Made by a program: the position numbers and the translations under genes
The notes under the pieces: generated by a model
Told to the model about the DNA's origin: nothing
The model's input: the letters and a program-made list of their open reading frames with translations, nothing else
Database searches by the model: none
Assembly: GCA_943354905.1 (NCBI GenBank)
Contig: CALRDL010000001.1
Coordinates: 29,520 to 93,519, forward strand
Direction: 5' to 3'
DNA: 64,000 nucleotides
Origin: Candidatus Nomurabacteria bacterium
Lineage (GTDB): Bacteria > Patescibacteriota > Minisyncoccia > Phycocordibacterales > UBA9973
Part shown: positions 1 through 64,000 of the stretch, piece by piece
Layout of the letters: each line of letters starts with the position of its first letter
Position numbering within the stretch: position 1 is the stretch's first letter

Positions 1-1679
1 TCCGGCAAGTCGAGCCCTTCACGAAGTAAATTTACTCCGACTAAAACATCAATCTCTCCTTTTCGAAACTGAGTCAAAATTTTTATTCTATCCATGGTCT
101 TAATGTCACTATGCAAATATTCAGCTTTGATTTTCTTTTCTTTTAAATAGACAGAAAGATCTTCGGCCATTTTTTTTGTAAGTGTCGTTGCTAAAACCCG
201 AAAACCTTTTTTAATTGTTTTCTCTGCCTCAGAAATAAAATCTTGGACTTGTCCCGCGTAGCCTTGGCGTAGTGGGATCTGCCCCCCTTCGCTAAAGCTT
301 CGAGAGGGCGTTACTGGTCTTACAACCAGTAACGGATCTACTAGTCCAGTCGGACGAATAATCTGCTCCACAATTTGCTCACTCGTCGTGCGTTCCATTT
401 CGCTTGGTGTCGCAGTTGTATATACCACCTGACCAATTCTTTCTTCAAATTCATTGTATGTAAGTGGTCTATTGTCCTTTGCTGAAGGCAAGCGAAAACC
501 ATATTCGACAAGTGTTTTTTTGCGTGAAGCATCCCCAGCATACATACCACTCAGCTGAGGTAGGGTGACATGTGATTCATCAACTATAGTAAGAAAATCT
601 GGTACCAGATTTTCTTTTCCACCTTGCCTCCCCCTTAATAAGGGGGAGGTGCCGAAGGCGGAGGGGGTATGCGGAAAGTAAGACATGAGTGTTTCTGGTG
701 GCTCACCTTCTTTTTTGTCTGACAAATGTCTGGAATAATTTTCAATCCCACTGCAATAACCCACCTCTTTTATCATAGCCAAATCATAATTCGTTCTTCT
801 TTTAATTCTCTCTGCTTCTAATAGTTTTCCCTCTTTCCCAAACTTTTTTAACTGGACAGCTAATTCTTTTTTAATTTCTACTAAAGCTTTTTTCTTTTTT
901 ACATCTTCAGTTATGAAATGTTTAGCTGGAAAAATAAAAATACCTGCCCGTCCTTTGGCGGGTTTTATTTCTTCAATTATATGCGAAGAAATTGGATCAA
1001 CTTTTATTATTTTTGAAATTTCTCCCCCTTCCATTTCTATCTGATACATCACTTTCTCTGATACCGGCATGAATTCGACTCGCGTGCCAATGGAACGGAA
1101 AGTTCCGGGGTTTAGATCAGCATTTGTTCTTTCAAAATGTATAGCAATCAATTTTTTCATCAAAGTCATCCTATCCATCTTCATACCTATTTCGAGTTTT
1201 AAATTTACTTTTTCATATTCTAGAGGAGAACCTAAACCGTAAATACAAGAAACAGAAGCCACAATAATAACATCCGGCCTAGAGAGCAAAGCTTGAGTAC
1301 TCGCATGCCTAAGCATATCTATCTCTTTGTTTATAGACGCATCTTTTTCAATATAAGTATCCGACGCCGGCATATAGGCCTCTGGTTGATAATAGTCATA
1401 ATAAGAAACAAAATAATGCACTGCGGAATCAGGAAAAAATAATTTAAATTCTTGAGCCAATTGAGCAGCCAGAGTTTTATTGTGAGCTATCACCAGGGTC
1501 GGCTTATTATATTGAGCTATCACGTTAGCCATAGTAAAAGTCTTCCCCGTGCCTGTAGCCCCGAGTAAAGTTTGCTTCTTCATCCCACTCTCGAGCCCTT
1601 GCACGAGCTTAGAAATAGCCTCTGGTTGATCTCCAGCAGGTTCAAATGGGCTATGTAATTTAAATATAGGTTTAGGCAT
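1..1679 (-). CDS. uvrB: Excinuclease ABC subunit B, N-terminal ~560 aa; the C-terminus lies beyond the window edge. Carries an in-frame 63-nt palindromic insert.
   Basis: Reverse-strand translation from the ATG at 1679 gives MPKPIFKLHSPFEPAGDQPEAI..., a Walker A motif (GATGTGKTFTMA) and ...DFLTIVDESHVTLPQ. No stop codon occurs before position 1. Confidence 0.85.
   Translation of the reverse strand, partial: MPKPIFKLHSPFEPAGDQPEAISKLVQGLESGMKKQTLLGATGTGKTFTMANVIAQYNKPTLVIAHNKTLAAQLAQEFKLFFPDSAVHYFVSYYDYYQPEAYMPASDTYIEKDASINKEIDMLRHASTQALLSRPDVIIVASVSCIYGLGSPLEYEKVNLKLEIGMKMDRMTLMKKLIAIHFERTNADLNPGTFRSIGTRVEFMPVSEKVMYQIEMEGGEISKIIKVDPISSHIIEEIKPAKGRAGIFIFPAKHFITEDVKKKKALVEIKKELAVQLKKFGKEGKLLEAERIKRRTNYDLAMIKEVGYCSGIENYSRHLSDKKEGEPPETLMSYFPHTPSAFGTSPLLRGRQGGKENLVPDFLTIVDESHVTLPQLSGMYAGDASRKKTLVEYGFRLPSAKDNRPLTYNEFEERIGQVVYTTATPSEMERTTSEQIVEQIIRPTGLVDPLLVVRPVTPSRSFSEGGQIPLRQGYAGQVQDFISEAEKTIKKGFRVLATTLTKKMAEDLSVYLKEKKIKAEYLHSDIKTMDRIKILTQFRKGEIDVLVGVNLLREGLDLP
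619..669. repeat. Family B GC-rich palindromic element, in frame inside uvrB
   Basis: Sequence ccaccttgcctcccccttaataagggggaggtgccgaaggcggagggggta. It is translated as ...YFPHTPSAFGTSPLLRGRQGGKEN..., between the conserved YFP and DFL(T)IDESH motifs. Confidence 0.7.
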
Positions 1680-1843
1680 AAGTTGCAACCCGCACAAAAT
1701 TGTACTTGTGGTCAGGAATAATTTTTTAGTCGTCACTAAAAAATTTTCACGACCCTGCCTCAGTTGTTTTGTTTACTAACAAAACATACTTCCGGCTCAC
1801 ACAAGCTGGAAAAAATCTAAAGCAGTTTAAATTTTTTCGCTTG

Positions 1844-1916
1844 TGCGCCCAGTTGGAATCGAACCAACGACCTTATCCTTAAAAGGGATCTGCTCTACCA
1901 GCTGAGCTATAGGCGC
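1844..1916 (-). tRNA. tRNA-Lys (anticodon UUU)
   Basis: The reverse complement is GCGCCTATAGCTCAGCTGGTAGAGCAGATCC-CTTTTAA-GGATAAGGTCGTTGGTTCGATTCCAACTGGGCGCA. It folds as a cloverleaf with anticodon loop CUUUUAA. CCA is not encoded. Confidence 0.8.
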
Positions 1917-2021
1917 ATATATATTTAGTTTTTAAACAAAACTTATCTTAATAATAATCCATCGACCTACCAAAACAGCTATAGGCGCATAAGTAGCATA
2001 GTAACACATTTTTTTAAAAAT

Positions 2022-3534
2022 TCCAGTAAATAGCTCGTAACCCCTCACACCCCTAAATACTCCAAAAAGAAATTATCCTGAAATCGTTGTTTCATAGACA
2101 TTAAAACTGAAAGCAGTACCGCCAGATTATCAGCCGTTCTTTTAGTCAAAGAGCCGAAAGATATTTTGCGTTTTAAGACAAGATGTCGGAGCGATCTCTC
2201 CGCTTGATTGTTAGTCAAGGGAATTCTAAGGTCAGAAAGACAAGTCAGATATTTAGAAATGTTTTTTGCGAGGGTTGTCTTAATCCGAATCAATTTCTTT
2301 GGATCAAGTCGTTTGATTTCTGAGAGTTCATTTAGTTTCAAAGAAAATTCATCATATCGTTCAATTCTTCTATCGTTTTTCAATTCATCATAAATCAAAC
2401 ATAATCTTTGGTACTCAGCCTTGCAATGCAGTCTGGTTTTTTCATCAAGCTCGCTTGATTTGGCAAGATCTCTAAACTTTCTAATCAGATGAGCGAAGCA
2501 TAATTGATGTCTACTTAACTTTCTGTAGACTCCGTAATCATCTGACACTACAAAACCGTTAAAGTCTTCTCCAACTAAGCTTTCCATATTACCTTTACCT
2601 CTTGATTCTCCCACCAGAAAAACACTTTCTTTGGATTCTCCACCACTCATCACCCAAGAGTAACTTGTATCTCCGCCAATGAATATTTTCCAGCTTGTTT
2701 CGTCCAAATGAATGACGGGTTCTCCACGTATTTTCACTTTCAATTGTTCGTAAAAAGGTCGCAGTTTGATTGCTTCTCTTTCTAATATTTTAGCGATTTC
2801 TCCTTGGGATATGTGAATTTGGTATGTGTCTTTTAGAATTTCCTGTATTTGAGAAAAAGAAAGCCTGCACATTACAGACAAGTAGCAGGTGTATTTTTGA
2901 ATATTTGAACCAAGAATGACCTTACAAGGTGGCAGTGGAATACTCGTCTGCCATTTTTTGCAATTGGAACAGTATGATTTTTCAACTACGTGTTTTGTAA
3001 CAATTTTCTTGGCAGGAATCGGAATATCTTCTTCGTAGAAAATTATCGTTTTCTTTTTGACTGTTTTCTCTCCGCAGGAACATTAATCGAGCGGATGGTG
3101 TTTGATTTCGGTTAATTCGTTTTCTTTGGGTATCAGTCTTTTATATGAATCGTTTGTTCTTGGTATTTTTTCTTTTGGAGGTGTTAAATCCTCATCATCA
3201 ATTTCTTCTTTTTTCTTTTTCTTTCCAAAAACCATTACTCGGAGCTCTTCAATTTGAAGTTTAAAGTCCTCGATGGTTTTAGACAAAGATTCATTGGTTA
3301 AGCGAAGCAGTTGGTTTTCTTCTTTTAGTAACTTGATTTCTTCTTCTAAAAATCCGACTCTTCTTTTTTGTTGCGTATGCAACCTTTCTAGATTTTGCAA
3401 ACGAATTAATCGTTTTTTAATCTCTATTTTAGACAATCCAGCCTTGGACATATCTATATATTACCATTGTTTTGTAGTGGTTTCTTTAGAGTTATCCACA
3501 TTGGGGTGTGAGGGGTTACAATAGCTCTATACAG
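2022..3534 (-). mobile_element. IS66-family insertion sequence, ~1.5 kb, with a degenerate transposase
   Basis: Terminal inverted repeats: ccagtaaatagctcgtaacccctcacacccc at 2022-2052 and ggggtgtgaggggttacaatagctctatacag at 3503-3534 share the 17-nt core ggggtgtgaggggttac in inverted orientation. The interior encodes IS66-type transposase motifs. Confidence 0.6.
2045..3451 (-). pseudogene. IS66-family transposase (TnpC-like), split into two ORFs by frame disruption
   Basis: ORF 3083-3451 is a coiled-coil leucine-zipper N-terminus. The 2882-3082 gap carries a CxxC zinc finger in another frame. ORF 2045-2881 contains HLDETSWK (the DET motif), YSWVMSG, a DDYGVY region and CFAHLIRKF (the CwAHxRRKF signature). 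Confidence 0.6.
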
Positions 3535-4054
3535 CAACAGGAGGTCTCTCTTTTTTTGACTTCGGATTTGTATGCCAATCCGGCTCCTCTACAGGTCTCG
3601 GGGCTTTTACTTTATTAATTTCAAAAATTTCTTCTGCAATTTTTATATTTCTTTTTAAAACTTCAATGAATAATTTATCTACATTATTTACTTTTCTTAT
3701 CACAAACAAGACCTCGATTTCTTGTTTATGATATGCTTGAATTGGTTTATTTCTCTCAATAGGTTTTGATTCGAGTCCGATTAAAAGACTTGAAATATCC
3801 TCGTCTGTTAGATTTATATCTAGTATATTATTAATATAATTTGTGATTTTATCTTTAATTTCTTCAGTGATTTCTATTTGCACATATCCTGCATCTTTTT
3901 TCTCATCGTATTTTATAGTCGCGAGACTACCTACTGCCGCAACAACACCCTCAACAAGCAAGGCTTCCTTTAAAAAATCTCTCCTACTTGGTTGTTTTGG
4001 TGGACTAATTTTTTTATTACCCAAACCAATTACATTTAAATTATTGTCCTCCAT
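3527..4054 (-). CDS. Hypothetical protein; its 3' end overlaps the IS66 right inverted repeat
   Basis: Complete 175-aa ORF. The stop codon and last codons lie inside the IS terminal repeat. No family recognised. Confidence 0.4.
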   Translation of the reverse strand: MEDNNLNVIGLGNKKISPPKQPSRRDFLKEALLVEGVVAAVGSLATIKYDEKKDAGYVQIEITEEIKDKITNYINNILDINLTDEDISSLLIGLESKPIERNKPIQAYHKQEIEVLFVIRKVNNVDKLFIEVLKRNIKIAEEIFEINKVKAPRPVEEPDWHTNPKSKKERPPVAV

Positions 4055-4069
4055 ATATAAACATATACT

Positions 4070-4762
4070 CTAAAAAACTTTTAATAAAAATCTCTCGAAA
4101 GCACTCTCAGCATCAAGTCCAACACTGCGAGCTTCGGGTAAAAGATAACTCAGTTTTTTAGAGATATCTATAAGTTCTTTTTTAGAAAACTTATGAAAAT
4201 CTCCCGCCCGAACGGCCGAACTCATTCGGTCGGGCGGGTTTTTCAAGATCATATCTTTTATTTTCCAGAACAGTATCCCTATCAGCTCTTCCATCACCAC
4301 CCCTTTATCCACTGCTTGCCTAAAATAAATCCAAAGATTTATCTTGTCTTTTTGTCCAAAAGCATCGGCCAGTAAAAAATTGTTGAATTTCTCTTTTTTT
4401 TCTTTTGATAATGCGAACATATTTATCTCCGCCCGAGCTTTTTTAAAAGCATCCAGTATTGGCTTATTTAATTTCCCTTCCAAAAAGATGAAAGAATTTT
4501 TTGATTCACCCATGAATGTCAATTTTTCTAAAATAAATTCCTCACTATCTTCACTGATTTCATTGGCTAAAACGTTTTCTAAAATTATATTTGAAAGAGG
4601 AGAAAACATACTGTAACCAGAATACAGGCTTTCTATCTCCATTTTATTAAAATTATTTCTATTTACAAAAAAAGTTTGAGCCTCACTTTCTATAGACTTT
4701 AGAAATTTCTCATAACTCGTCCGTTTAGCTTTGGCATCATCTCCAGTAAAAAGATATATCAT
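4070..4762 (-). CDS. holA: DNA polymerase III delta subunit-like (short form)
   Basis: The MIYLFTGDD... N-terminus is typical of HolA. Length is 230 aa. Contains an in-frame Family A palindrome. Confidence 0.5.
   Translation of the reverse strand: MIYLFTGDDAKAKRTSYEKFLKSIESEAQTFFVNRNNFNKMEIESLYSGYSMFSPLSNIILENVLANEISEDSEEFILEKLTFMGESKNSFIFLEGKLNKPILDAFKKARAEINMFALSKEKKEKFNNFLLADAFGQKDKINLWIYFRQAVDKGVVMEELIGILFWKIKDMILKNPPDRMSSAVRAGDFHKFSKKELIDISKKLSYLLPEARSVGLDAESAFERFLLKVF
4203..4238. repeat. Family A palindromic element (CCCGCCCGAAC...TCGGGCGGG), in frame in holA
   Basis: Sequence cccgcccgaacggccgaactcattcggtcgggcggg, translated as ...MSSAVRAGDF... Confidence 0.65.
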
Positions 4763-4777
4763 AGTTTAATTTATGGT

Positions 4778-5245
4778 CTAAAATTTAACTCGATGTATAT
4801 ATTCGATATAGGCACTGCCATATTTTTCAGCTAGAATTCTCTGATGTTTGCCCATAAATACGAATTTGGAAATAAAAAAAGCGAGAACAGTAAAAATAAT
4901 TACAAAAAATGAGTTGGTAATTATTCCAAAACCAAGTAAGAGAATAAAGAGTCCCAATTGGGTAGGTATCTGAGTATAGTAATACGGTCCACGACAAAAA
5001 TGTTCAGCTTTTAATTCTTGCCTGATTTCTCTAAAATCTCTTCCAGTTTTCTGGGCCCAGATGATCAAAATAGTCGCTAGCATCAAGAAAACAAACCCGA
5101 CTGGAACCATCACAAAATAATTAAAAATCTTAAAATCAAAAATAATATCGAGTATTATCCCAACCAGAAGCAAAATGAAATAAACCAAATAAGAATGGGC
5201 CAGCGTATGGTGTACAGTGTGCTTTTTTAGCTCTTGATCTTCCAT
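4778..5245 (-). CDS. Isoprenylcysteine carboxyl methyltransferase / phospholipid methyltransferase family membrane protein
   Basis: Multi-transmembrane protein with RGPYYYTQIPTQLG and EKYGSAYIEYIHRVKF at the C-terminus, characteristic of the ICMT/PEMT family. Confidence 0.5.
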   Translation of the reverse strand: MEDQELKKHTVHHTLAHSYLVYFILLLVGIILDIIFDFKIFNYFVMVPVGFVFLMLATILIIWAQKTGRDFREIRQELKAEHFCRGPYYYTQIPTQLGLFILLLGFGIITNSFFVIIFTVLAFFISKFVFMGKHQRILAEKYGSAYIEYIHRVKF

Positions 5246-5305
5246 TGCTAGAGTATAACATAATATTTATAATTTCTTTCCTAAAGAGACGAGAATATGA
5301 CTTTT

Positions 5306-7858
5306 TTACGAAGTATTGGAATTCGATGAATTTAATTTCAAGACAATAACTTCATTAATAAGTTCTAAATCATCCATCATAGTTTGAGTAGCTCCCACTC
5401 TAGCACAAAGCATATAATCTTGCATAGATTTTACTACCCAAACTTGTGATTGAAGTCCTTTTTTGTTCAACTCATATACAATTTTACGAAATGATTCCTC
5501 GCCCCATTTATTCATTGCAAATTGCATCAAAGAAACAACTTTGGCATTGATCTGTGGTGCATAGTGGTTAATATATTCTAAAAATATATCTGGCATTAAA
5601 TCTGTATCCATCAATCCATAAGCCATTAAATAATTTACAGTTTCGACAGTGTTGAGCTCAAAAGGTAATGTGGGTTCTAGTTTATGAATACGTTCAACAA
5701 CATCACCTGATCCGGAGGTCATTAAAATATTATTAATAGGTGTCTGGCTATTGCGTATTATATCAACAAGTTCCTTTTCCCCCACCCCAATAGAATATTT
5801 TACATCAATCTTAATTGTAGTTTGATAATTATCTTTCTTGTGATATTTCCCTATTAAATCTAAAGCTTCTTCTAAAGACAAAAGGCTCTCGCCTGTGAGA
5901 TCTCCATCGACTGTACGAATGTATACATTTTTTAAATCTTCCCAAGTTTTCTCAATCGTTAGCCCGGTTGCATTTGTTGTGAGGTCTAATTTTATATCAT
6001 GAGAAACCACCCACTTACCATCCTTGGTGGGAACAACATCTATTTCAATAGTGTTTATATTTCTTTCGAGAGCTGCGAGAAAACTTGCTCGAGAATTTTC
6101 AGGGAAGCCACCAACAGTTTCGTGTATAGATATTCCACCGTGAGCGACGATGTCTGGTAGTTTTCCTTCACGTGATTCATTCTCTACTTCATTTTTATCA
6201 ACAAAAGGATCCTCTTGGTTTTTAAAAGGTTTATTAGTAAAACTCACCCATACTTTTCGCATTTGTTTAATAATTTCTTCCTTACAAATTTGCTTATTTT
6301 GTTCGTCAGCGTGATAATATTCTTCCATTAATATCTTGACGGAAATTGCAATATTGTGTTGAAATTTATCATATGCATACAAACGTTTTGCAAAGGGTTT
6401 ATCTTGGACATCTGGTTTTATAATAAAATTACATTGATTTGGTAAAGGTCGCCAATAAATATCTTCAAATTTTATTTGATCAAAATATGAACCAGTGTGT
6501 AAATCAAAACATCTAAGAGATCCGTTGGATAGCTTGACCATATTTATAGTCTGAAGTGGTAAATCAGGTTTATTATATTGCACTGGCATAATTTTAACTT
6601 CAAGCCCCAATAATTTTCCAAAAATAAAAGGAATAATGTAGTTGAGGTAACTTCTATCACCATCAAAATTAGCTCTAATATGAGTTAGAACTTCCATAAA
6701 TTCGCCTAGAATCTGGCATTCGATTTTTGTCATTTCCTCAACAGATAATTCAAAACGACTCTCAAGCATTTTTTTCCATCCCAACAGCTTAGATGACTCC
6801 TTGTCCCATTTTATAATTGCTTTCAACATATCAGAAGACTTTTTTCTCACTAATTCAGGAAAACCTAAAAATTCCTTGCTGAGTTTATTGAGTTGTATTG
6901 GTTTTGTTCTATTTCGGTCAATAATTCCTGTAGATGACATCCATTCAGGAGCTAGATCGTGTCTAATAGCTGGCAAAACTTTTGTCTCTCCACCTTTTTC
7001 AACTACCTTACTCATTTCTTCTTTCACACTAACACTGTCGACATCCTTTTCCGTTTTTACATACACAATAGCTGGTAATTGTTCTAATATAGATAGAATA
7101 TTATCGGTATTAAATGCAGAAACATGGTCAACTATATTCAGACTAGCTAACACTTGCAACCTTTCAACTAATGGGTGTATTGGACGATCTCCATTCTTGT
7201 TTTTATTTTGTAAAGATACTGAATAATCACTATTTACTAAAATTATAATAATGTCGCCTACTTTTTTAGCTTGCTCAATAAAATTTATATGTCCTTCGTG
7301 AACCACATCAAAAACACCCCCTATTACAACAACTTTTTTTCCACTAGTTTGATATTGTTGAACAAGATCTGGTAAATCTATTTCTGGTATAAATTTATCA
7401 TTAGAAATACTGTCTTGTTCATATCTATTTAAATATGGAGATTTTTTCTCTCTTCTTATTCTTTCCACAGTCACTTTATCTATTCCTTCATTTACAAAAT
7501 AGGTATTGCTATAAAGAGAAAAGGGGTTGTTTTTTAGCGTAAAATCTTCTTCTCCACTACTGTTAGTTCTAATAATACCAGAAATACATTCTATGTGAGA
7601 AATAAAATGATCCACTCTTTGGCTTTCTCTAAAATCATTCAGAGAGTTAGGATCGTGAACATTAATATAGACAGGTAGATTTTTATCAGCTAGTTTGTGT
7701 AAAAAAGTTATGAGACGCATATCTAGTTGATCCATCTTTTCTATTTCTAGATATGTTATTTCTCCTCTTTCTATTTTCAACAACGCTTCAGCTGGAGACA
7801 AATATCTTTCAGGGTTATGCCTCATAAATTCATAAATATTGTTTTGTGGATTTTCCAT
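5306..7858 (-). CDS. Multidomain protein: N-terminal cytidylyltransferase-like domain (HxGH), uncharacterised middle region, C-terminal glycerophosphodiester phosphodiesterase (GDPD) domain
   Basis: KKVVVIGGVFDVVHEGHINFIEQAKKVGD matches the GxFDxxHxGH nucleotidyltransferase motif. VAHGGISIHETVGGFPENSRASFLAALERNINTIEIDVVPTKDGKWVVSHD matches the GDPD signature. Confidence 0.6.
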   Translation of the reverse strand: MENPQNNIYEFMRHNPERYLSPAEALLKIERGEITYLEIEKMDQLDMRLITFLHKLADKNLPVYINVHDPNSLNDFRESQRVDHFISHIECISGIIRTNSSGEEDFTLKNNPFSLYSNTYFVNEGIDKVTVERIRREKKSPYLNRYEQDSISNDKFIPEIDLPDLVQQYQTSGKKVVVIGGVFDVVHEGHINFIEQAKKVGDIIIILVNSDYSVSLQNKNKNGDRPIHPLVERLQVLASLNIVDHVSAFNTDNILSILEQLPAIVYVKTEKDVDSVSVKEEMSKVVEKGGETKVLPAIRHDLAPEWMSSTGIIDRNRTKPIQLNKLSKEFLGFPELVRKKSSDMLKAIIKWDKESSKLLGWKKMLESRFELSVEEMTKIECQILGEFMEVLTHIRANFDGDRSYLNYIIPFIFGKLLGLEVKIMPVQYNKPDLPLQTINMVKLSNGSLRCFDLHTGSYFDQIKFEDIYWRPLPNQCNFIIKPDVQDKPFAKRLYAYDKFQHNIAISVKILMEEYYHADEQNKQICKEEIIKQMRKVWVSFTNKPFKNQEDPFVDKNEVENESREGKLPDIVAHGGISIHETVGGFPENSRASFLAALERNINTIEIDVVPTKDGKWVVSHDIKLDLTTNATGLTIEKTWEDLKNVYIRTVDGDLTGESLLSLEEALDLIGKYHKKDNYQTTIKIDVKYSIGVGEKELVDIIRNSQTPINNILMTSGSGDVVERIHKLEPTLPFELNTVETVNYLMAYGLMDTDLMPDIFLEYINHYAPQINAKVVSLMQFAMNKWGEESFRKIVYELNKKGLQSQVWVVKSMQDYMLCARVGATQTMMDDLELINEVIVLKLNSSNSNTS

Positions 7859-8015
7859 AGATCTTTATATTATTTATTGTATCCAATACAACCCCAACTA
7901 GAAGCAAAATAAAATAAACCGAGTAAGAATGGGCTAGCAGGTGGTGTACAGTATGCTTTTTTGTACTTTCGTCCTTCATGGCTTGATTATAACATAATAA
8001 ATTATTTGATTTCAT
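7830..8015 (-). pseudogene. Duplicated 5' fragment of the ICMT-like gene (pseudo-N-terminus)
   Basis: ...KKHTVHHLLAHSYSVYFILLLVGVVLD is about 80% identical to residues 8-40 of ORF 4778-5245. The DNA at 7880-8000 matches 5130-5250. Confidence 0.5.
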
Positions 8016-8016
8016 A

Positions 8017-8047
8017 CACGGGTGAGGGCTTTAGACTCTCACTGAGG
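8017..8047. repeat. REP-like palindrome overlapping the RAYT stop codon
   Basis: Sequence cacgggtgagggctttagactctcactgagg. Its reverse complement matches the CTCAGTGAGAG-TCTAAAGC-CTCTCACTGAG consensus. Confidence 0.6.
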
Positions 8048-8713
8048 CAATTCATCTGGCTCTTGCAATGAAGTACAGCCTCGTTCTTCTCGAATAATAG
8101 ATATTATTTCTTTGCAATGTTCTTTTAAATTATTTTTTCCTTGAAAAACTTCCAACATGCTCTGCCCTTCTTTTTTAGAAACAAAGTTAAAAAGTCCACT
8201 ATCATATTCCTTATCACTAGAAAATATAAAATGAAGCTTACTTTTCGGCATATCATGTACTAAATAATTTTGATTGACATACCCAAATGTTTTTCTAAAA
8301 TAATTATCGTTTTTAATTAATTTAGATTTAAATGTTCCTTGAAATAAAGAACCTGAACGCTTATTTTTTTCATTAAAGTAAGAAGTATACCCGCCTTGGA
8401 ATTTTTGCATAAATTTTGATATCCCACCATCTACTAATTGTTTTAAAAGAAAATGAAAATGATTTGGATTAATACAAAAAGCAACAATAGCAACAAGTGG
8501 TTCTTTCTTGATTCGCGGGTGAGGTTCTAAAGCCCTCTCTGAGATAGACTTGTAGTACATTTCTAAACTTCCTATCGCCTCAACTTGATTAAACTGTTTT
8601 ATACTTTCCTTAAAGCGTTCCAGATCTTTCAGATCACCGAAAATATCACGCTTATCTACACCTCTATTATATATATGATAATACTCCCCTGTTACGAGTG
8701 GCTCTTTTCTCAT
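8039..8713 (-). CDS. REP-associated tyrosine transposase (RAYT, IS200/IS605 Y1-transposase-like)
   Basis: YHIYNRGVDKRDIF is near the N-terminus. The HuH motif NPNHFHFLL is present, followed by the region GGYTSYFNEKNKRSGSLFQGTFKSKLIKNDNYF, which resembles the catalytic-Tyr segment of the RayT family. Confidence 0.7.
   Translation of the reverse strand: MRKEPLVTGEYYHIYNRGVDKRDIFGDLKDLERFKESIKQFNQVEAIGSLEMYYKSISERALEPHPRIKKEPLVAIVAFCINPNHFHFLLKQLVDGGISKFMQKFQGGYTSYFNEKNKRSGSLFQGTFKSKLIKNDNYFRKTFGYVNQNYLVHDMPKSKLHFIFSSDKEYDSGLFNFVSKKEGQSMLEVFQGKNNLKEHCKEIISIIREERGCTSLQEPDELPQ
8515..8552. repeat. REP-like copy inside the RAYT coding sequence
   Basis: Sequence cgcgggtgaggttctaaagccctctctgagata. 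Confidence 0.5.
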
Positions 8714-8727
8714 ATATTTAGTATATC

Positions 8728-8758
8728 ACAATGAGAGTCTAAAGCTCTCACTGAGATA
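8728..8758. repeat. REP-like palindrome upstream of the RAYT start
   Basis: Sequence acaatgagagtctaaagctctcactgagata. Confidence 0.6.
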
Positions 8759-8760
8759 CA

Positions 8761-9297
8761 TTAGATCTTTGTTATCTCATAAAAATACCTCCAAGGCTTA
8801 TTTGGTAGAGGATGTTTTGACACTTTTAATGATTCATTTTTTTGCAATGTTTGTAAAAACGGTTCGTATTCTTCATTTATGTTACCTACGCTTTCAATAA
8901 TTAATATTTTCCCATCTATTTTAATAACTCTCAATGCTTCATTCATAAAATCCTGAGTTCTTCCCTCTACCCTATCGGCATTCAAAATATTTGTAAAAGC
9001 TAATTCATCAACTGATCCATCAGGAAAGGGAAGACTTCCTGCATCTGCCCTTATAACTATAGCCTGATAATCCCCCTTCGAACTTTCAATTCCTTTCTTA
9101 ACAGTATAAGTTTTATGCCGCTCCAACTCAACAGCATAGTATTTGTCTCCTGTTTGTGGAAGTTTTCCAGCAGGTGAATTTTCATGAATACTAGGATTCT
9201 CCCCAACACCAATTTCTACAACCACTCTTTTTGGTTGTGTCTCGAGTTTATCTACTGGACCCTGCACTGATATTTTAGTTGGGCCTGATTCGTCCAT
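8761..9297 (-). CDS. Putative class I SAM-dependent methyltransferase
   Basis: VVVEIGVGENP resembles methyltransferase motif I. Length is 178 aa. No stronger signature. Confidence 0.4.
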   Translation of the reverse strand: MDESGPTKISVQGPVDKLETQPKRVVVEIGVGENPSIHENSPAGKLPQTGDKYYAVELERHKTYTVKKGIESSKGDYQAIVIRADAGSLPFPDGSVDELAFTNILNADRVEGRTQDFMNEALRVIKIDGKILIIESVGNINEEYEPFLQTLQKNESLKVSKHPLPNKPWRYFYEITKI

Positions 9298-9333
9298 ACT
9301 TCAATGCTATCATTTTATCCTTCTTGTGTAAAT

Positions 9334-9364
9334 CTAGTGAGGGTCTAAAGCGCTCACTGAAATA
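9334..9364. repeat. REP-like palindrome
   Basis: Sequence ctagtgagggtctaaagcgctcactgaaata. Confidence 0.6.
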
Positions 9365-9367
9365 TCT

Positions 9368-11977
9368 TTATTTCACTTCCCCAAAATTGTCTCCGGAGCC
9401 TGAGTGGACTATGAGCGGGATGTCGGTCTTGTATTCTAAATACGATCTCGAAAGAACCGTTTGCATAGCATTTTTAATTATCTTTTCTGCTTGGTCTAAA
9501 ACTCCTTCTTCGACTTCGTACACGAGTTCATCATGAATCTGCAAAACTAGATGCACTCTATCAAGTAGGCCAGCACTTTTCAAATCTTCATGAGAATATC
9601 TGATGGCTAGTTTAATAATGTCGGCGGTGGCTGTGCCCTGGATGGGTGCATTTGTGGCTGTACGCTCGGCCATGTTTTTCAAAAATGGAATCCTAGAATT
9701 TATATTTGGAAAATATCTCCGCCGTCCAAACAAAGTTTCCGTAAAACCATTTTTAGTGACATCAACTTTTACTTTTTCTAAATAATCTCGCACCCCAGAG
9801 AATTGATTGAAATAATTATCATAAAACTTTTGGGCTTCTTCTCTAGTTCCACCCAAATTTTTCCGCAGAGAGGAAACTCCCATACCATAAATAATTCCGA
9901 AGTTTATTACCTTAGCCTTGCGACGCATTTCGTGGTCAACTTTGTCGATAGGCACTCCAAAAACAAAAGACGCCACTCCAGAATGAATATCTTTCCCCTC
10001 TTTGAAAATCTCAGTCATTTTTTTATCTCCAGAAAGCATCGCTGCGACACGCAACTCTATCTGACTATAATCAAAAGTACAAAGCTTGTAACCCTTTTGG
10101 GCTATAAAACCTGCTCGAATCCTCTTGCCGAGCTCGGATTTTATTGGAAGATTTTGTAAGTTTGGATCGATAGAAGAAAACCTACCGGTGGTAGTAGCAT
10201 TTTGTAAAAATTTAGAATGAAGTCTATTATCTACTCCGACCATTTTTGGAATCACATCGATATATGTCGAAAGCAATTTTTGAAGTTCTCGATAAGAAAG
10301 TATTTCTGTAATAATCGGATTTTCTTCTTCAAGTTCTTCAAGAACTGAAACTTTAGTAGATAAATTTCCACTGGCTCCTTTTTTCTTGGACTTCATCCCC
10401 ATCTTCTCAAAGAGAACAACGCCTAATTGCTTCGGGGAATTAATGTTAAATTCCGTACCAGCCATTTCATATATTTTTTTGGTTAAAATATCTAGTTCAA
10501 TATGATATTCTTTTGAGAGTTTTTCAAAATATTTTTGATCGAGCATTATGCCGTGATCTTCCATCTCTTTGACTATAGGAATTATTGGATGCTCGATCTC
10601 TTCATAAACTTTTTCAAGTTTTTTTTCACTCAATTTCTTAAAAACATATTCGCGAGCTTTTTCGAAATCACTTGTATTGGCCTGCCCGACTGAATAGTCG
10701 TTCGGGCGGGAGAAATTTAAAATATCCTCCAAGCTTGGATTGGAGATATCAGAGTTCACTAGCCAGAGAGCTATGCTGGTTTCTTGAAGCTTAAGAGGAT
10801 CCGCAGGAAGACGCTCGGGAATAGCAGAATACGAATTTAGCAGAATTTTCTCGGGTCCTCGGGTCGCCCCTAGGATTCTCCGTCGGGGCTCAACCAGACC
10901 AGCTCGAAAATTCTCTAAATTCGTATTCTGCTGACTTGAAAAAAAACTTTTCAATCTTGAAAACAAAGACCTAAATTCAAAGAAATTAAATATTTGTTCA
11001 ATTTTTTTAAAATCTGCATTTTCCCAAAAAGTTTTTTCTGGAATTTTAAAATTGATCGGTGCATCTCTGCGTATTGTCGCTAAAGTTTTCGAAAAAAGTG
11101 CTTCTTCTTCGTTGTTTTTTAAAAGCTCAATCATCCGTGGACTAATACCCGCTTTTAAAAAATCTTCATCCCCGCCCGAACGACCGTCCGGTCGGGCGGG
11201 TTTTTTTAATTTTTTATAAATATCTTCGATGGTTCCAAATTTACTGATTAAAATTTCTGCAGTTTTTTCGCCTATGCCTTTGATGCCGATGATATTGTCT
11301 GACGGATCTCCGCGAAGTCCCTTGTAGTCTGGCAAAAAAACCGGTTTAAAATTAAAACGTTCTACGACTTTTTCTTCATCATACAAAATAGTGTCGTTAA
11401 TACCTTTTTTAAGAGTGTAGACTTGAACCTTTTTATCATCGATGAGTTGCATCGTATCCATATCTCCGGAAGCAATGATGATATTTATACCCCCTCCGCC
11501 CTTCGTCAAGCTCAGGGTACCTCCCCTATTTTTGGAGGGGACATAGGGGGAGGTCAAGTGGGGGCGCAATTGCGCCACTATAGTACCAAGCACATCATCC
11601 GCCTCGAAACCCGGTGCATCATAAATCGGAATATTAAAAGCTTCGAAGATTTGGCGAGAATTTTTTAGTTGCGTTATGAGAGCTTCATCGGTCTTGGCTC
11701 TCCCTTTTTTATATCCATCATAAGCCTCATGCCGAAAAGTTTTTTGTGGTAGATCATAACAAGCCACGATATAGTCTGGCTTCAAATCTACAATGATCTT
11801 CATCAACATTGTAGACAACCCATACAAAGCCCCAGTCGGCTCACCTTTAGAAGATAGAAAGTCGGGAAGGGCATGATAGGCTCGATGAATTATCGCGTGC
11901 GAATCCAAAAGGACTAAAGTTTTGGGCTGTTTACTATTTTGCTCATTTTCTTTAATTTCTTTAGTTTCTTTGGACAT
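9368..11977 (-). CDS. polA: DNA polymerase I (5'-3' exonuclease plus polymerase domains)
   Basis: 869 aa. The N-terminus LVLLDSHAIIHRAYHAL and the C-terminus ...RVHLVLQIHDELVYEV with YGMG and IIKLAI motifs fit PolA. It hosts three in-frame palindromic inserts. Confidence 0.9.
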   Translation of the reverse strand: MSKETKEIKENEQNSKQPKTLVLLDSHAIIHRAYHALPDFLSSKGEPTGALYGLSTMLMKIIVDLKPDYIVACYDLPQKTFRHEAYDGYKKGRAKTDEALITQLKNSRQIFEAFNIPIYDAPGFEADDVLGTIVAQLRPHLTSPYVPSKNRGGTLSLTKGGGGINIIIASGDMDTMQLIDDKKVQVYTLKKGINDTILYDEEKVVERFNFKPVFLPDYKGLRGDPSDNIIGIKGIGEKTAEILISKFGTIEDIYKKLKKPARPDGRSGGDEDFLKAGISPRMIELLKNNEEEALFSKTLATIRRDAPINFKIPEKTFWENADFKKIEQIFNFFEFRSLFSRLKSFFSSQQNTNLENFRAGLVEPRRRILGATRGPEKILLNSYSAIPERLPADPLKLQETSIALWLVNSDISNPSLEDILNFSRPNDYSVGQANTSDFEKAREYVFKKLSEKKLEKVYEEIEHPIIPIVKEMEDHGIMLDQKYFEKLSKEYHIELDILTKKIYEMAGTEFNINSPKQLGVVLFEKMGMKSKKKGASGNLSTKVSVLEELEEENPIITEILSYRELQKLLSTYIDVIPKMVGVDNRLHSKFLQNATTTGRFSSIDPNLQNLPIKSELGKRIRAGFIAQKGYKLCTFDYSQIELRVAAMLSGDKKMTEIFKEGKDIHSGVASFVFGVPIDKVDHEMRRKAKVINFGIIYGMGVSSLRKNLGGTREEAQKFYDNYFNQFSGVRDYLEKVKVDVTKNGFTETLFGRRRYFPNINSRIPFLKNMAERTATNAPIQGTATADIIKLAIRYSHEDLKSAGLLDRVHLVLQIHDELVYEVEEGVLDQAEKIIKNAMQTVLSRSYLEYKTDIPLIVHSGSGDNFGEVK
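10681..10710. repeat. Family A palindromic element, in frame in polA
   Basis: Sequence cctgcccgactgaatagtcgttcgggcggg. Confidence 0.6.
11171..11200. repeat. Family A palindromic element, in frame in polA
   Basis: Sequence cccgcccgaacgaccgtccggtcgggcggg, translated as KKPARPDGRSGGDE. Confidence 0.65.
11491..11577. repeat. Family B compound palindromic element, in frame in polA
   Basis: Sequence ccccctccgcccttcgtcaagctcagggtacctcccctatttttggaggggacatagggggaggtcaagtgggggcgcaattgcgcc, translated as ...PYVPSKNRGGTLSLTKGGGG... Confidence 0.65.
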
Positions 11978-12014
11978 TATGTAAATTATAGCACTTACGT
12001 TATAATTACCTCTA

Positions 12015-13712
12015 ATGTCTACATTTGACGAGGAAAAACAAAATAAACAACTTGATGATATTCATCGACAACAAGAAGAAGAACTCATATTGAGTCTAGC
12101 CGAGTCTAAATACCACATACCTTATGCTGACTTATATCATTTAGAAATAGACAACGAATCTCTGCGAATGGTTTCTGAAAAAGAAGCTTTAGAAATGAAA
12201 ATCGCTCCATTTAAACTTTTTGGAAAGAATATTTTCATTGCTCTGCGTACTCCGACTCCCGAGATAATGGAAAATTTGAAAGAAAAAATGCTCCGATACA
12301 ATCTAGAACCTGTTTTTTATATGGCATCAGAAGCAAGTTTAAAAAAAGTCTGGAGTAGATATCAAGAAATTTCAATGTCTCAAAATGTACAAGTCGGTGG
12401 TATAGAAATCTCTGGCGAAGTTTTAACTGAAACCAAGAAAAAAGTAAATCACATAGAAGACATAGAAAAATTGGTAACCGAAGTTTTAGAAGGAAACAAG
12501 ACTCACAAGATATCTCACCTACTCGAGATCATCTTAGCTGGAGCGATAGCCATCAAAGCTTCCGATATACACATCGAACCAGAAAAAGATCGGAGCAAAC
12601 TTCGTCTCCGACTCGATGGAATTCTGCAAGATATAAATTTCTTTGGACTCGATATATACCGACTTTTAAATTCCCGAATCAAGCTCCTCTCTGGCATGAA
12701 ACTAACCTCCAAAATAGCTCAGGACGGACGATTCAGTATCATGGAAAGTGACTCAGAGATAAATATCCGTACTTCGCTCATCCCTGGATCATATGGCGAG
12801 TCTATTGTCATGCGTATTCTCGATCCAAAATCCATCCGAGTGGGATTTGAAAAGTTGGGAATCGAACCATACCTCTTGAGTATAGTCGAAGAAGCCATCA
12901 AGAAACCAAACGGACTCATCTTGATCACAGGACCGACAGGTTCGGGCAAGACGACGACTCTGTATGCATTTTTGCAAAAAATATATTCAGATGAAATAAA
13001 AATAATTACTATCGAAGACCCTGTCGAATACCATCTAATAGGAGTAACTCAAACTCAGGTGAATATAAAGAGAGGTTATACTTTTGTAGAAGGACTGCGT
13101 TCTGCTTTGCGCCAAGATCCAGACGTGATCATGGTCGGAGAAATTCGTGATGACGACACCGCAGGTACTGCTGTCCAATCCTCCCTCACAGGACATATGG
13201 TTTTCTCTACTTTACATACCAATAATGCGGCTGGAGTCATTCCTCGTCTAATAGATCTTAAAGTCAATCCAAAGATTCTCGTGTCAGCTTTGTCACTCTC
13301 TATCGCTCAACGTCTAGTGCGAATCTTGTGCGACAACTGCAAAATAAAAAAGGAACTTTCAGAAACAGAAAATAAAATAGTGCAATCCATAATAGATGGA
13401 ATGAAATTAGAGGGGAAAGATTTAGCAAAATATAACATCAGTATTGATGTCCCTTTCAAATTCTTCTCCCCTGTTGGTTGTAATAGTTGCAACAAGACTG
13501 GCTTCAAGGGGCGAATCGGAATTTTTGAAGCCATCAAAACAGATGAGTTTATTGAAAAAATTATTTTAGAAAACCCAAGCGAAAGAGAAATAAAAAAAGT
13601 AGCCAAAAATCAAGGCACCCTCTCTATGCGTCAAGACGGACTAGTCAAAATGTTTCAGGGGGTTACTTCTTACGAAGAAGTCTTGAGCGTGGTGGATTTG
13701 ACGGAAGAATAA
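12015..13712 (+). CDS. pilB: Type IV pilus / type II secretion assembly ATPase (PilB/GspE family)
   Basis: Walker A LITGPTGSGKTTTLYAFL, Asp box, His box FSTLHTNNAAG and a tetracysteine motif CDNCK...CNSCNKTG. Confidence 0.85.
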   Translation: MSTFDEEKQNKQLDDIHRQQEEELILSLAESKYHIPYADLYHLEIDNESLRMVSEKEALEMKIAPFKLFGKNIFIALRTPTPEIMENLKEKMLRYNLEPVFYMASEASLKKVWSRYQEISMSQNVQVGGIEISGEVLTETKKKVNHIEDIEKLVTEVLEGNKTHKISHLLEIILAGAIAIKASDIHIEPEKDRSKLRLRLDGILQDINFFGLDIYRLLNSRIKLLSGMKLTSKIAQDGRFSIMESDSEINIRTSLIPGSYGESIVMRILDPKSIRVGFEKLGIEPYLLSIVEEAIKKPNGLILITGPTGSGKTTTLYAFLQKIYSDEIKIITIEDPVEYHLIGVTQTQVNIKRGYTFVEGLRSALRQDPDVIMVGEIRDDDTAGTAVQSSLTGHMVFSTLHTNNAAGVIPRLIDLKVNPKILVSALSLSIAQRLVRILCDNCKIKKELSETENKIVQSIIDGMKLEGKDLAKYNISIDVPFKFFSPVGCNSCNKTGFKGRIGIFEAIKTDEFIEKIILENPSEREIKKVAKNQGTLSMRQDGLVKMFQGVTSYEEVLSVVDLTEE

Positions 13713-13744
13713 ATAAGTTTGTGAGGTCTTTCCTCATAAACAAA

Positions 13745-13905
13745 AAAACACTAATCTCTAAACAATCCTTTCAGGGCTGGGCCCCAAGAGTAACAAATTA
13801 TTATAGGATAGATCCAGTGAACTAATAAAAGTACCAGAACGTCCTACGCAAACCCGTATAACCGGTGGCTGATTGCTTAGAGATTAGTATTTTCTTTTAA
13901 CCTTT
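13745..13905. ncRNA. Candidate structured RNA, unassigned. An 18-bp closing stem (cactaatctctaaacaatc / gattgcttagagattagt) encloses ~120 nt.
   Basis: Long-range complementarity seen directly. Lies between the pilB terminator hairpin and the ruvB promoter. Identity (6S-like or other) not established. Confidence 0.25.
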
Positions 13906-14040
13906 TCTCTAAAAAAACTAAATACATTTTACTACATACAAAATAGTGTAAATGCTATACTGTGGATAGTAATGTTTATAGTGTGTTGATAGGATGTGTA
14001 TAACCTATCACATATACGAATATAGCATAATTTAATCACA

Positions 14041-15060
14041 ATGTCAAGTACTAAACCAAAGGAAACAAACAAAAAGACAGACGAAAGTCATTTAGACCAA
14101 ACTCTCCGTCCGAGAGCTTGGGATGAATATATTGGTCAAAAACACATCAAAGACAATCTAAAAATCCTTCTCGAAGCGGCTGAGGGTCGTGGACACATTC
14201 CTGAACATATTTTATTCTATGGACCTCCAGGTCTCGGCAAGACTACCTTGGCACACTTGATAGCCAAGGAAACCGGACGACAAATGAAAATCACTTCTGG
14301 TCCGGCTATTGAAAAAATCGGTGACCTGGCTTCGATACTGACCAACCTTTCTGTCGGAGATATTCTCTTCATCGACGAGATTCATAGATTAAATAAAATG
14401 GTGGAAGAGATTCTCTATCCAGCTATGGAGTCTGGAGTGCTCGACATCATCATAGGCAAAGGTCCTTCGGCACGGACAATCCAGCTTGACCTACCACCAT
14501 TTACACTGATCGCCGCGACGACGCGTGTAGCCATGGTATCTTCTCCCCTTCGTTCTCGTTTTTCGGGTGGAGTTTTTCGACTGGAGTTTTATTCCAACGA
14601 AGAGATTGCTCGCATAGTAGATAGATCTAGTAAACTTTTGGAAATAAGTTTTGAAAAAGATGCCCTAGAAGAAATAGCCAAGAGAAGCCGATTTACTCCG
14701 CGCACGGCAAATTATTTTTTAAAAAGAGTACGAGACTTTGCGCAAGTAAACCAAAAATCTAGCGTTAGGCAAGACCTAACGCAAAAGACAGTCAAAGATG
14801 CGCTAAATATGCTAGCCATAGATGAGATAGGACTGAATTCTTCAGATCGAAAATTTTTAGAAATACTTATTGAAAAATTTAATGGTGGACCAGTCGGACT
14901 CAAGACCATCGGCGCAGCTATGAGTGAAGAAGAAGCTACAGTGGAAGAAGTCATCGAGCCGTACCTGATCCAGCTCGGACTCCTCGAACGCACCGCTCGT
15001 GGACGGGTAGCAACAAAAAAAGCATATGAGCATCTGGGTTTTAATTTCCCCTCTCCTTAA
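14041..15060 (+). CDS. ruvB: Holliday junction branch migration ATPase RuvB
   Basis: GPPGLGKTTLAHLIA Walker A, sensor motifs, 339 aa. Confidence 0.95.
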   Translation: MSSTKPKETNKKTDESHLDQTLRPRAWDEYIGQKHIKDNLKILLEAAEGRGHIPEHILFYGPPGLGKTTLAHLIAKETGRQMKITSGPAIEKIGDLASILTNLSVGDILFIDEIHRLNKMVEEILYPAMESGVLDIIIGKGPSARTIQLDLPPFTLIAATTRVAMVSSPLRSRFSGGVFRLEFYSNEEIARIVDRSSKLLEISFEKDALEEIAKRSRFTPRTANYFLKRVRDFAQVNQKSSVRQDLTQKTVKDALNMLAIDEIGLNSSDRKFLEILIEKFNGGPVGLKTIGAAMSEEEATVEEVIEPYLIQLGLLERTARGRVATKKAYEHLGFNFPSP

Positions 15061-15075
15061 ACCCAATAATAATGG

Positions 15076-15108
15076 GAGACCTGCCTGCGCAGGCAGGTCT
15101 GGAGGTGT
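15076..15108 (+). terminator. GC-rich hairpin after ruvB
   Basis: gacctgcctgcgcaggcaggtc, a perfect 9-bp stem. Confidence 0.5.
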
Positions 15109-15136
15109 TGTGTTCTAAACATGCTAAAATAAAATT

Positions 15137-15652
15137 ATGCGAATTTTGGGAATCGATCCGGGTTTTGAACGACTTGGGATTGCTATATTAGAAAAGCCTA
15201 GCATAGGAGTTTCCTATGACTCCATAGGAAACTCCTATGCGAAACATAAAGAGAAAGTTATTTTTTCTACTTGCTTCAAAACTTCAGCTAAGTTGGAATT
15301 TTCAGAACGTTTGAAATTGATCGGTGAAGAAGTGAAAAAAGTAATTCAAGAATACAAACCAGATGTACTCTCCATCGAAACTTTATTTTTAAATACAAAT
15401 CAAAAGACAGTGATGCGGGTCGCCGAAGCACGGGGTGTATGTATTTATGAAGCCAAACTTGCAAATTTGCAAATCTTTGAGGCCACCCCACTCCAGATCA
15501 AGGTAGCCATCACTGGCTATGGACGATCTGACAAAAATCAAATAAATAAAATGGTACATATGCTCGTCGATATCGACAAAAAAACAAAATCAGACGACGA
15601 ACTAGATGCTATCGCTATCGCATTAACAGCTTTTGCACACCTAAAGTATTGA
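15137..15652 (+). CDS. ruvC: Crossover junction endodeoxyribonuclease RuvC, with an in-frame palindromic insert
   Basis: MRILGIDPGFERLGIAIL... and DAIAIALT motifs. Confidence 0.85.
   Translation: MRILGIDPGFERLGIAILEKPSIGVSYDSIGNSYAKHKEKVIFSTCFKTSAKLEFSERLKLIGEEVKKVIQEYKPDVLSIETLFLNTNQKTVMRVAEARGVCIYEAKLANLQIFEATPLQIKVAITGYGRSDKNQINKMVHMLVDIDKKTKSDDELDAIAIALTAFAHLKY
15201..15240. repeat. Family C perfect palindrome (CATAGGAGTTTCCTATG-N-CATAGGAAACTCCTATG), in frame in ruvC
   Basis: Sequence gcataggagtttcctatgactccataggaaactcctatgc, translated as SIGVSYDSIGNSYA. Confidence 0.75.
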
Positions 15653-15824
15653 CAAGTATTTTTTATTTTGTTACAAAGTAATAAATTATAAGTAATCAAA
15701 AAAAATTTTATGGATGAAGAAGAAACAAAAGAAGAAGATGCTGATTTAGATATGGGTATTGGTGATGATCCTACTCCTCCGATGGATATACCTAGTGACG
15801 ACGACGAAGACCCAGAAAATAGAT

Positions 15825-17036
15825 TTAGCTAAGAGTTATTTTAATAAACTTTTTCTTACCTATTTTAAGTATTAGATTTTTCTCTATTTTAAAATTCACA
15901 TTTAGAATTTTGACTTTATTTTCTAGATCATGAATAGCATTTTCGAGTACCAGTCTACGCCATTCACTCTTTGAAGAAAGAATTTTATTTTTTACTAAAA
16001 CTTCGCTCAAGAGTTCACCAATTTTTGTTTTGATTTCTTCCATCTCGAGAGGAATTTCTTTTTTTTGGAAAGTGTTTATGAAATTATCTTGCGCTTCTTT
16101 GGCTAAAACTTCATCGTGTAATTGAGTGACTATAATCGAAGCCACCTTTTTCTTTAAACTCATGGCATCTTTTTTAATATTGAAAGTTTCTATCTCGCTC
16201 ATCGGGATATCGGTCAATAATGTAAACATGGGGATGATAGCTTCGTCACCGAGAGACATGATCTTACCAAAAAGATCATCTGGCTCATCAGTGAGTCCAA
16301 TAACATTGCCTTCACTCTTGCCTATCTTTACTCCTTTTGAATCTGAAAGAAGTGGAGTCGTCATGACAAATTTTTCTTTTTGCACCATCTCACGCATAAG
16401 CATTCGTCCAGCGAGCATGTTGAAAGTCTGATCGCTTCCCCCAAGCTCCAAATCGACATCCATAGCCACAGAATCGTAACCTTGAAGAAGCGGATATAAA
16501 AATTCACGTAGGTTTATCGGCTCACCCTTCTTGAGCCGTTCTTGAAACATATCACGTTCGATGAGCTGTTGCACAGTAAAATGCTCAGCAATGTTTAAAA
16601 TTTCAGTTTTGGTAAGTTTGTTCAACCAATCCCCGTTGTGCATGATCTTGATAGCATTCGGACCATCAAAACGCACAACCTTGGAAGCTTGTTCTAAATA
16701 ACCTCGAGCATTTTCTCGCAATTCTGCACTAGTGAAAAATCTTTCGCGAGTTTTCTTTTTACCTGTCGGGTCACCAGCTTCTCCAGTACCATCACCAATC
16801 AAGAAAATAACTTCATGACCCAAGTCCTGCCACTGTCGGTGCTTTTTTAAACCCACCATGTGTCCTATGTGCAGTCTATCTCCAGTCGGATCAAAGCCTT
16901 GATAGAGACGAAGCTTCTTACCAGAACGCAACACTTCTTCGAGTTTTTCTTTGGATGGGTAAATTTTATCTACTCCCCGAGTTAAGAGTTCTTGTATTTT
17001 ATTCTCTAGCTTATCCTCATCTTTGGTAGCTTTCAT
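15825..17036 (-). CDS. tyrS: Tyrosyl-tRNA synthetase
   Basis: GFDPTGDRLHIGHMVG (HIGH motif), a KIGKSEGN KMSKS-like motif, and a C-terminal S4-like domain. Confidence 0.85.
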   Translation of the reverse strand: MKATKDEDKLENKIQELLTRGVDKIYPSKEKLEEVLRSGKKLRLYQGFDPTGDRLHIGHMVGLKKHRQWQDLGHEVIFLIGDGTGEAGDPTGKKKTRERFFTSAELRENARGYLEQASKVVRFDGPNAIKIMHNGDWLNKLTKTEILNIAEHFTVQQLIERDMFQERLKKGEPINLREFLYPLLQGYDSVAMDVDLELGGSDQTFNMLAGRMLMREMVQKEKFVMTTPLLSDSKGVKIGKSEGNVIGLTDEPDDLFGKIMSLGDEAIIPMFTLLTDIPMSEIETFNIKKDAMSLKKKVASIIVTQLHDEVLAKEAQDNFINTFQKKEIPLEMEEIKTKIGELLSEVLVKNKILSSKSEWRRLVLENAIHDLENKVKILNVNFKIEKNLILKIGKKKFIKITLS

Positions 17037-17074
17037 CCTCGAATAATAACATATTTTCTGTTATTATTGTAGTA

Positions 17075-19606
17075 ATGAGAAAATTATTTAATTTATACAA
17101 GAAACACAAAAAAAACCACATATTGAGAAATACACTTTTTGTTTGCCTCAGTCTTGGAATCATTTTTATTGGAATAATCCTCATCTGGATATCATCATTC
17201 AAAATCCCAGATCTTAACTCCTTTGAGGAACGTAGAGTAGAGAATTCGACCAAGATATATGACCGCACTGGAGAGATTATTTTGTATGATATCCATAAAA
17301 ATGCCAAAAGAACTGATATTCGTTTTAACGAGATGGGAGTAAATATAAAAAACGCTACGGTCGCTATCGAAGATGCTGAATTTTACAATCACAATGGTAT
17401 TCGGATCACCTCTATCATTCGAGCTATCTTGGCCAACCTGCTCGGCACAAGTCGAACTCAAGGTGGATCGACTATAACTCAACAATTGATAAAAAATACT
17501 CTACTGACTCAAGAAAAATCTTATACTCGTAAAATAAAAGAATGGGTACTAGCAGTCAAACTAGATAAAGCTATGTCGAAAGAAAAAATTCTAGAATATT
17601 ATTTAAATGAAGCGCCATACGGGGGAAATGTTTACGGTATTCAAGAAGCCAGCCGAACATATTTTAATAAAGATGCTATCAATCTCTCTTTGGCCGAAGC
17701 TGGATATCTGGCAGCTATACCGCAGTCCCCTACTAGTTTGTCTCCTTTTCGAAAAAATAGAGATAAACTCGAAGCTAGGAAAAATTTAGTATTTTCTAGA
17801 ATGTTTGAACTCGGTTTTATAACCGAAGAAGAATATAATATAGCAAAAAGTGAAGTAGTAACATTTATTCCACAAAATACTCAAGGTATAAAAGCTCCTC
17901 ACTTTGTATTTTTTATTAAAGAATATTTAGAAGAAAAATATGGGACCGAAATCGTCGAAAAAGGTGGACTAAAAGTTACCACAACCTTGGATTACACCCT
18001 CCAAGAAAAAGGAGAACAAATAGTAAAAAACGGTGCATTAAAAAATGCTAAGGATTGGAATGGAGAAAACGCTGCCCTTGTCGCCATAGACCCAAAAACT
18101 GGACAGATAATCACAATGATAGGTTCGAGAGATTATTTTGATAAAGAAATCGATGGAAATTTTAACGTAACTACTGCAAGTAGACAACCAGGGTCTTCTT
18201 TTAAGCCTTTTATTTACGCTACAGCTTTCAACAAAGGTTTTACTTCCGACACTGTACTCTTTGACCTAGCTACAGAATTTCAAACCACCTGTGACGCATA
18301 TGGCAAAGCCTTCCCTGATAAAAGCCAAGCTGATTGTTATATGCCTCAAAATTACGATGGAAAGTTTCGTGGCCCAATGACTCTCCGTGATGCCCTCGGA
18401 CAATCCATAAACGTTATCGCTGTAAAACTTCTATATTTAGCTGGATTAAAAGATTCATTAAAAACAGCAGAGGATATGGGAATAAATACTTTGACTGATC
18501 CTGGAAGATATGGACTCACTTTGGTTATCGGTGGTGGCGAAGTTACACTTCTCGAGATAACTTCTGCTTACAGTGTCTTTGCAAATGACGGAAATAGAAA
18601 TCCTTATACAGGAATTTTAAAAGTTGAAGATCCAAGTGGAAATATTCTGGAAGAATTTACAGCAAAACCACAAAATATCTTGCCAAAAAACACAGCTTTG
18701 ACTATTTCCAATATTTTAAATGATGAGAAGGCTCGTATACCAACTTTTGGAATACGCTCTGTACTCTATATACCAAACAGAGATGTAGCTGTAAAAACTG
18801 GAACTACAAACAACAACAAAGATGCTTGGACTATAGGATACACTCCATCTATCTCAGTCGGAGTATGGGCTGGAAACAACGACAATACACCAATGAAAAA
18901 AGGAGGTGTCTCTATGGCCGGACCTATTTGGAATAAATTTATAAATGAGGCTTTAAAAACTCTACCAAATGAAAAATTTGAAAATCCTGATCTAGGAGTA
19001 GACCCTGTAACTACAAAACCAGTTTTGCGTGGGAGCTGGCTTGGTAATGACAATTTTTTCATAGATAAAATTTCTGGAAAATTAGCGACTGAATTTACTC
19101 CGAGAGAAACTTTAGAAGAAAAAATAATAACTAATGTGCATTCTATATTATATTGGGTAGATAAAAATAATATCACCGGCCCAGCACCAAAAAATGATAA
19201 CGATAGACAATTTTCTCATTTTGATATTCCTATCCAAAATTGGTGGGCACAAAATAGATATAAATATAAGGTAGTCACTGAAAATGAAAAACCAAGTATG
19301 TCTGATGACGTCCATACCGAATCAAACAAGCCAGTAGTCAAGATCATTGAACCAAATCAAGAAACAACCTACCTAGCCAGCCAAAAAATAAATATAAAGT
19401 TAACTAGTGCTGGAAATTACCCTCTTTTAAAAGCTGATATATTTATAAACGATGTTTATGTGGGAGAAAATGATCTCAGGTATGGATTTTCTTTCACTCC
19501 AAAAGATTTGGAAAATATCCAAGAAAAAAATGAGTTAAAAATCATAGTTTATGATACTGTCTACAATAGCACCATAGTAACTACTACTTTCTCGGTGAAA
19601 GACTAA
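17075..19606 (+). CDS. Class A penicillin-binding protein (bifunctional glycosyltransferase/transpeptidase) with a C-terminal extension
   Basis: GT51 motifs AIEDAEFYNHNGI and GGSTITQQ. Transpeptidase motifs SRQPGSSFKP (SxxK), SIN and KTGTT. Confidence 0.85.
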   Translation: MRKLFNLYKKHKKNHILRNTLFVCLSLGIIFIGIILIWISSFKIPDLNSFEERRVENSTKIYDRTGEIILYDIHKNAKRTDIRFNEMGVNIKNATVAIEDAEFYNHNGIRITSIIRAILANLLGTSRTQGGSTITQQLIKNTLLTQEKSYTRKIKEWVLAVKLDKAMSKEKILEYYLNEAPYGGNVYGIQEASRTYFNKDAINLSLAEAGYLAAIPQSPTSLSPFRKNRDKLEARKNLVFSRMFELGFITEEEYNIAKSEVVTFIPQNTQGIKAPHFVFFIKEYLEEKYGTEIVEKGGLKVTTTLDYTLQEKGEQIVKNGALKNAKDWNGENAALVAIDPKTGQIITMIGSRDYFDKEIDGNFNVTTASRQPGSSFKPFIYATAFNKGFTSDTVLFDLATEFQTTCDAYGKAFPDKSQADCYMPQNYDGKFRGPMTLRDALGQSINVIAVKLLYLAGLKDSLKTAEDMGINTLTDPGRYGLTLVIGGGEVTLLEITSAYSVFANDGNRNPYTGILKVEDPSGNILEEFTAKPQNILPKNTALTISNILNDEKARIPTFGIRSVLYIPNRDVAVKTGTTNNNKDAWTIGYTPSISVGVWAGNNDNTPMKKGGVSMAGPIWNKFINEALKTLPNEKFENPDLGVDPVTTKPVLRGSWLGNDNFFIDKISGKLATEFTPRETLEEKIITNVHSILYWVDKNNITGPAPKNDNDRQFSHFDIPIQNWWAQNRYKYKVVTENEKPSMSDDVHTESNKPVVKIIEPNQETTYLASQKINIKLTSAGNYPLLKADIFINDVYVGENDLRYGFSFTPKDLENIQEKNELKIIVYDTVYNSTIVTTTFSVKD

Positions 19607-19649
19607 ATCATAACACTATTCGCGATCACGATAGTGTGTTATTACTTTA

Positions 19650-19907
19650 TCATCTAAAGTTTTCTGGAGTTTTTTTACCTAGAAATTCTTGCAATCTGTA
19701 AAAAATCTCTTCTTTCTTTAAAAATATTTCATTTTTATAAATAGGCTTAATATCTAAATAAATAATATTATTTTTTATTTTTATATTTTCGAGTTTTATT
19801 TCAACTCCAATAACTTTAGAAATAATCTTTCCGACTGAATCTCTCTTGCCCTCTTCAGATAAGAGAATATTTTGAAATCTAGCTAATAAGTCTTTAATCT
19901 CTATCAC
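19650..19907 (-). CDS. Small hypothetical protein next to dnaN
   Basis: 85-aa ORF. Its position beside dnaN resembles that of DUF721-type proteins, but no motif was confirmed. Confidence 0.3.
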   Translation of the reverse strand: MIEIKDLLARFQNILLSEEGKRDSVGKIISKVIGVEIKLENIKIKNNIIYLDIKPIYKNEIFLKKEEIFYRLQEFLGKKTPENFR

Positions 19908-19935
19908 GTTTTACTTTATAACTTTATAACTACTC

Positions 19936-21033
19936 CTACCTATTCATCGGCATTATAAGATAAGTAAAAGATGGATCATTCACAGGAGAAACCACTATCG
20001 GCCCAGAGGCTAGAGAAAACTTAATAGACATACTATCTGTGGTAATGGATGGAAAACAATCCAAAAAATATTTATAATTAAAACCAAGCTCTATATTGTC
20101 TCCAGTAAGTGAAGCATCTAAATGTGTCTTATTTTCTCCAACATCGTTGTTGGCGGAAGAAAGTTCAAAAACTTTTTCTTGCGGAGAAATTTTTAAATTA
20201 ACTTGATTAAACTTATTAGAAAATATATTTGAGATTTTTAGAGCATTTAATAAATCTTGTTTCAAAACAACAGCATTTGTACCTGGATTTTTAGGTATTA
20301 TTTGACGATAATCTGGAAAAACCCCATCTATAATTCTAGAAGTCAAATAAAGATTGTCGGAAGAAAATGAAATTTGATTTTTATTAAAACACACCTTCAA
20401 AATTCCATTAAAATCTCCAAATATCCTCATAATTTCAGGAATATTTTTAAAAGGAATGAGTATACCTGAGATTTCAGGAAGATTTTTGATTTTTATTTTT
20501 TTCTCTGCCAGTCTAAAAGAATCTGTGGAAACAAAAACTAAATTTTCTTCATTTGTATAAATAAAAACACTAGATGTCTCTGGTTTTATATCTGAAACTG
20601 AGGCACTATAATATACTGATTTTATACCCTCGATTAATTTCTTAGAATCCATTTCAAAACTAACTCCTTCTACCCTAGGTATGGTAGGAAAATCATCGTG
20701 TGGTTGACCTTTTAATTTTATTTTACTTTTTTTAGCTGTAACCAAAAGATTGCCATCCACACTCTCAAGAAAAATATTTTCATTTTGGATAACGTTTGAA
20801 AATATACCTCCTAAAACTGATCCAGATATAGCTACGATCCCTTCTTTTTCTACTTTAGCTGGTATCTCAACTTCAATACCTAGACTTAGGTTAGTAGATC
20901 TTAGTTTTAAAGATTTATCAGAAGCAATGAGAAGTATAGAACTCAAAACAGGCAAAGTTAGATTCTTCCCAGTAATTCTCTCAACTTGAGAAATCTTATT
21001 TTTTAATTCTTCAATTTTACATTCGAGTTTCAT
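19936..21033 (-). CDS. dnaN: DNA polymerase III beta sliding clamp
   Basis: 365 aa. The N-terminus MKLECKIEELKNKISQVERITGKNLTLPVLSSILL is typical of the beta clamp. Confidence 0.85.
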   Translation of the reverse strand: MKLECKIEELKNKISQVERITGKNLTLPVLSSILLIASDKSLKLRSTNLSLGIEVEIPAKVEKEGIVAISGSVLGGIFSNVIQNENIFLESVDGNLLVTAKKSKIKLKGQPHDDFPTIPRVEGVSFEMDSKKLIEGIKSVYYSASVSDIKPETSSVFIYTNEENLVFVSTDSFRLAEKKIKIKNLPEISGILIPFKNIPEIMRIFGDFNGILKVCFNKNQISFSSDNLYLTSRIIDGVFPDYRQIIPKNPGTNAVVLKQDLLNALKISNIFSNKFNQVNLKISPQEKVFELSSANNDVGENKTHLDASLTGDNIELGFNYKYFLDCFPSITTDSMSIKFSLASGPIVVSPVNDPSFTYLIMPMNR

Positions 21034-21292
21034 ATGTTTATATATTATATATTTAAATTTATTAATACTATTAGTAACCTTGATAAGTGGATAAGTGGAT
21101 TTTATGTTTATTAAATAAGATTATTTTTAATATTTTTTATTTAATTAAAATCTAATAAGTTTGGGTATGAAATTATTTTTTGTTTATTATTTTATTTCTT
21201 TGGTTTTTTATTAGATTTAATTAACATTTTTTCTAACACTTTTCCACATTTTTTCTGCACTTATCTCTGAGTTTTCAGATAGTTGTAAACGT
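21034..21292. promoter_or_regulatory. AT-rich dnaA-dnaN spacer with DnaA-box-like repeats (oriC candidate)
   Basis: gataagtggataagtggat contains two TTATCCACT boxes in tandem. ttttccaca is a further box. Long AT runs are present. Confidence 0.4.
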
Positions 21293-22642
21293 TTATTTAA
21301 ACATAATTCTGATTTGTTCTAATTCTTGTAATAATTGCGGGTCATCTTTTAAGTCGTTTTTTATTTTTAAACATGAATGAATGACTGTGGTGTGGTCTTT
21401 CCCCCCTAGTTTTTGTCCAATGAGTGGATAAGAAACATTGAAATCTTCTCGTAGAAGATACATAACCACTTGTCTAGCTTTGACTATCTCCTTTTTTCTA
21501 GTTTTTTCATAAACAGACTCTTCTTCTAGTTTATAATACTCACTAACCATCTTTACAACATCTTTGATAGCTATGTTTTTCTTTGGTCGCATATTGTTCT
21601 TTAGAAGATTTTTTACTTCAGCCAGTGTGAGAGGTTTATTTCTAAGACGATATTGGCAGACTATTGTATTTAAACTCCCTTCAAGTTCTCGAATACTGCC
21701 ATCTATTGTAGAAGCTATGTATTCTAGGATTTCTTGATCTAGCTCGATGTTAAATTCCCTTAACTTAACTTTCAAAATGGCCAAACGAGGCTCGTATTCT
21801 GGTGGAGATATGTCTACTATCATTCCTGCAGAAAAACGCGTTTTCAAGCGATCTGCGAGCTCTGGGATGTAGTTTGGGTGCTTGTCTGAAGAAAATATAA
21901 TTTGTTTATTGTTTTCATGGAAAGTATTAAAAGTATGAAACAATTCTTCTTGAATTTTTTCCATTTTTCCAATAAATTGTATATCGTCAATAATAAGAAG
22001 ATCATATTTTCTATATTTTTCTTTGAAAGAGTTCGCTTTATTATTTTGGAGAGAGTTTATAAAATCTGTAGCGAACTTCTCTAAAGTCATATAATGAACT
22101 TTTTTATTTGGGTGTTTTTCTTTAATTCCGTTCCCCACAGCTTGAATAAGGTGGGTTTTACCGAGTCCAGTCGGACCATAAATGAAAAAAGGGTTATATT
22201 TGGTACCCGGGTTTTCTATTATGGCTTGGGCGGCGGCATATGCTAATTCATTAAAAGAACCAACAATGAAAGAATTGAAGTGATATCTAGGGTTTAGGTT
22301 GTCGTCTGGATTGATATATAAGTCTTTTAGTGGTAATTCTTTATTTACATAAGGTTCGTTTGTTGTTGGAAGCATTTCTTCTTCTTTATTATTTTCTATT
22401 TTTATAATGATGTATTCCACCGCTCGCATATTCTCATAAGCATCAGCGATGGTCTTGGTGATAAGTTTGTGGTATTTGTTTATAAGCCAGTCGCGAACAA
22501 ATTCATTTGGTACTCCAATATAAATAATACCCACATCTTCTCTTACGATTGATGTGTTTTTAAACCAAGTGCTAAAGTTGGCTTTTGACATACCAGCCTC
22601 AATCTCTACTAGACAGTTTTTCCAAAGCTGTTTTATATTCAT
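21293..22642 (-). CDS. dnaA: Chromosomal replication initiator DnaA
   Basis: GPTGLGKTHL Walker A, AAA+ domains and the C-terminal DNA-binding domain. Confidence 0.95.
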   Translation of the reverse strand: MNIKQLWKNCLVEIEAGMSKANFSTWFKNTSIVREDVGIIYIGVPNEFVRDWLINKYHKLITKTIADAYENMRAVEYIIIKIENNKEEEMLPTTNEPYVNKELPLKDLYINPDDNLNPRYHFNSFIVGSFNELAYAAAQAIIENPGTKYNPFFIYGPTGLGKTHLIQAVGNGIKEKHPNKKVHYMTLEKFATDFINSLQNNKANSFKEKYRKYDLLIIDDIQFIGKMEKIQEELFHTFNTFHENNKQIIFSSDKHPNYIPELADRLKTRFSAGMIVDISPPEYEPRLAILKVKLREFNIELDQEILEYIASTIDGSIRELEGSLNTIVCQYRLRNKPLTLAEVKNLLKNNMRPKKNIAIKDVVKMVSEYYKLEEESVYEKTRKKEIVKARQVVMYLLREDFNVSYPLIGQKLGGKDHTTVIHSCLKIKNDLKDDPQLLQELEQIRIMFK

Positions 22643-22717
22643 GATTCAATATTATACTATTTGTGTCATAAATAAAACTAACTAAAACCTTATTAACTCT
22701 GTTGATAATCTGTGCAT

Positions 22718-22788
22718 AAACCTCACCCCCAGCCCCTCTCCTTGAAAAGGAGAGGGTGGCCCAGATTCTTCTGGGTCGGGTGAGGTTT
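22718..22788. repeat. Compound GC-rich palindromic element in the dnaA-rpmH intergenic region
   Basis: aaacctcacccccagcccctctccttgaaaaggagagggtggcccagattcttctgggtcgggtgaggttt shows nested inverted repeats. Confidence 0.55.
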
Positions 22789-22825
22789 ATTTGCTTAAAG
22801 TGTAATTTTATTATAGACTAACTAT

Positions 22826-22960
22826 ATGTCATTTACATACCAACCTAAAAAAAGAAAGAGAGCCAGATCTCATGGATTTCTGGTTCGATCTCGCATCAAG
22901 ACAGGAAAAAAGGTCATAAAAAGAAGACGCCAGAAAGGTAGAAAGAAACTGGCTGTTTAA
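22826..22960 (+). CDS. rpmH: Ribosomal protein L34
   Basis: [44 protein letters not shown]. Confidence 0.85.
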
Positions 22961-22972
22961 TCTCGCCCTTAA

Positions 22973-23293
22973 ATGCTTTCAAAGAAAAATAGAGTGAGTT
23001 CGAAGGACGTAGACTTGATTTTTAAGTCGGGGAAGTTTATATCTTCTCCAACTTTCAATTTTAAATTTATTAAAACCCCTTCAAATCAGTGGAAGATATC
23101 TTTTATCGCACCCAAAAGTGTGGCTAAGTCAGCAGTACGGAGGAATCTTCTCCGTAGACTTGGGTATTCTGTTTTAAAAAAGATAAATCAATCCCCTTTT
23201 GGTATTATCGGTGTATTTCTTTTTAAGAAAAATGAAGATGATGTCGTAGTTATAGAAAATGAAATTAAAAACATTTTTAGTAAAATTTATTAG
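22973..23293 (+). CDS. rnpA: RNase P protein component
   Basis: Follows rpmH. Basic 106-aa protein with an RRNLLRR motif. Confidence 0.75.
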   Translation: MLSKKNRVSSKDVDLIFKSGKFISSPTFNFKFIKTPSNQWKISFIAPKSVAKSAVRRNLLRRLGYSVLKKINQSPFGIIGVFLFKKNEDDVVVIENEIKNIFSKIY

Positions 23294-23504
23294 TTTATAT
23301 CAGAGATTTCTCTCACCTATCAATAAATATTTTGTTTATTTGGGTTTTTTTAATTTTTCTGGTTGTGTTTTTTATCCGACTTGTTCTGAGTATACGAAAA
23401 CAGCAATTCATAAATATGGGCTACTAAAAGGTGTTTATCTAGGTTTTCTTCGTATTTTGCGTTGTCATCCGTGGCAAAAGAATCATATTGACCCATTAAG
23501 CTAA
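23259..23504 (+). CDS. yidD: Membrane protein insertion efficiency factor YidD
   Basis: LISLYQRFLSP...CVFYPTCSEYT...ILRCHPW. Confidence 0.8.
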   Translation: MKLKTFLVKFISLYQRFLSPINKYFVYLGFFNFSGCVFYPTCSEYTKTAIHKYGLLKGVYLGFLRILRCHPWQKNHIDPLS

Positions 23505-23582
23505 AATCTGCAAGGCAAACCATTGCAGGTTTTAAAAACGATGAGATTTTGCTAAAAATCTCACTTCAAGGTAAGATAGAGA

Positions 23583-24335
23583 ATGCTTTCAAATATATGG
23601 AACACTGTTTTATATGGACCACTACTAAATGCTTTAGCCTTTTTAGTCTCTGTTGTGCCTGGAGGAGATGTCGGTTTAGCCGTGATAATCTTGACTATTT
23701 TAGTTAAATTACTAATCTTTCCTCTTTCTCAGAAATCTATTGAAAGTCAGGTGGCCATGAATTTACTTGCTCCAGAGATCAATAAAATCAAAGAAAGTGG
23801 AGCCAGTAAAGAAGAACAAGCCAAGATGACTTTTGAACTTTATAAAAGACACAAAACTAATCCTTTTTCTGGATGTCTGCTCATCCTAATTCAACTACCT
23901 ATTATCTTTGCTTTATACTATGTCTTTTTTAAGGGTATAAATTTTGACAGTGAACTATTATATTCTTTTATTAAGGTTCCAGAAAAAATGAATATGCTTT
24001 TCTTGGGATTTTTAGAGATAAGTGGAAAGAGTTTATTTTTAGCTCTCTTGGCTGGAGTTTCGCAATACCTGCAAGCATATTTTATGCCGAAACCTCCGGC
24101 AATAAAAAACTCCTCCTCCCCTACTTTCGCTGAGAGCTTTGGGAAAAGTATGAATATGCAAATGAAATATGTTTTTCCTTTCGTGGTAGCTTTTATTGCT
24201 TATACTATTTCTGGAGCCGTAGCGCTTTACTGGATTACCAGCAACCTTTTTGCTGTAGGTCAGCAAATATATGTGAACAAAAATGAGAAGAGTGTTTTAG
24301 ATGAAGAAGTAAAAGTTCTTATTTCTAAAAAGTAA
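23583..24335 (+). CDS. yidC: Membrane protein insertase YidC (short form)
   Basis: 250 aa, five predicted transmembrane segments, in the rnpA-yidD-yidC context. Confidence 0.8.
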   Translation: MLSNIWNTVLYGPLLNALAFLVSVVPGGDVGLAVIILTILVKLLIFPLSQKSIESQVAMNLLAPEINKIKESGASKEEQAKMTFELYKRHKTNPFSGCLLILIQLPIIFALYYVFFKGINFDSELLYSFIKVPEKMNMLFLGFLEISGKSLFLALLAGVSQYLQAYFMPKPPAIKNSSSPTFAESFGKSMNMQMKYVFPFVVAFIAYTISGAVALYWITSNLFAVGQQIYVNKNEKSVLDEEVKVLISKK

Positions 24336-24342
24336 AAAGTAT

Positions 24343-24843
24343 ATGAATGATCAAGATATTCAAAATTTAATAAAAGAATTACTTGAAAAAATAAAAGTGA
24401 ATGTAGAAAGTATTTCTTTAGAAGAAAAAGACGGTTTAAATAAATGGTTTTCTATTGAAGTAAAAGAACCACATTTTTTTATTTCAAATGATGCTGAAGC
24501 TCTTTATGCACTCAATCATCTTGTGCGTAGGATGGTGGAAAAGAATCTCTCAGGAAATCCTCTCCAAGACTCGGAGAGAGGCGAAGGGGTGAGGCCAGAG
24601 GGTTCGATCTTAATCGATATAAATGGTTTTCAAAAAAAACGGGTAGAAAATACTCAAGCTATTGCTCATATGATGTCGGAGCGAGCTAGATATTTCAAGG
24701 CTAATGTCGAAGTCGACCCTATGTCAGCTTTTGAGCGAAGAATAGTCCATGAATTTTTATCTAATGCTACAGATCTAAAAACTGAATCTATGGGTTTTGG
24801 CCCATCTCGTCGGGTGGTTATAAAGTACGTTGGAACAATTTAG
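24343..24843 (+). CDS. jag: Jag/KhpB-like KH plus R3H RNA-binding protein
   Basis: C-terminal R3H motif FERRIVHEFL. Follows yidC. Confidence 0.65.
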   Translation: MNDQDIQNLIKELLEKIKVNVESISLEEKDGLNKWFSIEVKEPHFFISNDAEALYALNHLVRRMVEKNLSGNPLQDSERGEGVRPEGSILIDINGFQKKRVENTQAIAHMMSERARYFKANVEVDPMSAFERRIVHEFLSNATDLKTESMGFGPSRRVVIKYVGTI

Positions 24844-24887
24844 AATTACGAATGATCAATTACGATTTAAATTCGTAATCCGTAATT
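24844..24887. terminator. Palindrome built from ATTACGA/TCGTAAT heptads between convergent genes
   Basis: Sequence aattacgaatgatcaattacgatttaaattcgtaatccgtaatt. Confidence 0.4.
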
Positions 24888-24899
24888 TCTAATTTTTAA

Positions 24900-26330
24900 T
24901 TATTTAAGATCCAATTTCCACAAATAAGAATCTTTTTTGTTTACAAAAAGTAAATAATTTTCATTTTCATCTATTGCGAGTTTAATACCATCAATCTCTT
25001 CTCCTGCCAATATCGGATCTGCTAGTATGGTTGCATTCCCAGTTTTAATATTAATTTTCCATAATTCATCACTAAAAGATACTTCTCCTTGATACCAAGT
25101 CTCTGGATATTGACCAGATGGTATGACTTTTGGTACAGCACAATAGATATTATCCCCTATTTTATTCCAAACACACTTTTCTGGGAGAGTTCTAACTCCG
25201 AGCAAAATAGAATTTCTTGTGTCGGTCTGATATGCATTTAAAGCTAGGTCAGTACCACTAAAAAGGATTATTTTCCCATCAGGACCACTGAGAGTCGTGA
25301 GTCCATTTATGTCACCCAAAGCTCTGGTTGGATTTTTTTTGTTTGGATCCATTGTATACACGTGTCCTGTGGCTCTAGAATCAGCTTTAGTAGTCAAGGT
25401 GATGAGTTTATCATTTGGCCAGAGAGATAACCATTCAGTAAAATCAGAATCAAATATTTGAACTTTTTTATTGTCTACTAAGTTTAAAATCGTACCTATT
25501 ATATTTTCTCCAGAAGTATTTCCGTTTGTGAATAGATAAAAAGCTTTTAAAGTATCAGGTGAAATACTTATATCTTGCACATTGTCTGGTAAGAATGTTC
25601 CTTTTATTTCTTTATCCCCTGTTTCTGTTTCACTTACTATTTCTTTGGGTAAATTACCAACAAAAGTTGATATGGTGTCACCATATATTTTTAGATAACG
25701 CAAAATGACTGTTTGTCCATGATTGCCAAAATACGCTTCGTATACTTTCGGTATTGTTGGTAAAGAAAATTTTCGTTCAGAGATTTTGTCTAGAAAAGTT
25801 TGATAAATCGAACCATCTGATCGAGCTACGTATCGGACAGCTTCTGTAAATTCTGTTGGTTTTGGAGTTGGAGGCATTGGAGGAGTTAGTGAAGCTGGTG
25901 TTTTCTTTTTTTCTGTAGTCGTATTTTCTGGAGGTGCTGGAGGAGTCGCGGTTTTTCCCTCTCCTTTGGGGAGGGTTGGGGAGGGGTTATTTTGATCTAG
26001 GGTTAATTCTATTATTGGTATCTCTTTAAATCTTTCCTTAGAAAAAATTCCATAACCAGCTATCGGCATAGTGGAAATTTTTCTTAATTTTGGAATTGGA
26101 CTATCTGGTATAATTACCTCGCCATCTATATTTATTGGTGGAAGGTCTTTATCAGGATTTGAAGGAGGTGTATTATCTTTTCTAAATGGATTAAATCTTG
26201 AAAGAAAATTTGTGCCACCACTGTCAGGAACCCCAGATGTGTCCCCTCTCGGTTGCATATACAAGAACAAAACGACTAGGGCTATCACTAGACTCAAGAT
26301 TATTATTAAAAGTATAAAATTTCTTTTTGA
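24900..26330 (-). CDS. Membrane-anchored hypothetical protein with a Pro/Thr-rich linker and a C-terminal repeat-like domain
   Basis: Probable start at MSKRNFILLIIILSLVIALVVLF (signal anchor). The ORF table extends it to 26435 through an alternative upstream start. Confidence 0.4.
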   Translation of the reverse strand, partial: SKRNFILLIIILSLVIALVVLFLYMQPRGDTSGVPDSGGTNFLSRFNPFRKDNTPPSNPDKDLPPINIDGEVIIPDSPIPKLRKISTMPIAGYGIFSKERFKEIPIIELTLDQNNPSPTLPKGEGKTATPPAPPENTTTEKKKTPASLTPPMPPTPKPTEFTEAVRYVARSDGSIYQTFLDKISERKFSLPTIPKVYEAYFGNHGQTVILRYLKIYGDTISTFVGNLPKEIVSETETGDKEIKGTFLPDNVQDISISPDTLKAFYLFTNGNTSGENIIGTILNLVDNKKVQIFDSDFTEWLSLWPNDKLITLTTKADSRATGHVYTMDPNKKNPTRALGDINGLTTLSGPDGKIILFSGTDLALNAYQTDTRNSILLGVRTLPEKCVWNKIGDNIYCAVPKVIPSGQYPETWYQGEVSFSDELWKINIKTGNATILADPILAGEEIDGIKLAIDENENYLLFVNKKDSYLWKLDLK

Positions 26331-26337
26331 CATAGAA

Positions 26338-27624
26338 TTAACTTCTAGAACTACCACTAGCATGCCAATGATTCCCTTCATCCAAATACCACATACCATC
26401 TTTTTGACACCACTTATCAGTACTACACTGCCCACTTCGTATATAGCTATTTAATGCAGGGTTTGTTATTCCAAGATCCACTGTCGGACTACCAATTTGG
26501 TGTGTGGTACCCCTAGGGCTTCCACCATGCAACCAGAATTCTGTGGCACCTTGAATTGATAGTGTTCTACAATCTCGGCAGTTGGTTAATATGTGGTTTA
26601 TTACAGCAAGACTGAATCCCCTAATAGAGGTACAACTTGGTTGCCCAACTTTAATACATTTAGAAGGATTTAATACAGTTACTCCAGCTGGTAGAGGTGT
26701 TTCTTGTCCTGCTCTTGCTACCCAATCAATACTATTGGCATTTGCAGTATCATAAACTTGACCACCTCTGTCAGTGTACTTACCATTTACTGGTGTTTGT
26801 GGTGTACTATCAGCACTCAAATCTGCATATATTGTAACATCTTGTATTTCAACATCCGAATTTAGTAAGTCTGGATTTATGGTATACAGAAGAGCGTATG
26901 ACCCGAGAACTATGATTAAACCCAGAATTGCATTAGTCATTCTATTTTTTCCGTCTTCTTTACTACTCATGAGTTCACTCGTCATATACTGTATTCCACC
27001 GATTACTATCATAGCCACAGCTGCTACCGCAGACAAACCAATAATTATTCTTATCATTATATTTAAATATTTACCTAAATTTGTATTGGCTTCACCTTTT
27101 TTACTTTCAGGGTCAAAAGTTATGAGTTTTCCACTCACACAACCAGGCATGCCATCTTCGCAAGGTAGTGGAGCTAAAAAATTATATTTAAAATCATCTA
27201 AAGATGAAGCCCAAGTCCCAGAGCTTAAATCACAAGCCATTTTTGACCAGCCCGAGTTCCTGATGGGATTGTCTGGAAGGACGCAGACACCCTTCGGCAT
27301 ATCTGATGGTTCCCATTTCGCACTAGAGTTATTATTTTTACAACTTTGTTCCTCCCAGCCATAATATGTAACTGATTTTCCACTCGCGTCTTTGCTATAG
27401 CAAGTTCCACGTATTACTGGCGCTGTTGGCGTTATTACTGGCGCTGTTGGTTTCCAATAAACTCTGTTAAACGAACACCTATTTTGATCAGTAATCGTGG
27501 AGTGCTCTGTGTTGGTTAGTTTCCAATAACATTTTCCAGTTGCTTGTGCATTTGCGTATTCAGTCGTTCCAAATACTCCGACAAGAGCTATGATTATTAA
27601 AATATATTTGAATAATTTTTTCAT
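26338..27624 (-). CDS. Secreted Cys-rich protein with an internal transmembrane hairpin (possible type IV secretion-associated)
   Basis: Signal peptide MKKLFKYILIIIALVGVFG...ANA. Two transmembrane helices (IIIGLSAVAAVAMIVIGGIQYM and AILGLIIVLGSYALLY). Cys-rich ectodomains. Confidence 0.4.
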   Translation of the reverse strand: MKKLFKYILIIIALVGVFGTTEYANAQATGKCYWKLTNTEHSTITDQNRCSFNRVYWKPTAPVITPTAPVIRGTCYSKDASGKSVTYYGWEEQSCKNNNSSAKWEPSDMPKGVCVLPDNPIRNSGWSKMACDLSSGTWASSLDDFKYNFLAPLPCEDGMPGCVSGKLITFDPESKKGEANTNLGKYLNIMIRIIIGLSAVAAVAMIVIGGIQYMTSELMSSKEDGKNRMTNAILGLIIVLGSYALLYTINPDLLNSDVEIQDVTIYADLSADSTPQTPVNGKYTDRGGQVYDTANANSIDWVARAGQETPLPAGVTVLNPSKCIKVGQPSCTSIRGFSLAVINHILTNCRDCRTLSIQGATEFWLHGGSPRGTTHQIGSPTVDLGITNPALNSYIRSGQCSTDKWCQKDGMWYLDEGNHWHASGSSRS

Positions 27625-27634
27625 TTTCTATGAT

Positions 27635-28603
27635 TTAAAATTCTATACTCAATTCTTTACTATCTGTTTGGAAAATTCTGTCCATATTTTCTATGGTTAA
27701 TTTTAATCTGGAAGTTCCTGAAGTTCCAGACTGGATTTGTAGGGGCATCTCATTTGGTTTGAAAGATAGAACATCGACAGAATTATCATTGATTGACCAA
27801 TTCCAGATAAGGCTCGGGTGATTTATTTGTTTTGGAGAAATAAAATAAGGTACAGCTATTATTATTTCTTTCTCTGTGATTCGATATGGAGTTACAATTT
27901 CTTTTTCAAAAATGGTCCCTAGTTTTGGATCGTTTTTGTAAAACAATATTTTTGAATCGATCGTTCCGACGTCGATATTTGCTTCGGAAGAATATTTTTG
28001 GTCTATTGTTGACGCTACTACCGAGACATTGTTGTAATCTTCTAAATAATCATTTACATAAAGATAAGAATTCTTACCATAACCCGAAGCGTCTTGGTCA
28101 TTTGTATAATCTTTCTTCCAAAAATAAGTCATATTTTTAGGGTTGCCTATCTCAGGCATAGCCACTATCTTTATCTCACTGTCTAAAGTCGGCATAGCCT
28201 TGCCTTTATAAAATGGTGGGACATATGAATCCGTAGCTTGCCAAAATAAAGTCATCACAGATGGTCGTATTGTTATATTTTTTTCTATCACACCTTCTGG
28301 TAGAGAGATGGTAATTGTAACCCTATTTTGACTCCCAACTCCTCCAGCTTTTAACATAAAAGATTTTTTACCTATTCCTGAGGCTTTGGTGTTGCCATCG
28401 ACAGACCAATTTATACCTACACTATCCAAGTTGTTCGCATAGCTATTTATAGTGATAGTCACGTCTTCGTATGGCTTTGGGTTTGTAGGAATTACATCAA
28501 CCAAAATACTACTCGGAGAAGCAGCATATACATTTGAAGCTGAAATTATAAAAAGTATTCCAAGAAAAAGAAATAGCTTTAGGGAAAAATTTCTGAAACT
28601 CAT
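27635..28603 (-). CDS. Secreted hypothetical protein
   Basis: Signal peptide FLFLGILFIISASNVYAAS. Confidence 0.4.
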   Translation of the reverse strand: MSFRNFSLKLFLFLGILFIISASNVYAASPSSILVDVIPTNPKPYEDVTITINSYANNLDSVGINWSVDGNTKASGIGKKSFMLKAGGVGSQNRVTITISLPEGVIEKNITIRPSVMTLFWQATDSYVPPFYKGKAMPTLDSEIKIVAMPEIGNPKNMTYFWKKDYTNDQDASGYGKNSYLYVNDYLEDYNNVSVVASTIDQKYSSEANIDVGTIDSKILFYKNDPKLGTIFEKEIVTPYRITEKEIIIAVPYFISPKQINHPSLIWNWSINDNSVDVLSFKPNEMPLQIQSGTSGTSRLKLTIENMDRIFQTDSKELSIEF

Positions 28604-28640
28604 ATTTTAATTATAGCATTTTATTTACTAAAGCCTATGT

Positions 28641-30500
28641 CTAAAACCTAGAGCCTGTGCTATTCATTTCTGCTTCTTCGTGTTCCTCCTTGGCTTTTCT
28701 GTTTATAAGTATTTGTGAAGGATCGGAGGTTATGATCTGGTCTTCGGTATATGAAGATATGATCTTGATAGCCACATGTTTTAATCCAGCAAAGAATATA
28801 CCCTCCCCCACATCTGATTCTAGGAGTAGATATTTTTCTTCGTCTGTTAGGTTAAAAGTTTTTTGCAATATATCTATCGTAGTCGGCGATTGTTTCAAGA
28901 GTATCTGGATAGAAGAGTTTGTAATTATGGGTACTCCATAAGGAGATTTCATAAAGTCCGCAGCGTCCTGAGTGATGGTCGCTAGTCCGAGATAATATTT
29001 TCTACCTCTTTTGGCAATAGAGTATAAGAAAGAAGCTGTGTCTTCAGATTTCATCATCCACCAGGCCTCGTCTACTACGAGTAATCTTTTTTTGAGGTTT
29101 TTGCGTATAGTATTCCAGATATAGTGCATGATGATATACATAGCTATAGGTTTTAATTCATCTTCCATATCACGTATTGAAAAGACCACAAACTTTTTGT
29201 TTATATCTACATTGCTTGGCCTATTTAAAAATGTAGACCAAGATCCCCTAGTGTATTTTGCTAGACGTTGGACTACAGAGTCGCTGTTGTCCATACCTGC
29301 CAATACCATCTCAAAATCTGAGAGAAGTGGAGGCTCAATGTTTGAAAAATCTGATTCGGGTGTGATATCTTTCATGGCGTAAGTTTCAGATATAGCCCGA
29401 TCCACCATAGAATCTTCTTCTGGGGTAAGTCCACCCAACATCAATCTGAAAAGTCCTACTAGATTTATGATATTTGATCGCAAAACATCTTCAGCTGTCT
29501 CGTCTTCACGAGGGATAGGCAGGTCAAAAGGATTCATATGGTGGTCGGAAGAAAGTGAAATATTAAAATATCTACCACCCACAGCTTCTGATAAAAATTC
29601 ATATTCTTTTTCTGGGTCAATGACGATGACATCAATGTCAAACATCAGAGATCTCAATATTTCGAGTTTTGTGGCGTAAGATTTTCCTGATCCGGATTTA
29701 GCAAAAGTTACTGAATTGTAATTTTCTAGACTGAATCTGTCGAAGATAACGAGGGACGAATTATGTCTATTTATACCATACAAAATTCCTTTATCAGAAG
29801 TGAGGTCAAAAGAAATAAATGGGAAAACACTAGAGAGTGGTTGTGAATTTAATTTTTGATGAATATTTAATAGGTCAGTATTTATAGGTATGACACTTTT
29901 AAAACCGTCTTCTTGTTGGAAAAGAGCTGGTTTGATATAGATCAATTTAGATTCCAGCATGGATTTTATCTCATTTTCTATCTTAAAGAGTTCCATCTCA
30001 TTGTCTGCATAGATGGTGATATATATTCCCACATCAAACATTTTTTCTTGAGCTTGGATCAAGTTGTCGCGAAGTTCTTCTAGATTTTGATAAGCTGTAT
30101 CGAGCATAGGATCACGCACCATGCCTTTAGCCTGGCGTACATTTATTTGACTTTGCACTTCGGCAACTTTTTTTTGAAATTGTCGCAATATGATCGCTGT
30201 ATCTATCGGATGGACAAAAATTGAAATATCAAAAATTTTGTCTAAGTTTATTATCGGAGAAAACCAATTGTCGGTCAAATATCTCGGATAGGATATTATA
30301 AAAAATGTGCGGGCTATTTTATCCCCCAAATTTATTGACTTAGATTCTATTTTTAAAGCTGATGGAGCGATGACATCTTGAAGTTCCAAGCTTGCTTTTT
30401 CATAGATCTGTTCTGGTAGAACTGGAGGAATAGAAACATTCATACTACCTCCTCCAAAACCACTTTCTTTTTTTTTAAATAATGTGTCTAAGATTCCCAT
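28641..30500 (-). CDS. VirB4/TrbE-family type IV secretion ATPase
   Basis: Walker A VTFAKSGSGKSYATK. The C-terminal RLLVVDEAWWMM...LGLATITQDAADF matches the VirB4 (CagE/TrbE) family. The N-terminus FFIISYPRYL resembles Gram-positive VirB4 homologues. Confidence 0.8.
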   Translation of the reverse strand: MGILDTLFKKKESGFGGGSMNVSIPPVLPEQIYEKASLELQDVIAPSALKIESKSINLGDKIARTFFIISYPRYLTDNWFSPIINLDKIFDISIFVHPIDTAIILRQFQKKVAEVQSQINVRQAKGMVRDPMLDTAYQNLEELRDNLIQAQEKMFDVGIYITIYADNEMELFKIENEIKSMLESKLIYIKPALFQQEDGFKSVIPINTDLLNIHQKLNSQPLSSVFPFISFDLTSDKGILYGINRHNSSLVIFDRFSLENYNSVTFAKSGSGKSYATKLEILRSLMFDIDVIVIDPEKEYEFLSEAVGGRYFNISLSSDHHMNPFDLPIPREDETAEDVLRSNIINLVGLFRLMLGGLTPEEDSMVDRAISETYAMKDITPESDFSNIEPPLLSDFEMVLAGMDNSDSVVQRLAKYTRGSWSTFLNRPSNVDINKKFVVFSIRDMEDELKPIAMYIIMHYIWNTIRKNLKKRLLVVDEAWWMMKSEDTASFLYSIAKRGRKYYLGLATITQDAADFMKSPYGVPIITNSSIQILLKQSPTTIDILQKTFNLTDEEKYLLLESDVGEGIFFAGLKHVAIKIISSYTEDQIITSDPSQILINRKAKEEHEEAEMNSTGSRF

Positions 30501-30515
30501 AAATTTAGTATAACA

Positions 30516-31172
30516 CTACTCCATCTGTATCTTCCCCTCTACCTCGCCGGGATTGAAAACTTTATAAAAAACTTCTACGATTTCTTCACTACCCAATTGA
30601 GCTGACTTTATCCCACATCTACTCAAACCTTGGCGAATAACCCCCACTCTTTGTTCTAGCTGTGATCTTTTTTCTTCAAAATCTTCTTGCTTTTCCACTC
30701 TTGCTTCTTCTTTATTTTTTCCACTAAATATACCAGATATTTTTGCAAATATTCCAGAATCTGATTTTAATATGGTGTCCGTGTAAGGTACAACTACAAA
30801 AAAGTTCTTTGTCATTATGCTGACTGTTTCAGTGAAATTCCTGATAAAGTCTATGTATTCTTTGGTTTGTAGTTTGAGTAAAGACTCACTTTGTAGTTTC
30901 ATTCGTTCTTCCAAAGTAAGTAGATATGGTCTAATGTCTAACTTTCTGGACTGGACGGATATTTGGATTGGGAAATCAAGAGTATTCAAGAAATCTTGGA
31001 ATTGGATTATGGTAGCCTTTTGTTCATCACTTGATTTCAAAGATAAATTCACAGAAGTTGCCAATACTATCCCTCGGAGCTCACCATTTTTGAGTATGAT
31101 AATACCATCACGGACTTCCTTGATCGGTACAAACTCTTGAGTTGCTTTTGCGTTTAAGGCCATATAAATCAA
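30516..31172 (-). CDS. Hypothetical protein immediately upstream of the VirB4-like gene (type IV secretion-associated by context)
   Basis: 218 aa. Only a 15-nt gap separates it from the VirB4-like ORF. Confidence 0.4.
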   Translation of the reverse strand: MIYMALNAKATQEFVPIKEVRDGIIILKNGELRGIVLATSVNLSLKSSDEQKATIIQFQDFLNTLDFPIQISVQSRKLDIRPYLLTLEERMKLQSESLLKLQTKEYIDFIRNFTETVSIMTKNFFVVVPYTDTILKSDSGIFAKISGIFSGKNKEEARVEKQEDFEEKRSQLEQRVGVIRQGLSRCGIKSAQLGSEEIVEVFYKVFNPGEVEGKIQME

Positions 31173-31177
31173 TTTAA

Positions 31178-31243
31178 AATTACGAATTACGAATTACGAA
31201 TTTTTGTTCAAATATTTTATTATTAATTGTTAATTCGTAATTG
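31178..31243. repeat. Heptad array (ATTACGA)3 followed by an inverted TCGTAAT copy
   Basis: aattacgaattacgaattacgaattttt ... taattcgtaattg. Confidence 0.6.
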
Positions 31244-31250
31244 TTCATTC

Positions 31251-31682
31251 TTAATTATTGTTGTGTTTGTTTAAGTCTAGTATATCCAGACTCCAAGCCA
31301 AATCTCGCAATCTGTTTCCCCCGAATTTTACTTTATTTTCTAACATTTGTTTACTTTTTTCTTCCTCATTCGTAATTCGTAATTGATCATTTTTAATTAA
31401 ATTCTCTCTCCTTTTCCAAATATAAAGTTTATCGCGTAAAAAATAATAGAATCCAGATTCTATCATATTTATGAAGGGCTTGTTATTTGGTCGGTAAAAA
31501 ATAAGTGAGGCAGAAAATCCTCCGATCAAAAGTATTGGTATTGCCCCTAGAGTGAGTCCAAGCAATTTATAGAGAACAAAACACAAGCCCCCTCCTCCAG
31601 CTAGATATATGAATTCTCTAAAGGTGAATGGCCCAAATATTTTGTCTTCTATATCTAAAAATTGTGGAACTTTAAATTGCAT
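31251..31682 (-). CDS. Small two-transmembrane protein, possibly VirB3-like
   Basis: 143 aa with FGPFTFREFIYLAGGGGLCFVLYKLLGL...LLIGGFSASLIFY. Contains an in-frame heptad repeat (NDQLRITNEE). Confidence 0.35.
   Translation of the reverse strand: MQFKVPQFLDIEDKIFGPFTFREFIYLAGGGGLCFVLYKLLGLTLGAIPILLIGGFSASLIFYRPNNKPFINMIESGFYYFLRDKLYIWKRRENLIKNDQLRITNEEEKSKQMLENKVKFGGNRLRDLAWSLDILDLNKHNNN
31367..31398. repeat. TTCGTAA heptad repeat inside a CDS
   Basis: Sequence cattcgtaattcgtaattgatcatttttaatt. Confidence 0.55.
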
Positions 31683-31687
31683 TGAGT

Positions 31688-31720
31688 CAATTACGAATTA
31701 ACAATTACGAATTTCGAATT
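31688..31720. repeat. ATTACGA heptad repeats (intergenic)
   Basis: Sequence caattacgaattaacaattacgaatttcgaatt. Confidence 0.55.
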
Positions 31721-31771
31721 ATTAACTCATAAATTATAAATTATCAATCGACTATTTTATTATAACATTAA

Positions 31772-32134
31772 TTACTCATTTGCCATTCTTGATTTTACGG
31801 TTTTCTGTATTTTTCCTATTATTTTTAGTATTTCTTCGCAGTCATTAAAAACAGGAGAAAGTTCTTCTTGAGTCATGTATTTCGCTTCTCTTAATAGAGA
31901 AAGCCAATATTTTGTTTCTCGAGCTTCTTTGTAGGCTATGGATAATTTTGAGATGAAGTCTTTTTTCGATTGACCACCTAGTGCTTCTTCTATGTTTGCA
32001 CCGATTGATGTTCCACTTCTTAAAAGCTGTTTAGATAAAATAAATTCTTTTTTTATTCCAATTAAATATTTATATAATTCAATAATTCTTACTGCAAATT
32101 TATAGCTTTTTTGTTGTATTATGTTTTCTTTCAA
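31772..32134 (-). CDS. Four-helix-bundle protein (23S rRNA intervening-sequence protein family)
   Basis: QLLRSGTSIGANIEEA...AYKEARETKYWLSLL. Apparent TTG start lying within the heptad repeat. Confidence 0.55.
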   Translation of the reverse strand: MKENIIQQKSYKFAVRIIELYKYLIGIKKEFILSKQLLRSGTSIGANIEEALGGQSKKDFISKLSIAYKEARETKYWLSLLREAKYMTQEELSPVFNDCEEILKIIGKIQKTVKSRMANE

Positions 32135-32165
32135 TTCGTAATTCGTAATTATTAATTCGTAATTT
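32132..32165. repeat. TTCGTAA heptad repeats
   Basis: Sequence caattcgtaattcgtaattattaattcgtaattt. Confidence 0.55.
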
Positions 32166-32175
32166 AGAATCTTTC

Positions 32176-33045
32176 CTATTCAGGTATTTCCCTATAGGGG
32201 TCTATGTAAGGCACCGTGTTTGTTTTCGTTGCTGTACTTTCTTTTGTGCTAGAGGAAAGATTCTTCAAGGTGTGTTCTGTTTCTACCGTTTTGTTGTGCA
32301 TTATTCCAGATAATTTTTGGATGAGTATCGGTTGGGCTGGCTGTTCAAGCAACATTGTCTTCTCTCTGATTTTTTTGAAAATTTCTTCGTTGACATCGCC
32401 CACCATACCTTTCAATTTCTCTCTAGATATATCCAAGTGGTCATTTAAATAATCTTCCAATCTCTCAGGGCTGATGGAGCCAATGATCAAATTCGTAACT
32501 GCTTTTTCAAAAACTCCCATTTGAGATACATTTAAATTGTACTTTTTGGATATATTGTAAACTGTAGCTTGATAATTTGAATCCGAAACGACTTTCAATA
32601 TTTCTTTTGGAAGTTTGGAAAATCTTTCGTTTTTCTCTTCATCTATGTTTATATTTGTTTCGTTCACATTTTCTTCTGAAATATCTTCTCCTCCACTTTC
32701 CTCTACTACATCAGCCAAGTTTGCGTTATAACTTTTAACCAAATCACCACGAACATTTTTTATTACTAAGTCATTTATTTCGAAAAGCATTTGGTCTAGT
32801 TTTTCGCTAGAGATAGAAATTTCTTTTTTTAAGACTTCTTGATATTCATCCGGATGAATGATGCCCAAGAGAACCAAAGTTGTATTAGAACCCAAAATTC
32901 CAATTTGTTCCTCATTCAAAGAATATTTCGCACTGATTGTCTTTAAACTTTCCAACCAAATCATACTGGAAAAAACTTCTTGCACGTTTGGTGGAAGTTT
33001 TGAGTAATATAGGGCTATTTTTTGTTGTAATTCTTGTTTATCCAT
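32176..33045 (-). CDS. Hypothetical protein with an internal duplication
   Basis: Two related ~90-aa halves. No family recognised. Confidence 0.4.
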   Translation of the reverse strand: MDKQELQQKIALYYSKLPPNVQEVFSSMIWLESLKTISAKYSLNEEQIGILGSNTTLVLLGIIHPDEYQEVLKKEISISSEKLDQMLFEINDLVIKNVRGDLVKSYNANLADVVEESGGEDISEENVNETNINIDEEKNERFSKLPKEILKVVSDSNYQATVYNISKKYNLNVSQMGVFEKAVTNLIIGSISPERLEDYLNDHLDISREKLKGMVGDVNEEIFKKIREKTMLLEQPAQPILIQKLSGIMHNKTVETEHTLKNLSSSTKESTATKTNTVPYIDPYREIPE

Positions 33046-33158
33046 CCCGTTAGAAATAGGACGCGTACGCTTGCACTACGTTCCTGTTAATTTTATTAAT
33101 AATATTTATTCTGATTTTCATAATATTTTTATTATATGCGTTCGCGATTTCTAACGGG
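33046..33158. repeat. ~113-bp AT-rich segment bounded by perfect 12-bp inverted repeats (CCCGTTAGAAAT / ATTTCTAACGGG)
   Basis: Seen directly in the sequence. The left repeat abuts the start codon of ORF 32176-33045. Confidence 0.5.
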
Positions 33159-33211
33159 ATCCATTTATTTTTTAACTTTAAGAACTTGATAACTTTAAAA
33201 ACTTTTCACTA

Positions 33212-35806
33212 CTAATGATGCGCACCTCCGCCTCCGTGAGAAGTATCTTTTTTGACTTCTGTTGCGCTAGATAGATCTACATTAATTTTAACACCCTTTA
33301 AGGACTCAGTAATCAAACTACCAATATCTTTTAAAGCATTTCCTTCACCTTTTCCATAGTTTACATTTAGTTGTTTAAATCCAGCACGCAAACCTATCGC
33401 AAGCCCTGCAGTCATCATTGTAGCAACTTTAGCCAATGTTTTGCTATTTGTTTTAGCTACCAGTTCCGCAATATTTCGTATATCGTAATTTCCACCTGTT
33501 GAAGCTGCAGTTACTCTTTCTCTTATACCTACCTTTTCTTTTGCTTCGTTTGCTATGTGACCAAACCTATTTTTAGCTATTACTTCAGACAATTGTCTTA
33601 ATCTTTCATTCCATTTATCGTTTAATGTTTCTAAAACTATAGATTCTCCTTGTTTAGTCAAGTCAAGAGTTATAGGGTCTACCATACCTGGCATAGCCCT
33701 TACACTTGTTTCAACAGCTGTACGTTTATTTGTTCTAAACTGGCTCTCAGTTTCCATTGGTATTCCTGTTCTTGGGTCAATCAGTACCCTACCTTTTTCA
33801 TCAGAACCTCTCTTTACATCTTTTTCTATTTGAGGACGATTTTCTTTAGCAAAGGTTTCTAGCATTTTACTATCTTGCATACCACTGAGTCTATCATTGC
33901 TTACTCCTTCTGCTCCTACTTTTTTCTTTAGTTCATCCCACTCAGTTGTAGCATGAGCAGTTTCCTCTCTTTTTAATTGAGCGGCATTTATTCTTCCACC
34001 TATTCGGTCTTTTAAATTGGTAGGAGCAGTAATTGTTGATGTATAAGTTTCTAATTTTGGTTTAGCGCCTCGTCCAGCTCTTGGAGTACTCTTCCAGCTA
34101 TTCAAGTCTTTGCTGAAGTTTCCAGATGCGGTACGATATTCTTTACCATATTTTAAGGCCTCAGTACTTCTTGAAAAACCAGCTACAGTAGATCCGATAC
34201 CTTTTCTCATGCCTGCTGCAGCTAAAAGACTAGCACCACCTAGGGCTAATCCTCCAACTACTCCAACTGCTTTCATCGCACCCATAGCCACTTCTGCAAA
34301 TTTTCCTCCTCCCTTTTTTGCGAAATCAGTTGCTTTCATTAGAAGTATTAAAATGAAAAGTGCTGGAATTATGATAAACAAAACTGTTTCCATAGTGGAA
34401 GCTTCGGCAGGATTTCGCATCAATCCACTAAATATATTTGCATTTATCAATCTAAATATAAAATATAAAAAGAACATAAATATCGGGGCCATAAAGGATA
34501 CCTCGATCAATCTTTTTAACCAAGAATCCCATCCTACATACTCTATTCCAGCTAATTTAGGCAAGGATAAAGACATAAACGCAAAAGGAGAAAATATTAT
34601 TAAAAGCCAGAGTTCTATGAGTCTTCCGAGGAAACTTATCCCAGCAATAAAAAATGCGTATGTGGCAAAAAGCATTATCGCTCCAGAGATTACGATCATA
34701 CCAAACAGTAATGCTATCGGTACTTCCTTACTCGGTATAAAATAATATACAAGACCCCCCACCGCACCAATCACCGCACCAGGTACCGCACCAATCCCAG
34801 CAAATGGTGAACCAGCAGCTGCACCAGCAGCTGCACCAGTCCCAGCACTAGCTAACACACCAGCTGTAGTTGCCTCAGCTATCGTATCTGTTCTTTTTTT
34901 TGCATTCTCAAAGAATTCGTTCGACAATAATTTCCCCGGATTAAAAGCATTTACCATACCACCCGATATATCTTTTTCTGTTCCGGTATTTGTGGCTGGT
35001 AAATATGCTTTCTTTACTCCATCTACGGTCGTCTCGGTGTTTATTTTATTATAGAAAATTAGGGCAAGAACATTTGAAGTGTCTATGACAATTTTCGTAA
35101 AGAACATTGAAAAGTTGATGAGTAATGCCATGATTATAACTTGAACCACCATCTTTTTTGCGTGGTCACTTATACCAAGTATAGTTTGAATACCTACATA
35201 TAATAAGATAAGAATAAAAAATATATTGGAAAGATCTCGGACTACGGCCCAAGCTGTGGGTATAAAAGTAGAACCACTAATCATTTTACCACTTAAGGTT
35301 AATGCCACAATAGCATTAAAAAACATCGCCGAATAAGTGAGCAAAAAAGATGGTAAGACATTCAGAAGAAAATAAGATATTTTGACTAAACATCCTGCAA
35401 TATTTGGAATAGGAAATATACAATCTGGTAGGTTGTTTCCTATACCAGTGTCGTCTGGGGGTTTGTCTGCCACTTTCTCACCCCCTCCTTCAATTGCATT
35501 TCCAATAGTACCAGGTGTCAAAAACCTTACAGTGGACGAACCAGGTATGTTTCCTGAGGTACATTCACCTCGCTTTCTTTGATCTTCCATGGGGTCTCCC
35601 CTGCTATTGGTCCAAGCACATCTTCCCATTTGATTAGGATCTGCTGGTGCTGGTGTCTGTGCCTGTGTTTTAGAAAAATACCCAACCCCCCCAGCTAAAA
35701 CCAGAATCAAGAGTAGATATGGAATTATCCTAGTAGTAGAAAATAGCCACATTTTTTTGGATGGTATTTTCACTACGGGGATTGTTTTTCTAAAATTTGA
35801 ATTCAT
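33212..35806 (-). CDS. VirB6/TrbL-like polytopic membrane protein of the type IV secretion system
   Basis: 864 aa. Signal anchor, at least eight predicted transmembrane helices, a Gly/Ala-rich segment and a long charged C-terminal domain. Assigned by architecture and context, not by a motif. Confidence 0.5.
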   Translation of the reverse strand: MNSNFRKTIPVVKIPSKKMWLFSTTRIIPYLLLILVLAGGVGYFSKTQAQTPAPADPNQMGRCAWTNSRGDPMEDQRKRGECTSGNIPGSSTVRFLTPGTIGNAIEGGGEKVADKPPDDTGIGNNLPDCIFPIPNIAGCLVKISYFLLNVLPSFLLTYSAMFFNAIVALTLSGKMISGSTFIPTAWAVVRDLSNIFFILILLYVGIQTILGISDHAKKMVVQVIIMALLINFSMFFTKIVIDTSNVLALIFYNKINTETTVDGVKKAYLPATNTGTEKDISGGMVNAFNPGKLLSNEFFENAKKRTDTIAEATTAGVLASAGTGAAAGAAAGSPFAGIGAVPGAVIGAVGGLVYYFIPSKEVPIALLFGMIVISGAIMLFATYAFFIAGISFLGRLIELWLLIIFSPFAFMSLSLPKLAGIEYVGWDSWLKRLIEVSFMAPIFMFFLYFIFRLINANIFSGLMRNPAEASTMETVLFIIIPALFILILLMKATDFAKKGGGKFAEVAMGAMKAVGVVGGLALGGASLLAAAGMRKGIGSTVAGFSRSTEALKYGKEYRTASGNFSKDLNSWKSTPRAGRGAKPKLETYTSTITAPTNLKDRIGGRINAAQLKREETAHATTEWDELKKKVGAEGVSNDRLSGMQDSKMLETFAKENRPQIEKDVKRGSDEKGRVLIDPRTGIPMETESQFRTNKRTAVETSVRAMPGMVDPITLDLTKQGESIVLETLNDKWNERLRQLSEVIAKNRFGHIANEAKEKVGIRERVTAASTGGNYDIRNIAELVAKTNSKTLAKVATMMTAGLAIGLRAGFKQLNVNYGKGEGNALKDIGSLITESLKGVKINVDLSSATEVKKDTSHGGGGAHH

Positions 35807-35839
35807 TATGTTTTTTTAACTTGACATTTCTTTTCCATT

Positions 35840-35885
35840 TGTTAGTATGTATATATTCAGACGAAAAGGGATCCGAACGGCTAAC
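35840..35885 (-). terminator. Hairpin plus T-tract downstream of the NYN gene
   Basis: On the minus strand: aagggctccttaggtagttagccgttcggatccctttt. Confidence 0.4.
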
Positions 35886-35888
35886 TAC

Positions 35889-36425
35889 CTAAGGAGCCCT
35901 TTTCTTTTTTAGCTCGATCTTTTCTTTTATATGATTGTTTTCTAAATAATCAAAATATTCGGATCCTAATTTTTGATATAAAGAAGAAGCAAATTTTCTA
36001 TCAGGAAATAATATTTTTTCAAATTTATTTTCTTCAATCAAAAAATCCACCAACATTTTATAATCTCCATCACCTGAAACCAAAATAATCTTTCCAAAAT
36101 CCTCTTTTTTATACAAACGCTTCATTGCAGAAAAAATAATATCAGAATCAACATTTCCCTTTTTTAGTCCAACCATAGCTTCACTATGTTGTTTGAATAC
36201 TATAATAAAACCAGCTTTTTGTATTTTTTCATATAAATCTTGGTATTTTTTATCTGTATATCCGAGATGGTAGTATGCTCTATCAACATTATACTTTTTT
36301 TCTAAATAAATTCTAAAACGACCCAGTTCAATTTTCCACGGATCAATATCTTTTTTTGCTGTATTCATATACAGATTCTGTCCATCTACAAAGGCAATAT
36401 TTTTATTTTCTTTTTCAATCATCAT
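35889..36425 (-). CDS. NYN-domain (LabA/PIN-like) ribonuclease family protein
   Basis: IAFVDGQNLY...DVDSDIIFSAM...ILVSGDGDYKMLV, the acidic residues typical of NYN domains. Confidence 0.6.
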   Translation of the reverse strand: MMIEKENKNIAFVDGQNLYMNTAKKDIDPWKIELGRFRIYLEKKYNVDRAYYHLGYTDKKYQDLYEKIQKAGFIIVFKQHSEAMVGLKKGNVDSDIIFSAMKRLYKKEDFGKIILVSGDGDYKMLVDFLIEENKFEKILFPDRKFASSLYQKLGSEYFDYLENNHIKEKIELKKKRAP

Positions 36426-36429
36426 AAGA

Positions 36430-36572
36430 TATTATATCACAACCTCATCCCAAAAATCCCAGCCAAAACCAGAATCAAGAGTAGATATGGGATTATCCTA
36501 GTAGTAGAAAATGACCACATTTTTTTTATTGATGTTTTCACTACGGGACTAGTTTTTCTAAAATTATTTTGC
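36430..36572 (-). repeat. Copy 2 of the VirB6-like 5' leader module (45-codon pseudo-N-terminus plus upstream region)
   Basis: Encodes MQNNFRKTSPVVKTSIKKMWSFSTTRIIPYLLLILVLAGIFGMRL, to be compared with the VirB6-like start MNSNFRKTIPVVKIPSKKMWLFSTTRIIPYLLLILVLAGG. Confidence 0.7.
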
Positions 36573-36665
36573 ATTTTATCTTTTTTACCTCATTTTTTGA
36601 ATACTTATTTTATTTTAACATTATATTGACAAAAAATCTTCTTAATATATACTTTATTAGTCATT

Positions 36666-36695
36666 AGAAAACGCCGGCCTGTACGGCGTTTTCCT
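36666..36695 (-). terminator. Rho-independent terminator-like hairpin
   Basis: aaacgccggcctgtacggcgtttt followed by a T-tract. Confidence 0.5.
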
Positions 36696-36699
36696 TTTT

Positions 36700-37305
36700 C
36701 TAGACATCACTCTTGATTTGCATCTTCCAGTCATTTATATCAATAAAAAATACTTGATTTCTTTTTTCTGCTACTAAATTTCGCAACTTTAAAGAAAGTC
36801 TCGAAGTAAAGTATCTAGGAGCAGTTCTTATTTTCTTGGCACTTGAAATTATATAAACTTTTACACCTTTCTCGACTACATTGCGAGCCAGATATTCAAA
36901 ATCTCCATCGCCAGTAAAAAACAAATACCCCACATTTTTTTCTATTTGATTTATTACATCAACAGCAAATTCTACATCACAATTTGATTTCCACTTTACT
37001 CCCCTACTTACTTTATGAGTTATTCCTGTGTTGCAATTAGGGCATAAAATTTTAATAATCTGATCTTGATTTTTGTAAATAAAATATGGTTTTGCGTGTA
37101 CGGTATATCCTAACTTGGACAATTCTTCGTATTCTGAAGCTTTAACATTATCACCATTTTGAATACCAGAATAAAAAAATATCTTTTCACAGTTCCATTT
37201 TTCTCTTAAATATTTAAACATTTTTTTCCAATCAATCACAAAACCAAGAAGCTGATTAGTAGTGCTTTCTGTGTTCTGTACATCAATAAATGCGTATCGT
37301 TTCAT
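36700..37305 (-). CDS. NYN-domain protein with an inserted zinc ribbon
   Basis: YAFIDVQN...CPNCNTG...WKSNCDVEFAVDVI...FFTGDGDFEYL. Confidence 0.55.
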   Translation of the reverse strand: MKRYAFIDVQNTESTTNQLLGFVIDWKKMFKYLREKWNCEKIFFYSGIQNGDNVKASEYEELSKLGYTVHAKPYFIYKNQDQIIKILCPNCNTGITHKVSRGVKWKSNCDVEFAVDVINQIEKNVGYLFFTGDGDFEYLARNVVEKGVKVYIISSAKKIRTAPRYFTSRLSLKLRNLVAEKRNQVFFIDINDWKMQIKSDV

Positions 37306-37344
37306 AATTTTAATTTTATATCTATACGTTCTCCCTTTATATAA

Positions 37345-37500
37345 ATCCCCCAGCTAAAACTAGAAATAAGAGTAGATATGGGATTATTCTAGTAGAAGAA
37401 AATAACCATATTTTTTTTATTGGTGTTTTCACTACGGGGATTGTTTTGCTAAAATTTGAATTCATTTATTTTCTTCGTTTTATTATAGCATTAGTTATAT
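37345..37500 (-). repeat. Copy 3 of the VirB6-like leader module with a consensus -10 box
   Basis: Encodes MNSNFSKTIPVVKTPIKKIWLFSSTRIIPYLLLFLVLAGGFI. Preceded on the minus strand by gctataataaaacgaagaaaataaATG. Confidence 0.7.
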
Positions 37501-37527
37501 GAATTTAGCTGTGTATTTTATTTTTGT

Positions 37528-37556
37528 TTGACATTGTTTTTAATTTCTACTATACT
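37528..37556 (+). promoter_or_regulatory. Consensus sigma70-type promoter: TTGACA, 17-nt spacer, TATACT
   Basis: ttgaca at 37528-37533, then a 17-nt spacer, then tatact at 37551-37556. Confidence 0.5.
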
Positions 37557-37562
37557 ATGCGT

Positions 37563-37647
37563 AGGTGTTTGTAGGGTTCGCCCTCTTACGGCACTAAGCT
37601 GTTAACAAACACTCACAAAGAACCCACCTTTTTGGTGGATTTTTTGT
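37563..37647 (+). ncRNA. Candidate ~85-nt small RNA with its own promoter and an intrinsic terminator
   Basis: An internal stem (gtgtttgt...acaaacac), then the terminator cccacc-tttt-ggtgg followed by ATTTTTTG. Lies in the 3' flank of ORF 37650-38126. Confidence 0.35.
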
Positions 37648-37649
37648 TT

Positions 37650-38126
37650 CTAATCTTCTTCCGGGTTGCCATCATGAAATATTCTAGTCATTGTTTCTCT
37701 ATTCATTCCCCAAAATGGAATAATACTCCAGAAAATTCTTTTACCATCTTCTATTTGTTTTATAATAATTTTAACCCTATTTCTTTTAATTATCGCTATA
37801 AATTCATAGTACGTGACATTTTTTAGGATTTTGTCCAGCCTACTATGAACTTTTATGTGTTCAAATTTTTTCGTTTCCCATATTCCTTGTAAGCTAGATG
37901 ATATTTTTATGACTTCGGGTGCTAAATTTATGAGTTTGAAACGCATATATTGATCTTGTTCCAATCGTGATTTTCCTCGATATTTATATTTTAAATGTTC
38001 AAGCCCTTGAGCATTAAATGCTATTTTTTCCTTAAAATATGGACAATAAACTTCCGTAATGGATTTATAAAAGGATTCTCCATTTATTTTAATTTTTTCA
38101 AATTCTTCATTACTAAATTTTAGCAT
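37650..38126 (-). CDS. Hypothetical protein (158 aa) preceded by a truncated leader copy
   Basis: No family recognised. Confidence 0.35.
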   Translation of the reverse strand: MLKFSNEEFEKIKINGESFYKSITEVYCPYFKEKIAFNAQGLEHLKYKYRGKSRLEQDQYMRFKLINLAPEVIKISSSLQGIWETKKFEHIKVHSRLDKILKNVTYYEFIAIIKRNRVKIIIKQIEDGKRIFWSIIPFWGMNRETMTRIFHDGNPEED

Positions 38127-38215
38127 ATTTTTTTTATTGGTATTTTCATTACGAGACTAGTTTTTCTAAATTCTAAGCTCATTTATTTTCTTCGTTTTAT
38201 TATAGCATTAGTTTT
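38127..38215 (-). repeat. Copy 4 (truncated) of the VirB6-like leader module
   Basis: Encodes MSLEFRKTSLVMKIPIKK. Shares the promoter gctataataaaacgaagaaaataaATG. Confidence 0.6.
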
Positions 38216-38218
38216 TAA

Positions 38219-39376
38219 CTAACTTCCAAGAAAGTCTGTGTAATTCTCTACTGTAATAACCTTAAAATTGATCTGGAGATTCTTGTTGGTCTCGATAAAT
38301 ACTTTCGGAGTTTTTTTCTTCTGCATATTATTAAGAGTAAATTCATAAACATCAGCATTTTGATTCCACTTTTCAATATAATCAATCTCTTTACCCTCGA
38401 TATTTCTCCAGAAGAACGTTTGATACAATTTTCCATTGTACGCGTTACTTTTAAGTTTCTCTATGATGGCAAAGTTTTCAAACAAGTTGCCGAGATCTCT
38501 GCGCATTAAACCATTTTTATTAATGTTTGTTTCTGTAAAATCATTGATTATGGCATTACGAATACCGAGGTCGTAGAAATACAGCTTGTTCTTTTTACGT
38601 ATTTCGGTGCGGAGATTGTTGTTATAACTTTTCAGTCTAAATACAACAAATGATTGTTCTAATAGATAAATATATCTTTGTATTGTCTTACTACTCGTTC
38701 CCAATTCTTTACTTATTTTATTTATACTAATTTCATTACCTATTTGATAAGCGAGTGTGCGGAGTAAATTTAGCAATATTTCTGGTTTTTTTAGATTTTC
38801 AAATTTAAGAATATCTTTGAGTAGAAATGATTCAGCTAGATTTTTAACTTTGGCTATTTTCTCTTCGATGGTGCCCTGCAGGATGACTTCTGGATAGCTA
38901 CCAAAACGGAGTATGTAATCGAGATGTGTTGTGGGGTTGAAGTATTCAGAATTCCTGATTTCATAGTCGGTGAGTGGGTACATATTAAGTAAAATATTTC
39001 TACCCATTAACGGCTCTCCGATTTGACCAGCAAGTTCGAAAGAGGATGACCCTGTTACTACAATTTTGAGGTTTGGGTAGGCATCGATAATGATTTTGAG
39101 ATTTATTCCGATATTTTTTATATTCTGTGCTTCATCGATAAACAAGAGGTCGAGGTCCTCGACATGTTCTTTTAGTTTTTCTAGTCTTTGAGATGAAAAT
39201 ATTTCTTGGGTAGTTATACTATCACCAGCATAGACTCTATACTTGTCTTTGAATTGCTCAAGGAAACTATTTATTATAGTTGTTTTACCTACCTGTCGTG
39301 GACCATAGATGATCAAAACCTTACCGTTTTGGACAAAGCTTCCGATGTCTATTTGTCTTTTAACTAAATTCTTCAC
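38219..39376 (-). CDS. AAA-family ATPase (COG1373-like, ATPase domain plus DUF4143-type C-terminus)
   Basis: Walker A GPRQVGKTT, Walker B LLFIDEAQ, and a C-terminal winged-helix-like region. Confidence 0.65.
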   Translation of the reverse strand: MKNLVKRQIDIGSFVQNGKVLIIYGPRQVGKTTIINSFLEQFKDKYRVYAGDSITTQEIFSSQRLEKLKEHVEDLDLLFIDEAQNIKNIGINLKIIIDAYPNLKIVVTGSSSFELAGQIGEPLMGRNILLNMYPLTDYEIRNSEYFNPTTHLDYILRFGSYPEVILQGTIEEKIAKVKNLAESFLLKDILKFENLKKPEILLNLLRTLAYQIGNEISINKISKELGTSSKTIQRYIYLLEQSFVVFRLKSYNNNLRTEIRKKNKLYFYDLGIRNAIINDFTETNINKNGLMRRDLGNLFENFAIIEKLKSNAYNGKLYQTFFWRNIEGKEIDYIEKWNQNADVYEFTLNNMQKKKTPKVFIETNKNLQINFKVITVENYTDFLGS

Positions 39377-39495
39377 AATATAATTATATACTAAGGTAAA
39401 AAATAAGTCAATATAATTTACCTTTAAGTCATAATTTATGGAATAAAAGGTCAGGTTTTGTATTTTTTCACTCCATAAAACACGAAAATTAATTA

Positions 39496-42400
39496 CTAAT
39501 TTTCATTATTTGTTGTTGGTTCTGTCTGACTTTGTATCCACGTACTACCATTTACTGAATCACAATCTTCCTTTGATACTTCCGATTCGGTGAATTTTTG
39601 TTCAGGAGTGACTGGATTAGAAAGAGTACAAGTACCTAATCTTATTCCAATGTCAGTATCGTTTACGATGATTGGTGCTTCGATGACTGGTGTTAATCCA
39701 GGGAGGTCTTTTTTGTAGTCCACTATCTGTGTATTATAAATAAGATCACAACTTAGTTTCATAGTAGCAGAATGTCCAAATACCCCAAGGGATCCACGCC
39801 ATTTCAATACATCTTTGGCATTTACATAAGGAACATCAGGGTGTGTTACAATTCCATCTGGTTTGTTGCCCAATGCTCTACCTATAAGTATTCCTGGAAT
39901 TATGCCTATTCCTCCGGTGATGGCACCTAAATATCCACCCAGTATTGCACCAAAAGCACCACTACTTCCGTCGTTTTCATGTGTAAAAGATTTATGGTTA
40001 TATCCACCTTTGATCGGTGCATCACAGAATATGTCTTGTTCTGTGCCAGATGTGGTAGGAAATTTATCTGCAATACCAGAAGCAGTAAGGTTGCTATTTG
40101 GTCCACCCTTTTCTTCCCATCCTTTAGCTTTTCTTTCTTGTCTACATTTTGTGACCAAGGCTATAGTTTTTTCGTATTTATTTTTTGCCATACTCAATTC
40201 GTTTAGAGTATTTTCTATAGTTGAACTATTTGAGATAGATATCTTGATCGGGTTGTACTTTTTTCGCAGGTCTACCAGATATTTTTCTTCGTTTGAACCG
40301 ACTTCTGGTTGATCTGTCAATTTATCCAAGTCGGCTTTTATTGACAGCAATCTAGCCAGTGCCTGATTTTTTATTCTCTTACTATCAATAATCTCCTTTG
40401 ATTGTTGATAGAGTGTGTCGATTTCGTCTATGGCGTCCATATAAATTTGGGAATCTCCTAGGGACATTAGCATTTTATTATCGATCCAATCCTTGAAAGA
40501 TTTTACGGCAAATTCTAATTCATTATAGACGAGTCGAGCAGCAGCAGCTTTTTCTCCATTTTGCTCGTTCATTCTTCCCTGTAACTTGCTACTGTTTCTA
40601 TCCATTTCTTCTGTTAATCTATCCTTCCATCCCATGTTTGGTCCTGGCATACACATATCGAGTTCACGTATCTCTGGCCAAGTTTTACTGATCATTTGAA
40701 TGATGCCGGGATCGTTTATAGCGCGATTGTCTATAAGTGCGATTTCTCTTTGGGTGTTTACAATATCTCCGGGGATGTATTTTTTACCATTTCCATCGGT
40801 CCATTCTCCTGGTGGGTAGATTTCATCATTTGCATCTTTTAAGTTTCTACTCACATTGTCACAATCAGCTTTACTGACTTGCACTGTTTTTTCTCGAGTG
40901 CTACATGAACCAAGTCCAATAGTGTTTCTGGTGTCTCCTACTTCAATTACTATTTGTCCTGCAACTGAAACATTTCTTTCTGAACCATCTTCATCTTTTT
41001 CTATTATGCTCCCTACACGTACCCTCTGTGTATATCCATCCAGTTGTTTTTTGAAAACATCCAAAGAGATTTCTTCATCTGGACCAGTGCTCCAAGGCTT
41101 ATTTACGTCATCGTCTGCGACTCCGAGTCTCTGTCCTTCATATTCAAAGTCTTCTTCTACAGGTTTCCGATTTGTCTTAGTAGCCAGAGCATTTAATCCT
41201 TCACCCAAGAATTTATTAAATAAAGCATCAAAAATAGCGGACAATCCAGTAATGCTGTCACCTACTACACTACCAAGTACGGTTTGATCCGCTCTTGCTC
41301 CCATAGCTTTTGCTATCTGATTTGCTATTACAGAACCCGGAGTGGTAGCGACGAGTCCACCTGGACAATTGTTGTTTACATCCCACATTATTTTTTCTAC
41401 TGCACGAGCGTTATTAAATCTTATGGTTTCTGCACGATATCCTGCTTCTCTTTCTGGATCTCTAGTTCCACCACCAGCAAATGTATCATCATCAAAATTA
41501 TACCCTCTAGGGAGAGTTGTTCTATTTCTTTGTGAAGGTGTTGTAGTGGGAGGTAAAGGTAGTCCTGAAGGTAATGTTAAAGGTGGTAATGGAGGTATAA
41601 TATTAGGAGCAGGAGGGCGAGGAGCGACTGCAAGAAGTAAGCCATCAAGAGCAGATGCAGATCCAGTACCTCGTGGTGGTGGTGGAAATGGTGATGGTGG
41701 TAGGTTTACGGGTGGTAATCCTCTCGGTGGGGGTGTTGTTAGATCTGGTGGGGGTGGTAACTCAGGGACTGCAACACTGGAATAATTTTCATTAAACTTT
41801 GTTTTAGGTTGGAAACTTGGCTTCTGAAATTCATTTTTACCATTATTATAATTAGGATTTGAAGGACAAGTTTGCGGAGACAAAAATCCCATACCTTGAT
41901 CTAGGACTTTTTTTACTTTATTTGCACTAGTTTCGACCACACCTTCTAGTTTTCTGGCGAGCCGTTCGGTGGCTAGCATCTGATAACCGATATAATTATT
42001 TTGGGGATACATAGTATTGGTCAAAAATCCATTCCATCCCCCGACGTTAAAATCAGTCCTGTATCTTTGCAATAGTGCTGGGTCGTTTATGACTTTACTG
42101 AGGGTGTATTGTGCGTTGTCTTCAAATTTTTGTTTATAAGATCCTATAATATTTAATGCAAAACCTTTTCCAAAAGGAAAACGATTTGAGTCGTAGCCTG
42201 TCATTGTAATGAAATTCTTGATCTCATATTTTCCTACATCTCGAAAGAAAGATGTTGGATTTTCCAAGAAAAGTGGCGCACCGTGAAATCCAGCGTTGAT
42301 CCAGTTTATTGTACTTTTTGTCATTTCAGCCATGAGCCTTTTATTTACAGTTATAACCATTTGTTTCAATATTGCTATACTTGTCTCTTTAATTTTAAAG

Positions 42401-42600
42401 CCCAGACTTGTTGCATTTACTTTTGCATTTACCTTCCCCGCCACCGCCCCCACCACCGCCGCCTTCGTTGCACCAGGATCACTTACAACTGCTTGAGCAT
42501 GGGATTTTTCAGGTTTTAAAAATAAAAAACTCGGCATTAGTATTGCAATAATTAAAAAAGATGAGATGAGTTTTATAATTTTATTATTTTTAGTTTGCAT
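39496..42600 (-). CDS. Large secreted protein (1034 aa) with a Pro-rich low-complexity segment and a C-terminal Gly-zipper transmembrane region
   Basis: Signal peptide. PPPP..LPP runs at about 41500-41800. C-terminal GAILGGYLGAITGGIGIIPGILIG. Confidence 0.45.
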   Translation of the reverse strand: MQTKNNKIIKLISSFLIIAILMPSFLFLKPEKSHAQAVVSDPGATKAAVVGAVAGKVNAKVNATSLGFKIKETSIAILKQMVITVNKRLMAEMTKSTINWINAGFHGAPLFLENPTSFFRDVGKYEIKNFITMTGYDSNRFPFGKGFALNIIGSYKQKFEDNAQYTLSKVINDPALLQRYRTDFNVGGWNGFLTNTMYPQNNYIGYQMLATERLARKLEGVVETSANKVKKVLDQGMGFLSPQTCPSNPNYNNGKNEFQKPSFQPKTKFNENYSSVAVPELPPPPDLTTPPPRGLPPVNLPPSPFPPPPRGTGSASALDGLLLAVAPRPPAPNIIPPLPPLTLPSGLPLPPTTTPSQRNRTTLPRGYNFDDDTFAGGGTRDPEREAGYRAETIRFNNARAVEKIMWDVNNNCPGGLVATTPGSVIANQIAKAMGARADQTVLGSVVGDSITGLSAIFDALFNKFLGEGLNALATKTNRKPVEEDFEYEGQRLGVADDDVNKPWSTGPDEEISLDVFKKQLDGYTQRVRVGSIIEKDEDGSERNVSVAGQIVIEVGDTRNTIGLGSCSTREKTVQVSKADCDNVSRNLKDANDEIYPPGEWTDGNGKKYIPGDIVNTQREIALIDNRAINDPGIIQMISKTWPEIRELDMCMPGPNMGWKDRLTEEMDRNSSKLQGRMNEQNGEKAAAARLVYNELEFAVKSFKDWIDNKMLMSLGDSQIYMDAIDEIDTLYQQSKEIIDSKRIKNQALARLLSIKADLDKLTDQPEVGSNEEKYLVDLRKKYNPIKISISNSSTIENTLNELSMAKNKYEKTIALVTKCRQERKAKGWEEKGGPNSNLTASGIADKFPTTSGTEQDIFCDAPIKGGYNHKSFTHENDGSSGAFGAILGGYLGAITGGIGIIPGILIGRALGNKPDGIVTHPDVPYVNAKDVLKWRGSLGVFGHSATMKLSCDLIYNTQIVDYKKDLPGLTPVIEAPIIVNDTDIGIRLGTCTLSNPVTPEQKFTESEVSKEDCDSVNGSTWIQSQTEPTTNNEN

Positions 42601-42626
42601 TTTCTTTATATTATATAGTTTTTTCT

Positions 42627-43526
42627 TTAGTTATTCAATTTTTGTATCATTGCATTCCCTAGATTCTTAGTAGCCATATCTAACATCTCAATATTTTTTT
42701 CGTATTGGCTTATTCCACTTAATGCCATGATTGCGTCACTGTCATAAAGCTTTATGTTAATTATATTTTCTAATATTTGTTGGATAGAATTTATAAAATT
42801 TAAGTGAAGTACAGATAAAGATTGTGGTGTATTTATTTCGATTAGTCCTCCTATTACATTTTGTGTTTGCAATATTATTGGGTCAAGTTCGAGTAATATT
42901 GTCGGATCAATATTATTTTGATCAGCCAGGAATTCTTCTAGGATATCAATAGCCGTACGTTTTGTTTGGTGTTTATTGATAGTGCTGCTCATTATATTTT
43001 TGTAACTCTGCACAGCTCGTACACTCTCATCTTTTATGATTTTTAAATCAGAAAGTTTGTAAACTTTTTCTACTGGCATATTTTTGACTTGTTCTGCCAG
43101 AGAAATGCCTATCTTATCGATGGTTTCTTGGTCTACCCCACCATTTTGGCTGAGGGTGGCTACGGTGGCTATGAGTTCTCGAGAGAATTTATCCGTCTTT
43201 GTCAGATTCGCTTCATCCCAGACTAGAGAAGACTCACCTTTGGCACTTAAATTCTGTTCAGCTTTTAGTCTGGCTATTTCTTTACCATCTTCTATCCCGT
43301 CATCGTTCGTGTCCTTTTTATTTGGGTTCGTTCCCCAGAGATTTTCTTCCCAGTCTACTATGCCGTCACCATCTGCATCTTTGGATATCAGATTTGCGAG
43401 CGGTTCCGTGTCGTATACTAGCCCATCACCACCCTCTTGCAAACTTTCGGTGATTATATTTTTTATAGATGTTTTATTCTTTACGAAAAAAAGTACAGAT
43501 AAAAAAACTACTGCAAAAGCAATCAA
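42627..43526 (-). CDS. Secreted protein with thrombospondin-type-3-like Ca-binding motifs
   Basis: DADGDGIVDWEENLWGTNPNKKDTNDDGIEDGKE. Confidence 0.4.
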   Translation of the reverse strand: MIAFAVVFLSVLFFVKNKTSIKNIITESLQEGGDGLVYDTEPLANLISKDADGDGIVDWEENLWGTNPNKKDTNDDGIEDGKEIARLKAEQNLSAKGESSLVWDEANLTKTDKFSRELIATVATLSQNGGVDQETIDKIGISLAEQVKNMPVEKVYKLSDLKIIKDESVRAVQSYKNIMSSTINKHQTKRTAIDILEEFLADQNNIDPTILLELDPIILQTQNVIGGLIEINTPQSLSVLHLNFINSIQQILENIINIKLYDSDAIMALSGISQYEKNIEMLDMATKNLGNAMIQKLNN

Positions 43527-43640
43527 AAGAATCCTCTTTTTATATTTGAACCAAATTAATTTATTTATGATTGAATTATAACAAATATAAAGTATAATAC
43601 TAGTATTAGTACGGTGTTAACTTACTTTAAATAATTCTTT

Positions 43641-46181
43641 ATGAAAAAAATAATATTTAGATACTTTTTTTTAGTTATATTTGCCCTAGTTCCGGTTTTA
43701 TCTGCTAACGCTGTGTTTTCTACTTGCACTTATACAGGTACTTGTAATTTACCTCAGAGTTCAGGTTGTCCGAGTGGTCAATATTGGAATTCCTCACTAA
43801 ACAGTTGTGCCATTAATCCAGTTGCTGTTTCTAGCAATACTCCCCCTGCTACCCCTACTCCCCCTGCTACTCCTCCTACCCCTACCCCAGCAAGCGATGT
43901 TTGTACTGGTGAAATTCGTACAGATATGGTTGCCGCTCAAAAATGTGCTGATTTAGCGATTACTAAAGGAAAAGCATTGGGATATGAAATAGATTGCAAG
44001 GTTATACAGTCTGGTTTGGCAGGATTTAGAGATCCAACATCAGGTCAAGGTTATGTTTTAAGTACTGATTGTACAGTCAATGGATCACCAGGTCACGGCG
44101 CGTATCTGCTTGCAGGATTTAAAGCAGCTCCAGCTTGTACTCCTGCACAAATGCAACGCATCGTTGCTTCAGGTTCTTCTAATACTGCTACAACTGAGGG
44201 GTGTAGCAATGCGATCGTTTCAAATGTTAATCCAGGATGGAATATCTTAGCAACAGAGCTTAGATATAGAGGTGCGGTTACTGATCCAAATCCTACACGT
44301 ACTCCCGCTACCATCCCTAACTGCACGACTAATTTTAGTGTGATTACAGGGAGTCCTTGCAGGGGAAATGTTGGAAGTGCAGGTAATACTACAGGTGGTA
44401 CGAGCGGAGACAGGATACTAGGTTGTGCCAGTACTTCTGGGGTCAGCACTATCACAGGTCAATCTTGTTCTGGGACTGTCTATTCTCTCGATAAAGACAA
44501 TGATGGTATTCCAGACGAGATAGATGACGAAGTGGATTTCATAGACAATGGCATAACAGCTCGCCCTCCTATATTTAGAACCACGAGAACAAATCCCCAA
44601 TGTTATGTTTTTACTCAGACATTACAAAATAACAGTACGGGTATTGAAGTATTTGCACTCACCTATGCTCTCAAACAAGAGGGATTTTTGTCCCAAACAA
44701 GTAGAGTGTTTGACACGACTGTAATGGTAGCTGTCAAAAGATTACAAGAAGCAAATAAAACTGAAATATTGAGTTTTCTCGGTCTTACCCAAGGAACAGG
44801 TGTAGTAGCAGAAAAGACTCGTGCATATTTGAATTCAAAATGTATCGTGCCTATGTCAGTGGTAACTGCAGAACAACAAGGTGGTTCCACTTCATGTGTA
44901 GCTCCTAAATCTGCTATTAAAAATGGCAAATATCAGTACACATTTACTAAAAATGTTGGAGGAAATTGGGTAGTTACACTCAATAACCCAGCATACAGTA
45001 CACCAAGTGATCCATATTATGTTCCAGCAAATATTTCTTTCACTGCGACCAATGCTCTTGATTTAAACAGACAAAATCAAGGTAAATTTAATTATCTACA
45101 AACATTACCAGGTACAGCTGTCGGAAACACTGAGTACCAAAATATCTTCGGCTCCTTCAATAATGCATATTATGACTGGGGCACGATGACAAAAGATGTG
45201 GTATGTACTACAACAGTAGCAATCGTAGTATTACCTGTTATTCCTCTCTCTCGATATGTAAAAGTTTCTATCGCAGATTGGGATACACTTCCTCTTGGAA
45301 TTCGTGAGATCACAGTATTAGGAGCAAATAACACTAAAGTTAGCCCTATATCTGTGAATATAACAAATATGGATGAATCGGGGTACCAAACCCCCTCCAA
45401 TCTAACCGACCGCAATGAAAATACTTACTGGAGGGCTATAAAGCATGTCTCCACCTGTGCTGTAAATACAGACTCGACAGCAGGTCGAGGTGCTGATACG
45501 AGCCCAGGTCGTGCCTGTGAAGTGTTAGGAGATTTACAAGTTATCACTCTCGATCTTGGTCAACTTGTAGCATTGGATCGAATAGCAGTAATGAATTACG
45601 GTCTCACTAATACACGAGTATTTGTGATTGAAGTAAGTAAAGATGGAAATTCATATACTCAGATTGCCGAAGTGCGTGCGCAAGTAAATGCACCAATTGC
45701 AGACAAAGGAATGGTCATTGGATTTATGAAGGACGCTGGCACTGTAGGTCCTCTTCCTTCCCTCCGCACTCTCACATCCATAAACGGTACTGCAGGAATT
45801 ATTGGTAATACCGTCACACTTACAGGTACAGGATTTACTCCTACTGGAAATAAAATTAAGTTTGGTAATTTAGGAAGTGAAAATAATCCTCAATATTCTG
45901 TACGGTCTACTGATGGAAAAACCTTGACATTTGCTGTTCCGGTTAGCAATTACGAGTCTTGTTGGAGACCTGTGATTGGAGCTGCTTGCGCGTTACCTAT
46001 CATACCTACTCAAACAGGTATTTACGATGTGTCCATAACAAATATTAATGGAACCAGTAATACACTACCGTTTGATGTTATTCCTGAGTGTCGTTATGGT
46101 GGTGCACAACGATTTGGTGAGAGTGAACTGATTTGCGGAAGGAGTGATAGAGCAATAGATGATAGATTCAGGCCCCAATAG
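43641..46181 (+). CDS. Secreted surface protein with a Pro/Thr-rich linker, a peptidoglycan-binding-like domain, an F5/8-type-C (discoidin)-like domain and an IPT/TIG-like domain
   Basis: Signal peptide. ALTYALKQEGFLSQ...VKRLQEAN resembles PG-binding domain 1. NENTYWRA...ITLDLGQLVALDRIAV resembles a discoidin domain. Confidence 0.45.
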   Translation: MKKIIFRYFFLVIFALVPVLSANAVFSTCTYTGTCNLPQSSGCPSGQYWNSSLNSCAINPVAVSSNTPPATPTPPATPPTPTPASDVCTGEIRTDMVAAQKCADLAITKGKALGYEIDCKVIQSGLAGFRDPTSGQGYVLSTDCTVNGSPGHGAYLLAGFKAAPACTPAQMQRIVASGSSNTATTEGCSNAIVSNVNPGWNILATELRYRGAVTDPNPTRTPATIPNCTTNFSVITGSPCRGNVGSAGNTTGGTSGDRILGCASTSGVSTITGQSCSGTVYSLDKDNDGIPDEIDDEVDFIDNGITARPPIFRTTRTNPQCYVFTQTLQNNSTGIEVFALTYALKQEGFLSQTSRVFDTTVMVAVKRLQEANKTEILSFLGLTQGTGVVAEKTRAYLNSKCIVPMSVVTAEQQGGSTSCVAPKSAIKNGKYQYTFTKNVGGNWVVTLNNPAYSTPSDPYYVPANISFTATNALDLNRQNQGKFNYLQTLPGTAVGNTEYQNIFGSFNNAYYDWGTMTKDVVCTTTVAIVVLPVIPLSRYVKVSIADWDTLPLGIREITVLGANNTKVSPISVNITNMDESGYQTPSNLTDRNENTYWRAIKHVSTCAVNTDSTAGRGADTSPGRACEVLGDLQVITLDLGQLVALDRIAVMNYGLTNTRVFVIEVSKDGNSYTQIAEVRAQVNAPIADKGMVIGFMKDAGTVGPLPSLRTLTSINGTAGIIGNTVTLTGTGFTPTGNKIKFGNLGSENNPQYSVRSTDGKTLTFAVPVSNYESCWRPVIGAACALPIIPTQTGIYDVSITNINGTSNTLPFDVIPECRYGGAQRFGESELICGRSDRAIDDRFRPQ

Positions 46182-46258
46182 ACAGTGTTTTTGGAAATAA
46201 TGTCTGGTTTGTGTCTACTAATGGAAGTTATATTTGGTCCGGGGGTACGAGAAAAGTT

Positions 46259-47122
46259 TCACCTTAAAGTTTTTACAAATTCTATCCAATCTTTGAGAGT
46301 TAATTCTTCCGCTCTTTTGTTCCCTAATAACACATAGGAGTTTCCTATGCCATAGGAAACTCCTATGTGTTTGAGGTTGCCAGACAGTTTTTTGCGCTTG
46401 TGAGCGAAGCCAGCTTTGACTATTTCCCAAAATTTTTGCTCAAATTCCAGACTGTTCAAAGCTTTATTTTGAACTTCGCTCCGTCCTCCCCCTTGCGAAG
46501 GGGGAGGTGTCCTGAGTTCATCGAAGGGCGGAGGGGGTAAAGTAATGAAATTTTTTCTTGAAATATTATTTATACTGATGACTGCCGAGTCTACCTTTGG
46601 TGCAGGAGAGAAATATCTGGCTGGAACTTTCATAATAAGTTTCGGATCACCATAAGCTTTTACAGAAATAGAAAGAATACTTTCCTTGCCATCGCGAGCC
46701 ACTATTCTTTTTGCCACTTCATTTTGGACCATCAGCACCATGCTAGTAGGCTGATGTTTGTCTGTTAAAAACTTTTTCAAAATCGCTCCAGTTATATTAT
46801 ACGGAATGTTGGCGATGATTTTATATTGCGTTAGGTCTTGCCTAACGCAATCAAAGTCGAGAATATCTTCATGTACTAGTACGAGAGAACGAGACTCTAT
46901 TTCTTTTGCAAATTTATCTTTCAAAAATTCAAAAAGATCATTATCTTTTTCTACGGCTATAACTTTTGCTCCTGTTTGTAAAAGTTTCTCAGTGAGTGCG
47001 CCCTTACCAGGACCTATTTCCAAGATTACATCATCTTTTTTTATCTCTCCTGCTTTGACTATATTATTCAAGGCTGGAACCGATTTTAAGAAATTTTGTC
47101 CCAATGATTTTTTTATTTTCAT
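46259..47122 (-). CDS. rsmA: 16S rRNA (adenine1518/1519-N6)-dimethyltransferase, with two in-frame palindromic inserts near the C-terminus
   Basis: LGQNFLKS and LEIGPGKGALT motifs. Confidence 0.85.
   Translation of the reverse strand: MKIKKSLGQNFLKSVPALNNIVKAGEIKKDDVILEIGPGKGALTEKLLQTGAKVIAVEKDNDLFEFLKDKFAKEIESRSLVLVHEDILDFDCVRQDLTQYKIIANIPYNITGAILKKFLTDKHQPTSMVLMVQNEVAKRIVARDGKESILSISVKAYGDPKLIMKVPARYFSPAPKVDSAVISINNISRKNFITLPPPPFDELRTPPPSQGGGRSEVQNKALNSLEFEQKFWEIVKAGFAHKRKKLSGNLKHIGVSYGIGNSYVLLGNKRAEELTLKDWIEFVKTLR
46332..46368. repeat. Family C palindrome, in frame in rsmA
   Basis: Sequence acataggagtttcctatgccataggaaactcctatgt, translated as HIGVSYGIGNSYV. Confidence 0.7.
46482..46539. 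repeat. Family B palindromic element, in frame in rsmA
   Basis: Sequence cgtcctcccccttgcgaagggggaggtgtcctgagttcatcgaagggcggagggggta. Confidence 0.7.
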
Positions 47123-47141
47123 TGTTTGTATATTAGCATAA

Positions 47142-47308
47142 AAAACTTGTTGCAGGCGTGTTTTTTAGATTTTAAATTACAAAACTTGTCGTAGGCGCAC
47201 TTTTCAAAGGGTCTTTCGCAGGACGTCGGTCCGAGAAGGAGCAAAAAATCAACAGATTTTTATGCGACCCTTTGAAAAGTTGGGTCAAGAAAGAGTTTTG
47301 TAATTTAA
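47142..47308. repeat. Nested direct- and inverted-repeat structured element between rsmA and pcrA
   Basis: Direct repeats aaaacttgttgcaggcgtg and aaaacttgtcgtaggcgcac. Inverted repeats ttttcaaagggtc / gaccctttgaaaag and ttaaattacaaaac / gttttgtaatttaa. Inner palindrome ggacgtcggtcc. Confidence 0.5.
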
Positions 47309-47311
47309 ATT

Positions 47312-49462
47312 CTATATATAAATTGTTTTTATTCCACCTTTCTCCCCTTCTTTTTCGAGTAGGTCTGCTGGAATGTCAGAAATAAATTCTGAAGGAGCAT
47401 TTATATTTCTTGATCCAAATATTGTACGGAAATTCGCAAAAGAAAGGAATAATTTTTCTTTGGCTCGAGTGACAGCGACGTAGAAGAGCCGGCGTTCTTC
47501 CTCCCTGTCTGCGCCAGCTTCCTCATTGCGTCTTTCATGTGGGAAGAGTCCATTTTCAAGACCGGTAACAAAAACATATTTGAATTCGAGACCTTTGGAG
47601 GCATGCACAGTCATGAGTTTCACCCCCTCTTTTTTTTCTTTTTTATTTTCTTCATTCATCAAAGAATCTTGATCGGAAGCGAGTGAAGCATCTTCGAGAA
47701 GTTTCTCTACCCCTTTTCCATCTTCTAAATTGTCATATTTGAGTGCCAGAGTTGCAAGCTCTTTTATGTTTTCTAGTCTTTCCAAGTCTTCATCAGTGCC
47801 ATTTTTTAATTCCGACTCTATACCAGACTTTCTGATGACGAATTTTATGATGTCACTTGCTTTGGATTTTCCTATCTCTGTTTTTATTTCATCTAAGATG
47901 TCATAAAAACTATTTAATTTTATTTGCATTTTTATCGGCAAGTTTCCTGTCTCTCCAGCGAAAATTTTTACCAAAGTAACTTTACCTATACCTCTCGCTG
48001 GGAAATTTATAATTCTTTTTATATCTGACAAACTATCTCTATTTAAAGCTACTCGCAGATAAGCCAAAGTGTCTTTGATTTCTTTTCTTTCAAAGAATTT
48101 CACACCTAAAACTTGGTATGGGATATTGTAACGAAGCATAGCCTCCTCGAGTACGCGAGATTGAAAGTTTGCTCGATATAGTATTGCAATTTCAGAAAAG
48201 GCAGGCAGAAGTGTCTCCGAGGGAACCCTTGGTAGGAGCGACGGCGACGGACAGAGAAAATTTTCAGCAGAAAATTTTCGTGGTGAGTCCGGAGACACTT
48301 CTGCCGAACTGTCTTGCAATTCTAAAATCTTCGTCGCCACAAAATCCGCCTCCTCTGTTTCATCAAGAGCTTCATACAGACCTATCTTCTCCCCTACTGC
48401 GTTATTTGTAAATAAATTTTTGTCGGGACGATATTTATTTTTCTTGATTATTTCATTCGCAGCCTCGAGGATATTTTTTGTAGATCGATAATTTTGTTCA
48501 AGCATCACTATTTTTGCATTTGGATAATCCTTTTCAAAACTCAAAATGTTTTTCAAGTTTGCTCCTCTCCAACTATAGATCAATTGATCGCTGTCCCCGA
48601 CTACGGCTATATTTTTATGATTCTCGGCGAGCATTTTCGACATCAAATATTGCACCTCATTCGTGTCTTGATACTCATCTATGTGAATATGGGACCAACG
48701 TTCTTGGTATATTTTTCTAATTTCCTCGTTATCTTTTAATAGTTTAGTTGCTTTCAATAAAAGATCGTCAAAATCTAGAGAATTTTCTTTATTTTTTTTC
48801 TCTTCATATATTCGCCAGACATTTGCCACCAATTCTTGAAAAGAGTTTGTAATATTTTCTCGATATTTTTCTAAAGTATTAAATTTTCCTTTTTCAATAC
48901 TGATAATATTTTTGATTTTCGCTGGAGGGTGTTCCTTCGGGTCAAAGTTGAGTTCTTTTAAAGCGTCTTTGATTAAGCTTTTCGCGTCGGGTTCATCCAT
49001 GATGGTAAAATATTTTGTCAGTCCGAGCAGGCGTGCATTTTCTTTGATGATATATACTCCGAGTGAGTGAAATGTAGAAACAAAAGGAGTGGGGCCGAGA
49101 TGTTGGGCTCTGTCACCACGAAAATTTTCTGCTGAAAATTTTCTCTGTCCGTCGTCGTTCAGAAATGTACCTCCGGGTACATTTCTGCTCCCAAGGGTTC
49201 CATATCCCAACATCTCGGCCCCACCGACGAAATTCTCCTGTATGGCTCCAAGTATTCTCTCTCGCATTTCTTTGGCCGCTTTGTTGGTAAATGTTACAGC
49301 CAAAATTCTTTCTGGGGCGATGCCGTTTTTGATCAAGTTTACTATGCGGTGAGTGATAGTCTTCGTCTTCCCCGCTCCCGCGCCAGCAATTATCAAAAGC
49401 GGCCCATCCATATGCATAGCCGCTTCCTTTTGTTCTTTATTTAGACCTTCTAGGTGTTTCAC
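47312..49462 (-). CDS. pcrA: UvrD/PcrA-family ATP-dependent DNA helicase, with two in-frame TIR-bounded inserts
   Basis: GAGAGKTKTITHRI Walker A, TFTNKAAKEMRERI, and the motifs VSTFHSLG, VGDSDQ, YRST and VHASKGLEF. Confidence 0.9.
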   Translation of the reverse strand: MKHLEGLNKEQKEAAMHMDGPLLIIAGAGAGKTKTITHRIVNLIKNGIAPERILAVTFTNKAAKEMRERILGAIQENFVGGAEMLGYGTLGSRNVPGGTFLNDDGQRKFSAENFRGDRAQHLGPTPFVSTFHSLGVYIIKENARLLGLTKYFTIMDEPDAKSLIKDALKELNFDPKEHPPAKIKNIISIEKGKFNTLEKYRENITNSFQELVANVWRIYEEKKNKENSLDFDDLLLKATKLLKDNEEIRKIYQERWSHIHIDEYQDTNEVQYLMSKMLAENHKNIAVVGDSDQLIYSWRGANLKNILSFEKDYPNAKIVMLEQNYRSTKNILEAANEIIKKNKYRPDKNLFTNNAVGEKIGLYEALDETEEADFVATKILELQDSSAEVSPDSPRKFSAENFLCPSPSLLPRVPSETLLPAFSEIAILYRANFQSRVLEEAMLRYNIPYQVLGVKFFERKEIKDTLAYLRVALNRDSLSDIKRIINFPARGIGKVTLVKIFAGETGNLPIKMQIKLNSFYDILDEIKTEIGKSKASDIIKFVIRKSGIESELKNGTDEDLERLENIKELATLALKYDNLEDGKGVEKLLEDASLASDQDSLMNEENKKEKKEGVKLMTVHASKGLEFKYVFVTGLENGLFPHERRNEEAGADREEERRLFYVAVTRAKEKLFLSFANFRTIFGSRNINAPSEFISDIPADLLEKEGEKGGIKTIYI
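48203..48305. repeat. Family D element, in frame in pcrA
   Basis: TIRs ggcagaagtgtctccg and cggagacacttctgcc. Core gaaaattttcagcagaaaattttc. Confidence 0.65.
49091..49222. repeat. Family D element, in frame in pcrA between the ERIL and VSTFHS motifs
   Basis: TIRs ggggccgagatgttggg and cccaacatctcggcccc. Core gaaaattttctgctgaaaattttc plus the palindrome cagaaatgtacctccgggtacatttctg. Confidence 0.7.
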
Positions 49463-49496
49463 TTTTCTAGTCTAACATATTCTTTTAAATAAGAGC

Positions 49497-49910
49497 CTAT
49501 TCTAAACTAAAATCAATTAATTTTTGTTTTACCAAATCATCTGGAACTTCAAAACCCGGCATATATTCCACCTTTTCTGTGTAGTTGATATCATCAAAGT
49601 AGGCTAATTGATTACGAAAAATTTTCGCATTAAATTCCCCAGCAAAAAGCTCTTCAGCTTTTTGAGATATTTCTTTCACAGTAAAATGATCTTTTAGTAT
49701 AAAATATAAATCAACATAATCTTTCCATTTATTGCGTCTGCTCAAGGCAAATGCCTTCATCGCAGCTAGTGTCAAAAGAGTAGGGAGCTTTAAATAATAT
49801 CCAAATTTTTCTGGATAAGAAATCTCGTAATTAAATTCTTTCAATAAAGATAATAGATTTGATTGTTCTTCAGTTAAAATTTCTTTATGTGATGCTTGAA
49901 TATTTATCAA
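49497..49910 (-). CDS. Hypothetical protein, possibly the C-terminal part of a nucleotidyltransferase-like (AbiEii-like) protein
   Basis: SRRNKWKDYVDLYFIL motif. Overlaps the upstream ORF by 26 nt, suggesting a split gene. Confidence 0.3.
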   Translation of the reverse strand: MINIQASHKEILTEEQSNLLSLLKEFNYEISYPEKFGYYLKLPTLLTLAAMKAFALSRRNKWKDYVDLYFILKDHFTVKEISQKAEELFAGEFNAKIFRNQLAYFDDINYTEKVEYMPGFEVPDDLVKQKLIDFSLE

Positions 49911-50190
49911 AATATAGTTGAAAATAATTCCTAACTTGTTTATCGTAATTCTGTCGATTAAATTTATCAGGTTTAGATTTTTCGCGAAAAATTGAAGCTA
50001 CCTTCGACATACTTAGGATTTGAATCATTTTCTGGACATCATCCCAATTGCCATAATTGAGGACATGTTCTACGATCGATGCTTCATCGAGCTTGTCCAA
50101 ATTTTCTTTGCTAACATACCAAATCAAATATGGCCTTTGTTTTATAAATTCGTGTATGGTCATAACACATACATTATACCATTTTTCCAC
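49885..50190 (-). CDS. Hypothetical protein (101 aa), possibly the N-terminal part of a frameshifted gene
   Basis: Overlaps the downstream ORF. No family recognised. Confidence 0.3.
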   Translation of the reverse strand: MEKWYNVCVMTIHEFIKQRPYLIWYVSKENLDKLDEASIVEHVLNYGNWDDVQKMIQILSMSKVASIFREKSKPDKFNRQNYDKQVRNYFQLYFDKYSSIT

Positions 50191-50204
50191 TAAAAATCCA
50201 AAGT

Positions 50205-50255
50205 AAATATCAAGGTGAAACCTTAAGAATTCAAAAAGGTTTCACCTTGATATTT
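50205..50255. repeat. Perfect 20-bp inverted repeat with an 11-nt loop
   Basis: aaatatcaaggtgaaacctt-aagaattcaaa-aaggtttcaccttgatattt. Confidence 0.6.
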
Positions 50256-50270
50256 ATTAACACAAAAAAC

Positions 50271-50298
50271 AAAAAGTCCCCTTCGGGACTTTTTTTAG
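50271..50298. terminator. Bidirectional rho-independent terminator
   Basis: aaaaagtcccc-ttcg-ggggacttttttt. Confidence 0.6.
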
Positions 50299-50313
50299 CT
50301 ACGTTAAGTTTTA

Positions 50314-53300
50314 TTAGAATACATCTTCTGCTCTTCCTCGTAGAATTTTTGTTGTCACTGTGTCATCAAAAAGTATTCCTTTCTCTGCTAATTCAGCATG
50401 GTGTGCTACAAACCAAGTAGATAGTTCTTTATTATTATTTATAATCGAAGTTATTTCTGAAGACGATAAATGTTCCGAATTTGAGAGAGCTTGTAACATT
50501 ATTGTAGGATTGTTAAATACACTAGATAGATGTATCACATCCCCGGGATTAAGAATTCTAATATCTCCACTTGCCCACCCCAAATTTTTCAGTTCTGTGG
50601 GTGTCATTTTTGCATAAATGTCTTTTATTGCATCAATAACATGAGTTCTCTTTCCTTCATCCATCCCTTCCAATAAATGTTCTGCGTCCAATTGATTTTC
50701 AATGATTTTCCAAGTACTGTCGCCATAGGCAACAGTATGATCAATGAGAGTTGGCGTTGGGGCAAATACAGGCAGGCCTGGATATGTTAGCGTTGGTGGT
50801 GTAATGGTGGGTGTATCAAATAATTTTCCTCCGATCAGCCACCCGACAGATCCACCAGCCAAGGCAGCTGTCGTTTTTCTAAACATTTTCTTTATTCTTT
50901 CTTTATCTACTTCTGATTCCACTGTCTCATTCATACCATTTATTTCTGTGGCTAATCTGTTCGATAGACGATTTGAAAATCTCAGTGTTGGGTTGTCTAA
51001 ACGCGCCCCAGCCACAACTTCTCTGGCTGTTAAAGCATTATCTCTTTCTAGGATCATCAAAGCGATTTTTCCTTCATCTCCGCGTGTATGTAAGTTTTTT
51101 ATTGCCACACCCTTTTCTACTTGGAGCATTCGTAGTCTCGCTGCTTCTTTTTTGATTTCTTCAGGGGTAATAGAATTTAAGTACATATCTCGAGCGTCAT
51201 CTGTGATGAAATTTCTGTTTTTCAATTCTTTACTCATTTTTTGTACTAGATTTCCTTTGTGTCCTAAGAGTTTTGTAAATTGTTCCAATCCAGCCTCTAC
51301 TCCCACATAAGTACCTACTCCACCCATGACTGCTCGAGCTCCTACGATACCAGCACCTACTGCAGTACCTCCAGTAAGAATACTAGCACCACCTAAAAGC
51401 AAGCCAGTGACCAAGCGAGTCTTGGTAAGCTGTCTCCATTTAGTTTTCATTTTTTCGAAAATATTTTTCTCAATACCATTTACAGATCTGTTGTCTATGT
51501 TGTCTTGCTCTTTGCTTAAAAGATCCACAATTTTTTGAGTTATTTGTTCACGGCCTTGTTCTGCTGTCATCTCTCCTTTTTTTATTTTCTGAACTATTTC
51601 ATCTTCATGTTTTCTGATTTCCAAGATTCTATATTTAGAAAGCTTTTCTTGGTATTCTTTTCTTATTTTTTCAATTTCTAAAAGACCTTCTTTTCCGCCA
51701 AAATCCATTTTCTTCCCATCGAATTCCAATTTTCTTCCAAACATTTTACCAAACAACCCTCTAAACACGTTTCCACGCATTCTCTTTGCTTTTAGATATA
51801 AGTCTCTCAGTTCATCGAGTTTTTTTAGATCCTCAGACGTAAAAATCGGCATAGGTTCTACTACTATCGGTGGTGGTGGTCCAGGAGGAGTTTCTTGTGG
51901 TGTTGTATTCGGCGTTACTTCTGTTACTTTTGATATTTCGGTTTGGTGTAGATTTATGAATATAATTAAATTTTTTATAGCTAATTCATCTCCTTGTTCT
52001 GCTGTCTCTAATAGAATTATGAGTTGAGCTTTGAGATTTTCACCCATTGGCAATATCTCATGCTTTTTCATAGTGTCTGCTCGACTATTTATCAATATAA
52101 GTAAAGTATTGATGGCCCCACTATCTCCATTTTTAATTTGCCCTAACAATAATACAACTGTTATTCTTAGAGATTCGATTTTCTTTTTTTCTTTATCGTC
52201 TGGCTTTGTTTCTGGTACAGTTTTTGTTTCAGGAGTTGTTTCTTTATTCTTTTTACTATTCTTACTATCTAATTTTTCCTCAAGTTTTGTACGTTCCTTT
52301 TTTTTTGCCTCTAGCGAGCTGTATAAGGCAGCTTGATCTTCTTTTTGTGTAGAAGATTTATATTTTTCATCCAGCTTAAGAATTTCTTCCTTAAGTTTTT
52401 TCAGTTTAGCCATATCTAATTCTTCCTCAAGTTTATCATATTTCTCTTGTTTTGCATTTATCACGCTGTATAAGGCAGCTTTTTCAATCACTTTGTCTCT
52501 GGCAAGCAATTTATATGTTTCATCCAGCTCAAGAATTTCTTCCTTAAGTTTTTTCAACTTATCCATCTTCTTTTTATTTTTTTCAGCCTCATCTTCTTCA
52601 GCTTTGACTGGAGTTGTTTCTTTTTCAGGTACAATGGATATAGGTGTTTTAGTCGCCTCACTTTTCTCAGCTTTTTCATTATTATTCTCATCTTCTAATT
52701 CTTTCTCAAGTTTATCATATTCCCCTTGTGCCAGCTTTTTCATTTCCTTGAAGGTAATTTTTGAATTCCTTCCTAAAGAATGTTTAATCAGACTATCCAG
52801 CTCAAGAATTTCTTCCTTAAGTTTTTTCAACTTATCCATCTTCTCTTTACTTTTTTCAACCTCATCTTCTTTAGCTTTGTCTGGATCTGCTTTTTTTTCA
52901 GATTCAGTGGTTGCAGGTGTTTTAGTCGCCCCACTTTCTTCATCTTCTTTTTTTTGTTCGAGTCTAGTTAGTTCAAATTTAGCAAGTGCAAGCTTTCCTT
53001 TATTTTTTGTTTTTTTGGAATGATTCCTGCCAATATTCTTTTTTTTTAATGTTTCAATTGTTGTTTTAAGATTAGAGATCTCTAAATCAATACTACTAGG
53101 AGCTTCTCTAGGAACTTCCTTTGTATTTTCAGCTGGATTTTTATTTTCCTGTTTTGTTGGTTCAGGTTCTGTTCCAACTTGTGGAGACTTTGGCAGAGTT
53201 TCTTCTTCCTCAGGCTCTGGTTTTGATTCAGCTTCTATTCCTTCTTCTGTTTGAGGTTTTGCAGGCGTTTTAGCCGCCTCACTTTCTTCAGCTTCTTTTT

Positions 53301-53523
53301 TTTGTTCGAGTCTAATTAGTTCAAATTGAGCAAGCGTAAGCTTTTGTTCATTTTCTGCTGTTGAGAAAGGATTCCCGCTAGTATTCTTTTTTTCTAATGT
53401 TTGAATTTGTGCTTTCTGAGCAGCGATCTGTGAAGCGATATTAGGAGTTTCTTTTGTTGTTGTTTCAGCTTTTGTAGACGTTGGGGTCGTCTCTTTTTTT
53501 TGTTGTTGTGGTTGTCTGTCCAT
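50314..53523 (-). CDS. Giant repetitive coiled-coil membrane protein (1069 aa) with a C-terminal LysM-like domain
   Basis: Repeated LT(L)AQFEL(I/T)RLEQKKE(A/D)EESEA(A/T)KTPA and MDKLKKLKEEILELD modules. Transmembrane segment GLLLGGASILTGGTAVGAGIVGA. HTVAYGDSTWKII...LNPGDVIHL resembles LysM. Confidence 0.5.
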   Translation of the reverse strand: MDRQPQQQKKETTPTSTKAETTTKETPNIASQIAAQKAQIQTLEKKNTSGNPFSTAENEQKLTLAQFELIRLEQKKEAEESEAAKTPAKPQTEEGIEAESKPEPEEEETLPKSPQVGTEPEPTKQENKNPAENTKEVPREAPSSIDLEISNLKTTIETLKKKNIGRNHSKKTKNKGKLALAKFELTRLEQKKEDEESGATKTPATTESEKKADPDKAKEDEVEKSKEKMDKLKKLKEEILELDSLIKHSLGRNSKITFKEMKKLAQGEYDKLEKELEDENNNEKAEKSEATKTPISIVPEKETTPVKAEEDEAEKNKKKMDKLKKLKEEILELDETYKLLARDKVIEKAALYSVINAKQEKYDKLEEELDMAKLKKLKEEILKLDEKYKSSTQKEDQAALYSSLEAKKKERTKLEEKLDSKNSKKNKETTPETKTVPETKPDDKEKKKIESLRITVVLLLGQIKNGDSGAINTLLILINSRADTMKKHEILPMGENLKAQLIILLETAEQGDELAIKNLIIFINLHQTEISKVTEVTPNTTPQETPPGPPPPIVVEPMPIFTSEDLKKLDELRDLYLKAKRMRGNVFRGLFGKMFGRKLEFDGKKMDFGGKEGLLEIEKIRKEYQEKLSKYRILEIRKHEDEIVQKIKKGEMTAEQGREQITQKIVDLLSKEQDNIDNRSVNGIEKNIFEKMKTKWRQLTKTRLVTGLLLGGASILTGGTAVGAGIVGARAVMGGVGTYVGVEAGLEQFTKLLGHKGNLVQKMSKELKNRNFITDDARDMYLNSITPEEIKKEAARLRMLQVEKGVAIKNLHTRGDEGKIALMILERDNALTAREVVAGARLDNPTLRFSNRLSNRLATEINGMNETVESEVDKERIKKMFRKTTAALAGGSVGWLIGGKLFDTPTITPPTLTYPGLPVFAPTPTLIDHTVAYGDSTWKIIENQLDAEHLLEGMDEGKRTHVIDAIKDIYAKMTPTELKNLGWASGDIRILNPGDVIHLSSVFNNPTIMLQALSNSEHLSSSEITSIINNNKELSTWFVAHHAELAEKGILFDDTVTTKILRGRAEDVF

Positions 53524-53558
53524 TTTTATAATTAATATTTAAAGTTATTAAGAATTAT

Positions 53559-53861
53559 TTAGATTGTTGTTGCTTGCTTCATTTCCAGCATTTCTTTTTT
53601 AAAATTTGCTATTGTTTCAGCTATTGTGAAATCAAAATTAGGGATTTTACTTCTTAAAAATCCAACCATATCACCATTAGAGTCCAAAACTTTGTCCAAT
53701 TCTTTTTTCTCGTCTTCTGTTAAGATAGATAGAACTTCGAGATTGATTCTATTTTCTACCACTTGTGACATTTGGTTTACTAGCATTTCTTTTTTTTCAG
53801 CTGGTAGTGAGTCCAAGCCCAATTCTTGCACTAGATTTATATTTAAAAATTCAGTTATCAT
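53559..53861 (-). CDS. Hypothetical protein
   Basis: 100-aa ORF. No family recognised. Confidence 0.35.
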   Translation of the reverse strand: MITEFLNINLVQELGLDSLPAEKKEMLVNQMSQVVENRINLEVLSILTEDEKKELDKVLDSNGDMVGFLRSKIPNFDFTIAETIANFKKEMLEMKQATTI

Positions 53862-54005
53862 ATTTTTTTATTTAAGCTAATAAATTATTGTTTATATTAT
53901 ACACCAATTAAATATGTTTTAGATATTTGTAATACCATTATACCATAAAGATGTGCATTTTGTCAAGTATTTATTTTTAGATTTTTTAAATCAAAACGCA
54001 AAAAG

Positions 54006-54050
54006 GCCGTACGCTGGAGTTGGGAATACCAACGGCGTACGGCCTTTCGA
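54006..54050. terminator. GC-rich hairpin at the left edge of the high-GC island
   Basis: aggccgtacgctggagttgggaataccaacggcgtacggcct. Confidence 0.45.
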
Positions 54051-54106
54051 TTGATTTGGTTGATGTGTGTGCCGGCCCACGATTGTAGGTCGGCAATAAA
54101 GAACAA

Positions 54107-55141
54107 TTAAAAGGCTTCGATTTTCACCTGAGCCCCGGCTTTTTTTAGCCGGTTTTCAAGGTACTTGAGCCCCTTTTCCATCAGCGCTGGTCGTGAGACC
54201 GGGAGCGGATGGAGGTGGACAGTGAGTCCTTTCAAGTTGAGTGCGCCGATGTCGGCGATCTGGTCTAACTTTGACCAGTTCGCCTCCTCAAGAAGCTCTG
54301 GGTTTTTGTAAACCGAGGCTTCAGGAAGATTTTCGAGCCCATCTGTAAAAATGTGGAGCTTAGGACGTGAGTCCTTGTTCTCCATCATTTCTTTTAGGAT
54401 GGGCATGAGGCCACGCAGGACGGAGCTCTTGGGCTTTGCTTTCCCTTCCACTAGCCAGTCTGTGCTGGCTTTTACTTCGGCTTCCATACCAAGATTTGGA
54501 CGTTGCCGTCCCCCTTGGTAAGGGTCCTCGGAAATGTGATATAGGTTAAGCGCGATTTTGTTTTTGCCGTCAGCTCCGAGCTGTACGGCTCGGGTCTCGT
54601 CAACAATCTGACGAACCCGTTTGGCTAAGTCGTCACTGACACCCTCGGTGGTGTCGAGCGCGACTCCAAACGCCCGCTTGATCGCGACCGGGCCGGTGAA
54701 GGCCTCGATCGCTTTTGCCAATTCGGGCTGGGAGCCGGTGAGCTCTTTCCTCCGATTCGGCCGGGTCGTTTGCTCGAACTTTAGCCAGCCTTTCAGCTGG
54801 AAAATGTTCGAGGATAGGATCTTGTCACCGTCCTTTGTGACGAAGGTCAGTTTCAGTCCATACCCACCCGGCTCTTCCGGCGTGGGGCGTTCGGCGCCGT
54901 AGCGTTTGAGGCTTTTGGCGCTGAACTTCTTTGATTCTTGCAAGAAGATGTCCGTTAAGCGGACACCTTCCGTGGAAACGAGGGTGCTGGCGTCGATCGC
55001 CAACCCCCCGTCCGCTTCGACTTCCCGTTCGAAAACGAGGAAGTCTTCTTTGGGGGTGTACTTCTCCCCCCAAAGGAACATCGTGAGTCCGATCGCCGCA
55101 GCCAGTATGGCTACGGACGACAGGACCAGTTTTTTGTTCAT
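54107..55141 (-). CDS. GC-rich hypothetical exported protein, possibly vWA-like
   Basis: N-terminal anchor LVLSSVAILAAAIGLTMFLW. PKLHIFTDGLEN resembles a vWA segment. Assignment weak. Confidence 0.45.
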   Translation of the reverse strand: MNKKLVLSSVAILAAAIGLTMFLWGEKYTPKEDFLVFEREVEADGGLAIDASTLVSTEGVRLTDIFLQESKKFSAKSLKRYGAERPTPEEPGGYGLKLTFVTKDGDKILSSNIFQLKGWLKFEQTTRPNRRKELTGSQPELAKAIEAFTGPVAIKRAFGVALDTTEGVSDDLAKRVRQIVDETRAVQLGADGKNKIALNLYHISEDPYQGGRQRPNLGMEAEVKASTDWLVEGKAKPKSSVLRGLMPILKEMMENKDSRPKLHIFTDGLENLPEASVYKNPELLEEANWSKLDQIADIGALNLKGLTVHLHPLPVSRPALMEKGLKYLENRLKKAGAQVKIEAF

Positions 55142-55162
55142 TGCTTCTGTTCCTTTCCGCCC

Positions 55163-56773
55163 CTAGAACTTAGGGGCCCTCCACGCTTTTACCGGCGCGG
55201 GGGCGGGTGGTGGTGGAGGTGCGGGTTTTGCAACCTCAAGGGCCGCTTTCTCCGCCTCCGCTTTTTTTCCTGCAATCAGTTCTTCCGTGATTTTTGCAAG
55301 GGTTTTTTCCGTTTCCGCTATCGTCATGACGCGGACTGAAATGTTTTCGTTTGCCGGCGTCGTCGTGACGGCTTCCATGTCGGCGATAAGGCCGGCAGGG
55401 AGATCGATCGAGAACACCGGCTTGTTGGCGTTGAAATTGGCGACGAGTTCGTCGTCGCTTTCCGTTGAGTTGCTGGTTCTTGCCACCATTTTTTCAATGG
55501 CTTCGCCGAATTCATCGACGAACCACTTGGGTGACTGGCCGAACTCATGTGCGAGCCGGCGAATCGTGGCGATGCCGTGGTTGTGGGTCTCTTTGGCTTC
55601 TTTTGCCAGCGCGAGCTGGTGCTGGAATTCTGTGTGGTAGACATTGTAAGCGCCCTGTGCGTCCGGAGACGTGACAGTCGCTTCCAATTCCACTAACTGC
55701 TTTGCCAACGCTTCCGCCTCTACCTTCTTGGCCATGGCGGACTCGGCTTGCGGGTGGGTGGTGGTTGAAAACACCGCTTCCCAAGCGTACAATACCGCGA
55801 ACACTAACACTACACCAAACGATCCGGCGATGTCGCCAGTCTGAGTCATCATAACCCAGCGGATGCCGAGGGTTCCGAGGATAGTCATGGCCATTAGCCA
55901 GAACCACATCCTGTGCTTAAACTCCGCGTCGCCAGACAGAGTGAAAACCGAGACTGACTTACCCGTCAAGGGGTCTACCCCGTTCGGAAAAGTTTCTCTC
56001 AGTTGCTGAGTAGCGTTGCAAAGGTCGAGTTCCACCTTCATGGCGGAACCAGCGAAGTAGGTGGTTATGGATCCCGCCATGCTCACTAGGAGCGAGAAGG
56101 CGAGGGCCATCGATTGGTTTCCTTGGTCTTGAAGTATTGGTGCGTTGAACACCACTTCAAAAAACAAGGATATCGCGAATGCCGCGGTCACGGGGAGCCA
56201 AGATGCTGGTCCAGTTTCCGGAGCATTGATTGCGAGGTTTGGGTTGCCGTTGATGCCGATTGCCAACCGGCGTGCCTCAAGGAAGGCATCTTTTGCCTTG
56301 ACCTGGAGGGTGTCGATGGCGGCGAGGCCCGCCTGGGCGAAGCCTTTTAGCTTGCTGGCGAAGTCCGTGGTGAGTTGGTTGGGGTTCGGTGTTGGCACAT
56401 CCTGTGCCTGACGAACCTTTTGAATCGCGTTGCCGAGCGTCTGCTCGGCAAAGGCTTTGTATCCAGCGAAGAGATCGCTGAACATCTGGGCCACTTCTTC
56501 GAACAGAACCGATATTTGACCCGGGGCATACGTGCCCCCGAGCCCCTCTACTGCCTGGACGAGTGCTGGCATGTGCGGGGTGACGACGACCTGAGGGTCG
56601 AGGGTTACCACACTTCTAACGACGGGCTGGATGTTGTTGTTTTCGGTCACTGCGGCCGGAGCCGAGGTGCCGATTTTTAAGGACGTAGTGCCCCGTCCGG
56701 GCACCAGCTGGAGCAGTCGCCTGCTCCAGCTTTTGAGTTTTTCTCTCATTTTTTTTACCTTTTCTTTTGTCAA
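55163..56773 (-). CDS. GC-rich hypothetical membrane protein with four predicted transmembrane helices and a poly-Pro C-terminus
   Basis: 536-aa ORF with transmembrane segments at ~200-330. C-terminal PAPPPPPAPAP. Confidence 0.45.
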   Translation of the reverse strand: MTKEKVKKMREKLKSWSRRLLQLVPGRGTTSLKIGTSAPAAVTENNNIQPVVRSVVTLDPQVVVTPHMPALVQAVEGLGGTYAPGQISVLFEEVAQMFSDLFAGYKAFAEQTLGNAIQKVRQAQDVPTPNPNQLTTDFASKLKGFAQAGLAAIDTLQVKAKDAFLEARRLAIGINGNPNLAINAPETGPASWLPVTAAFAISLFFEVVFNAPILQDQGNQSMALAFSLLVSMAGSITTYFAGSAMKVELDLCNATQQLRETFPNGVDPLTGKSVSVFTLSGDAEFKHRMWFWLMAMTILGTLGIRWVMMTQTGDIAGSFGVVLVFAVLYAWEAVFSTTTHPQAESAMAKKVEAEALAKQLVELEATVTSPDAQGAYNVYHTEFQHQLALAKEAKETHNHGIATIRRLAHEFGQSPKWFVDEFGEAIEKMVARTSNSTESDDELVANFNANKPVFSIDLPAGLIADMEAVTTTPANENISVRVMTIAETEKTLAKITEELIAGKKAEAEKAALEVAKPAPPPPPAPAPVKAWRAPKF

Positions 56774-57252
56774 GTTCTGCCAAAGACTGCTGGGTTCTTC
56801 TTCCAGTCACCTTTGAAGTAGTACAAGATATTAGTACTATGAATTAACCCATATTTATAGTATAGCACTTATTTATCTAAATGTCAAGCTGAATATTGCT
56901 ATGTTTTATAAAATGTAGTGTAATAAAGACCATTGAGTTATCCCCACATTCCCTCTTTTCGATTGACTTTCGACCCTCTTTTGTTATCATATAGGAGTAC
57001 CCATACACCTAAATAAATAGGTGTTCGGGTATAGTTCTGAATAGAGGAGATGGTACAAGATGGCAGATAAGCGGACCCGACAGTAACCATCGTAAGAATC
57101 TTTTTTTACAGCACAATTTCGGTCGTACTGTATTCTAGCCTTACATTAAAAGGTCAGAAAGGAAATCTTACGGTAAATTTGTTTGTTTTATAAAAAACCT
57201 ATTTAACATATACAGTGCTACGCAGACTAAATCTTTTGCCCTAAAGGGTATT

Positions 57253-58272
57253 TTGATTTGTGTACTCACTCTTTCTCCTTTGTGGCAAGCAGAAGCAGGT
57301 CTATGGTCTTCTGTGTTGGGTAGCGAGGCAAGTGCCCAGAATTTGACTATAAACTCTGTAGAGTTAAATAAAAATTCGCAAACTTTACCTATTTTACAAG
57401 CTGATGTTCCCTTTTTTACTATTACTAATGACAAAAAAGGTTTTAAAGTGTCTCCAGATCTTCAAGGTGATATCGTGGAAAACACAGCTCTCTTGCCTGC
57501 TATGGGTCCTGCGAGTGTCTTTGGTGGTCCTGAAGTAGAAGATTTTTCTTTGGAAGATACCAGTATATATGTAGTTCACAAAGGTGATACTGTGCAGATC
57601 GTCGCGGATATGTTTGGTGTTTCTGTCGATACTATCCTATCAAGTAATGGTATGAAGAAGGGAGATGCTCTTAAAGAAGGTGATGTCCTTTTGATTTTAC
57701 CTTTTTCAGGAGTGGAGCATACGGTAGCAAGTGGGGAAACTTTAAATGGTCTTGCCAATAAATATAAAGTTGATGTTGAAGATATTCTTTATGCAAATGA
57801 CTTACACGAAGATGTCAAACTCGCAATCGGTGATAAATTGATGATTCCTGGGGCTAGAATGCTCAGTGAAATAAAACCAAAGGTTTCTACGGTAGCCAAG
57901 GGCGGGTCTTTTTCTGTGCCGAGTGTGGCTGGTTATTTTAAAAATCCAGTTCCTGGAGCAATAAAAAGTAGGGGGATTAAGCCTGGTCATAAAGGCGTAG
58001 ACTTTGCCGCTCCTATCGGCACACCCATCTATTCCTCAGTTTCTGGTACAGTTTTGATAGCCAGAAATGGTTTTAATGGAGGCTTCGGAAATTATGTCGT
58101 GGTTCAACATTCAAATGGTGTGAAGACTCTATATGCTCATATGTCAAAATTAGGTACGACTTCTGGGGCTAAGGTGGCTCAGGGAGAAGTCATCGGTTAT
58201 GTCGGATCAACAGGTAAATCTACCGGACCACATTTACACTTCGAGACAATAGGTACCAAAAATCCTTTCTAA
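57253..58272 (+). CDS. LysM-domain M23-family peptidoglycan endopeptidase
   Basis: Two LysM repeats (YVVHKGDTVQIVADMFGV; HTVASGETLNGLANKY) and M23 motifs (HKGVDFAAPIGTPIY; GSTGKSTGPHLHFE). Confidence 0.8.
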   Translation: MICVLTLSPLWQAEAGLWSSVLGSEASAQNLTINSVELNKNSQTLPILQADVPFFTITNDKKGFKVSPDLQGDIVENTALLPAMGPASVFGGPEVEDFSLEDTSIYVVHKGDTVQIVADMFGVSVDTILSSNGMKKGDALKEGDVLLILPFSGVEHTVASGETLNGLANKYKVDVEDILYANDLHEDVKLAIGDKLMIPGARMLSEIKPKVSTVAKGGSFSVPSVAGYFKNPVPGAIKSRGIKPGHKGVDFAAPIGTPIYSSVSGTVLIARNGFNGGFGNYVVVQHSNGVKTLYAHMSKLGTTSGAKVAQGEVIGYVGSTGKSTGPHLHFETIGTKNPF

Positions 58273-58276
58273 TTTT

Positions 58277-59026
58277 TTATTCTAATGCCATCAGTGCAAC
58301 CATCAAGAGTATTCCTATGGTTAAAAAAACGAATTGTAAAAGTGAATATTTTATTTCTTTGGTTTTGTGTAATTCTGGAATTAAATCCGCAATTGCAATG
58401 TAAATAAACCCTCCGCTAGCTATCGGTATAAAGTATATGATGAAATTTTCCGCAATTCCTCCTAAAATAAATACAAAAATCAATCCAGCGATAGACAAAA
58501 GTCCCGATAAAAAATTTAACCATAATGCTCGAGTTTTGGTATAGCCTGCGTGCAATAAGACTGCAAAATCCCCTATTTCTTGAGGTATTTCATGCAAAAT
58601 GACGGCTATGGTGGTAGCGATACCTACTGGCACACTCACTAAAAAACTCGCTCCTATTATTATTCCGTCTATTAGATTGTGGACACCATCGCTAAAAAGA
58701 ATCAACTTCCCTACTGGATGAATATGATTTTCTTCTTTGTCTTCGCCATGGTGATGCCAGTGGAAAAATTTTTCTACAATAAAGAAAAAAAGTATTCCAG
58801 CAATTATGAGCAAGCTCACCAGCAAAGGGTTTGAAGAATTTTCTAAAGCCTCAGGTATGAGATGAATAAATGCATCTCCCAAGAGCGCACCCACAGCCAG
58901 ACTTATAAAAAGATTGATATATTTTTTTATAATTTCTTCTTTAAAAGAAAGTGAAAATACTCCGATCAAAGAAATAAGACTCACAGCTAGGACACTCACG
59001 AAACTATATAAATATATTATGGGCAT
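58277..59026 (-). CDS. ZIP-family divalent metal transporter
   Basis: A His-rich loop (HHHGEDKEENHIH) and HEIPQEIGDFAVLL. Confidence 0.75.
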   Translation of the reverse strand: MPIIYLYSFVSVLAVSLISLIGVFSLSFKEEIIKKYINLFISLAVGALLGDAFIHLIPEALENSSNPLLVSLLIIAGILFFFIVEKFFHWHHHGEDKEENHIHPVGKLILFSDGVHNLIDGIIIGASFLVSVPVGIATTIAVILHEIPQEIGDFAVLLHAGYTKTRALWLNFLSGLLSIAGLIFVFILGGIAENFIIYFIPIASGGFIYIAIADLIPELHKTKEIKYSLLQFVFLTIGILLMVALMALE

Positions 59027-59096
59027 AGATTTTTATCAAAAATTTTATTAGAGAGTAGAATATTTAAATTTTTTATGTTAAGATTATTTAGTCAAA

Positions 59097-59170
59097 CGGG
59101 CTGTAGTATATCGGTTGTACAAGTGCTTTGGGAGCATTTAGGCTGGGTTCGACTCCCAGCAGCCCGACCA
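59097..59170 (+). tRNA. tRNA-Pro (anticodon UGG), CCA encoded
   Basis: Cloverleaf: acceptor CGGGCTG/CAGCCCG, anticodon loop UUUGGGA, T-loop TTCGACT. Confidence 0.75.
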
Positions 59171-59193
59171 GAAAGTTGTTCATAATTAAATTT

Positions 59194-59264
59194 GCGGGAT
59201 TAGTTTATCGGTAAAATAACAGTTTTCCAAACTGTGGTGAAGGGTTCGACTCCCTTATCCCGCA
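59194..59264 (+). tRNA. tRNA-Gly (anticodon UCC)
   Basis: Acceptor GCGGGAT/ATCCCGC, anticodon stem ACAGT/ACTGT, loop UUUCCAA, T-arm AAGGG-TTCGACT-CCCTT. Confidence 0.65.
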
Positions 59265-59283
59265 CAGAACTAATGTGAGTATA

Positions 59284-59697
59284 TCATAGAATGATATCAC
59301 TTAGAATTCTTATTCTAGATTTTTTGTTTTTTATATCTATAAAAACCACCAGTAAATCCACCTGCCATTCTTTCTCTTCGTGTTTTCTATTGGACATCAG
59401 ATAAGTTTGGATTGTCCTTGAGAGTCTTTTAAGTTTCCACGGGTGCATATTGTCTTCTGGCCTAGAATCTTCATATGTTTCACGCGGAACGTCCTGAGTA
59501 CCCCCGAAGGAAGTAACACTCTTGACCTCAATGAAATATAGTTTATTTTCCTTCTCAGCCACAATATCTATCTCGCCCCATTTTTTTGTATAGTTTCTGT
59601 CTAAAATTGAAAAACCATGTTTCACGAGAAACTTTGTAGCGATATTTTCTCCTATTTCTCCAGTCTTTTGTGTTTCTGAAGTGAATACTTTAGGCAT
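59284..59697 (-). CDS. yraN: YraN-family (UPF0102) endonuclease with an in-frame Family E insert
   Basis: GEIDIVAEK...LYFIEVKS motifs. Confidence 0.6.
   Translation of the reverse strand: MPKVFTSETQKTGEIGENIATKFLVKHGFSILDRNYTKKWGEIDIVAEKENKLYFIEVKSVTSFGGTQDVPRETYEDSRPEDNMHPWKLKRLSRTIQTYLMSNRKHEEKEWQVDLLVVFIDIKNKKSRIRILSDIIL
59474..59528. repeat. Family E element (TGTTTCACGCGGAACGYCCTGAG...CGAAGG...GTAAC), in frame in yraN
   Basis: Translated as SVTSFGGTQDVPRETYED. Confidence 0.6.
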
Positions 59698-59709
59698 AAA
59701 AATGATTTA

Positions 59710-59777
59710 TTGTTTCACGCGGAACGCCCTGAGATACTCGAAGGGTGTAACTTTATTAAATATGTTTCACGTGTAAC
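59710..59777. repeat. Two further Family E copies (intergenic): one full copy and one collapsed derivative
   Basis: tgtttcacgcggaacgccctgagatactcgaagggtgtaac and atgtttcacgtgtaac. Confidence 0.6.
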
Positions 59778-59978
59778 TAAAAGGTTAAATTTAATGTCTT
59801 TTATTGAAATACCTTTATTTGACAACATATTTTGTCAAAATCTGCTTATAAAAGACAAGATTTTTTATGTCCTTTATAAACATAATTAACATAGTTATCC
59901 ACATCTGCTCGTCTTTCGGTGAGGTTTTGTGAATAATCCTTATTTGACAACATTTTAATAAAGGACAGAGATAGGGTG

Positions 59979-60050
59979 TGCACCCGGAGGGATTCGAACC
60001 CCCAACGACCGCTTCGAAGGCGGATATGATATCCATTTCACTACGGGTGC
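59979..60050 (-). tRNA. tRNA-Arg (anticodon UCG, tentative)
   Basis: The reverse complement GCACCCGTAGTGAAATGGATATCATATCCGCCTTCGAAGCGGTCGTTGGGGGTTCGAATCCCTCCGGGTGCA folds as a cloverleaf. The first anticodon-stem pair is mismatched. Confidence 0.6.
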
Positions 60051-60169
60051 AATAGAAATAATTATACATCATTTTTTATTATTAGTATAATATCCTTTAT
60101 GCATAAGTCCAAATATAAAATTGCAATTAAATGAATTTAATATATAATTAATTTATTAAATATAATTTA

Positions 60170-60240
60170 GCGGTTATGGTTTAGTGGTAGAACACGTCCT
60201 TGCCAAGGATGAGACGGGAGTCCGATTCTCCCTAACCGCA
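60170..60240 (+). tRNA. tRNA-Gly (anticodon GCC)
   Basis: GCGGTTATGGTTTAGTGGTAGAACACGTCCTTGCCAAGGATGAGACGGGAGTCCGATTCTCCCTAACCGCA. Confidence 0.8.
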
Positions 60241-60252
60241 CAAAATAGATTG

Positions 60253-61977
60253 AACACAATCAAAAAAAATTTAAAAATAGATCTACTGAATAAAATCCCA
60301 AAAGAAGTTTCACATGTAACAAGTACGCTCAGAAAAGCAGGTTTTGAGGTTTTTTTGGTTGGAGGTTGTGTAAGGGATTTATTTCTTGATAGAGAACCAA
60401 AGGATTGGGACGTCACTACTAATGCCAAACCAGAGCAGATCATAGCCCTCTTTGAAAAGACTGTATATGAGAATACTTTCGGTACAGTCGGCGTAGTTGT
60501 TTCCCGTGAAACGGCTACACCTTCAAATCTCCACCTTGTGGAGGGGGAGATGCCGAAGGCAGAGGGGGTAATAGTGGAAGTCACCCCATACAGAATTGAA
60601 GCAAAATATAGCGATTTTAGACATCCTGATGAAGTAAAGTTTAGTGATAATCTAACAGATGACCTTAAAAGACGTGACTTCACCATTAACGCAATGGCTA
60701 TAGATTCTAAAGGACCCGCCCAAAGTCTAAAGGACATTGAGTCTGGCTGGCATCTAACTGACCTTTATGAAGGTATAAAGGACATAGAAAATAAAACATT
60801 ACGGACAGTGGGGAGTGCGGATGAGAGATTTAATGAAGATGCATTGCGAATGCTTCGGGCTGTGCGTTTTGCTTGCCAATTAAATTTTTCTATTTCTTCT
60901 GAAACTACAGAAAGTATTTTAAAAAATTCTAATTTGATAAAAGAAATTTCTTCAGAAAGAATTCGAGATGAATTTATAAAAATAATTTTATCAGATAATC
61001 CGGCAAGTGGTTTAGTTATGTTGCAAAAATTTGGATTATTAAAAAATATTATTCCTGAGCTTGAAGAGGGGATAGGTTGCGAACAATTAGGAGAACATAT
61101 CTATGATGTTTGGGACCATTTGCTTCATGCTCTCCAGCATGCAGCGGACAAGAAATGGCCTTTAGAAATAAGGCTTTCTGCTCTTTTTCATGATATTGGG
61201 AAGCCAAAGACTCGACGAATCGCTTCGCAGGAAAATGCTTTCCGTCATTCGCACTCTGTCCTGGAAGTGCAAGATAGTTCTGTTCGTAGCGAAGATTCCT
61301 CCAAGCATATTCCTGCTACACTCTCTCCCCGTGAGTCCGAGAATATTTTGTCCCCCAAGAGTAAAAAGAAATATACATTTTATGGTCATGAAGTTGTCGG
61401 TGCAAGAATAACGAAAAAAATAATGGAGAGATTAAAATTTTCTAAAAAAGAAATTGATCTGGTGGAAAAACTTGTTCGCAACCACATGTTTTTTTCTGAT
61501 ACTGAGCTTATCACTCTCTCTGCCGTGCGAAGAGTCGTTACTAAAGTCGGAGTAGATAATATTTGGTTTCTAATGAATGTCCGTGAATGTGATCGAGTGG
61601 GAATGAAAAAGAAAGAAGCTCCTTATCGCTTGCGCAAATATTTTGCTATGATCGAAGAAGCCCTCCATGACCCTATTTCCGTAGGAGCCTTGAAAATAAA
61701 CGGTGAATTTATGATAAAGGACATGTCCATTAAACCCGGACCACGCATGGGTTGGATGTTGAACGCACTTCTTGAAGAAGTCCTTGAAGACCCGAAAAAA
61801 AATACGATAGAATATCTAAAGGACAAAATTTTGGAACTCGAAAAACTTTCTGACGCAGAATTGAAAGCCCTTGGGGATAAAGGGAAAGAAAAAAAAGAAG
61901 AACTCGAAGAAGAAGAAGTCGAAAAACTTCACGCTAAGCATGGAGTGAGATCGGGTAAAGGTGAAGCAAAGAAGTAA
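60253..61977 (+). CDS. cca: tRNA nucleotidyltransferase (CCA-adding enzyme, head domain plus HD domain) with two in-frame inserts and an acidic C-terminal tail. The start is uncertain (non-ATG).
   Basis: LVGGCVRDLFLDREPKDWDVTT, RDFTINAMA, HDIGKP. The ORF-table start at 60184 lies inside tRNA-Gly, so a downstream TTG near 60253 is assumed. Confidence 0.75.
   Translation, partial: NTIKKNLKIDLLNKIPKEVSHVTSTLRKAGFEVFLVGGCVRDLFLDREPKDWDVTTNAKPEQIIALFEKTVYENTFGTVGVVVSRETATPSNLHLVEGEMPKAEGVIVEVTPYRIEAKYSDFRHPDEVKFSDNLTDDLKRRDFTINAMAIDSKGPAQSLKDIESGWHLTDLYEGIKDIENKTLRTVGSADERFNEDALRMLRAVRFACQLNFSISSETTESILKNSNLIKEISSERIRDEFIKIILSDNPASGLVMLQKFGLLKNIIPELEEGIGCEQLGEHIYDVWDHLLHALQHAADKKWPLEIRLSALFHDIGKPKTRRIASQENAFRHSHSVLEVQDSSVRSEDSSKHIPATLSPRESENILSPKSKKKYTFYGHEVVGARITKKIMERLKFSKKEIDLVEKLVRNHMFFSDTELITLSAVRRVVTKVGVDNIWFLMNVRECDRVGMKKKEAPYRLRKYFAMIEEALHDPISVGALKINGEFMIKDMSIKPGPRMGWMLNALLEEVLEDPKKNTIEYLKDKILELEKLSDAELKALGDKGKEKKEELEEEEVEKLHAKHGVRSGKGEAKK
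60531..60570. repeat. Family B element (half-deleted form), in frame in cca
   Basis: Sequence ccaccttgtggagggggagatgccgaaggcagagggggta. Confidence 0.65.
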
Positions 61978-62013
61978 TTTGACAATTCTATACCAAAATA
62001 TATACTTTGGTAT

Positions 62014-62280
62014 ATGGATACAACAATGTTAATAAAAACAAATAAGGTTTTAAAAACTCGAGCTCAAAAACTTGCTAAAGAAATGGGGCTTCCTTTGGGC
62101 ACTTTGATCAATAATTATTTGAGAGATTTTATTATTGATAAGCAAGTAACATTCAATGCGCCAATGCCGAATAAAAAAACTCAAGCAGCAATTCTAGCTT
62201 CTAGGAGGGAATTAAAAGCAGGAAAGACAGCTGGACCTTTCAATTCAGTGGAGGGAATGATGAAAAGTTTAAATTCATAA
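62014..62280 (+). CDS. dinJ: RelB/DinJ-family antitoxin
   Basis: KTNKVLKTRAQKLAKEMGLPLGTLINNYLRDFI resembles the ribbon-helix-helix fold of DinJ. Confidence 0.55.
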   Translation: MDTTMLIKTNKVLKTRAQKLAKEMGLPLGTLINNYLRDFIIDKQVTFNAPMPNKKTQAAILASRRELKAGKTAGPFNSVEGMMKSLNS

Positions 62281-62283
62281 AAA

Positions 62284-62542
62284 ATGAAAGTTGATTATTC
62301 ACATTCTTTTAAAAAAGACTACAAAAAACTTCCTTTTATTATTGTGTAATAAATTTCGTGAACGAGTTGAACTTTTCAAGGAAAATCAATTTAGTCCAAT
62401 ATTAAATAATCATTCTGTGCATCACCCTTACGAAGGGTGCCAGAGTATAAATATAAGTGGCGATATACGAGCATTATTTGAAATGAATAAAGATAGTGTT
62501 CTTTTCGTTCGGGTGGGTTCTCATAGCGAACTTTACAAATAA
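62284..62542 (+). pseudogene. yafQ: YafQ/RelE-family toxin disrupted by a +1 frameshift near 62340-62350
   Basis: Frame A reads MKVDYSHSFKKDYKKLPFIIV then a stop. Frame B continues NKFRERVELFKENQFSPILNNHSVHHPYEGCQSINISGDIRALFEMNKDSVLFVRVGSHSELYK, which carries the YafQ C-terminal signature. Confidence 0.5.
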
Positions 62543-62546
62543 TTTT

Positions 62547-64000
62547 CTAGTACACCTCTTGCTGATAGCAAGTCTCACAGTAAACTATTTCTTTTCGGTC
62601 GGGGGAATAGGAAGTTTCGAATTCGTTTTCACAGGCATGGCCTTTGTGGGCATGTTCCCTTGTATTTTTGTAAATTCCATTTGAAGAAGTATTGCCCAAG
62701 CATTGGCAACGTCTTTTCCAAAGTTTTATCGGATTTCTTGTCGATATTCTTTCACAGTAACGGCAGTTATAGCATAGTCTAGGTATCGGAATATTTAATC
62801 TTTTATAAAAATTGAACTCTGACTGGGTTATCTTGTAAGCTTTGGTGCATTGATGGGTGCAATCTCCTGCATGTTTGCAACTGATAACTTTTTGAGTTAT
62901 GGTACTATCTATCTCATTTAGAGAGTCCGGTAAATCATTTGCTGTTAGATCACTCTTGTATTCTTTAGAAATTCTTTCTCTCCAGAAATACCCTTTTGCT
63001 TCGGCTTCTTTTTTAGTGAGGGGAAATATTTCTTGAGCTACTGTCTCATTGTATCCAAAAGGGGAGAGATCACTTGGAAAGAAATCTCCATATACATAGG
63101 AGTTTCCTATGTTGTCTTTGTATTGCATAGTGTTGATATGCTCTATCAATTTCGGGATGAGTGCCAAATATTCTTCCTTCGAATACTGCTTATTAAAGAT
63201 GCAATAATTTTTATTGCGAAGCCCTACACAACCAAAAAGATTTGAGCAATTGTGGCAGTTGTAAGAATAAGAAACATCATGAGATTCGATAATAAACCTT
63301 GAACATATAACATTATTTCCGGGATATATGGTCGAGGCTTGATAAGAATTTTCTGAATTTTTACCAAAATGATCGCAGTCATAGCAATTTAGTACACTAG
63401 AATAGGCTAGCCAGATATTCGAGCAATCTTTAGCTCCATCAAAAACATCAAAACAATCTTTACAATTTTTTGTTCCTTCTAGATTGTCGCCAGATGAATT
63501 TATAGATCGTATTATACGAGCAAATTTGTGTGGATATTTTAAAATAAATTCTTCAAATTCTTTTTTATATTTTTGTATCTGAGAAAAAGAATTCAAGTTC
63601 ATCGCTTTTATTTTCTCTTCATAAGTTTTTTTATCGAATTGTTCGTTCCATATACAATATTGCGTGTTGCGTAGATTTACGCACCCAAAACAATCAGTGC
63701 AATTTTTGCAATTAAATAAAAAGGCAGAATCTATGCATCCTTCGCATTGCCGGCTGTATAAAAGTCTTGAACAAGAGATGCAATCGACACTCTCATAACT
63801 CAAATCACTTTTGGAAACCCAATGTAAGTCTATACTGTCTTTGGTGTTAAAAGTAAAACTGGAATACATGACGTTTTCATTAAAATCTCCACCGACTACG
63901 AGATAGCAATTTTTATTGCCTTCTGTAATGCTACAATAATCACTATTTATTCCGTTTAAATTTGCTAATGCGAAGTCTGGAACTTTTCGCCAGAGTCTTT
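62547..64000 (-). CDS. Cys-rich repeat protein (repeated CxxCxDCFGCVxLRNxxYCIxN modules); its N-terminus extends beyond the window
   Basis: The ORF remains open to the window edge. Contains a half Family C element in frame (NIGNSYVYGDF). Confidence 0.45.
   Translation of the reverse strand, partial: RLWRKVPDFALANLNGINSDYCSITEGNKNCYLVVGGDFNENVMYSSFTFNTKDSIDLHWVSKSDLSYESVDCISCSRLLYSRQCEGCIDSAFLFNCKNCTDCFGCVNLRNTQYCIWNEQFDKKTYEEKIKAMNLNSFSQIQKYKKEFEEFILKYPHKFARIIRSINSSGDNLEGTKNCKDCFDVFDGAKDCSNIWLAYSSVLNCYDCDHFGKNSENSYQASTIYPGNNVICSRFIIESHDVSYSYNCHNCSNLFGCVGLRNKNYCIFNKQYSKEEYLALIPKLIEHINTMQYKDNIGNSYVYGDFFPSDLSPFGYNETVAQEIFPLTKKEAEAKGYFWRERISKEYKSDLTANDLPDSLNEIDSTITQKVISCKHAGDCTHQCTKAYKITQSEFNFYKRLNIPIPRLCYNCRYCERISTRNPIKLWKRRCQCLGNTSSNGIYKNTREHAHKGHACENEFETSYSPDRKEIVYCETCYQQEVY

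Follow-up and report, generated by a model that had tools for sequence, protein, structure and literature searches.

Rickettsia palindromic elements (RPEs; Ogata et al. 2000, 2002, as summarised in PMC10969869 and PMC3733652) are described from Rickettsia as repeats of about 150 bp whose families each encode a conserved peptide. REP copies have also been reported in frame in uvrA, uvrB, uvrC, uvrD, polA, recBCD, and dnaE (Di Nocera et al. 2013, PMC3733652). Among nucleases, one member of the Vsr/DUF559 clade is a proven homing endonuclease (PMC3424549, PMC3239194), and DUF559 genes are enriched among the targets of predicted inversions (PMC9881135). Here we describe family B, a repeat found in a 64-kb stretch of DNA (the window) from an ultra-small CPR/Nomurabacteria bacterium. 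The initial annotation of the window reported in-frame copies in four housekeeping genes (uvrB, polA, rsmA, and cca), and this observation is confirmed. The reading we favour, with a probability of about 70%, makes family B a DNA-level selfish repeat of REP/MITE type, short and non-autonomous, which occupies coding DNA and has a DUF559 gene as its presumed autonomous partner.

The window contains four copies of family B within genes and two weaker relatives (Table 1). The motif GGCGGAGGGGGTA occurs four times with up to 2 mismatches, compared with 0.40 expected occurrences, and none of 100 shuffles reaches four. A covariance model (R1) was seeded with eight family members, only two of them from the window, and searched against the whole 64 kb with filters off. 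It recovered the four gene copies, and it recovered the two relatives proposed earlier at close to 20 bits, a level that reflects architecture more than sequence. All further matches in the 64 kb are reverse-strand readings of the same hairpins or score no more than 9.8 bits (E at least 0.35), and therefore the earlier list of sites is complete. No additional family B copy is present in the 3 kb beyond the left edge of the window.

Table 1. Family B copies, their parts, and their host genes in the 64-kb window.
Feature	Position	Strand	R1 score	Description
uvrB copy	615-672	+	79.5 bits	seed
uvrB copy, core	618-669	+		short subtype
uvrB copy, 5' block	618-626			TCCACCTTG
uvrB copy, P1	627-649			CCTCCCCCTT-AAT-AAGGGGGAGG
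uvrB copy, TG	650-651
uvrB copy, mini-hairpin	651-659			GCC-GAA-GGC
uvrB copy, tail	660-669			GGAGGGGGTA
polA copy	11485-11565	-	34.1 bits, E 8e-10	not seed; long subtype; 20-nt P1 loop contains CCCCTCC, the complement of the tail
12-nt palindrome	11566-11577			GCGCAATTGCGC; separate, abuts polA copy
dnaA-rpmH spacer relative	22722-22790	+	19.9 bits, E 9.5e-5	weaker; outer stem ATAAACCTCACCC/GGGTGAGGTTTAT; P1 CCCCTCTCC/GGAGAGGG; TG; P2 GCCCAGA/TCTGGGT
Minimal relative in ORF 24900-26330 (-)	25945-25992	+	19.5 bits, E 1.3e-4	weaker; CCCTCTCC-TTTG-GGGAGGG-TT-GGGGAGGGG (hairpin, TT, mirror tail)
rsmA copy	46473-46542	+	61.8 bits	seed; long subtype
rsmA copy, P1	46485-46507
rsmA copy, spacer	46508-46529
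rsmA copy, tail	46530-46539
RsmA insert peptide segment				LPPPPFDELRTPPPSQGGG
cca copy	60516-60573	+	50.9 bits, E 8e-16	not seed; short subtype, decayed; P1 TCTCCACCTT-GTG-GAGGGGGAGA with mismatches, then GCCGAAGGC, tail AGAGGGGGTA
uvrB host gene	1-1679	-		start codon at 1679; runs off window start; P0001, 100% identity
polA host gene	9368-11977	-		869 aa
rsmA (ksgA) host gene	46259-47122	-		287 aa
cca / poly(A)-polymerase-family host gene	60184-61977	+		true start uncertain because listed GTG start overlaps tRNA-Gly (60170-60241)

Family B is a G+C-rich folded DNA repeat of 43-81 bp. A C-rich 5' block is followed by the G/C hairpin P1 (arms CCTCCCCC / GGGGGAGG), the dinucleotide TG, and a second, small hairpin (P2), which GAA closes. 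After P2 comes a purine tail, GGAGGGGG-TA, that mirrors the 3' arm of P1. Every copy terminates in GGAGGGGG-TA, with a following G in some only. The P1 loop has 3 nt in the uvrB and rsmA copies (CCTCCCCCTT-AAT/GCG-AAGGGGGAGG). There are two subtypes, one with the short spacer GCCGAAGGC (uvrB and cca) and one with the long spacer G(T/A)(T/C)CCTGAG..CGAAGGGC (rsmA and polA). Outer repeats of the form TACCCC(C)WCC ... GGAGGGGGTA are clear in loci L036 and L074 and in the uvrC copy of L118; the window copies have either a degenerate version (CCACC, with an A-A mismatch) or none. The G+C content is 62-65% in the four gene copies versus 36.3% in the window, which corrects the 33% originally given for the background. 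In the range first assigned to polA (11491-11577), the last 12 nt form a separate palindrome that abuts the element. The dnaA-rpmH relative, with inverted-repeat arms of 13 nt, has the family B plan with a different sequence. The relative at 25945-25992 lies in frame in a Pro-rich region of its ORF, and it is comparable to elements that flank DUF559 genes in L124, L127, and L200.

Several other interpretations of these sequences were considered and dropped. An IS630-type TA duplication is not consistent with 5' junctions that lack TA, and an IS91 CTTG target and a tRNA-like 5' half were abandoned on inspection. A hammerhead-like core in the long spacer lacks stem II. Sequestration of Shine-Dalgarno sequences was discarded because both orientations occur and the distances to start codons are inconsistent. 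A 5' block, CCACCTTG, seemed by hand to be shared by the uvrB and cca copies, and the model alignment assigns the cca stretch to the 5' arm of P1. The 13+13 palindrome at 591-616 was considered as a footprint of hairpin opening; correction of a quasi-palindrome that was already present appears more likely, since half of it consists of native codons and orthologues have HKENGEPDFL.

The intact reading frames suggest that the inserts are translated as filler, Pro-rich when antisense and Gly/Arg-rich when sense. All four host frames are open throughout the element, and each copy has three to six of its six frames open. The uvrB and rsmA copies are read antisense (TPSAFGTSPLLRGRQGG and LPPPPFDELRTPPPSQGGGR, respectively, the latter in the interdomain linker), while the polA and cca copies are read sense (...RGGTLSLTKGGGGI and LHLVEGEMPKAEGV). 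No two of the four copies are read in the same frame, so selection does not act on the peptide as such. Alignment with PDB structures places the inserts at loops or linkers, as the initial annotation expected. In UvrB the segment is absent from the structures, with a clean gap of 23 aa relative to Bacillus UvrB between YFP and DFL. The PolA alignment shows a gap of about 22 aa within the 5'-3' exonuclease domain, RsmA has about 30 additional residues in the interdomain linker, and in Cca the insert falls in a variable hairpin loop. In the AlphaFold model of RsmA (mean pLDDT 85.8) the insert is predicted to be coil (pLDDT 43-64) between strand 179-185 and helix 225-238, a low-confidence segment that separates two well-folded domains. 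The predicted model of UvrB is poor (mean pLDDT 65). The earlier view that the host genes are not pseudogenes agrees with the intact frames and with the RsmA model.

Coding gaps are known from T4 gene 60 and the yeast mitochondrial 'byps'. Removal of the inserts from the mRNA, or bypass by the ribosome, would suit G+C-rich folded elements within an A+T-rich genome, but it is extremely improbable here. Every copy in the window and in relatives is frame-preserving and free of stops in the frame used. Frame preservation would be needless if the inserts were skipped, and four lengths divisible by three would arise by chance about once in 81.

The copies are lineage-specific, and close relatives differ in their presence or absence. 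The 120 closest UvrB orthologues comprise 58 with a short site, 6 with a family B element, and 56 with other inserts, and the cca insert (..KGEMPKAEGV) is found in 6 of 120 orthologues. At the rsmA linker the element is antisense in ten orthologues and sense in two, showing that both orientations occur at one site. The polA copy is missing from two close relatives, L118 and L122, whose proteins are 21 aa shorter at that site. L122 also has an empty uvrB site in the codon view, and it lacks the uvrC copy that is present in L118. An identical filled uvrB allele is found in independent assemblies and samples (L203, L118/L119, and L120/L121). These results bear out the proposal that the inserts are lineage-specific indels, absent from most orthologues, and that individual copies are missing from close relatives. 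Across the Nomurabacteria/Paceibacteria orthologues sampled, a wide variety of such inserts occupies recurrent loops of UvrB, RsmA, PolA, UvrC, and the CCA-adding enzyme, and parasites thus account for part of the variation in length of these proteins.

Family B resembles RPEs in behaviour only. Both are selfish palindromes situated in frame within housekeeping genes that are unrelated to one another, and both inhabit a small genome, are compatible with the fold of the host protein, and comprise several families in each genome. In contrast to RPEs, family B is 43-81 bp long and G+C-rich. Its copies are read in either orientation and in four frames, carry the mirror-repeat tail, are spread over several phyla, and show the link to DUF559. 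The parallel with RPEs drawn in the initial annotation thus holds for selfish, RPE-like behaviour; judged by length and by the frames and orientations used, family B is probably not a member of the RPE family.

The same element is present in several phyla, including intergenic occurrences in Alphaproteobacteria, Chloroflexota, Bacteroidota, and Fibrobacterota. The copies from other phyla keep the C-rich/G-rich hairpin, the small GAA hairpin with compensatory changes, and the G-rich tail. The stem of P2 varies among GCC/GGC, GGCC/GGCC, GACC/GGTC, GCCC/GGGC, and GTCC/GGAC in a search whose pattern constrained only the 3' side. A scan of the genome collection with a 15-base motif was too unspecific, yielding 117 loci that are mostly chance matches in G+C-rich genomes, and about 35 of the 117 have the full element. 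Plasmid and phage collections gave only partial hairpin matches by BLAST. Family B was not described in the literature searched, and its cross-phylum distribution, the mirror rule, and the DUF559 link are new here; the earlier reading of the window had missed that the family is not private to the lineage, as well as the mirror-repeat tail and the tie to DUF559.

The mirror rule holds across sequence variants. The tail mirrors the 3' arm of P1 in at least eight of them, and the rule is followed in 70 of 304 hairpins versus 21 +/- 4 in permutations (maximum 34 of 200). All window copies have a purine 3' arm and then its mirror image within about 55 nt. In the cca copy three strands are altered in concert (TCTCC.. 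/ GGGGGAGA / AGAGGGGG). This is the rule of a purine-motif triplex, and the folded G/C module ends may be able to form such a triplex intramolecularly. The rule is an unusual constraint that covaries among variants, and it points to a hairpin-anchored triplex as the possible recognised substrate.

A rival reading takes the element for a functional structured RNA, or its peptides for adaptive loops. The compensatory changes in P2, the strong sequence conservation across phyla, and the G-U pairs possible in the uvrB copy are consistent with such a role. However, the elements occur in both orientations relative to host and neighbour genes, no consistent gene adjoins them, four different reading frames are in use, and the inserts are missing from most orthologues. 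When the window (at the gathering threshold), the uvrB site (E up to 10), and 18 foreign loci were compared with Rfam, the matches were only tRNAs and chance microRNA-like matches. An RNA or adaptive function is thus very unlikely.

Family B shares several properties with GTAG/CGTC REPs and the REPIN/RAYT system. These are short G/C hairpins, a short unpaired tail, head-to-head dimers, and a mostly intergenic location in large genomes; as with family B, a known transposase is absent for CGTC REPs (PMC3733652). Family B differs from them by near-homopurine/homopyrimidine arms, by a tail that mirrors the 3' arm, and by the extra GAA mini-hairpin. It is conceivable that a RAYT-type (Y1 HUH) transposase elsewhere in the genome mobilises the repeats, since they are hairpin repeats, other phyla have them as head-to-head dimers (L074, L056, L027, L028, and L059), and REPs have been documented inside uvrA/B, polA, and similar genes (PMC3733652). 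We regard this as improbable. Family B lacks the GTAG/CGTC tag and ends instead in GGAGGGGGTA. RAYT is absent among recurrent neighbours, no Y1_Tnp match was found in the 10 window ORFs scanned with Pfam, and the recurrent adjoining gene is DUF559.

Elements with this layout are strongly concentrated near DUF559 genes. The lead arose from inspection of individual loci, with four initial cases of family-B-type elements beside DUF559 genes; an all-against-all comparison of ORFs around the motif-found copies gave no recurrent protein family apart from the elements themselves. In 80 metagenome loci (the best 80 of more than 534, from unbinned metagenomes), G/C hairpins occur at 2.54/kb in DUF559 flanks versus 0.35/kb elsewhere, and a hairpin is present in 25 of 38 DUF559-adjacent intergenic gaps versus 3 of 27 other gaps. 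Exact inverted repeats of at least 12 nt are common to the upstream and downstream flanks in 13 of 62 loci versus 2.6% of mismatched pairs. The family B model places 73 of 89 matches within 250 nt of a DUF559 gene, in 58 of the 80 loci (p 5e-34); matches that score near 20 bits reflect the architecture more than the sequence. True family B adjoins DUF559 in L001, L136, L150, and L123. A DUF559 gene is also found in L118, the closest relative, and the syntenic gap of the window lacks this unit. The neighbouring gene belongs to DUF559 (PF04480; Pfam 113-126 bits versus a cut-off of 20.6, E 1e-33 to 1e-37) and matches PDB 3HRL (E 8e-29). It has the Vsr-like nuclease core E..DG..H..D, with E64, D66, H70, and D77 invariant.

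Mobilisation by DUF559 would account for this clustering, and the association can equally be read as DUF559 genes homing into the elements. The repeats would then be pre-existing palindromes that serve as landing pads for free-standing DUF559 homing genes, and would spread by some other route, for example template switching, gene conversion, or a transposase. In L124 and L127 the gene separates the two arms of a single compound palindrome, and P1 is duplicated so that it stands on both sides of the gene; most copies found by the DNA motif have no DUF559 gene nearby, and the 64-kb window contains none. On the other hand, the flanking copies usually form an inverted pair with tails beside the gene (L123, L144, L138, L148, and L202), resembling the ends of a unit, and the association persists in many sequence families and phyla. 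The landing-pad explanation is unlikely.

Known mobile elements offer two further comparisons for such a partner. I-Bth0305I, an 'EDxHD' Vsr-like homing endonuclease (PMC3239194), is a small nuclease with the Vsr fold that behaves as a selfish, mobile gene, as proposed here for DUF559, and it and the VSR/DUF559/DUF2726 clade (PMC3424549) also have DNA synthesis and repair genes among their preferred hosts. However, I-Bth0305I has extra DNA-binding domains and resides in a self-splicing intron (PMC3239194), whereas the DUF559 genes here are free-standing, encode about 115 aa, and are bracketed by folded repeats, and the gene-less repeats are predicted to be translated rather than spliced. The gene-less units may, like MITEs, be short derivatives with inverted repeats at their ends, as seen in the full copies (L036, L074, and L118 uvrC), and in-frame fusions of MITEs with host ORFs are known. 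Family B differs from MITEs in that its outer repeat is degenerate in the window and its partner would have a restriction-enzyme-fold nuclease in place of a DDE transposase. It also has no target-site duplication: none was seen on comparing filled and empty uvrB and polA sites, and neither a duplication nor a defined cleavage site was found at the four window junctions.

Under the preferred reading, family B would have spread into the protein-coding DNA of a gene-dense, A+T-rich Nomurabacteria/Paceibacteria genome. An insert would persist only if it adds a multiple of three bases, has no stop in the frame in use, and lands in a tolerant loop or linker. The autonomous partner would be a gene of about 115 aa for a DUF559 (Vsr-like PD-(D/E)XK) nuclease, bracketed by the modules. 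This nuclease may nick or cut at the folded module, and repair-dependent copying, by homing or gene conversion, would spread the copies. The gene-less units of the window may be derivatives of the DUF559 unit, mobilised in trans or left behind. Reoccupation of the same loops by different families could result from purifying selection on insertion sites or from overwriting of an older copy by gene conversion. A broader reading, which we hold only tentatively and consider somewhat short of probable, is that these elements are a previously unrecognised bacteria-wide form of mobile DNA. The DUF559 gene of about 115 aa would be autonomous, with folded G/C hairpin and mirror-tail modules as its ends, and the gene-less ends would be REP/MITE-like repeats that are translated in essential genes of the sampled Paceibacteria.

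Selfish palindromes appear to persist in this small genome, which has scant intergenic space, through translation inside essential proteins. The length variation that they cause has to be reckoned with when these proteins are annotated, aligned for phylogeny, or modelled in structure. The tie to DUF559 provides a testable function for a very common domain of 'unknown function' and makes it a candidate mobilising enzyme for REP-like repeats without RAYT. If the bacteria-wide reading is true, it would give both a function for DUF559 and a mobiliser for tagless REP-like repeats.

The catalogue of family B copies in the window is exact. With up to two mismatches allowed, the window contains four instances of the 13-mer GGCGGAGGGGGTA compared to 0.4 expected, a number reached in 0 of 100 shuffles. 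R1, a covariance model of the element, was made from eight seeds (two from the window, two from relatives of the Candidate Phyla Radiation (CPR) type, and four from other organisms) and searched against the entire window with filters off. No seventh site was found by R1 across the window, and the four copies and two weaker relatives of the initial annotation are the complete set, because all remaining matches are reverse readings of these hairpins or score 9.8 bits or less. The sequences it cited are all present. It had also placed the copies at about 60-70% G+C in a 33% background; the copies are indeed at 62-65%, but the window is at 36.3%.

Family B sites, neighboring inserts and other features of the window (bits and E values from R1 unless stated)
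Feature	Position	Strand	Remark
uvrB copy	615-672	+	79.5 bits, seed
rsmA copy	46473-46542	+	61.8 bits, seed
cca copy	60516-60573	+	50.9 bits, E 8e-16, not a seed
polA copy	11485-11565	-	34.1 bits, E 8e-10, not a seed
dnaA-rpmH spacer site	22722-22790	+	19.9 bits, weaker relative
ORF 24900-26330 site	25945-25992	+	19.5 bits, weaker relative
Second uvrB insert	255-314		VTPSRSFSEGGQIPLRQGYA, 18-20 aa
Palindrome adjoining uvrB copy	591-616		perfect, 13+13
IS66-family transposase ORF	2045-2881		Pfam DDE_Tnp_IS66, E 4e-36
Family A palindrome	4203-4238
Family A palindrome in polA	11164-11204		in frame, KKPARPDGRSGGDEDF
PolA linker insert	10852-10891		exonuclease-polymerase linker
A+T-richer palindrome in rsmA	46329-46371		arms 21 nt; in frame, VSYGIGNSYVLL
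A+T-richer palindrome in ORF 15137-15652	15201-15240		arms 18 nt; in frame
Hairpin in R3H-domain ORF 24343-24843	24559-24602		CCTCTCC-AAGACTC-GGAGAGAGG, then CGAAGGGGTGAGG
Second insert family in cca	61237-61311		in frame, AFRHSHSVLEVQDSSVRSEDSSKHI
G+C island	54000-57000		45-55% G+C
Island ORF	54107-55141	-	no Pfam match
Island ORF	55163-56773	-	no Pfam match

One unit consists, from 5' to 3', of a C-rich block, the hairpin P1, TG, the small hairpin P2, and a purine tail GGAGGGGG-TA. P1 has the form CCTCCCCC(TT)-loop-(AA)GGGGGAGG. P2 is GCC-GAA-GGC in the short subtype (uvrB and cca) and G(T/A)(T/C)CCTGAG..CGAAGGGC in the long subtype (rsmA and polA); its C-GAA-G loop presumably corresponds to a DNA mini-hairpin motif of unusual stability. 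The tail mirrors the 3' arm of P1 and does not complement it. All three strands have changed jointly in the cca copy: the 5' arm (TCTCC..), the 3' arm (GGGGGAGA), and the tail (AGAGGGGG).

The elements are inserted without loss of frame, in either orientation, and in loops that tolerate them. The host frame is open through the element in all four conserved genes, as first proposed. The element is read in antisense in uvrB (TPSAFGTSPLLRGRQGG) and rsmA (LPPPPFDELRTPPPSQGGGR) and in sense in polA (RGGTLSLTKGGGGI) and cca (VEGEMPKAEGV). The two sense readings are in different frames, as are the two antisense readings, and each copy is free of stops in three to six frames. With four of the six frames in use, the conserved thing is therefore not the peptide. 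In alignments with solved structures, 23 residues between the YFP and DFLxxDESH motifs of UvrB form a clean gap. In PolA the gap is about 22 residues long and falls in the 5'-3' exonuclease domain; RsmA has about 30 additional residues between its two domains, and the CCA enzyme about a dozen in a hairpin loop. In the AlphaFold model of RsmA (mean pLDDT 85.8), residues 186-224 are coil at pLDDT 43-64, flanked by strand 179-185 and helix 225-238. In line with the initial annotation, the inserts lie in loops or linkers. Both UvrB inserts have pLDDT below 50, in a model of low overall quality (mean pLDDT 65).

Family B is a repeat family at the level of DNA, and its copies are polymorphic for presence or absence. 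The closest proteins are from Candidatus Nomurabacteria and Paceibacterota, within the CPR. Among the 120 closest UvrB orthologues, 58 have a short site between YFP and DFL and 6 carry family B there; 31 have another insert that is more common (..RRSHSVLEGQDSSGRSEDSS..), and 25 have still other inserts. The RsmA linker is short in 20 orthologues, with family B in antisense in 10 and in sense in 2 (..KGEVPKAEGV), and other inserts in 80. The cca loop varies from 32 to 79 residues, and ..KGEMPKAEGV is present in 6 of 120 orthologues. At the DNA level, the uvrB copy is common to the close relatives L118 and L120, and a third relative, L122, has the empty site TTTCCGAAATCAGGATTTTTA. The polA copy is missing from L118 and L122 (21 codons absent), and in uvrC a long-subtype copy is present in L118 but not in L122. 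Since independent assemblies carry the same filled uvrB allele, it is not an assembly artefact. With orthologues mostly short or differently filled and relatives without single copies, the inserts are lineage-specific indels, as the initial annotation had predicted; orthologue sharing and frame integrity both came out for its selfish-repeat reading.

Other inserts and palindromes lie nearby. The commoner insert at the UvrB site belongs to a second family encoding ..(R/H)SHSVLE(G/V)QDSS(G/V)RSEDSS.., which is also found in window cca and the L118 polA linker. The palindrome next to the uvrB element has halves AAGAAAATCTGGT and ACCAGATTTTCTT, one of which is made of the native codons for PDFL; HKENGEPDFL in orthologues suggests that an earlier quasi-palindrome was made perfect. 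The second uvrB insert is lineage-specific, moderately G+C-rich, absent from Bacillus UvrB, and of a different family. The transposase ORF separates uvrB/tRNA-Lys from the genes that follow. Family A palindromes (CCCGCCCGAACG..CGGTCGGGCGGG) include one in polA, where the segment is shorter in relatives, and the G+C-rich insert in the PolA linker differs among the window, L118, and L122. The perfect A+T-richer palindromes (GCATAGGAGTTTCCTATG / CATAGGAAACTCCTATGC) form a third in-frame family. The hairpin in the R3H-domain ORF may be another decayed member of a hairpin-plus-G-tail superfamily, and the G+C island is possibly foreign DNA.

Family B is not private to the window's lineage and occurs across phyla. 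One genome per species was scanned with GAAGG(N)CGGAGGGGGTA, a pattern that fixes P2 on the 3' side only and for which most matches are chance. The entire upstream architecture was found in about 35 loci, under alphaproteobacterial names (Caulobacterales, Rhizomicrobium, Hyphomicrobiales, Rhodospirillales) and in Chloroflexota/Anaerolineae, Bacteroides, Alloprevotella, Flavobacteriaceae, Fibrobacterota, and CPR-type genomes. P2 shows compensatory changes (GCC/GGC, GGCC/GGCC, GACC/GGTC, GCCC/GGGC, GTCC/GGAC), the pattern constraining only the 3' side, and in alphaproteobacterial copies P2 is expanded into an arm that is longer and contains a GUA/GAA internal loop. In larger genomes copies are intergenic, in either orientation to their neighbors, sometimes as head-to-head dimers, and no neighboring protein recurs around them. 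A CPR-like genome of 32% G+C (L094) again has a copy in frame, in an ORF that by sequence inspection alone resembles isoleucyl-tRNA synthetase. No Rfam family matches the element, and plasmid and phage collections hold nothing comparable.

The elements cluster tightly around genes for DUF559, a Vsr-like nuclease domain. Four loci read singly (L001, L118, L094, L036) have a small DUF559 gene bracketed by elements; in L001, from Caulobacterales, family B is on both sides. Pfam identifies the domain at 113-126 bits, and the nearest solved structure is 3HRL. In the best 80 of more than 534 metagenomic loci, perfect G/C hairpins occur at 2.54/kb within 250 nt of DUF559 vs 0.35/kb elsewhere (3.06 vs 0.23/kb in low-G+C loci), and in 25 of 38 DUF559-adjacent intergenic gaps vs 3 of 27 control gaps. 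Upstream and downstream flanks share an exact inverted repeat of at least 12 nt in 13 of 62 loci, compared to 2.6% of mismatched pairs. Family-B model matches lie within 250 nt of DUF559 in 73 of 89 cases (1.15/kb vs 0.069/kb in control; p = 5e-34), with one or more adjacent matches in 58 of the 80 loci. In L001, L136, L150, and L123 the element next to DUF559 is true family B. In L118, the closest relative, the DUF559 unit lies between a type II secretion ATPase gene and ruvB; it is missing from the window's syntenic 329-nt gap, so the unit is polymorphic between relatives. Individual loci have further features. The L001 unit (6940-7640) directly follows ORFs whose N-termini resemble phage/GTA head genes (prohead protease, major capsid). 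Tandem hairpin-plus-mirror-tail units surround the gene in L134 (2570-3660, at least six) and L170 (2380-3910, G7/G8 versions). In L036 (6731-7170) the DUF559 frame continues through the downstream palindromic element as a C-terminal extension, MQPSPGLSLIRARRNGKIKSL.

The mirror rule extends to hairpins around DUF559 genes. In the 80 loci and the four first cases, with homopolymers and self-mirror words left out, the mirror of a purine-rich 3' arm occurs within 55 nt downstream in 70 of 304 hairpins, compared to 21 +/- 4 in permuted pairs (maximum 34 in 200 permutations). At least eight arm/tail types obey it: GGGGAGG/GGAGGGG and its converse, GGGGGAG/GAGGGGG, AGAGGGG/GGGGAGA, GGGGGGA/AGGGGGG, GGGGGAGA/AGAGGGGG, GGGAGGGA/AGGGAGGG, and GGGGAAGG/GGAAGGGG. 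A purine-motif (G*G-C, A*A-T) intramolecular triplex (H-DNA) needs a purine strand antiparallel and identical to the duplex purine strand. The mirror tail has the sequence for this, making the element a candidate for such a triplex. Alternatively, the tail could pair with the 5' C-block in a three-way junction; this pairing is clear in L036, L074, L118 uvrC, and the dnaA-rpmH copy but degenerate in the uvrB copy.

The associations with DUF559 and mirror repeats are statistically solid, while the mechanism is unproven. DUF559, a nuclease of the Vsr clade, in which there is a proven homing endonuclease (PMC3424549; PMC3239194), would nick or cut at the folded module, with copying driven by repair, and gene-less units would be derivatives of the DUF559 system. 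Hot loops would result either from selection on the sites of insertion or from gene conversion overwriting older copies. Filled and empty sites of uvrB and polA show no target duplication and no cleavage site. In the main rival reading, DUF559 genes simply home into repeats of this kind. DUF559 proteins were 14-fold enriched among predicted-inversion targets in an independent published screen (PMC9881135), as would suit genes bracketed by inverted repeats.

Known palindromic repeats inserted in frame include the RPEs of Rickettsia and intragenic GTAG/CGTC REPs, the latter notably in uvrA/B, polA, recBCD, and dnaE (PMC3733652; PMC10969869). Family B resembles both in behavior. The initial likening to RPEs holds to that extent and not for membership, since the size is wrong and there is no conserved peptide. 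Unlike REPs it lacks both the GTAG and the CGTC tag, and no RAYT was seen among recurrent neighbors or the 10 window ORFs scanned; unlike MITEs it has no target duplication. The literature searched gave no account of such CPR elements, the mirror-tail architecture, or a DUF559-repeat association, which is not proof of novelty. Overall, the in-frame, lineage-specific copies agree with the original proposal, and family B is real and best filed with selfish palindromes tolerated inside proteins, already a known kind. The DUF559 and mirror-repeat results are potentially the larger lead.

Follow-up and report, generated by a model that had tools for sequence, protein, structure and literature searches.

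The window, a 64-kb stretch of DNA from a Candidatus Nomurabacteria bacterium, encodes on its minus strand two proteins into which short palindromic elements, here called Family A, are read in frame. The first ORF (positions 4070-4762) encodes 230 amino acids, and its orthologs, which are conserved in Patescibacteria, typically have 215; the second (9368-11977) encodes a DNA polymerase I (polA) of 869 amino acids, compared with 793-842 in its orthologs. The initial annotation had placed the elements once in holA and twice in polA. The polA assignment is solid (PF00476, E = 1e-135; NF004397, 802 bits), while the holA label is weak: ORF 4070-4762 has no Pfam match, and its match to TIGR01128 (E = 1e-5) is confined to the N-terminal half and scores 25 bits against a cutoff of 80. 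Judging from this partial similarity, the ORF possibly encodes the DNA polymerase III delta subunit (holA), and we refer to it as holA-like.

The same three copies that had been annotated were found in the window, and no others. Copy 1 (CCCGCCCGAACGGCCGAACTCATTCGGTCGGGCGGG; 4203-4238, 36 nt) and copy 3 (CCCGCCCGAACGACCGTCCGGTCGGGCGGG; 11171-11200, 30 nt) lie in the plus orientation of the family model, antisense to the holA-like gene and to polA, respectively, and copy 2 (CCTGCCCGACTGAATAGTCGTTCGGGCGGG; 10681-10710, 30 nt) lies in the minus orientation, sense to polA. The pattern CCCGCCCGAACG...GTCGGGCGGG is read on the plus strand for copies 1 and 3 and on the minus strand for copy 2. Because copy 2 is inverted, the motif originally proposed for all copies, which describes copies 1 and 3 well, fits it only as the reverse complement, with one arm mismatch (CCTGCCCGA on the plus strand). 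All three lengths are multiples of three, and the reading frames are uninterrupted across copy 1 (..KNPPDRMSSAVRAGDF.., peptide PPDRMSSAVRAG) and across both polA copies (..KKPARPDGRSGGDE.. and ..FSRPNDYSVGQANT..), which are read as SRPNDYSVGQA (copy 2) and PARPDGRSGG (copy 3). Copy 2 has TAT in place of the canonical TGA of its frame.

A covariance model built solely from Family A copies of other genomes returned exactly these three matches in the 64-kb window, with scores of 55.9 bits (E = 1e-9) for copy 1, 44.1 bits (E = 4e-7) for copy 3 and 33.4 bits (E = 7e-5) for copy 2, and it detected no degenerate copies within the window. The 9-mer of the arm, allowing at most one mismatch, occurs 14 times in the window against 2.4 expected, a count reached by none of 100 shuffles. 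Copy 1 has a GC stem of 9 bp, a bulge (ACGG), an inner stem of 5 bp and a CUCA loop, with a predicted folding energy of -27 kcal/mol (z = -4.5), and the window copies are predicted to form stable hairpins on either strand (-13 to -27 kcal/mol). Copy 3 is identical in sequence to a copy in a Paceibacterota MAG (L089) and is followed on the plus strand by T7, which gives it a terminator-like character in a terminator-pattern match. The window itself is AT-rich, with about 29-41% GC except for one island, and its five tRNAs are all intact.

Comparison with orthologs bears out the earlier proposal of a distinct palindromic family inserted in frame. In an alignment of 26 polA orthologs (76-82% identity), named as Paceibacterota, Nomurabacteria, Minisyncoccia or Parcubacteria, which places the window in Patescibacteria, the Family A segments correspond to gaps in 24 to 26 sequences, with the copy 3 peptide PARPDGRSG lacking in 24 and the 10-residue block RPNDYSVGQA of copy 2 lacking in 25. 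The exceptions carry other elements: at the site of copy 3, L128 has another short palindrome (TCCGCCAACTGGCGGA), and at the site of copy 2 a different, decayed palindrome occupies the same position (P0024; L127), which marks these positions as tolerant spots. The holA-like insert (12-13 residues) is a gap in 14 of 16 orthologs. The two closest holA-like orthologs (65-69% identity) have a Family A copy at the site of copy 1, inverted relative to it and with a different central part. The ends of the copies are identical in all three lineages despite this level of protein identity, which could reflect re-insertion, copy-to-copy conversion or selection on the DNA or RNA.

Reconstruction of the empty site of copy 1 gives AAAAA/AGATTTT (K K D F; here and below the slash marks the insertion point). 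In a syntenic relative (L125), the holA-like copy is present and both polA sites are empty, with the junction AAA AAA/GAT; these empty sites define exact boundaries without target duplication. Since the polA sites of L125 are empty while its holA-like copy is present, the polA insertions are younger than the split between L125 and the window lineage. The nearest relatives available for filled/empty comparison share 69-77% protein identity, and at this distance no presence/absence polymorphism between near-identical strains was found. An AlphaFold2 model of the window polA is poor (mean pLDDT of 59), and in it the inserts form coil or low-confidence stretches between helices, residues 258-269 being coil and residues 425-434 having a pLDDT below 50.

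The polA gene had been annotated as carrying three inserts in total; we count four variable GC-rich inserts, including a CCTCCCC-type hairpin (11519-11554) that is absent from many orthologs. This hairpin is part of a GC-rich segment at 11519-11576 (residues ~139-162; ACCTCCCCTATTTTTGGAGGGGACATAGGGGGAGGT, read as ..TSPYVPSKNRGGTLSLTKGGGG..) that lacks a counterpart in about half of the orthologs and in Taq polymerase, other orthologs having a shorter YPHLASPYVGGGAKGGGG version, and hairpins of a related type, CCTCCCCC..GGGGGAGG, occur at 627-649 and 46485-46507. The region at 10820-10920 (residues ~350-395; ..LENFRAGLVEPRRRILGATRGPEKILLNSYSAIPERLPADP..), previously designated Family B, falls within the most length-variable part of the polA alignment, with unrelated inserts in the orthologs and an AlphaFold2 pLDDT below 50.

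Consensus, fold, and spread of Family A

Family A has the consensus CCCGCCCGAACGACTGAnnTCGTTCAGTCGGGCGGG and a length of 29-45 nt, with modes at 36 nt and at 29-30 nt, and the 29-30-nt short forms predominate in Bacteroidota. The element is an imperfect palindrome with a 9-bp stem (CCCGCCCGA/TCGGGCGGG), a conserved 4-nt ACGA bulge, an inner stem of 4-5 bp and a variable loop. We scanned one genome per species with an exact 22-base pattern (CCCGCCCGAACG-N6-24-GTCGGGCGGG) and recovered more than 119 loci in other genomes; the locus sample is thus defined by exact ends, and the conservation of the ends within it is by construction. Among the loci listed, about 56 are from Patescibacteria, about 50 from Bacteroidota (three isolates included) and a few from Ignavibacteria and Planctomycetota, and three matches in genomes of 65-70% GC are probably due to chance. 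Isolates with the element are Agriterribacter humi YJ03, Zeaxanthinibacter enoshimensis DSM 18435 and Chitinophagaceae MMS25-I14. The Patescibacteria classes represented are Nomura-, Uhr-, Yanofsky-, Kaiser-, Harrison-, Taylor-, Ryan-, Vogel-, Falkow- and Moranbacteria, Saccharibacteria and Peribacteria. It had been reasoned that palindromes absent from elsewhere in the genome, together with peptide segments conserved in other phyla, would speak against inserted elements; we observe the opposite on both counts, in that the family recurs in many other genomes and the peptides are not conserved in orthologs.

The fold is supported by covariation in the inner stem (UA:31/CG:9 and AU:26/GC:8), with 17 double-change cells, a number that none of 500 shuffles reached. 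The compensatory changes (CTGA/TCAG, CCGA/TCGG and CCGG/CCGG) argue for a fold in which a 9-bp stem and the 4-nt ACGA bulge are followed by an inner stem of 4 bp and a loop, and an alternative fold of 7 + 7 bp had weaker support. No Rfam family or ribozyme matches the hairpin. Phages and plasmids were rejected as vectors, since the consensus had no BLAST match among INPHARED phages or PLSDB plasmids and only 5 IMG/VR contigs contain the pattern. We found no description of Family A, or of the GIY-YIG/tRNA/hairpin cassettes discussed below, in Patescibacteria in the searchable literature. Solo copies account for about 90% of the family. Other arrangements include back-to-back copies (L063, 1612-1691), copies inside tandem 91-nt units that consist of a tRNA-Val 5' half and the hairpin (L081, 2531-2657), and copies embedded in tandem repeats of 220 nt in a cultured relative of Flavobacterium (L045, 375-623).

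Copies within coding sequence are filtered by length and by reading frame. Among the listed loci, 24 of the 27 copies in long ORFs have 3n lengths (30, 33, 36 or 39 nt), as opposed to 54 of the 95 copies outside long ORFs (Fisher p = 0.0014), and the three non-3n copies in long ORFs come either from spurious ORFs of high GC content or from a tRNA locus. The canonical sequence is open in four of its six frames, and the copies that occupy the two TGA-reading frames, window copies 1 and 2 included, are variants that lack the TGA. Family A hosts elsewhere include SecA, another PolA, CarB, an Mfd-like helicase, Pif1 helicases, AlaRS, PheRS, PurA, TGT, Dus and a beta-CASP (RNase J-like) nuclease. 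The 3n excess and the stop-free frames imply that coding copies are translated and selection-filtered, not spliced, with translation of the inserts deduced from ORF continuity together with the length filter.

If the segments were removed ahead of translation or in its course, as mini-introns or translational-bypass ('byp'-like) elements, their length would no longer be constrained. The coding copies are nevertheless 3n-long and stop-free, and we regard this explanation as very improbable. It has a precedent in some yeast mitochondrial genes, where GC-rich hairpin inserts are bypassed by the ribosome, and it could draw on the presence of the element in tRNA-like sequences, where translation is irrelevant. 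These tRNA-like sequences are fragments, however, and in-silico excision of the element gave an ARAGORN-detectable tRNA at no site, which led us to reject intact tRNAs as carriers of Family A. Self-splicing introns, inteins and ribozymes are also at odds with a length of 30-36 nt, which is too short for them, with the lack of an Rfam match and with the 3n filter. We consider it firmly supported that each window element is a solo insertion of a repeat which forms a hairpin, occurs across phyla and is read through as 10-12 extra residues.

Insertion sites and the GIY-YIG cassette

Target duplication is absent at the polA, holA-like and tRNA D-loop sites of Family A, and the element ends are exact at the D-loop sites (GGTA/GAGC). 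A natural filled/empty pair is provided by L062 (about 6220-6400), where, as in an Ignavibacteriales MAG (L080), Family A lies within the loop of a different repeat hairpin (GTGTCAGGAG-element-TTTACTCCTGACA). About 100 nt upstream of the filled hairpin in L062 lies an empty one, GTGTCAGGAG-TTTC-CTCCTGACAC, and the comparison again gives an exact insertion without target duplication. Two candidate rules for site choice were rejected. Insertion at stem-loop junctions, exemplified by tRNA D-arms, by L062 and L080 and by A/T mini-hairpins at window copies 1 and 3, was seen in 12% of 116 copies against 8% of random controls for stems of at least 4 bp (p = 0.09), with a signal solely for stems of at least 7 bp (3 cases). 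A target-site consensus amounted to weak preferences (G at -4, T at -2 and nATC after the element), which are inflated by kin tRNA-linked copies.

The dominant neighbor of the hairpin is a GIY-YIG ORF (PF01541, 77-109 aa), present at 18 of the 119 listed loci, and in these hairpin-selected loci 12-13 of 19 such ORFs have a Family A hairpin within 25 nt. In a reverse test, contigs were fetched for seven GIY-YIG homologues chosen without regard to hairpins. In six of the seven, a tRNA 5' fragment precedes the gene and contains, 15-30 nt upstream of the ATG, a hairpin that belongs to Family A or is Family A-like; all seven genes abut a complete tRNA gene. The distance between hairpin and gene is 12-30 nt overall, and the hairpin has the same orientation as the gene in seven cases and the opposite one in five.

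These cassettes begin with tRNA nucleotides 1-20, followed by the hairpin at the D-loop position GGTA/GAGC or, at rarer sites, at GCTC/AGTT or after tRNA nucleotide 9. A few further tRNA nucleotides, a short leader, a GIY-YIG ORF of about 79 aa and an intact tRNA (Phe, Ile, Thr, Val or Lys) complete the order, and the last codons and stop of the ORF (the TAG of TAGCTCAG) form the 5' end of the intact tRNA. The architecture recurs in other genomes (L129-L141, L011, L103, L104 and L119). In L104, the GIY-YIG gene and tRNA-Val lie between two direct copies of the D-arm and hairpin. All three window copies are solo, and HMM and regex scans of all ORFs of at least 50 aa found no GIY-YIG, RAYT or other transposase candidate in the window, which covers 64 kb of a contig of at least 125 kb.

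The initial annotation had suggested an association with RAYT-type transposases, and Family A could in principle consist of REP-type sequences moved by a RAYT or IS200-like HUH tyrosine transposase. Short, imperfect, GC-rich palindromes without target duplication are what single-strand HUH transposition would be expected to leave, and Y1_Tnp (PF01797) proteins with weak similarity to REP-associated tyrosine transposases are encoded at 4 of the 119 listed loci, all from Patescibacteria. These genes lie 1-2 kb from Family A, however, and the roughly 0.8 Mb of flanking DNA contains no case in which a Family A copy borders one of them. The window encodes no Y1 transposase, Family A has no terminal GTAG or CGTC tag of the type that defines REP superfamilies (PMC3733652), and the sole flanking hairpins (L004) belong to another family, TGCAGGAGCT...AGCTCCTGCA. 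We therefore consider RAYT-driven movement improbable, and the association that we do find is with GIY-YIG genes. The hairpins of that other family enclose two tandem RAYT-like Y1 transposase genes in an Uhrbacteria MAG (L004, 3700-5330), possibly a genuine REP/RAYT system in a Patescibacterium, unrelated to Family A.

The adjacency to GIY-YIG genes, by analogy with other mobile systems, suggests that the nuclease may move the Family A hairpin. We infer mobilization in trans for the solo copies because the GIY-YIG gene elsewhere almost always has a Family A hairpin 12-30 nt away. We know of no mechanism by which a GIY-YIG nuclease transposes a hairpin, and the adjacency could also arise if the hairpin were a regulatory, 5'-UTR or immunity part of the cassette, or if it were a landing mark, with the nuclease homing beside hairpins. 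A further lead on small GIY-YIG genes at tRNA D-loop sites is possibly provided by a superfamily survey, which reports that prokaryotic Slx1-like GIY-YIG domains occur as fusions with a tRNA Gm18 methyltransferase of the TrmH type, whose site of action is the D-loop of tRNA (PMC1564403).

We weighed separately whether the hairpins might be selected functional signals (antisense terminators, RNA-stability elements or protein-binding sites) and not selfish insertions. T5-T7 follows copies 1 and 3 on the antisense strand, one of them flagged as terminator-like, all copies have stable predicted folds in the range given above, the ends are unchanged in the three holA-like orthologs, and the spacing between the hairpin and the GIY-YIG start codon downstream of it is fixed. 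Against a signal speak the mixed orientations (17 forward and 10 reverse in the ORFs of the listed loci, in addition to those at GIY-YIG genes), the scatter of insertion sites over unrelated genes, and family flanks that have no conserved T-run and only weak base preferences. Most polA and holA-like orthologs, moreover, work without the insert. An intrinsic terminator in particular is hard to reconcile with copies inside ORFs whose T-run is antisense, restricted to copies 1 and 3 and unconserved in the family. We consider a selected signal of this kind quite unlikely.

We favor instead, with a probability of about 0.8, the reading that the window elements are solo copies of a mobile hairpin of the REP/RPE kind, retained in frame and presumably mobilized in trans by a GIY-YIG nuclease. 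This reading builds on the observed insertion relative to orthologs, the exact boundaries, the family membership and cross-phylum spread, the covarying hairpin and the 3n/no-stop filter. The element inserts precisely, in either orientation and without target-site duplication, and under this reading it would be dispersed in trans by the small (about 79 aa) GIY-YIG nuclease of a tRNA-gene-associated cassette. Copies within genes would persist only where their length is 3n, their frame is free of stops and the site tolerates about 10-12 extra residues, rich in Pro, Arg, Gly, Asp and Ser. In the holA-like gene and, twice, in polA, the element would then be transcribed and translated within the protein.

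A more specific version is that Family A is the dispersed, non-autonomous partner of an undescribed mobile cassette, in which a minimal GIY-YIG protein recognizes the hairpin and spreads 30-36-nt copies in trans; we hold this version to be possible but rather doubtful. In the cassette, the GIY-YIG gene would be flanked on one side by a 5' tRNA fragment whose D-loop contains the hairpin and on the other by a complete, regenerated tRNA.

Relation to known mobile elements

Palindromic inserts that keep the reading frame are known in Rickettsia and in a small number of further lineages. The Rickettsia palindromic elements (RPEs), reportedly described by Ogata et al. in 2000 as being translated into extra surface segments, are about 100-150 bp long and confined to Rickettsia and its relatives, and we know of no dedicated transposase for them. 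Family A resembles them as an in-frame palindromic insert in unrelated, often essential genes of a small AT-rich genome, and like them it is absent from orthologs (the polA and holA-like alignments and the empty sites of L125). It differs in its length (29-45 nt in the family and 30-36 nt in the window, far from 100-150 bp), in being tagless and nearly unchanged across phyla, and in its link to GIY-YIG genes.

Among further comparators are the GC clusters of yeast mitochondria and the double-hairpin elements (DHEs) of Allomyces mitochondria. These are also short, GC-rich hairpins in AT-rich genomes that lie inside protein and RNA genes, and DHEs occur beside a mobile GIY-YIG-type endonuclease ORF, as Family A does beside GIY-YIG. 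They differ in being organellar, in having unrelated sequences and, for some, in having short target duplications, and to our knowledge neither is part of a tRNA D-loop cassette.

REP superfamilies are defined by an unpaired terminal GTAG or CGTC tag, with a CCA tail for CGTC REPs, and RPE-4 and RPE-6 also carry a CGTC tag (PMC3733652). A minority of REPs are intragenic, and CGTC REPs also occur without a dedicated transposase (PMC3733652). Family A shares with REPs and REPINs the form of an imperfect GC-rich hairpin of 20-40 nt that is multicopy and maintained by compensatory changes (PMC3733652), being a short, imperfect palindrome with three copies in 64 kb, more than 119 loci elsewhere and covariation. 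It differs from REPs in its internal 4-nt bulge and in having neither a GTAG or CGTC tetranucleotide nor a CCA tail, since the element starts and ends in the paired CCCGCCCGA/TCGGGCGGG arms and its flanks are tagless. No RAYT gene is flanked by Family A repeats in the listed loci or in the window, and all three window copies are intragenic. The proposed dependence of Family A on a GIY-YIG nuclease would parallel the supposed dependence of REPs on RAYT transposases.

Phage T4 SegB (PMC2330249) offers a parallel for the cassette, in that its GIY-YIG nuclease gene is interspersed with tRNA genes or borders on them and acts like a selfish cassette. SegB differs in having a DNA-binding domain and no dispersed hairpin (PMC2330249), whereas the Family A-linked proteins of about 79 aa are essentially the catalytic domain alone and the hairpin also exists as many solo copies. 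The adjacency itself is seen in loci related to those of the window, at 12-13 of the 19 ORFs and, from the protein side, at 6 of 7 independent places, the window copies being solo. MITEs such as the Coxiella QMITEs (PMC5896051) are likewise non-autonomous repeats able to add residues to proteins, whereas they have IS-derived terminal inverted repeats and target-site duplications, both of which Family A lacks. Taken by analogy, Family A is RPE-like in its effect on proteins, REP-like in form and similar to fungal GC clusters and DHEs in its setting, and it departs from the RPE, REP and MITE kinds in their defining features, namely tag, RAYT, length and target duplication.

Were mobilization by the nuclease confirmed, Family A would represent a REP/RAYT-like system in which a GIY-YIG nuclease takes the place of the HUH transposase, and its 30-36-nt copies would have spread through Patescibacteria, Bacteroidota and other phyla, essential genes included. 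One hairpin is nearly base-identical in ultra-small Patescibacteria and in cultivable Bacteroidota, and the availability of isolates together with a candidate partner in the form of the very small GIY-YIG nuclease gene located at tRNA genes, makes mobilization testable in the laboratory. Family A remodels core proteins (PolA, SecA and aminoacyl-tRNA synthetases), and its inserts make Patescibacteria proteins longer, interfere with alignments and phylogenies and cause tRNA detection to fail.

Other repeats and islands in the window and its relatives

Further repeats occur in the window. Perfect palindromes (CATAGGAGTTTCCTATG/CATAGGAAACTCCTATG) lie at two loci (15201-15240 and 46329-46371), another hairpin or repeat (AGACCTGCCTGCGCAGGCAGGTCT) at 15077-15100, and a GGGGGAGGTGCCGAAGGCGGAGGGGG-type repeat at 638-675 and 60538-60569. 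At 54000-57000, the GC content rises to 55% from a background of about 35%. This island contains two minus-strand ORFs (54107-55141, 344 aa; 55163-56773, 536 aa) that have no Pfam match, and its neighbors are a DUF5663 gene and a LysM/M23 peptidase gene. The region may be horizontally acquired or may reflect mis-assembly. The syntenic relative L125 has two segments that are absent at the counterpart positions of the window: a HicAB toxin-antitoxin pair between polA and a PEMT gene (3632-4118) and, beside the holA-like gene (6019-11947), an island that encodes a serine recombinase, a tyrosine integrase and AbiTii.

Follow-up and report, generated by a model that had tools for sequence, protein, structure and literature searches.

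Two divergent alleles of a methyltransferase gene start bracket an inserted enzyme gene in a Candidatus Nomurabacteria genome

Foreign DNA can be trapped in a bacterial chromosome by the combination of one homologous anchor and one microhomology joint (PMC5361080, which cites PMC122325 and PMC122324 on this point). Homology-facilitated illegitimate recombination of this kind occurs in the natural transformation of Streptococcus pneumoniae, Acinetobacter, and Pseudomonas stutzeri and has been invoked for the orphan immunity gene arrays of the Vibrio cholerae T6SS and for Rhs loci. The locus described here resembles these cases in that foreign DNA lies beside a conserved gene able to act as a homologous anchor, one joint appears to lie in resident sequence with a few bases of microhomology at most, and a stump of the displaced resident gene remains. 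Furthermore, the two copies within one genome are less alike than copies from different genomes, which is the argument that PMC5361080 raises against duplication. In contrast to the described cases, the event is inferred from sequence alone in an uncultured Patescibacteria genome, a donor with the inserted gene directly upstream of the anchor gene is not among the sampled sequences, and the stump keeps a full promoter and start codon.

Three other described systems share features with this locus. Campbell-type insertion-duplication also leaves direct repeats flanking an insert, with the upstream copy truncated and the downstream gene intact, the textbook outcome for a circular DNA whose gene fragment includes the promoter and 5' end. 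However, the 2.6-kb insert found here carries a single enzyme gene and no replicon, integrase, or attachment-like site (ORFs, Pfam, NCBIfam), the homology amounts to 120 nt at 78% with a 12-nt identical stretch, and one copy would need to be of nearly pure donor type and the other of pure resident type. The target-site duplications of insertion sequences and transposons likewise place direct repeats around an inserted segment, but these are 2 to 15 nt long and identical, whereas the repeat found here is 120 nt long and 22% diverged, with neither terminal inverted repeats nor a transposase in the insert. RAYT/REP loci (RAYTs being domesticated Y1 transposases) are matched by a single-copy Y1_Tnp gene that is flanked by inverted REP-like palindromes and that several related species carry at the same site of the chromosome. 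Here, however, there are only four REPs in 64 kb, all at the locus and one of them within the RAYT ORF, the protein scores below the NCBIfam RAYT cut-off, and no joint of the insertion coincides with a REP.

The window, meaning the whole stretch of 64,000 nucleotides that was analyzed, carries the following features at this locus, all of whose genes lie on the minus strand. The inserted gene is referred to as the cargo, and the two repeat copies are referred to as A and B.

4070..4762, minus: holA-like gene (DNA polymerase III delta), conserved as the right neighbor of ICMT; NCBIfam holA E = 1e-5, below cut-off; synteny
4778..5245, minus: ICMT/PEMT-like membrane methyltransferase gene, intact, 155 aa; Pfam PEMT E = 1e-4
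5146..5265, minus: repeat copy A, a 20-nt promoter (predicted) and codons 1 to 33 of the intact ICMT/PEMT-like gene; BLASTN, sequence, motif scan
5266..5305, minus: spacer between the cargo stop codon and copy A, 40 nt, not repeated; sequence
5306..7858, minus: cargo gene, 850 aa, with an HldC/TagD-like nucleotidyltransferase domain (residues 175 to 313) and a GDPD domain (582 to 831); Pfam, NCBIfam, PDB sequence search, Foldseek
7830..8015, minus: 61-aa ORF, the ICMT stump running on into 16 unrelated codons; ORF list
7859..7879, minus: 21-nt junction spacer that separates copy B from the cargo ATG; alignment of A, B, L012, L016, and L017
7880..7999, minus: repeat copy B, the promoter (predicted) and codons 1 to 33 of a truncated, L012-type ICMT allele; BLASTN, allele comparison
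8022..8040, minus: REP-like palindrome between RAYT and copy B, with related copies at 8521-8539, 8733-8751, and 9339-9357
8039..8713, minus: RAYT-like Y1 transposase gene, 224 aa; Pfam Y1_Tnp E = 1e-9
8761..9297, minus: small class I methyltransferase gene, 178 aa, part of the variable PolA-ICMT stretch; Pfam Methyltransf_11
9368..11977, minus: DNA polymerase I gene (PolA), the conserved gene that borders the hot spot on the left

When the two regions were compared by BLASTN, a single ungapped alignment paired 5146-5265 with 7880-7999, in which 94 of 120 nt were identical (78%; E = 4e-26 for the pair and 7e-24 in a search of the whole window), and no third copy was found in the 64 kb. An extended form of the pair (5127-5265/7861-7999; 76% identity) was returned by a repeat search of the window. 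The repeat unit comprises the 20 nt 5' of the ATG and the first 100 coding nt (33 codons) of the ICMT/PEMT-like gene; its first 12 nt are identical in the two copies, and the upstream 20 nt match at 17 positions. A preliminary description of this DNA had reported a direct duplication of about 120 bp at 5130-5250 and 7880-8000, covering the promoter and the first ~40 codons. The repeat and its two copies stand, whereas one end of those coordinates is about 15 nt off, the coding part is limited to 33 codons, and the term duplication does not hold, the copies being alleles of different lineages (see below). The 2.55-kb gene (5306-7858) does lie between the copies, as that description had it, and is separated from them by 21 nt (7859-7879) and 40 nt (5266-5305). 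A chance or low-complexity match was rejected (E of about 1e-23, with the next best window matches at E of at least 8e-4 over 25 nt), as was a mere conserved promoter motif, since 100 of the 120 nt are coding. An assembly artefact was ruled out as the source of the repeat structure by identical independent contigs: Logan contig L001 (8748 nt) matches the entire locus at 100% identity, and ENA contig L002 contains the cargo-ICMT-holA part with 2 mismatches. The first 50 nt of another contig (L003) diverge within the 3' end of the cargo gene and gave no match; this start may be a chimeric contig end or a variant.

The protein encoded by the intact ICMT-like gene scored 23.1 bits against PF04191 (gathering cut-off, 25). 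There are 73 homologues in Patescibacteria, several of them named Ste14 or ICMT in their source, and many homologues at 55 to 83% identity have a precomputed PF04191 match. The cargo protein scored above the Pfam thresholds for both GDPD (76.5 bits) and CTP_transf_like (47.5 bits). Its predicted structure is poor (pLDDT 56), and Foldseek recovered the GDPD and HldC folds alone; no domain could be assigned to the N-terminal and middle regions with Pfam, NCBIfam, a PDB sequence search, or Foldseek on this model. The family is rare, with about 12 full-length cluster representatives among 1.84 billion and a best identity of 45%, and its homologues occur in unrelated contexts (MurI-MurD-X-FtsH; Microgenomates). 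Base composition was uninformative as to a foreign origin: the cargo gene (GC 0.32, GC3 0.23) is within the range of the window (mean GC3 0.31, standard deviation 0.09) and similar to the RAYT and small methyltransferase genes.

The core gene order in 50 relatives is PolA, ICMT, and then the holA-like gene, and PolA-ICMT-holA is kept in all 47 GTDB species representatives. In the closest relative (L012; amino acid identity of 94% for PolA and 91% for the holA-like protein) and about 40 others, ICMT directly follows PolA, with a gap of 23 nt in L012. Varied inserts occupy the PolA-ICMT site in about 10 of the 50 species. In four relatives (L008, L021, L022, and L037), PolA is followed by an insert ending in RAYT, an orthologue with 72 to 79% identity at the same site, and ICMT begins 59 to 77 nt after RAYT. 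The preliminary description had proposed looking in relatives for ICMT beside RAYT without the 2.5-kb gene, and this is the arrangement in these four. The 178-aa methyltransferase has no counterpart in L008, which has a different, 270-aa methyltransferase. Neither the 850-aa gene nor a second ICMT 5' end was found in any of the 50 relatives, which supports the earlier suggestion of an insertion or recombination footprint; relatives sharing the bracket with both copies, or a repeat consisting of a promoter motif only, had been named as findings against it, and neither was observed. The view of the 850-aa gene as an insertion into a conserved row is thus supported. Since the copy B ATG follows the RAYT stop after 59 nt, the same distance as between RAYT and ICMT in L008, copy B is at the native position of the ICMT start.

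A mirror-image scar is present in L022, where a 3' stump of polA (GNNFREVK*, with 22 of 27 nt matching the true polA end) and a duplicated 15-nt promoter follow the RAYT cassette, 51 nt before ICMT. A similarity between the post-polA sequence and the ICMT start in L021 (44 nt, 75%) was discarded as too weak, as many genes here begin with ATGGAA. A search via PolA returned no closer relatives above 77% identity besides the window itself, the PolA of L012 being only partial. The cargo gene was not adjacent to an ICMT gene in the homologues examined (L013, L014, and L015), and the databases contained no closer homologue. Likewise, a degenerate codon pattern for the B/L012-type allele (peptide HSYSVYFILLLVGVV) had 0 matches in genome and metagenome contigs.

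Copies A and B are homeologous alleles from different lineages rather than the products of a fresh duplication, because B is nearest to L012 and A is distant from both. Over codons 1 to 33, B and L012 share 88 of 99 nt and 30 of 33 third positions (dS 0.20), compared with 76 of 99 nt and 22 of 33 third positions for A and B (dS 0.70) and 78 of 99 nt for A and L012 (dS 0.82). Copy A is at a dS of 0.7 to 1.1 from B and L012, as far as unrelated lineages. In the bootstrap analysis, B had L012 as its nearest neighbor in 94% of replicates and A in 0.1%, while A had B in 2.4%. No 33-codon window of PolA, ICMT, or holA reached 30 of 33 third positions between the window and L012 (maximum 28; binomial P = 3e-4). 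Counted against L012, 16 to 17 sites are unique to A, including 8 synonymous changes, versus 5 to 7 unique to B. Copy B has a dN/dS to L012 of about 0.5 and carries T14L at a conserved position. The closest-lineage comparisons rest on short contigs (L012, 1.9 kb; L016, 0.8 kb; L017, 0.6 kb). Whole ICMT-A is equidistant from L012 and L016 (82%), and holA groups with L012 as B does (88% nucleotide identity between the window and L012 versus 72 to 74% to L016). Mismatches to L012 are less dense in holA (11.9%) than in ICMT (18.6%), a marginal difference (P = 0.054) with only 168 nt of L012 holA available. The dS to L012 is 1.24 for the PolA 3' end (422 codons), like ICMT-A (1.0 to 1.1) and unlike B (0.2), and is intermediate (0.6) for holA (56 codons).

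We consider there to be about an even chance that the cargo was spliced into the PolA-(RAYT)-ICMT-holA row by inter-lineage recombination of the homology-facilitated illegitimate type, with one illegitimate joint within ICMT. On the donor fragment, the cargo gene would have been followed by a promoter and an ICMT allele, both of the donor, and homologous pairing would have taken place on the ICMT 3'/holA side. The other donor end would have been joined illegitimately in the resident ICMT at codons 33 to 36 (about 7872-7880), leaving the copy B stump of promoter and 33 codons, while resident codons 34 to 155 were replaced (the "insertion-deletion" type). ICMT homology ends at codon 33 to 36 (7872-7880), where GATA.AAT-type microhomology alone remains, which is indistinguishable from chance in AT-rich DNA. 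The second crossover may have occurred near the ICMT stop, which fits the drop in mismatches from ICMT to holA. In this scheme the resident allele would survive as the copy B stump, and copy A would have arrived with the cargo. As to direction, B as resident would fit the grouping of holA and the tree with L012, whereas the PolA dS of 1.24 points the other way, and if PolA marks the resident background, A would be the resident and B the import. The event would have been non-disruptive, because the kept stump includes a complete promoter and start codon.

The main rival to this illegitimate joint is a Campbell-type single crossover, which we regard as possible but unlikely. A circular DNA with the cargo and a 120-nt L012-like ICMT 5' fragment would have recombined within the shared promoter stretch TATTATGTTATA, so that copy B would have come in with the circle and copy A would be the start of the resident gene. 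Such a crossover yields exactly a truncated 5' copy, the insert, and an intact gene with its promoter, retains the 59-nt RAYT-to-ATG spacing automatically, and agrees both with the identity of the first 12 nt of the repeat (and 17 of the upstream 20 nt) and with the allele distances, as the coding part of B is L012-like (dS 0.2) and a dS of 1.0 to 1.24 separates L012 from A, PolA, and the remainder of ICMT. However, it requires two rare steps, namely, a circularization that joined ICMT codon 33 illegitimately to the cargo start and then a crossover in 12 to 20 nt of identity within 78%-identical DNA. The insert lacks the replicon, integrase, or att-like feature mentioned above, no such circle or donor is among the sampled sequences, and the holA dS of 0.6 together with the tree positions (B with L012, A equidistant) fits B as the resident.

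Whichever way the stump arose, it may have been retained for a function, either as a leaderless promoter for the cargo or as a 49-aa single-helix membrane peptide; this reading, compatible with the others, is doubtful. Copy A has an extended -10 element, TGTTATACT, at 5260-5252, 6 nt 5' of the ATG at 5245 (motif scan), and copy B has a perfect one, TGTTATAAT, at 7994-7986, also 6 nt 5' of its ATG (7979); the promoter scan at the latter site gave 10 of 12 matches plus TG, making it the best predicted promoter of the locus. Predicted leaderless starts predominate in this genome: 18 of the 40 long ORFs of the window have a -10 hexamer 4 to 10 nt before the start (background, 5%), and 2 have an SD-like core. 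The 20-nt upstream part of the repeat is, by this prediction, a complete leaderless promoter, and ICMT therefore probably stays expressed. The copy B stump would likewise place a strong predicted promoter 121 nt upstream of the cargo gene, whose own upstream -10 is weaker (AATAAT or TAATAT, without TG). No terminator-like site was found in a scan of the 5266..5305 spacer.

The peptide reading draws on an ORF that is open over 49 codons and encodes one hydrophobic helix. The preliminary description had pointed to a 61-aa pseudo-ORF, which is indeed present in the ORF list at 7830-8015; its ICMT-homologous start is the ATG at 7979, giving the 49-aa ORF. Beyond codon 33 this ORF no longer follows the ICMT frame, and 29 nt of it are shared with the first part of the 850-aa gene, which is read in a different frame. 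A frameshift joining the stump's membrane helix to the cargo enzyme was considered, but no slippery site was seen. The 61-aa ORF has no Pfam match, and no gene is called there in public contig L001. Against a retained function stand the dN/dS of the stump to L012 (about 0.5) with a nonconservative change at a conserved site, the loss of frame across the cargo start, and the absence of a homologous short ORF from all relatives.

An in-place tandem duplication of the ICMT 5' end at the time of cargo insertion, for example, by staggered breaks or template switching, with the upstream copy having since decayed to 78%, is very improbable. It would explain why direct repeats bracket the insert and why B has more amino acid changes (dN/dS of about 0.5, T14L) than a constrained gene. 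However, A and B are not sisters in the bootstrap analysis (B nearest to L012 in 94%, to A in 0.1%), and most differences lie on the A branch, including the 8 synonymous changes in the functional copy. A decaying stump would be expected to be the more diverged copy, and it is the less diverged one.

The RAYT-like protein scored 38.9 bits for Pfam Y1_Tnp (cut-off, 23) and 35.5 bits for NCBIfam REP_Tyr_transpos (cut-off, 80). The 4 REP copies in the 64 kb are all at the RAYT locus (0.02 expected by chance), and the inverted copies at 8022-8044 and 8729-8751 flank the RAYT gene. The REP closest to copy B lies 22 nt upstream of it, and none was found on the downstream side of the cargo. An IS66-family transposase gene lies about 2.4 kb downstream of ICMT. 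An Rfam scan of the locus and its surroundings detected no RNA family. Y1 (HUH) transposases of the IS200/IS605 type are not known to duplicate their target. It is scarcely credible that a transposable element, or RAYT acting on REP hairpins, produced the bracket as a target-site duplication: the RAYT-like gene with its flanking palindromes directly upstream, the IS66-family transposase, and the recurrent use of the PolA-ICMT gap as an insertion site often holding RAYT would favor it, but the repeat (120 nt, 22% diverged) is unlike a short identical duplication, a repeat search found no terminal inverted repeats at 5266 or 7879, the only nearby inverted pair (19 nt, 79% complementary) is offset from the insert ends, the insert contains no transposase (Pfam), and REP is absent from the downstream side of the cargo. 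The preliminary description had stressed the position beside the RAYT locus. RAYT does lie upstream of copy B, but nothing links it or its REP hairpins to the joints, and we found no evidence for RAYT, REP hairpins, or a transposon as their maker.

Taken together with the polA stump and duplicated 15-nt promoter of L022 and the varied inserts in about 10 of 50 species, the ICMT stump of the window could suggest that the PolA-ICMT junction is a recombinase-independent "landing pad," repeatedly capturing genes by one-sided homologous recombination. Captured genes would be expressed at once, because the core-gene stump would bring with it a start codon and a complete leaderless promoter of 20 nt. 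We regard this generalization as very doubtful; if true, the junction would be functionally integron-like without an integrase. The locus is an ordinary but well-resolved gene transfer scar that leaves general principles unchanged. It offers a clean, dated case of a reduced genome of uncultured Patescibacteria gaining an accessory gene without a mobile element, with the scar of recombination with a related lineage still legible at base resolution. For annotation, it teaches that an apparently "duplicated" gene end can be two alleles from different lineages, that the predicted promoters here are 20-nt leaderless units moving with gene fragments, and that genes have been gained repeatedly in the PolA-ICMT gap. 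The gene gained is predicted to encode a rare fusion of a glycerophosphodiester phosphodiesterase and a TagD/HldC-like nucleotidyltransferase. Such an enzyme might use scavenged glycerophosphodiesters to make an activated CDP- or ADP-linked precursor, which, if true, would be of interest for organisms reliant on host lipids.

All genes of the locus lie on the minus strand. In transcription order, as obtained from the ORF list and family searches, they are as follows.

11977-9368, minus strand, DNA polymerase I (PolA)
9297-8761, minus strand, small methyltransferase
8713-8039, minus strand, RAYT-like Y1 transposase
8015/7979-7830, minus strand, short ORF
7858-5306, minus strand, 850-aa gene
5245-4778, minus strand, 155-aa ICMT/PEMT-like gene
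4762-4070, minus strand, holA-like gene

The start of the ICMT/PEMT-like gene was found twice in this array. BLASTN aligned positions 5146-5265, at the intact gene (copy A), with 7880-7999 (copy B) without gaps and with 94/120 identical nucleotides (E = 4e-26 pairwise, 7e-24 against the whole window), and detected no third copy within the 64-kb window. The same pair was recovered by a separate repeat search. Each copy consists of 20 nt upstream of the ATG and 100 coding nt (33 codons). The preliminary description of a 120-bp repeat comprising the promoter and first codons of the ICMT gene was confirmed by BLASTN, with one end displaced by about 15 nt and a coding part of 33 rather than about 40 codons. 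In copy B, the homologous ATG at 7979 starts a 49-aa ORF; read from an ATG at 8015, it is the 61-aa pseudo-ORF noted earlier. This ORF departs from the ICMT sequence beyond codon 33 and, in another frame, shares 29 nt with the start of the 850-aa gene. As previously described, the 850-aa gene (5306-7858) is bracketed by the two copies. Since independent public contigs across the locus agree with the window (L001, 8,748 nt, 100% identical; L002, 2 mismatches), an assembly artefact was ruled out as the source of this layout. A further 719-nt ENA contig (L003) matches the window exactly beginning within the final 23 codons of the 850-aa gene, with the join at 5375/5376. Its diverging nt 1-50, which had no match in the window or in the fetched loci, belong either to a chimeric end of the contig or to a variant strain whose upstream sequence differs.

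The source genome is a Nomurabacteria/Paceibacteria-like Patescibacteria MAG. The product of the 155-aa gene, a small polytopic membrane protein, scored 23.1 bits against PEMT/ICMT, below the cut-off of 25; some of its 73 homologues are named Ste14 by their sources. In the 850-aa protein, residues 175-313 form an HldC/TagD-like nucleotidyltransferase domain and residues 582-831 a GDPD domain; domain and family searches gave no assignment for two further regions. AlphaFold modeled the protein poorly (pLDDT 56), and Foldseek with this model returned nothing beyond the nucleotidyltransferase and GDPD folds. The family is rare: when 1.84 billion cluster representatives were searched exhaustively with HMMER, about a dozen full-length members (best identity, 45%) were found.

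The order PilB (opposite strand)/PolA, ICMT, holA-like was universal in 47 GTDB species representatives, and PolA directly preceded ICMT, with a gap of <170 nt, in about 40 related species. In the closest relative, L012 (94% amino acid identity to the window in PolA, 91% in the holA-like protein, and 83% in ICMT), the ICMT ATG follows the PolA stop codon by 23 nt, and L004 has the same arrangement. Inserts of 0.4 to 3.9 kb with varied content separate PolA and ICMT in about 10 of 50 related species. Four relatives carry a RAYT gene (72 to 79% identical) directly before ICMT, which answers positively whether ICMT adjoins RAYT elsewhere without the 2.5-kb gene. The order in L008 is PolA, a different methyltransferase, RAYT, and ICMT, and the 59 nt from its RAYT stop to the ICMT ATG equal the distance between the RAYT stop (8039) and the copy B ATG (7979) in the window. 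Neither the 850-aa gene nor a second ICMT start was present at the related loci compared, which supports the proposed insertion or recombination footprint, and the surroundings of three homologues of the 850-aa gene with examined context were unrelated. This synteny places the insertion of the 850-aa gene between RAYT and ICMT within this lineage and marks the PolA-ICMT gap as a recurrent site of gene gain.

Inserts in this gap were seen in L019, L021, L022, L024, L029, L033, L037, L038, and L008, and include RAYT, membrane proteins, and a DapF-like ORF; L019 and L029 share a 220-aa ORF encoded on the opposite strand. The methyltransferases between PolA and RAYT in the window (8761-9297, 178 aa) and in L008 (6403-7215, 270 aa) are unrelated; the neighboring RAYT proteins are 72% identical.

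The relationship between the two copies was assessed over codons 1-33, with ICMT from L012, L016, and L017, the three closest lineages, included in the comparison.

Pairwise identities and synonymous divergence over codons 1-33
Copy B to L012: 88/99 nt, 30/33 third positions, dS 0.20
Copy A to copy B: 76/99 nt, 22/33 third positions, dS 0.70
Copy A to L012: 78/99 nt, 21/33 third positions, dS 0.82

Copy B matched L016 and L017 at 81/99 and 79/99 nt, respectively. Site patterns against L012 assigned 16 to 17 unique changes to A and 5 to 7 to B. In bootstraps, the nearest neighbor of B was L012 in 94% and A in 0.1%, and that of A was B in 2.4%. The 30/33 third positions shared by B and L012 have a binomial P of 3e-4; no 33-codon window of PolA, ICMT, or holA reached this value between the window and L012 (maximum, 28/33). 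A duplicate in decay should be the more diverged copy and sister to its source. The stump is instead the less diverged copy and sister to the gene of another lineage, which makes a fresh or decaying duplicate very unlikely. Copies A and B are thus homeologous alleles united by recombination between lineages. The earlier term "duplication" is refined accordingly: by dS and bootstraps, the two repeated 5' ends are alleles of different lineages. Against L012, copy B has a dN/dS of about 0.5 and carries T14L at a conserved position; it shows the relaxed constraint expected of a stump.

Homology-facilitated illegitimate recombination (HFIR), to which we give roughly even chances as the route of entry, would leave copy B as the resident stump and bring in copy A with the 850-aa gene as cargo. 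A single event of this documented type, anchored by homology at one end and joined through microhomology at the other (PMC5361080 and papers cited there), would account for everything. Several observations argue for a resident copy B. It groups with L012, as does holA (88% nucleotide identity to L012, 72 to 74% to L016), and its spacing from RAYT is canonical. ICMT-A as a whole is equally far from L012 and L016 (82% identity to each), and mismatch density falls from 18.6% to 11.9% at the ICMT/holA border (P = 0.054). Alternatively, a circular DNA carrying the cargo and an L012-like ICMT fragment could have integrated by a Campbell-type single crossover, making A resident and B imported. The dS of PolA to L012 (1.24; 422 codons) resembles that of ICMT-A (1.0 to 1.1) and not that of B (0.2), and a crossover within the 12-nt identical promoter stretch would yield an identical layout. 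However, two rare steps would be needed and the insert has no supporting feature, and we consider this route less likely than HFIR. Neighboring segments have dS values of 0.2, 0.6, and 1.2 to L012, a spread that indicates a group of mosaic lineages with recombination among them; the 1.9-kb comparison therefore decides direction only to a limited extent. The exact mechanism and direction are partly inferred. Transposon target duplication was excluded, as the repeat is 120 nt long and 22% diverged and the insert has neither terminal inverted repeats nor a transposase.

A REP-like palindrome, GAGGGTCTAAAGCNCTCAC, occurs only four times in the 64 kb (0.02 expected by chance), each time at the RAYT locus.

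8022-8040, REP-like palindrome
8521-8539, REP-like palindrome
8733-8751, REP-like palindrome
9339-9357, REP-like palindrome

The palindromes separate PolA, methyltransferase, RAYT, and ICMT stump, and one of the four falls within the RAYT ORF. A role of RAYT in the joints found no support: the cargo's downstream side has no REP-like palindrome, and about 140 nt separate the joint at 7872-7880 from the closest palindrome. Elsewhere in the window, an IS66-family transposase ORF (2045-2881), with a 122-aa coiled-coil-like ORF upstream (3083-3451), adjoins tRNA-Lys (1843-1916); the pair lies downstream of ICMT at a distance of about 2.4 kb. Two adjacent minus-strand ORFs of 344 and 536 aa (54107-56773; GC 0.55, GC3 0.65; genome, 36% GC), one with a proline/alanine-rich tail and the other with a signal-like helix at its start, had no Pfam match, are not rRNA, and may be a foreign island.

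A related scar was observed in L022 (about 5023-5085 and 4263-4330, polA 3' stump/RAYT cassette region). Here, the RAYT cassette is followed by a polA 3' stump encoding GNNFREVK*, 51 nt before ICMT. The stump shares 22/27 nt with the genuine polA end (GNNFGEVK*), and RAYT and ICMT are each preceded by one and the same 15-nt promoter, TTTTTGTGCTATAAT. The scar mirrors that in the window and suggests that one-sided recombination recurs at the PolA-ICMT site. In L021, the 44 nt that directly follow the polA stop are similar to the promoter and first 7 codons of ICMT (5766-5809 versus 6970-7016; 75% identity; MEKENKK versus MEVENKN) and head an unrelated 129-aa membrane ORF; the likeness is weak, and ATGGAA starts many genes here.

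In both copies, an extended -10 element (TGTTATAAT in B, TGTTATACT in A) ends 6 nt short of the ATG, an architecture shared with L012, L016, and L017 and with the RAYT, PolA, and methyltransferase genes. Among the 40 ORFs of 150 aa or more in the window, 18 have a -10 hexamer (minimum, 5/6 matches; often with TG) ending 4 to 10 nt before the start codon, compared with 5% at random positions, and only 2 have a Shine-Dalgarno-like core. Leaderless architecture dominates the window genes, and the 20 nt upstream of the ATG are probably a complete leaderless promoter. This would explain why ICMT has stayed functional despite the event, and the stump would supply the cargo gene with a strong predicted promoter at a distance of 121 nt upstream.

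Overall, the event is a known kind of recombination scar. Although of modest importance, it records the gain of a gene by a Patescibacteria genome, indicates a hot spot, and provides an example of leaderless promoter units.
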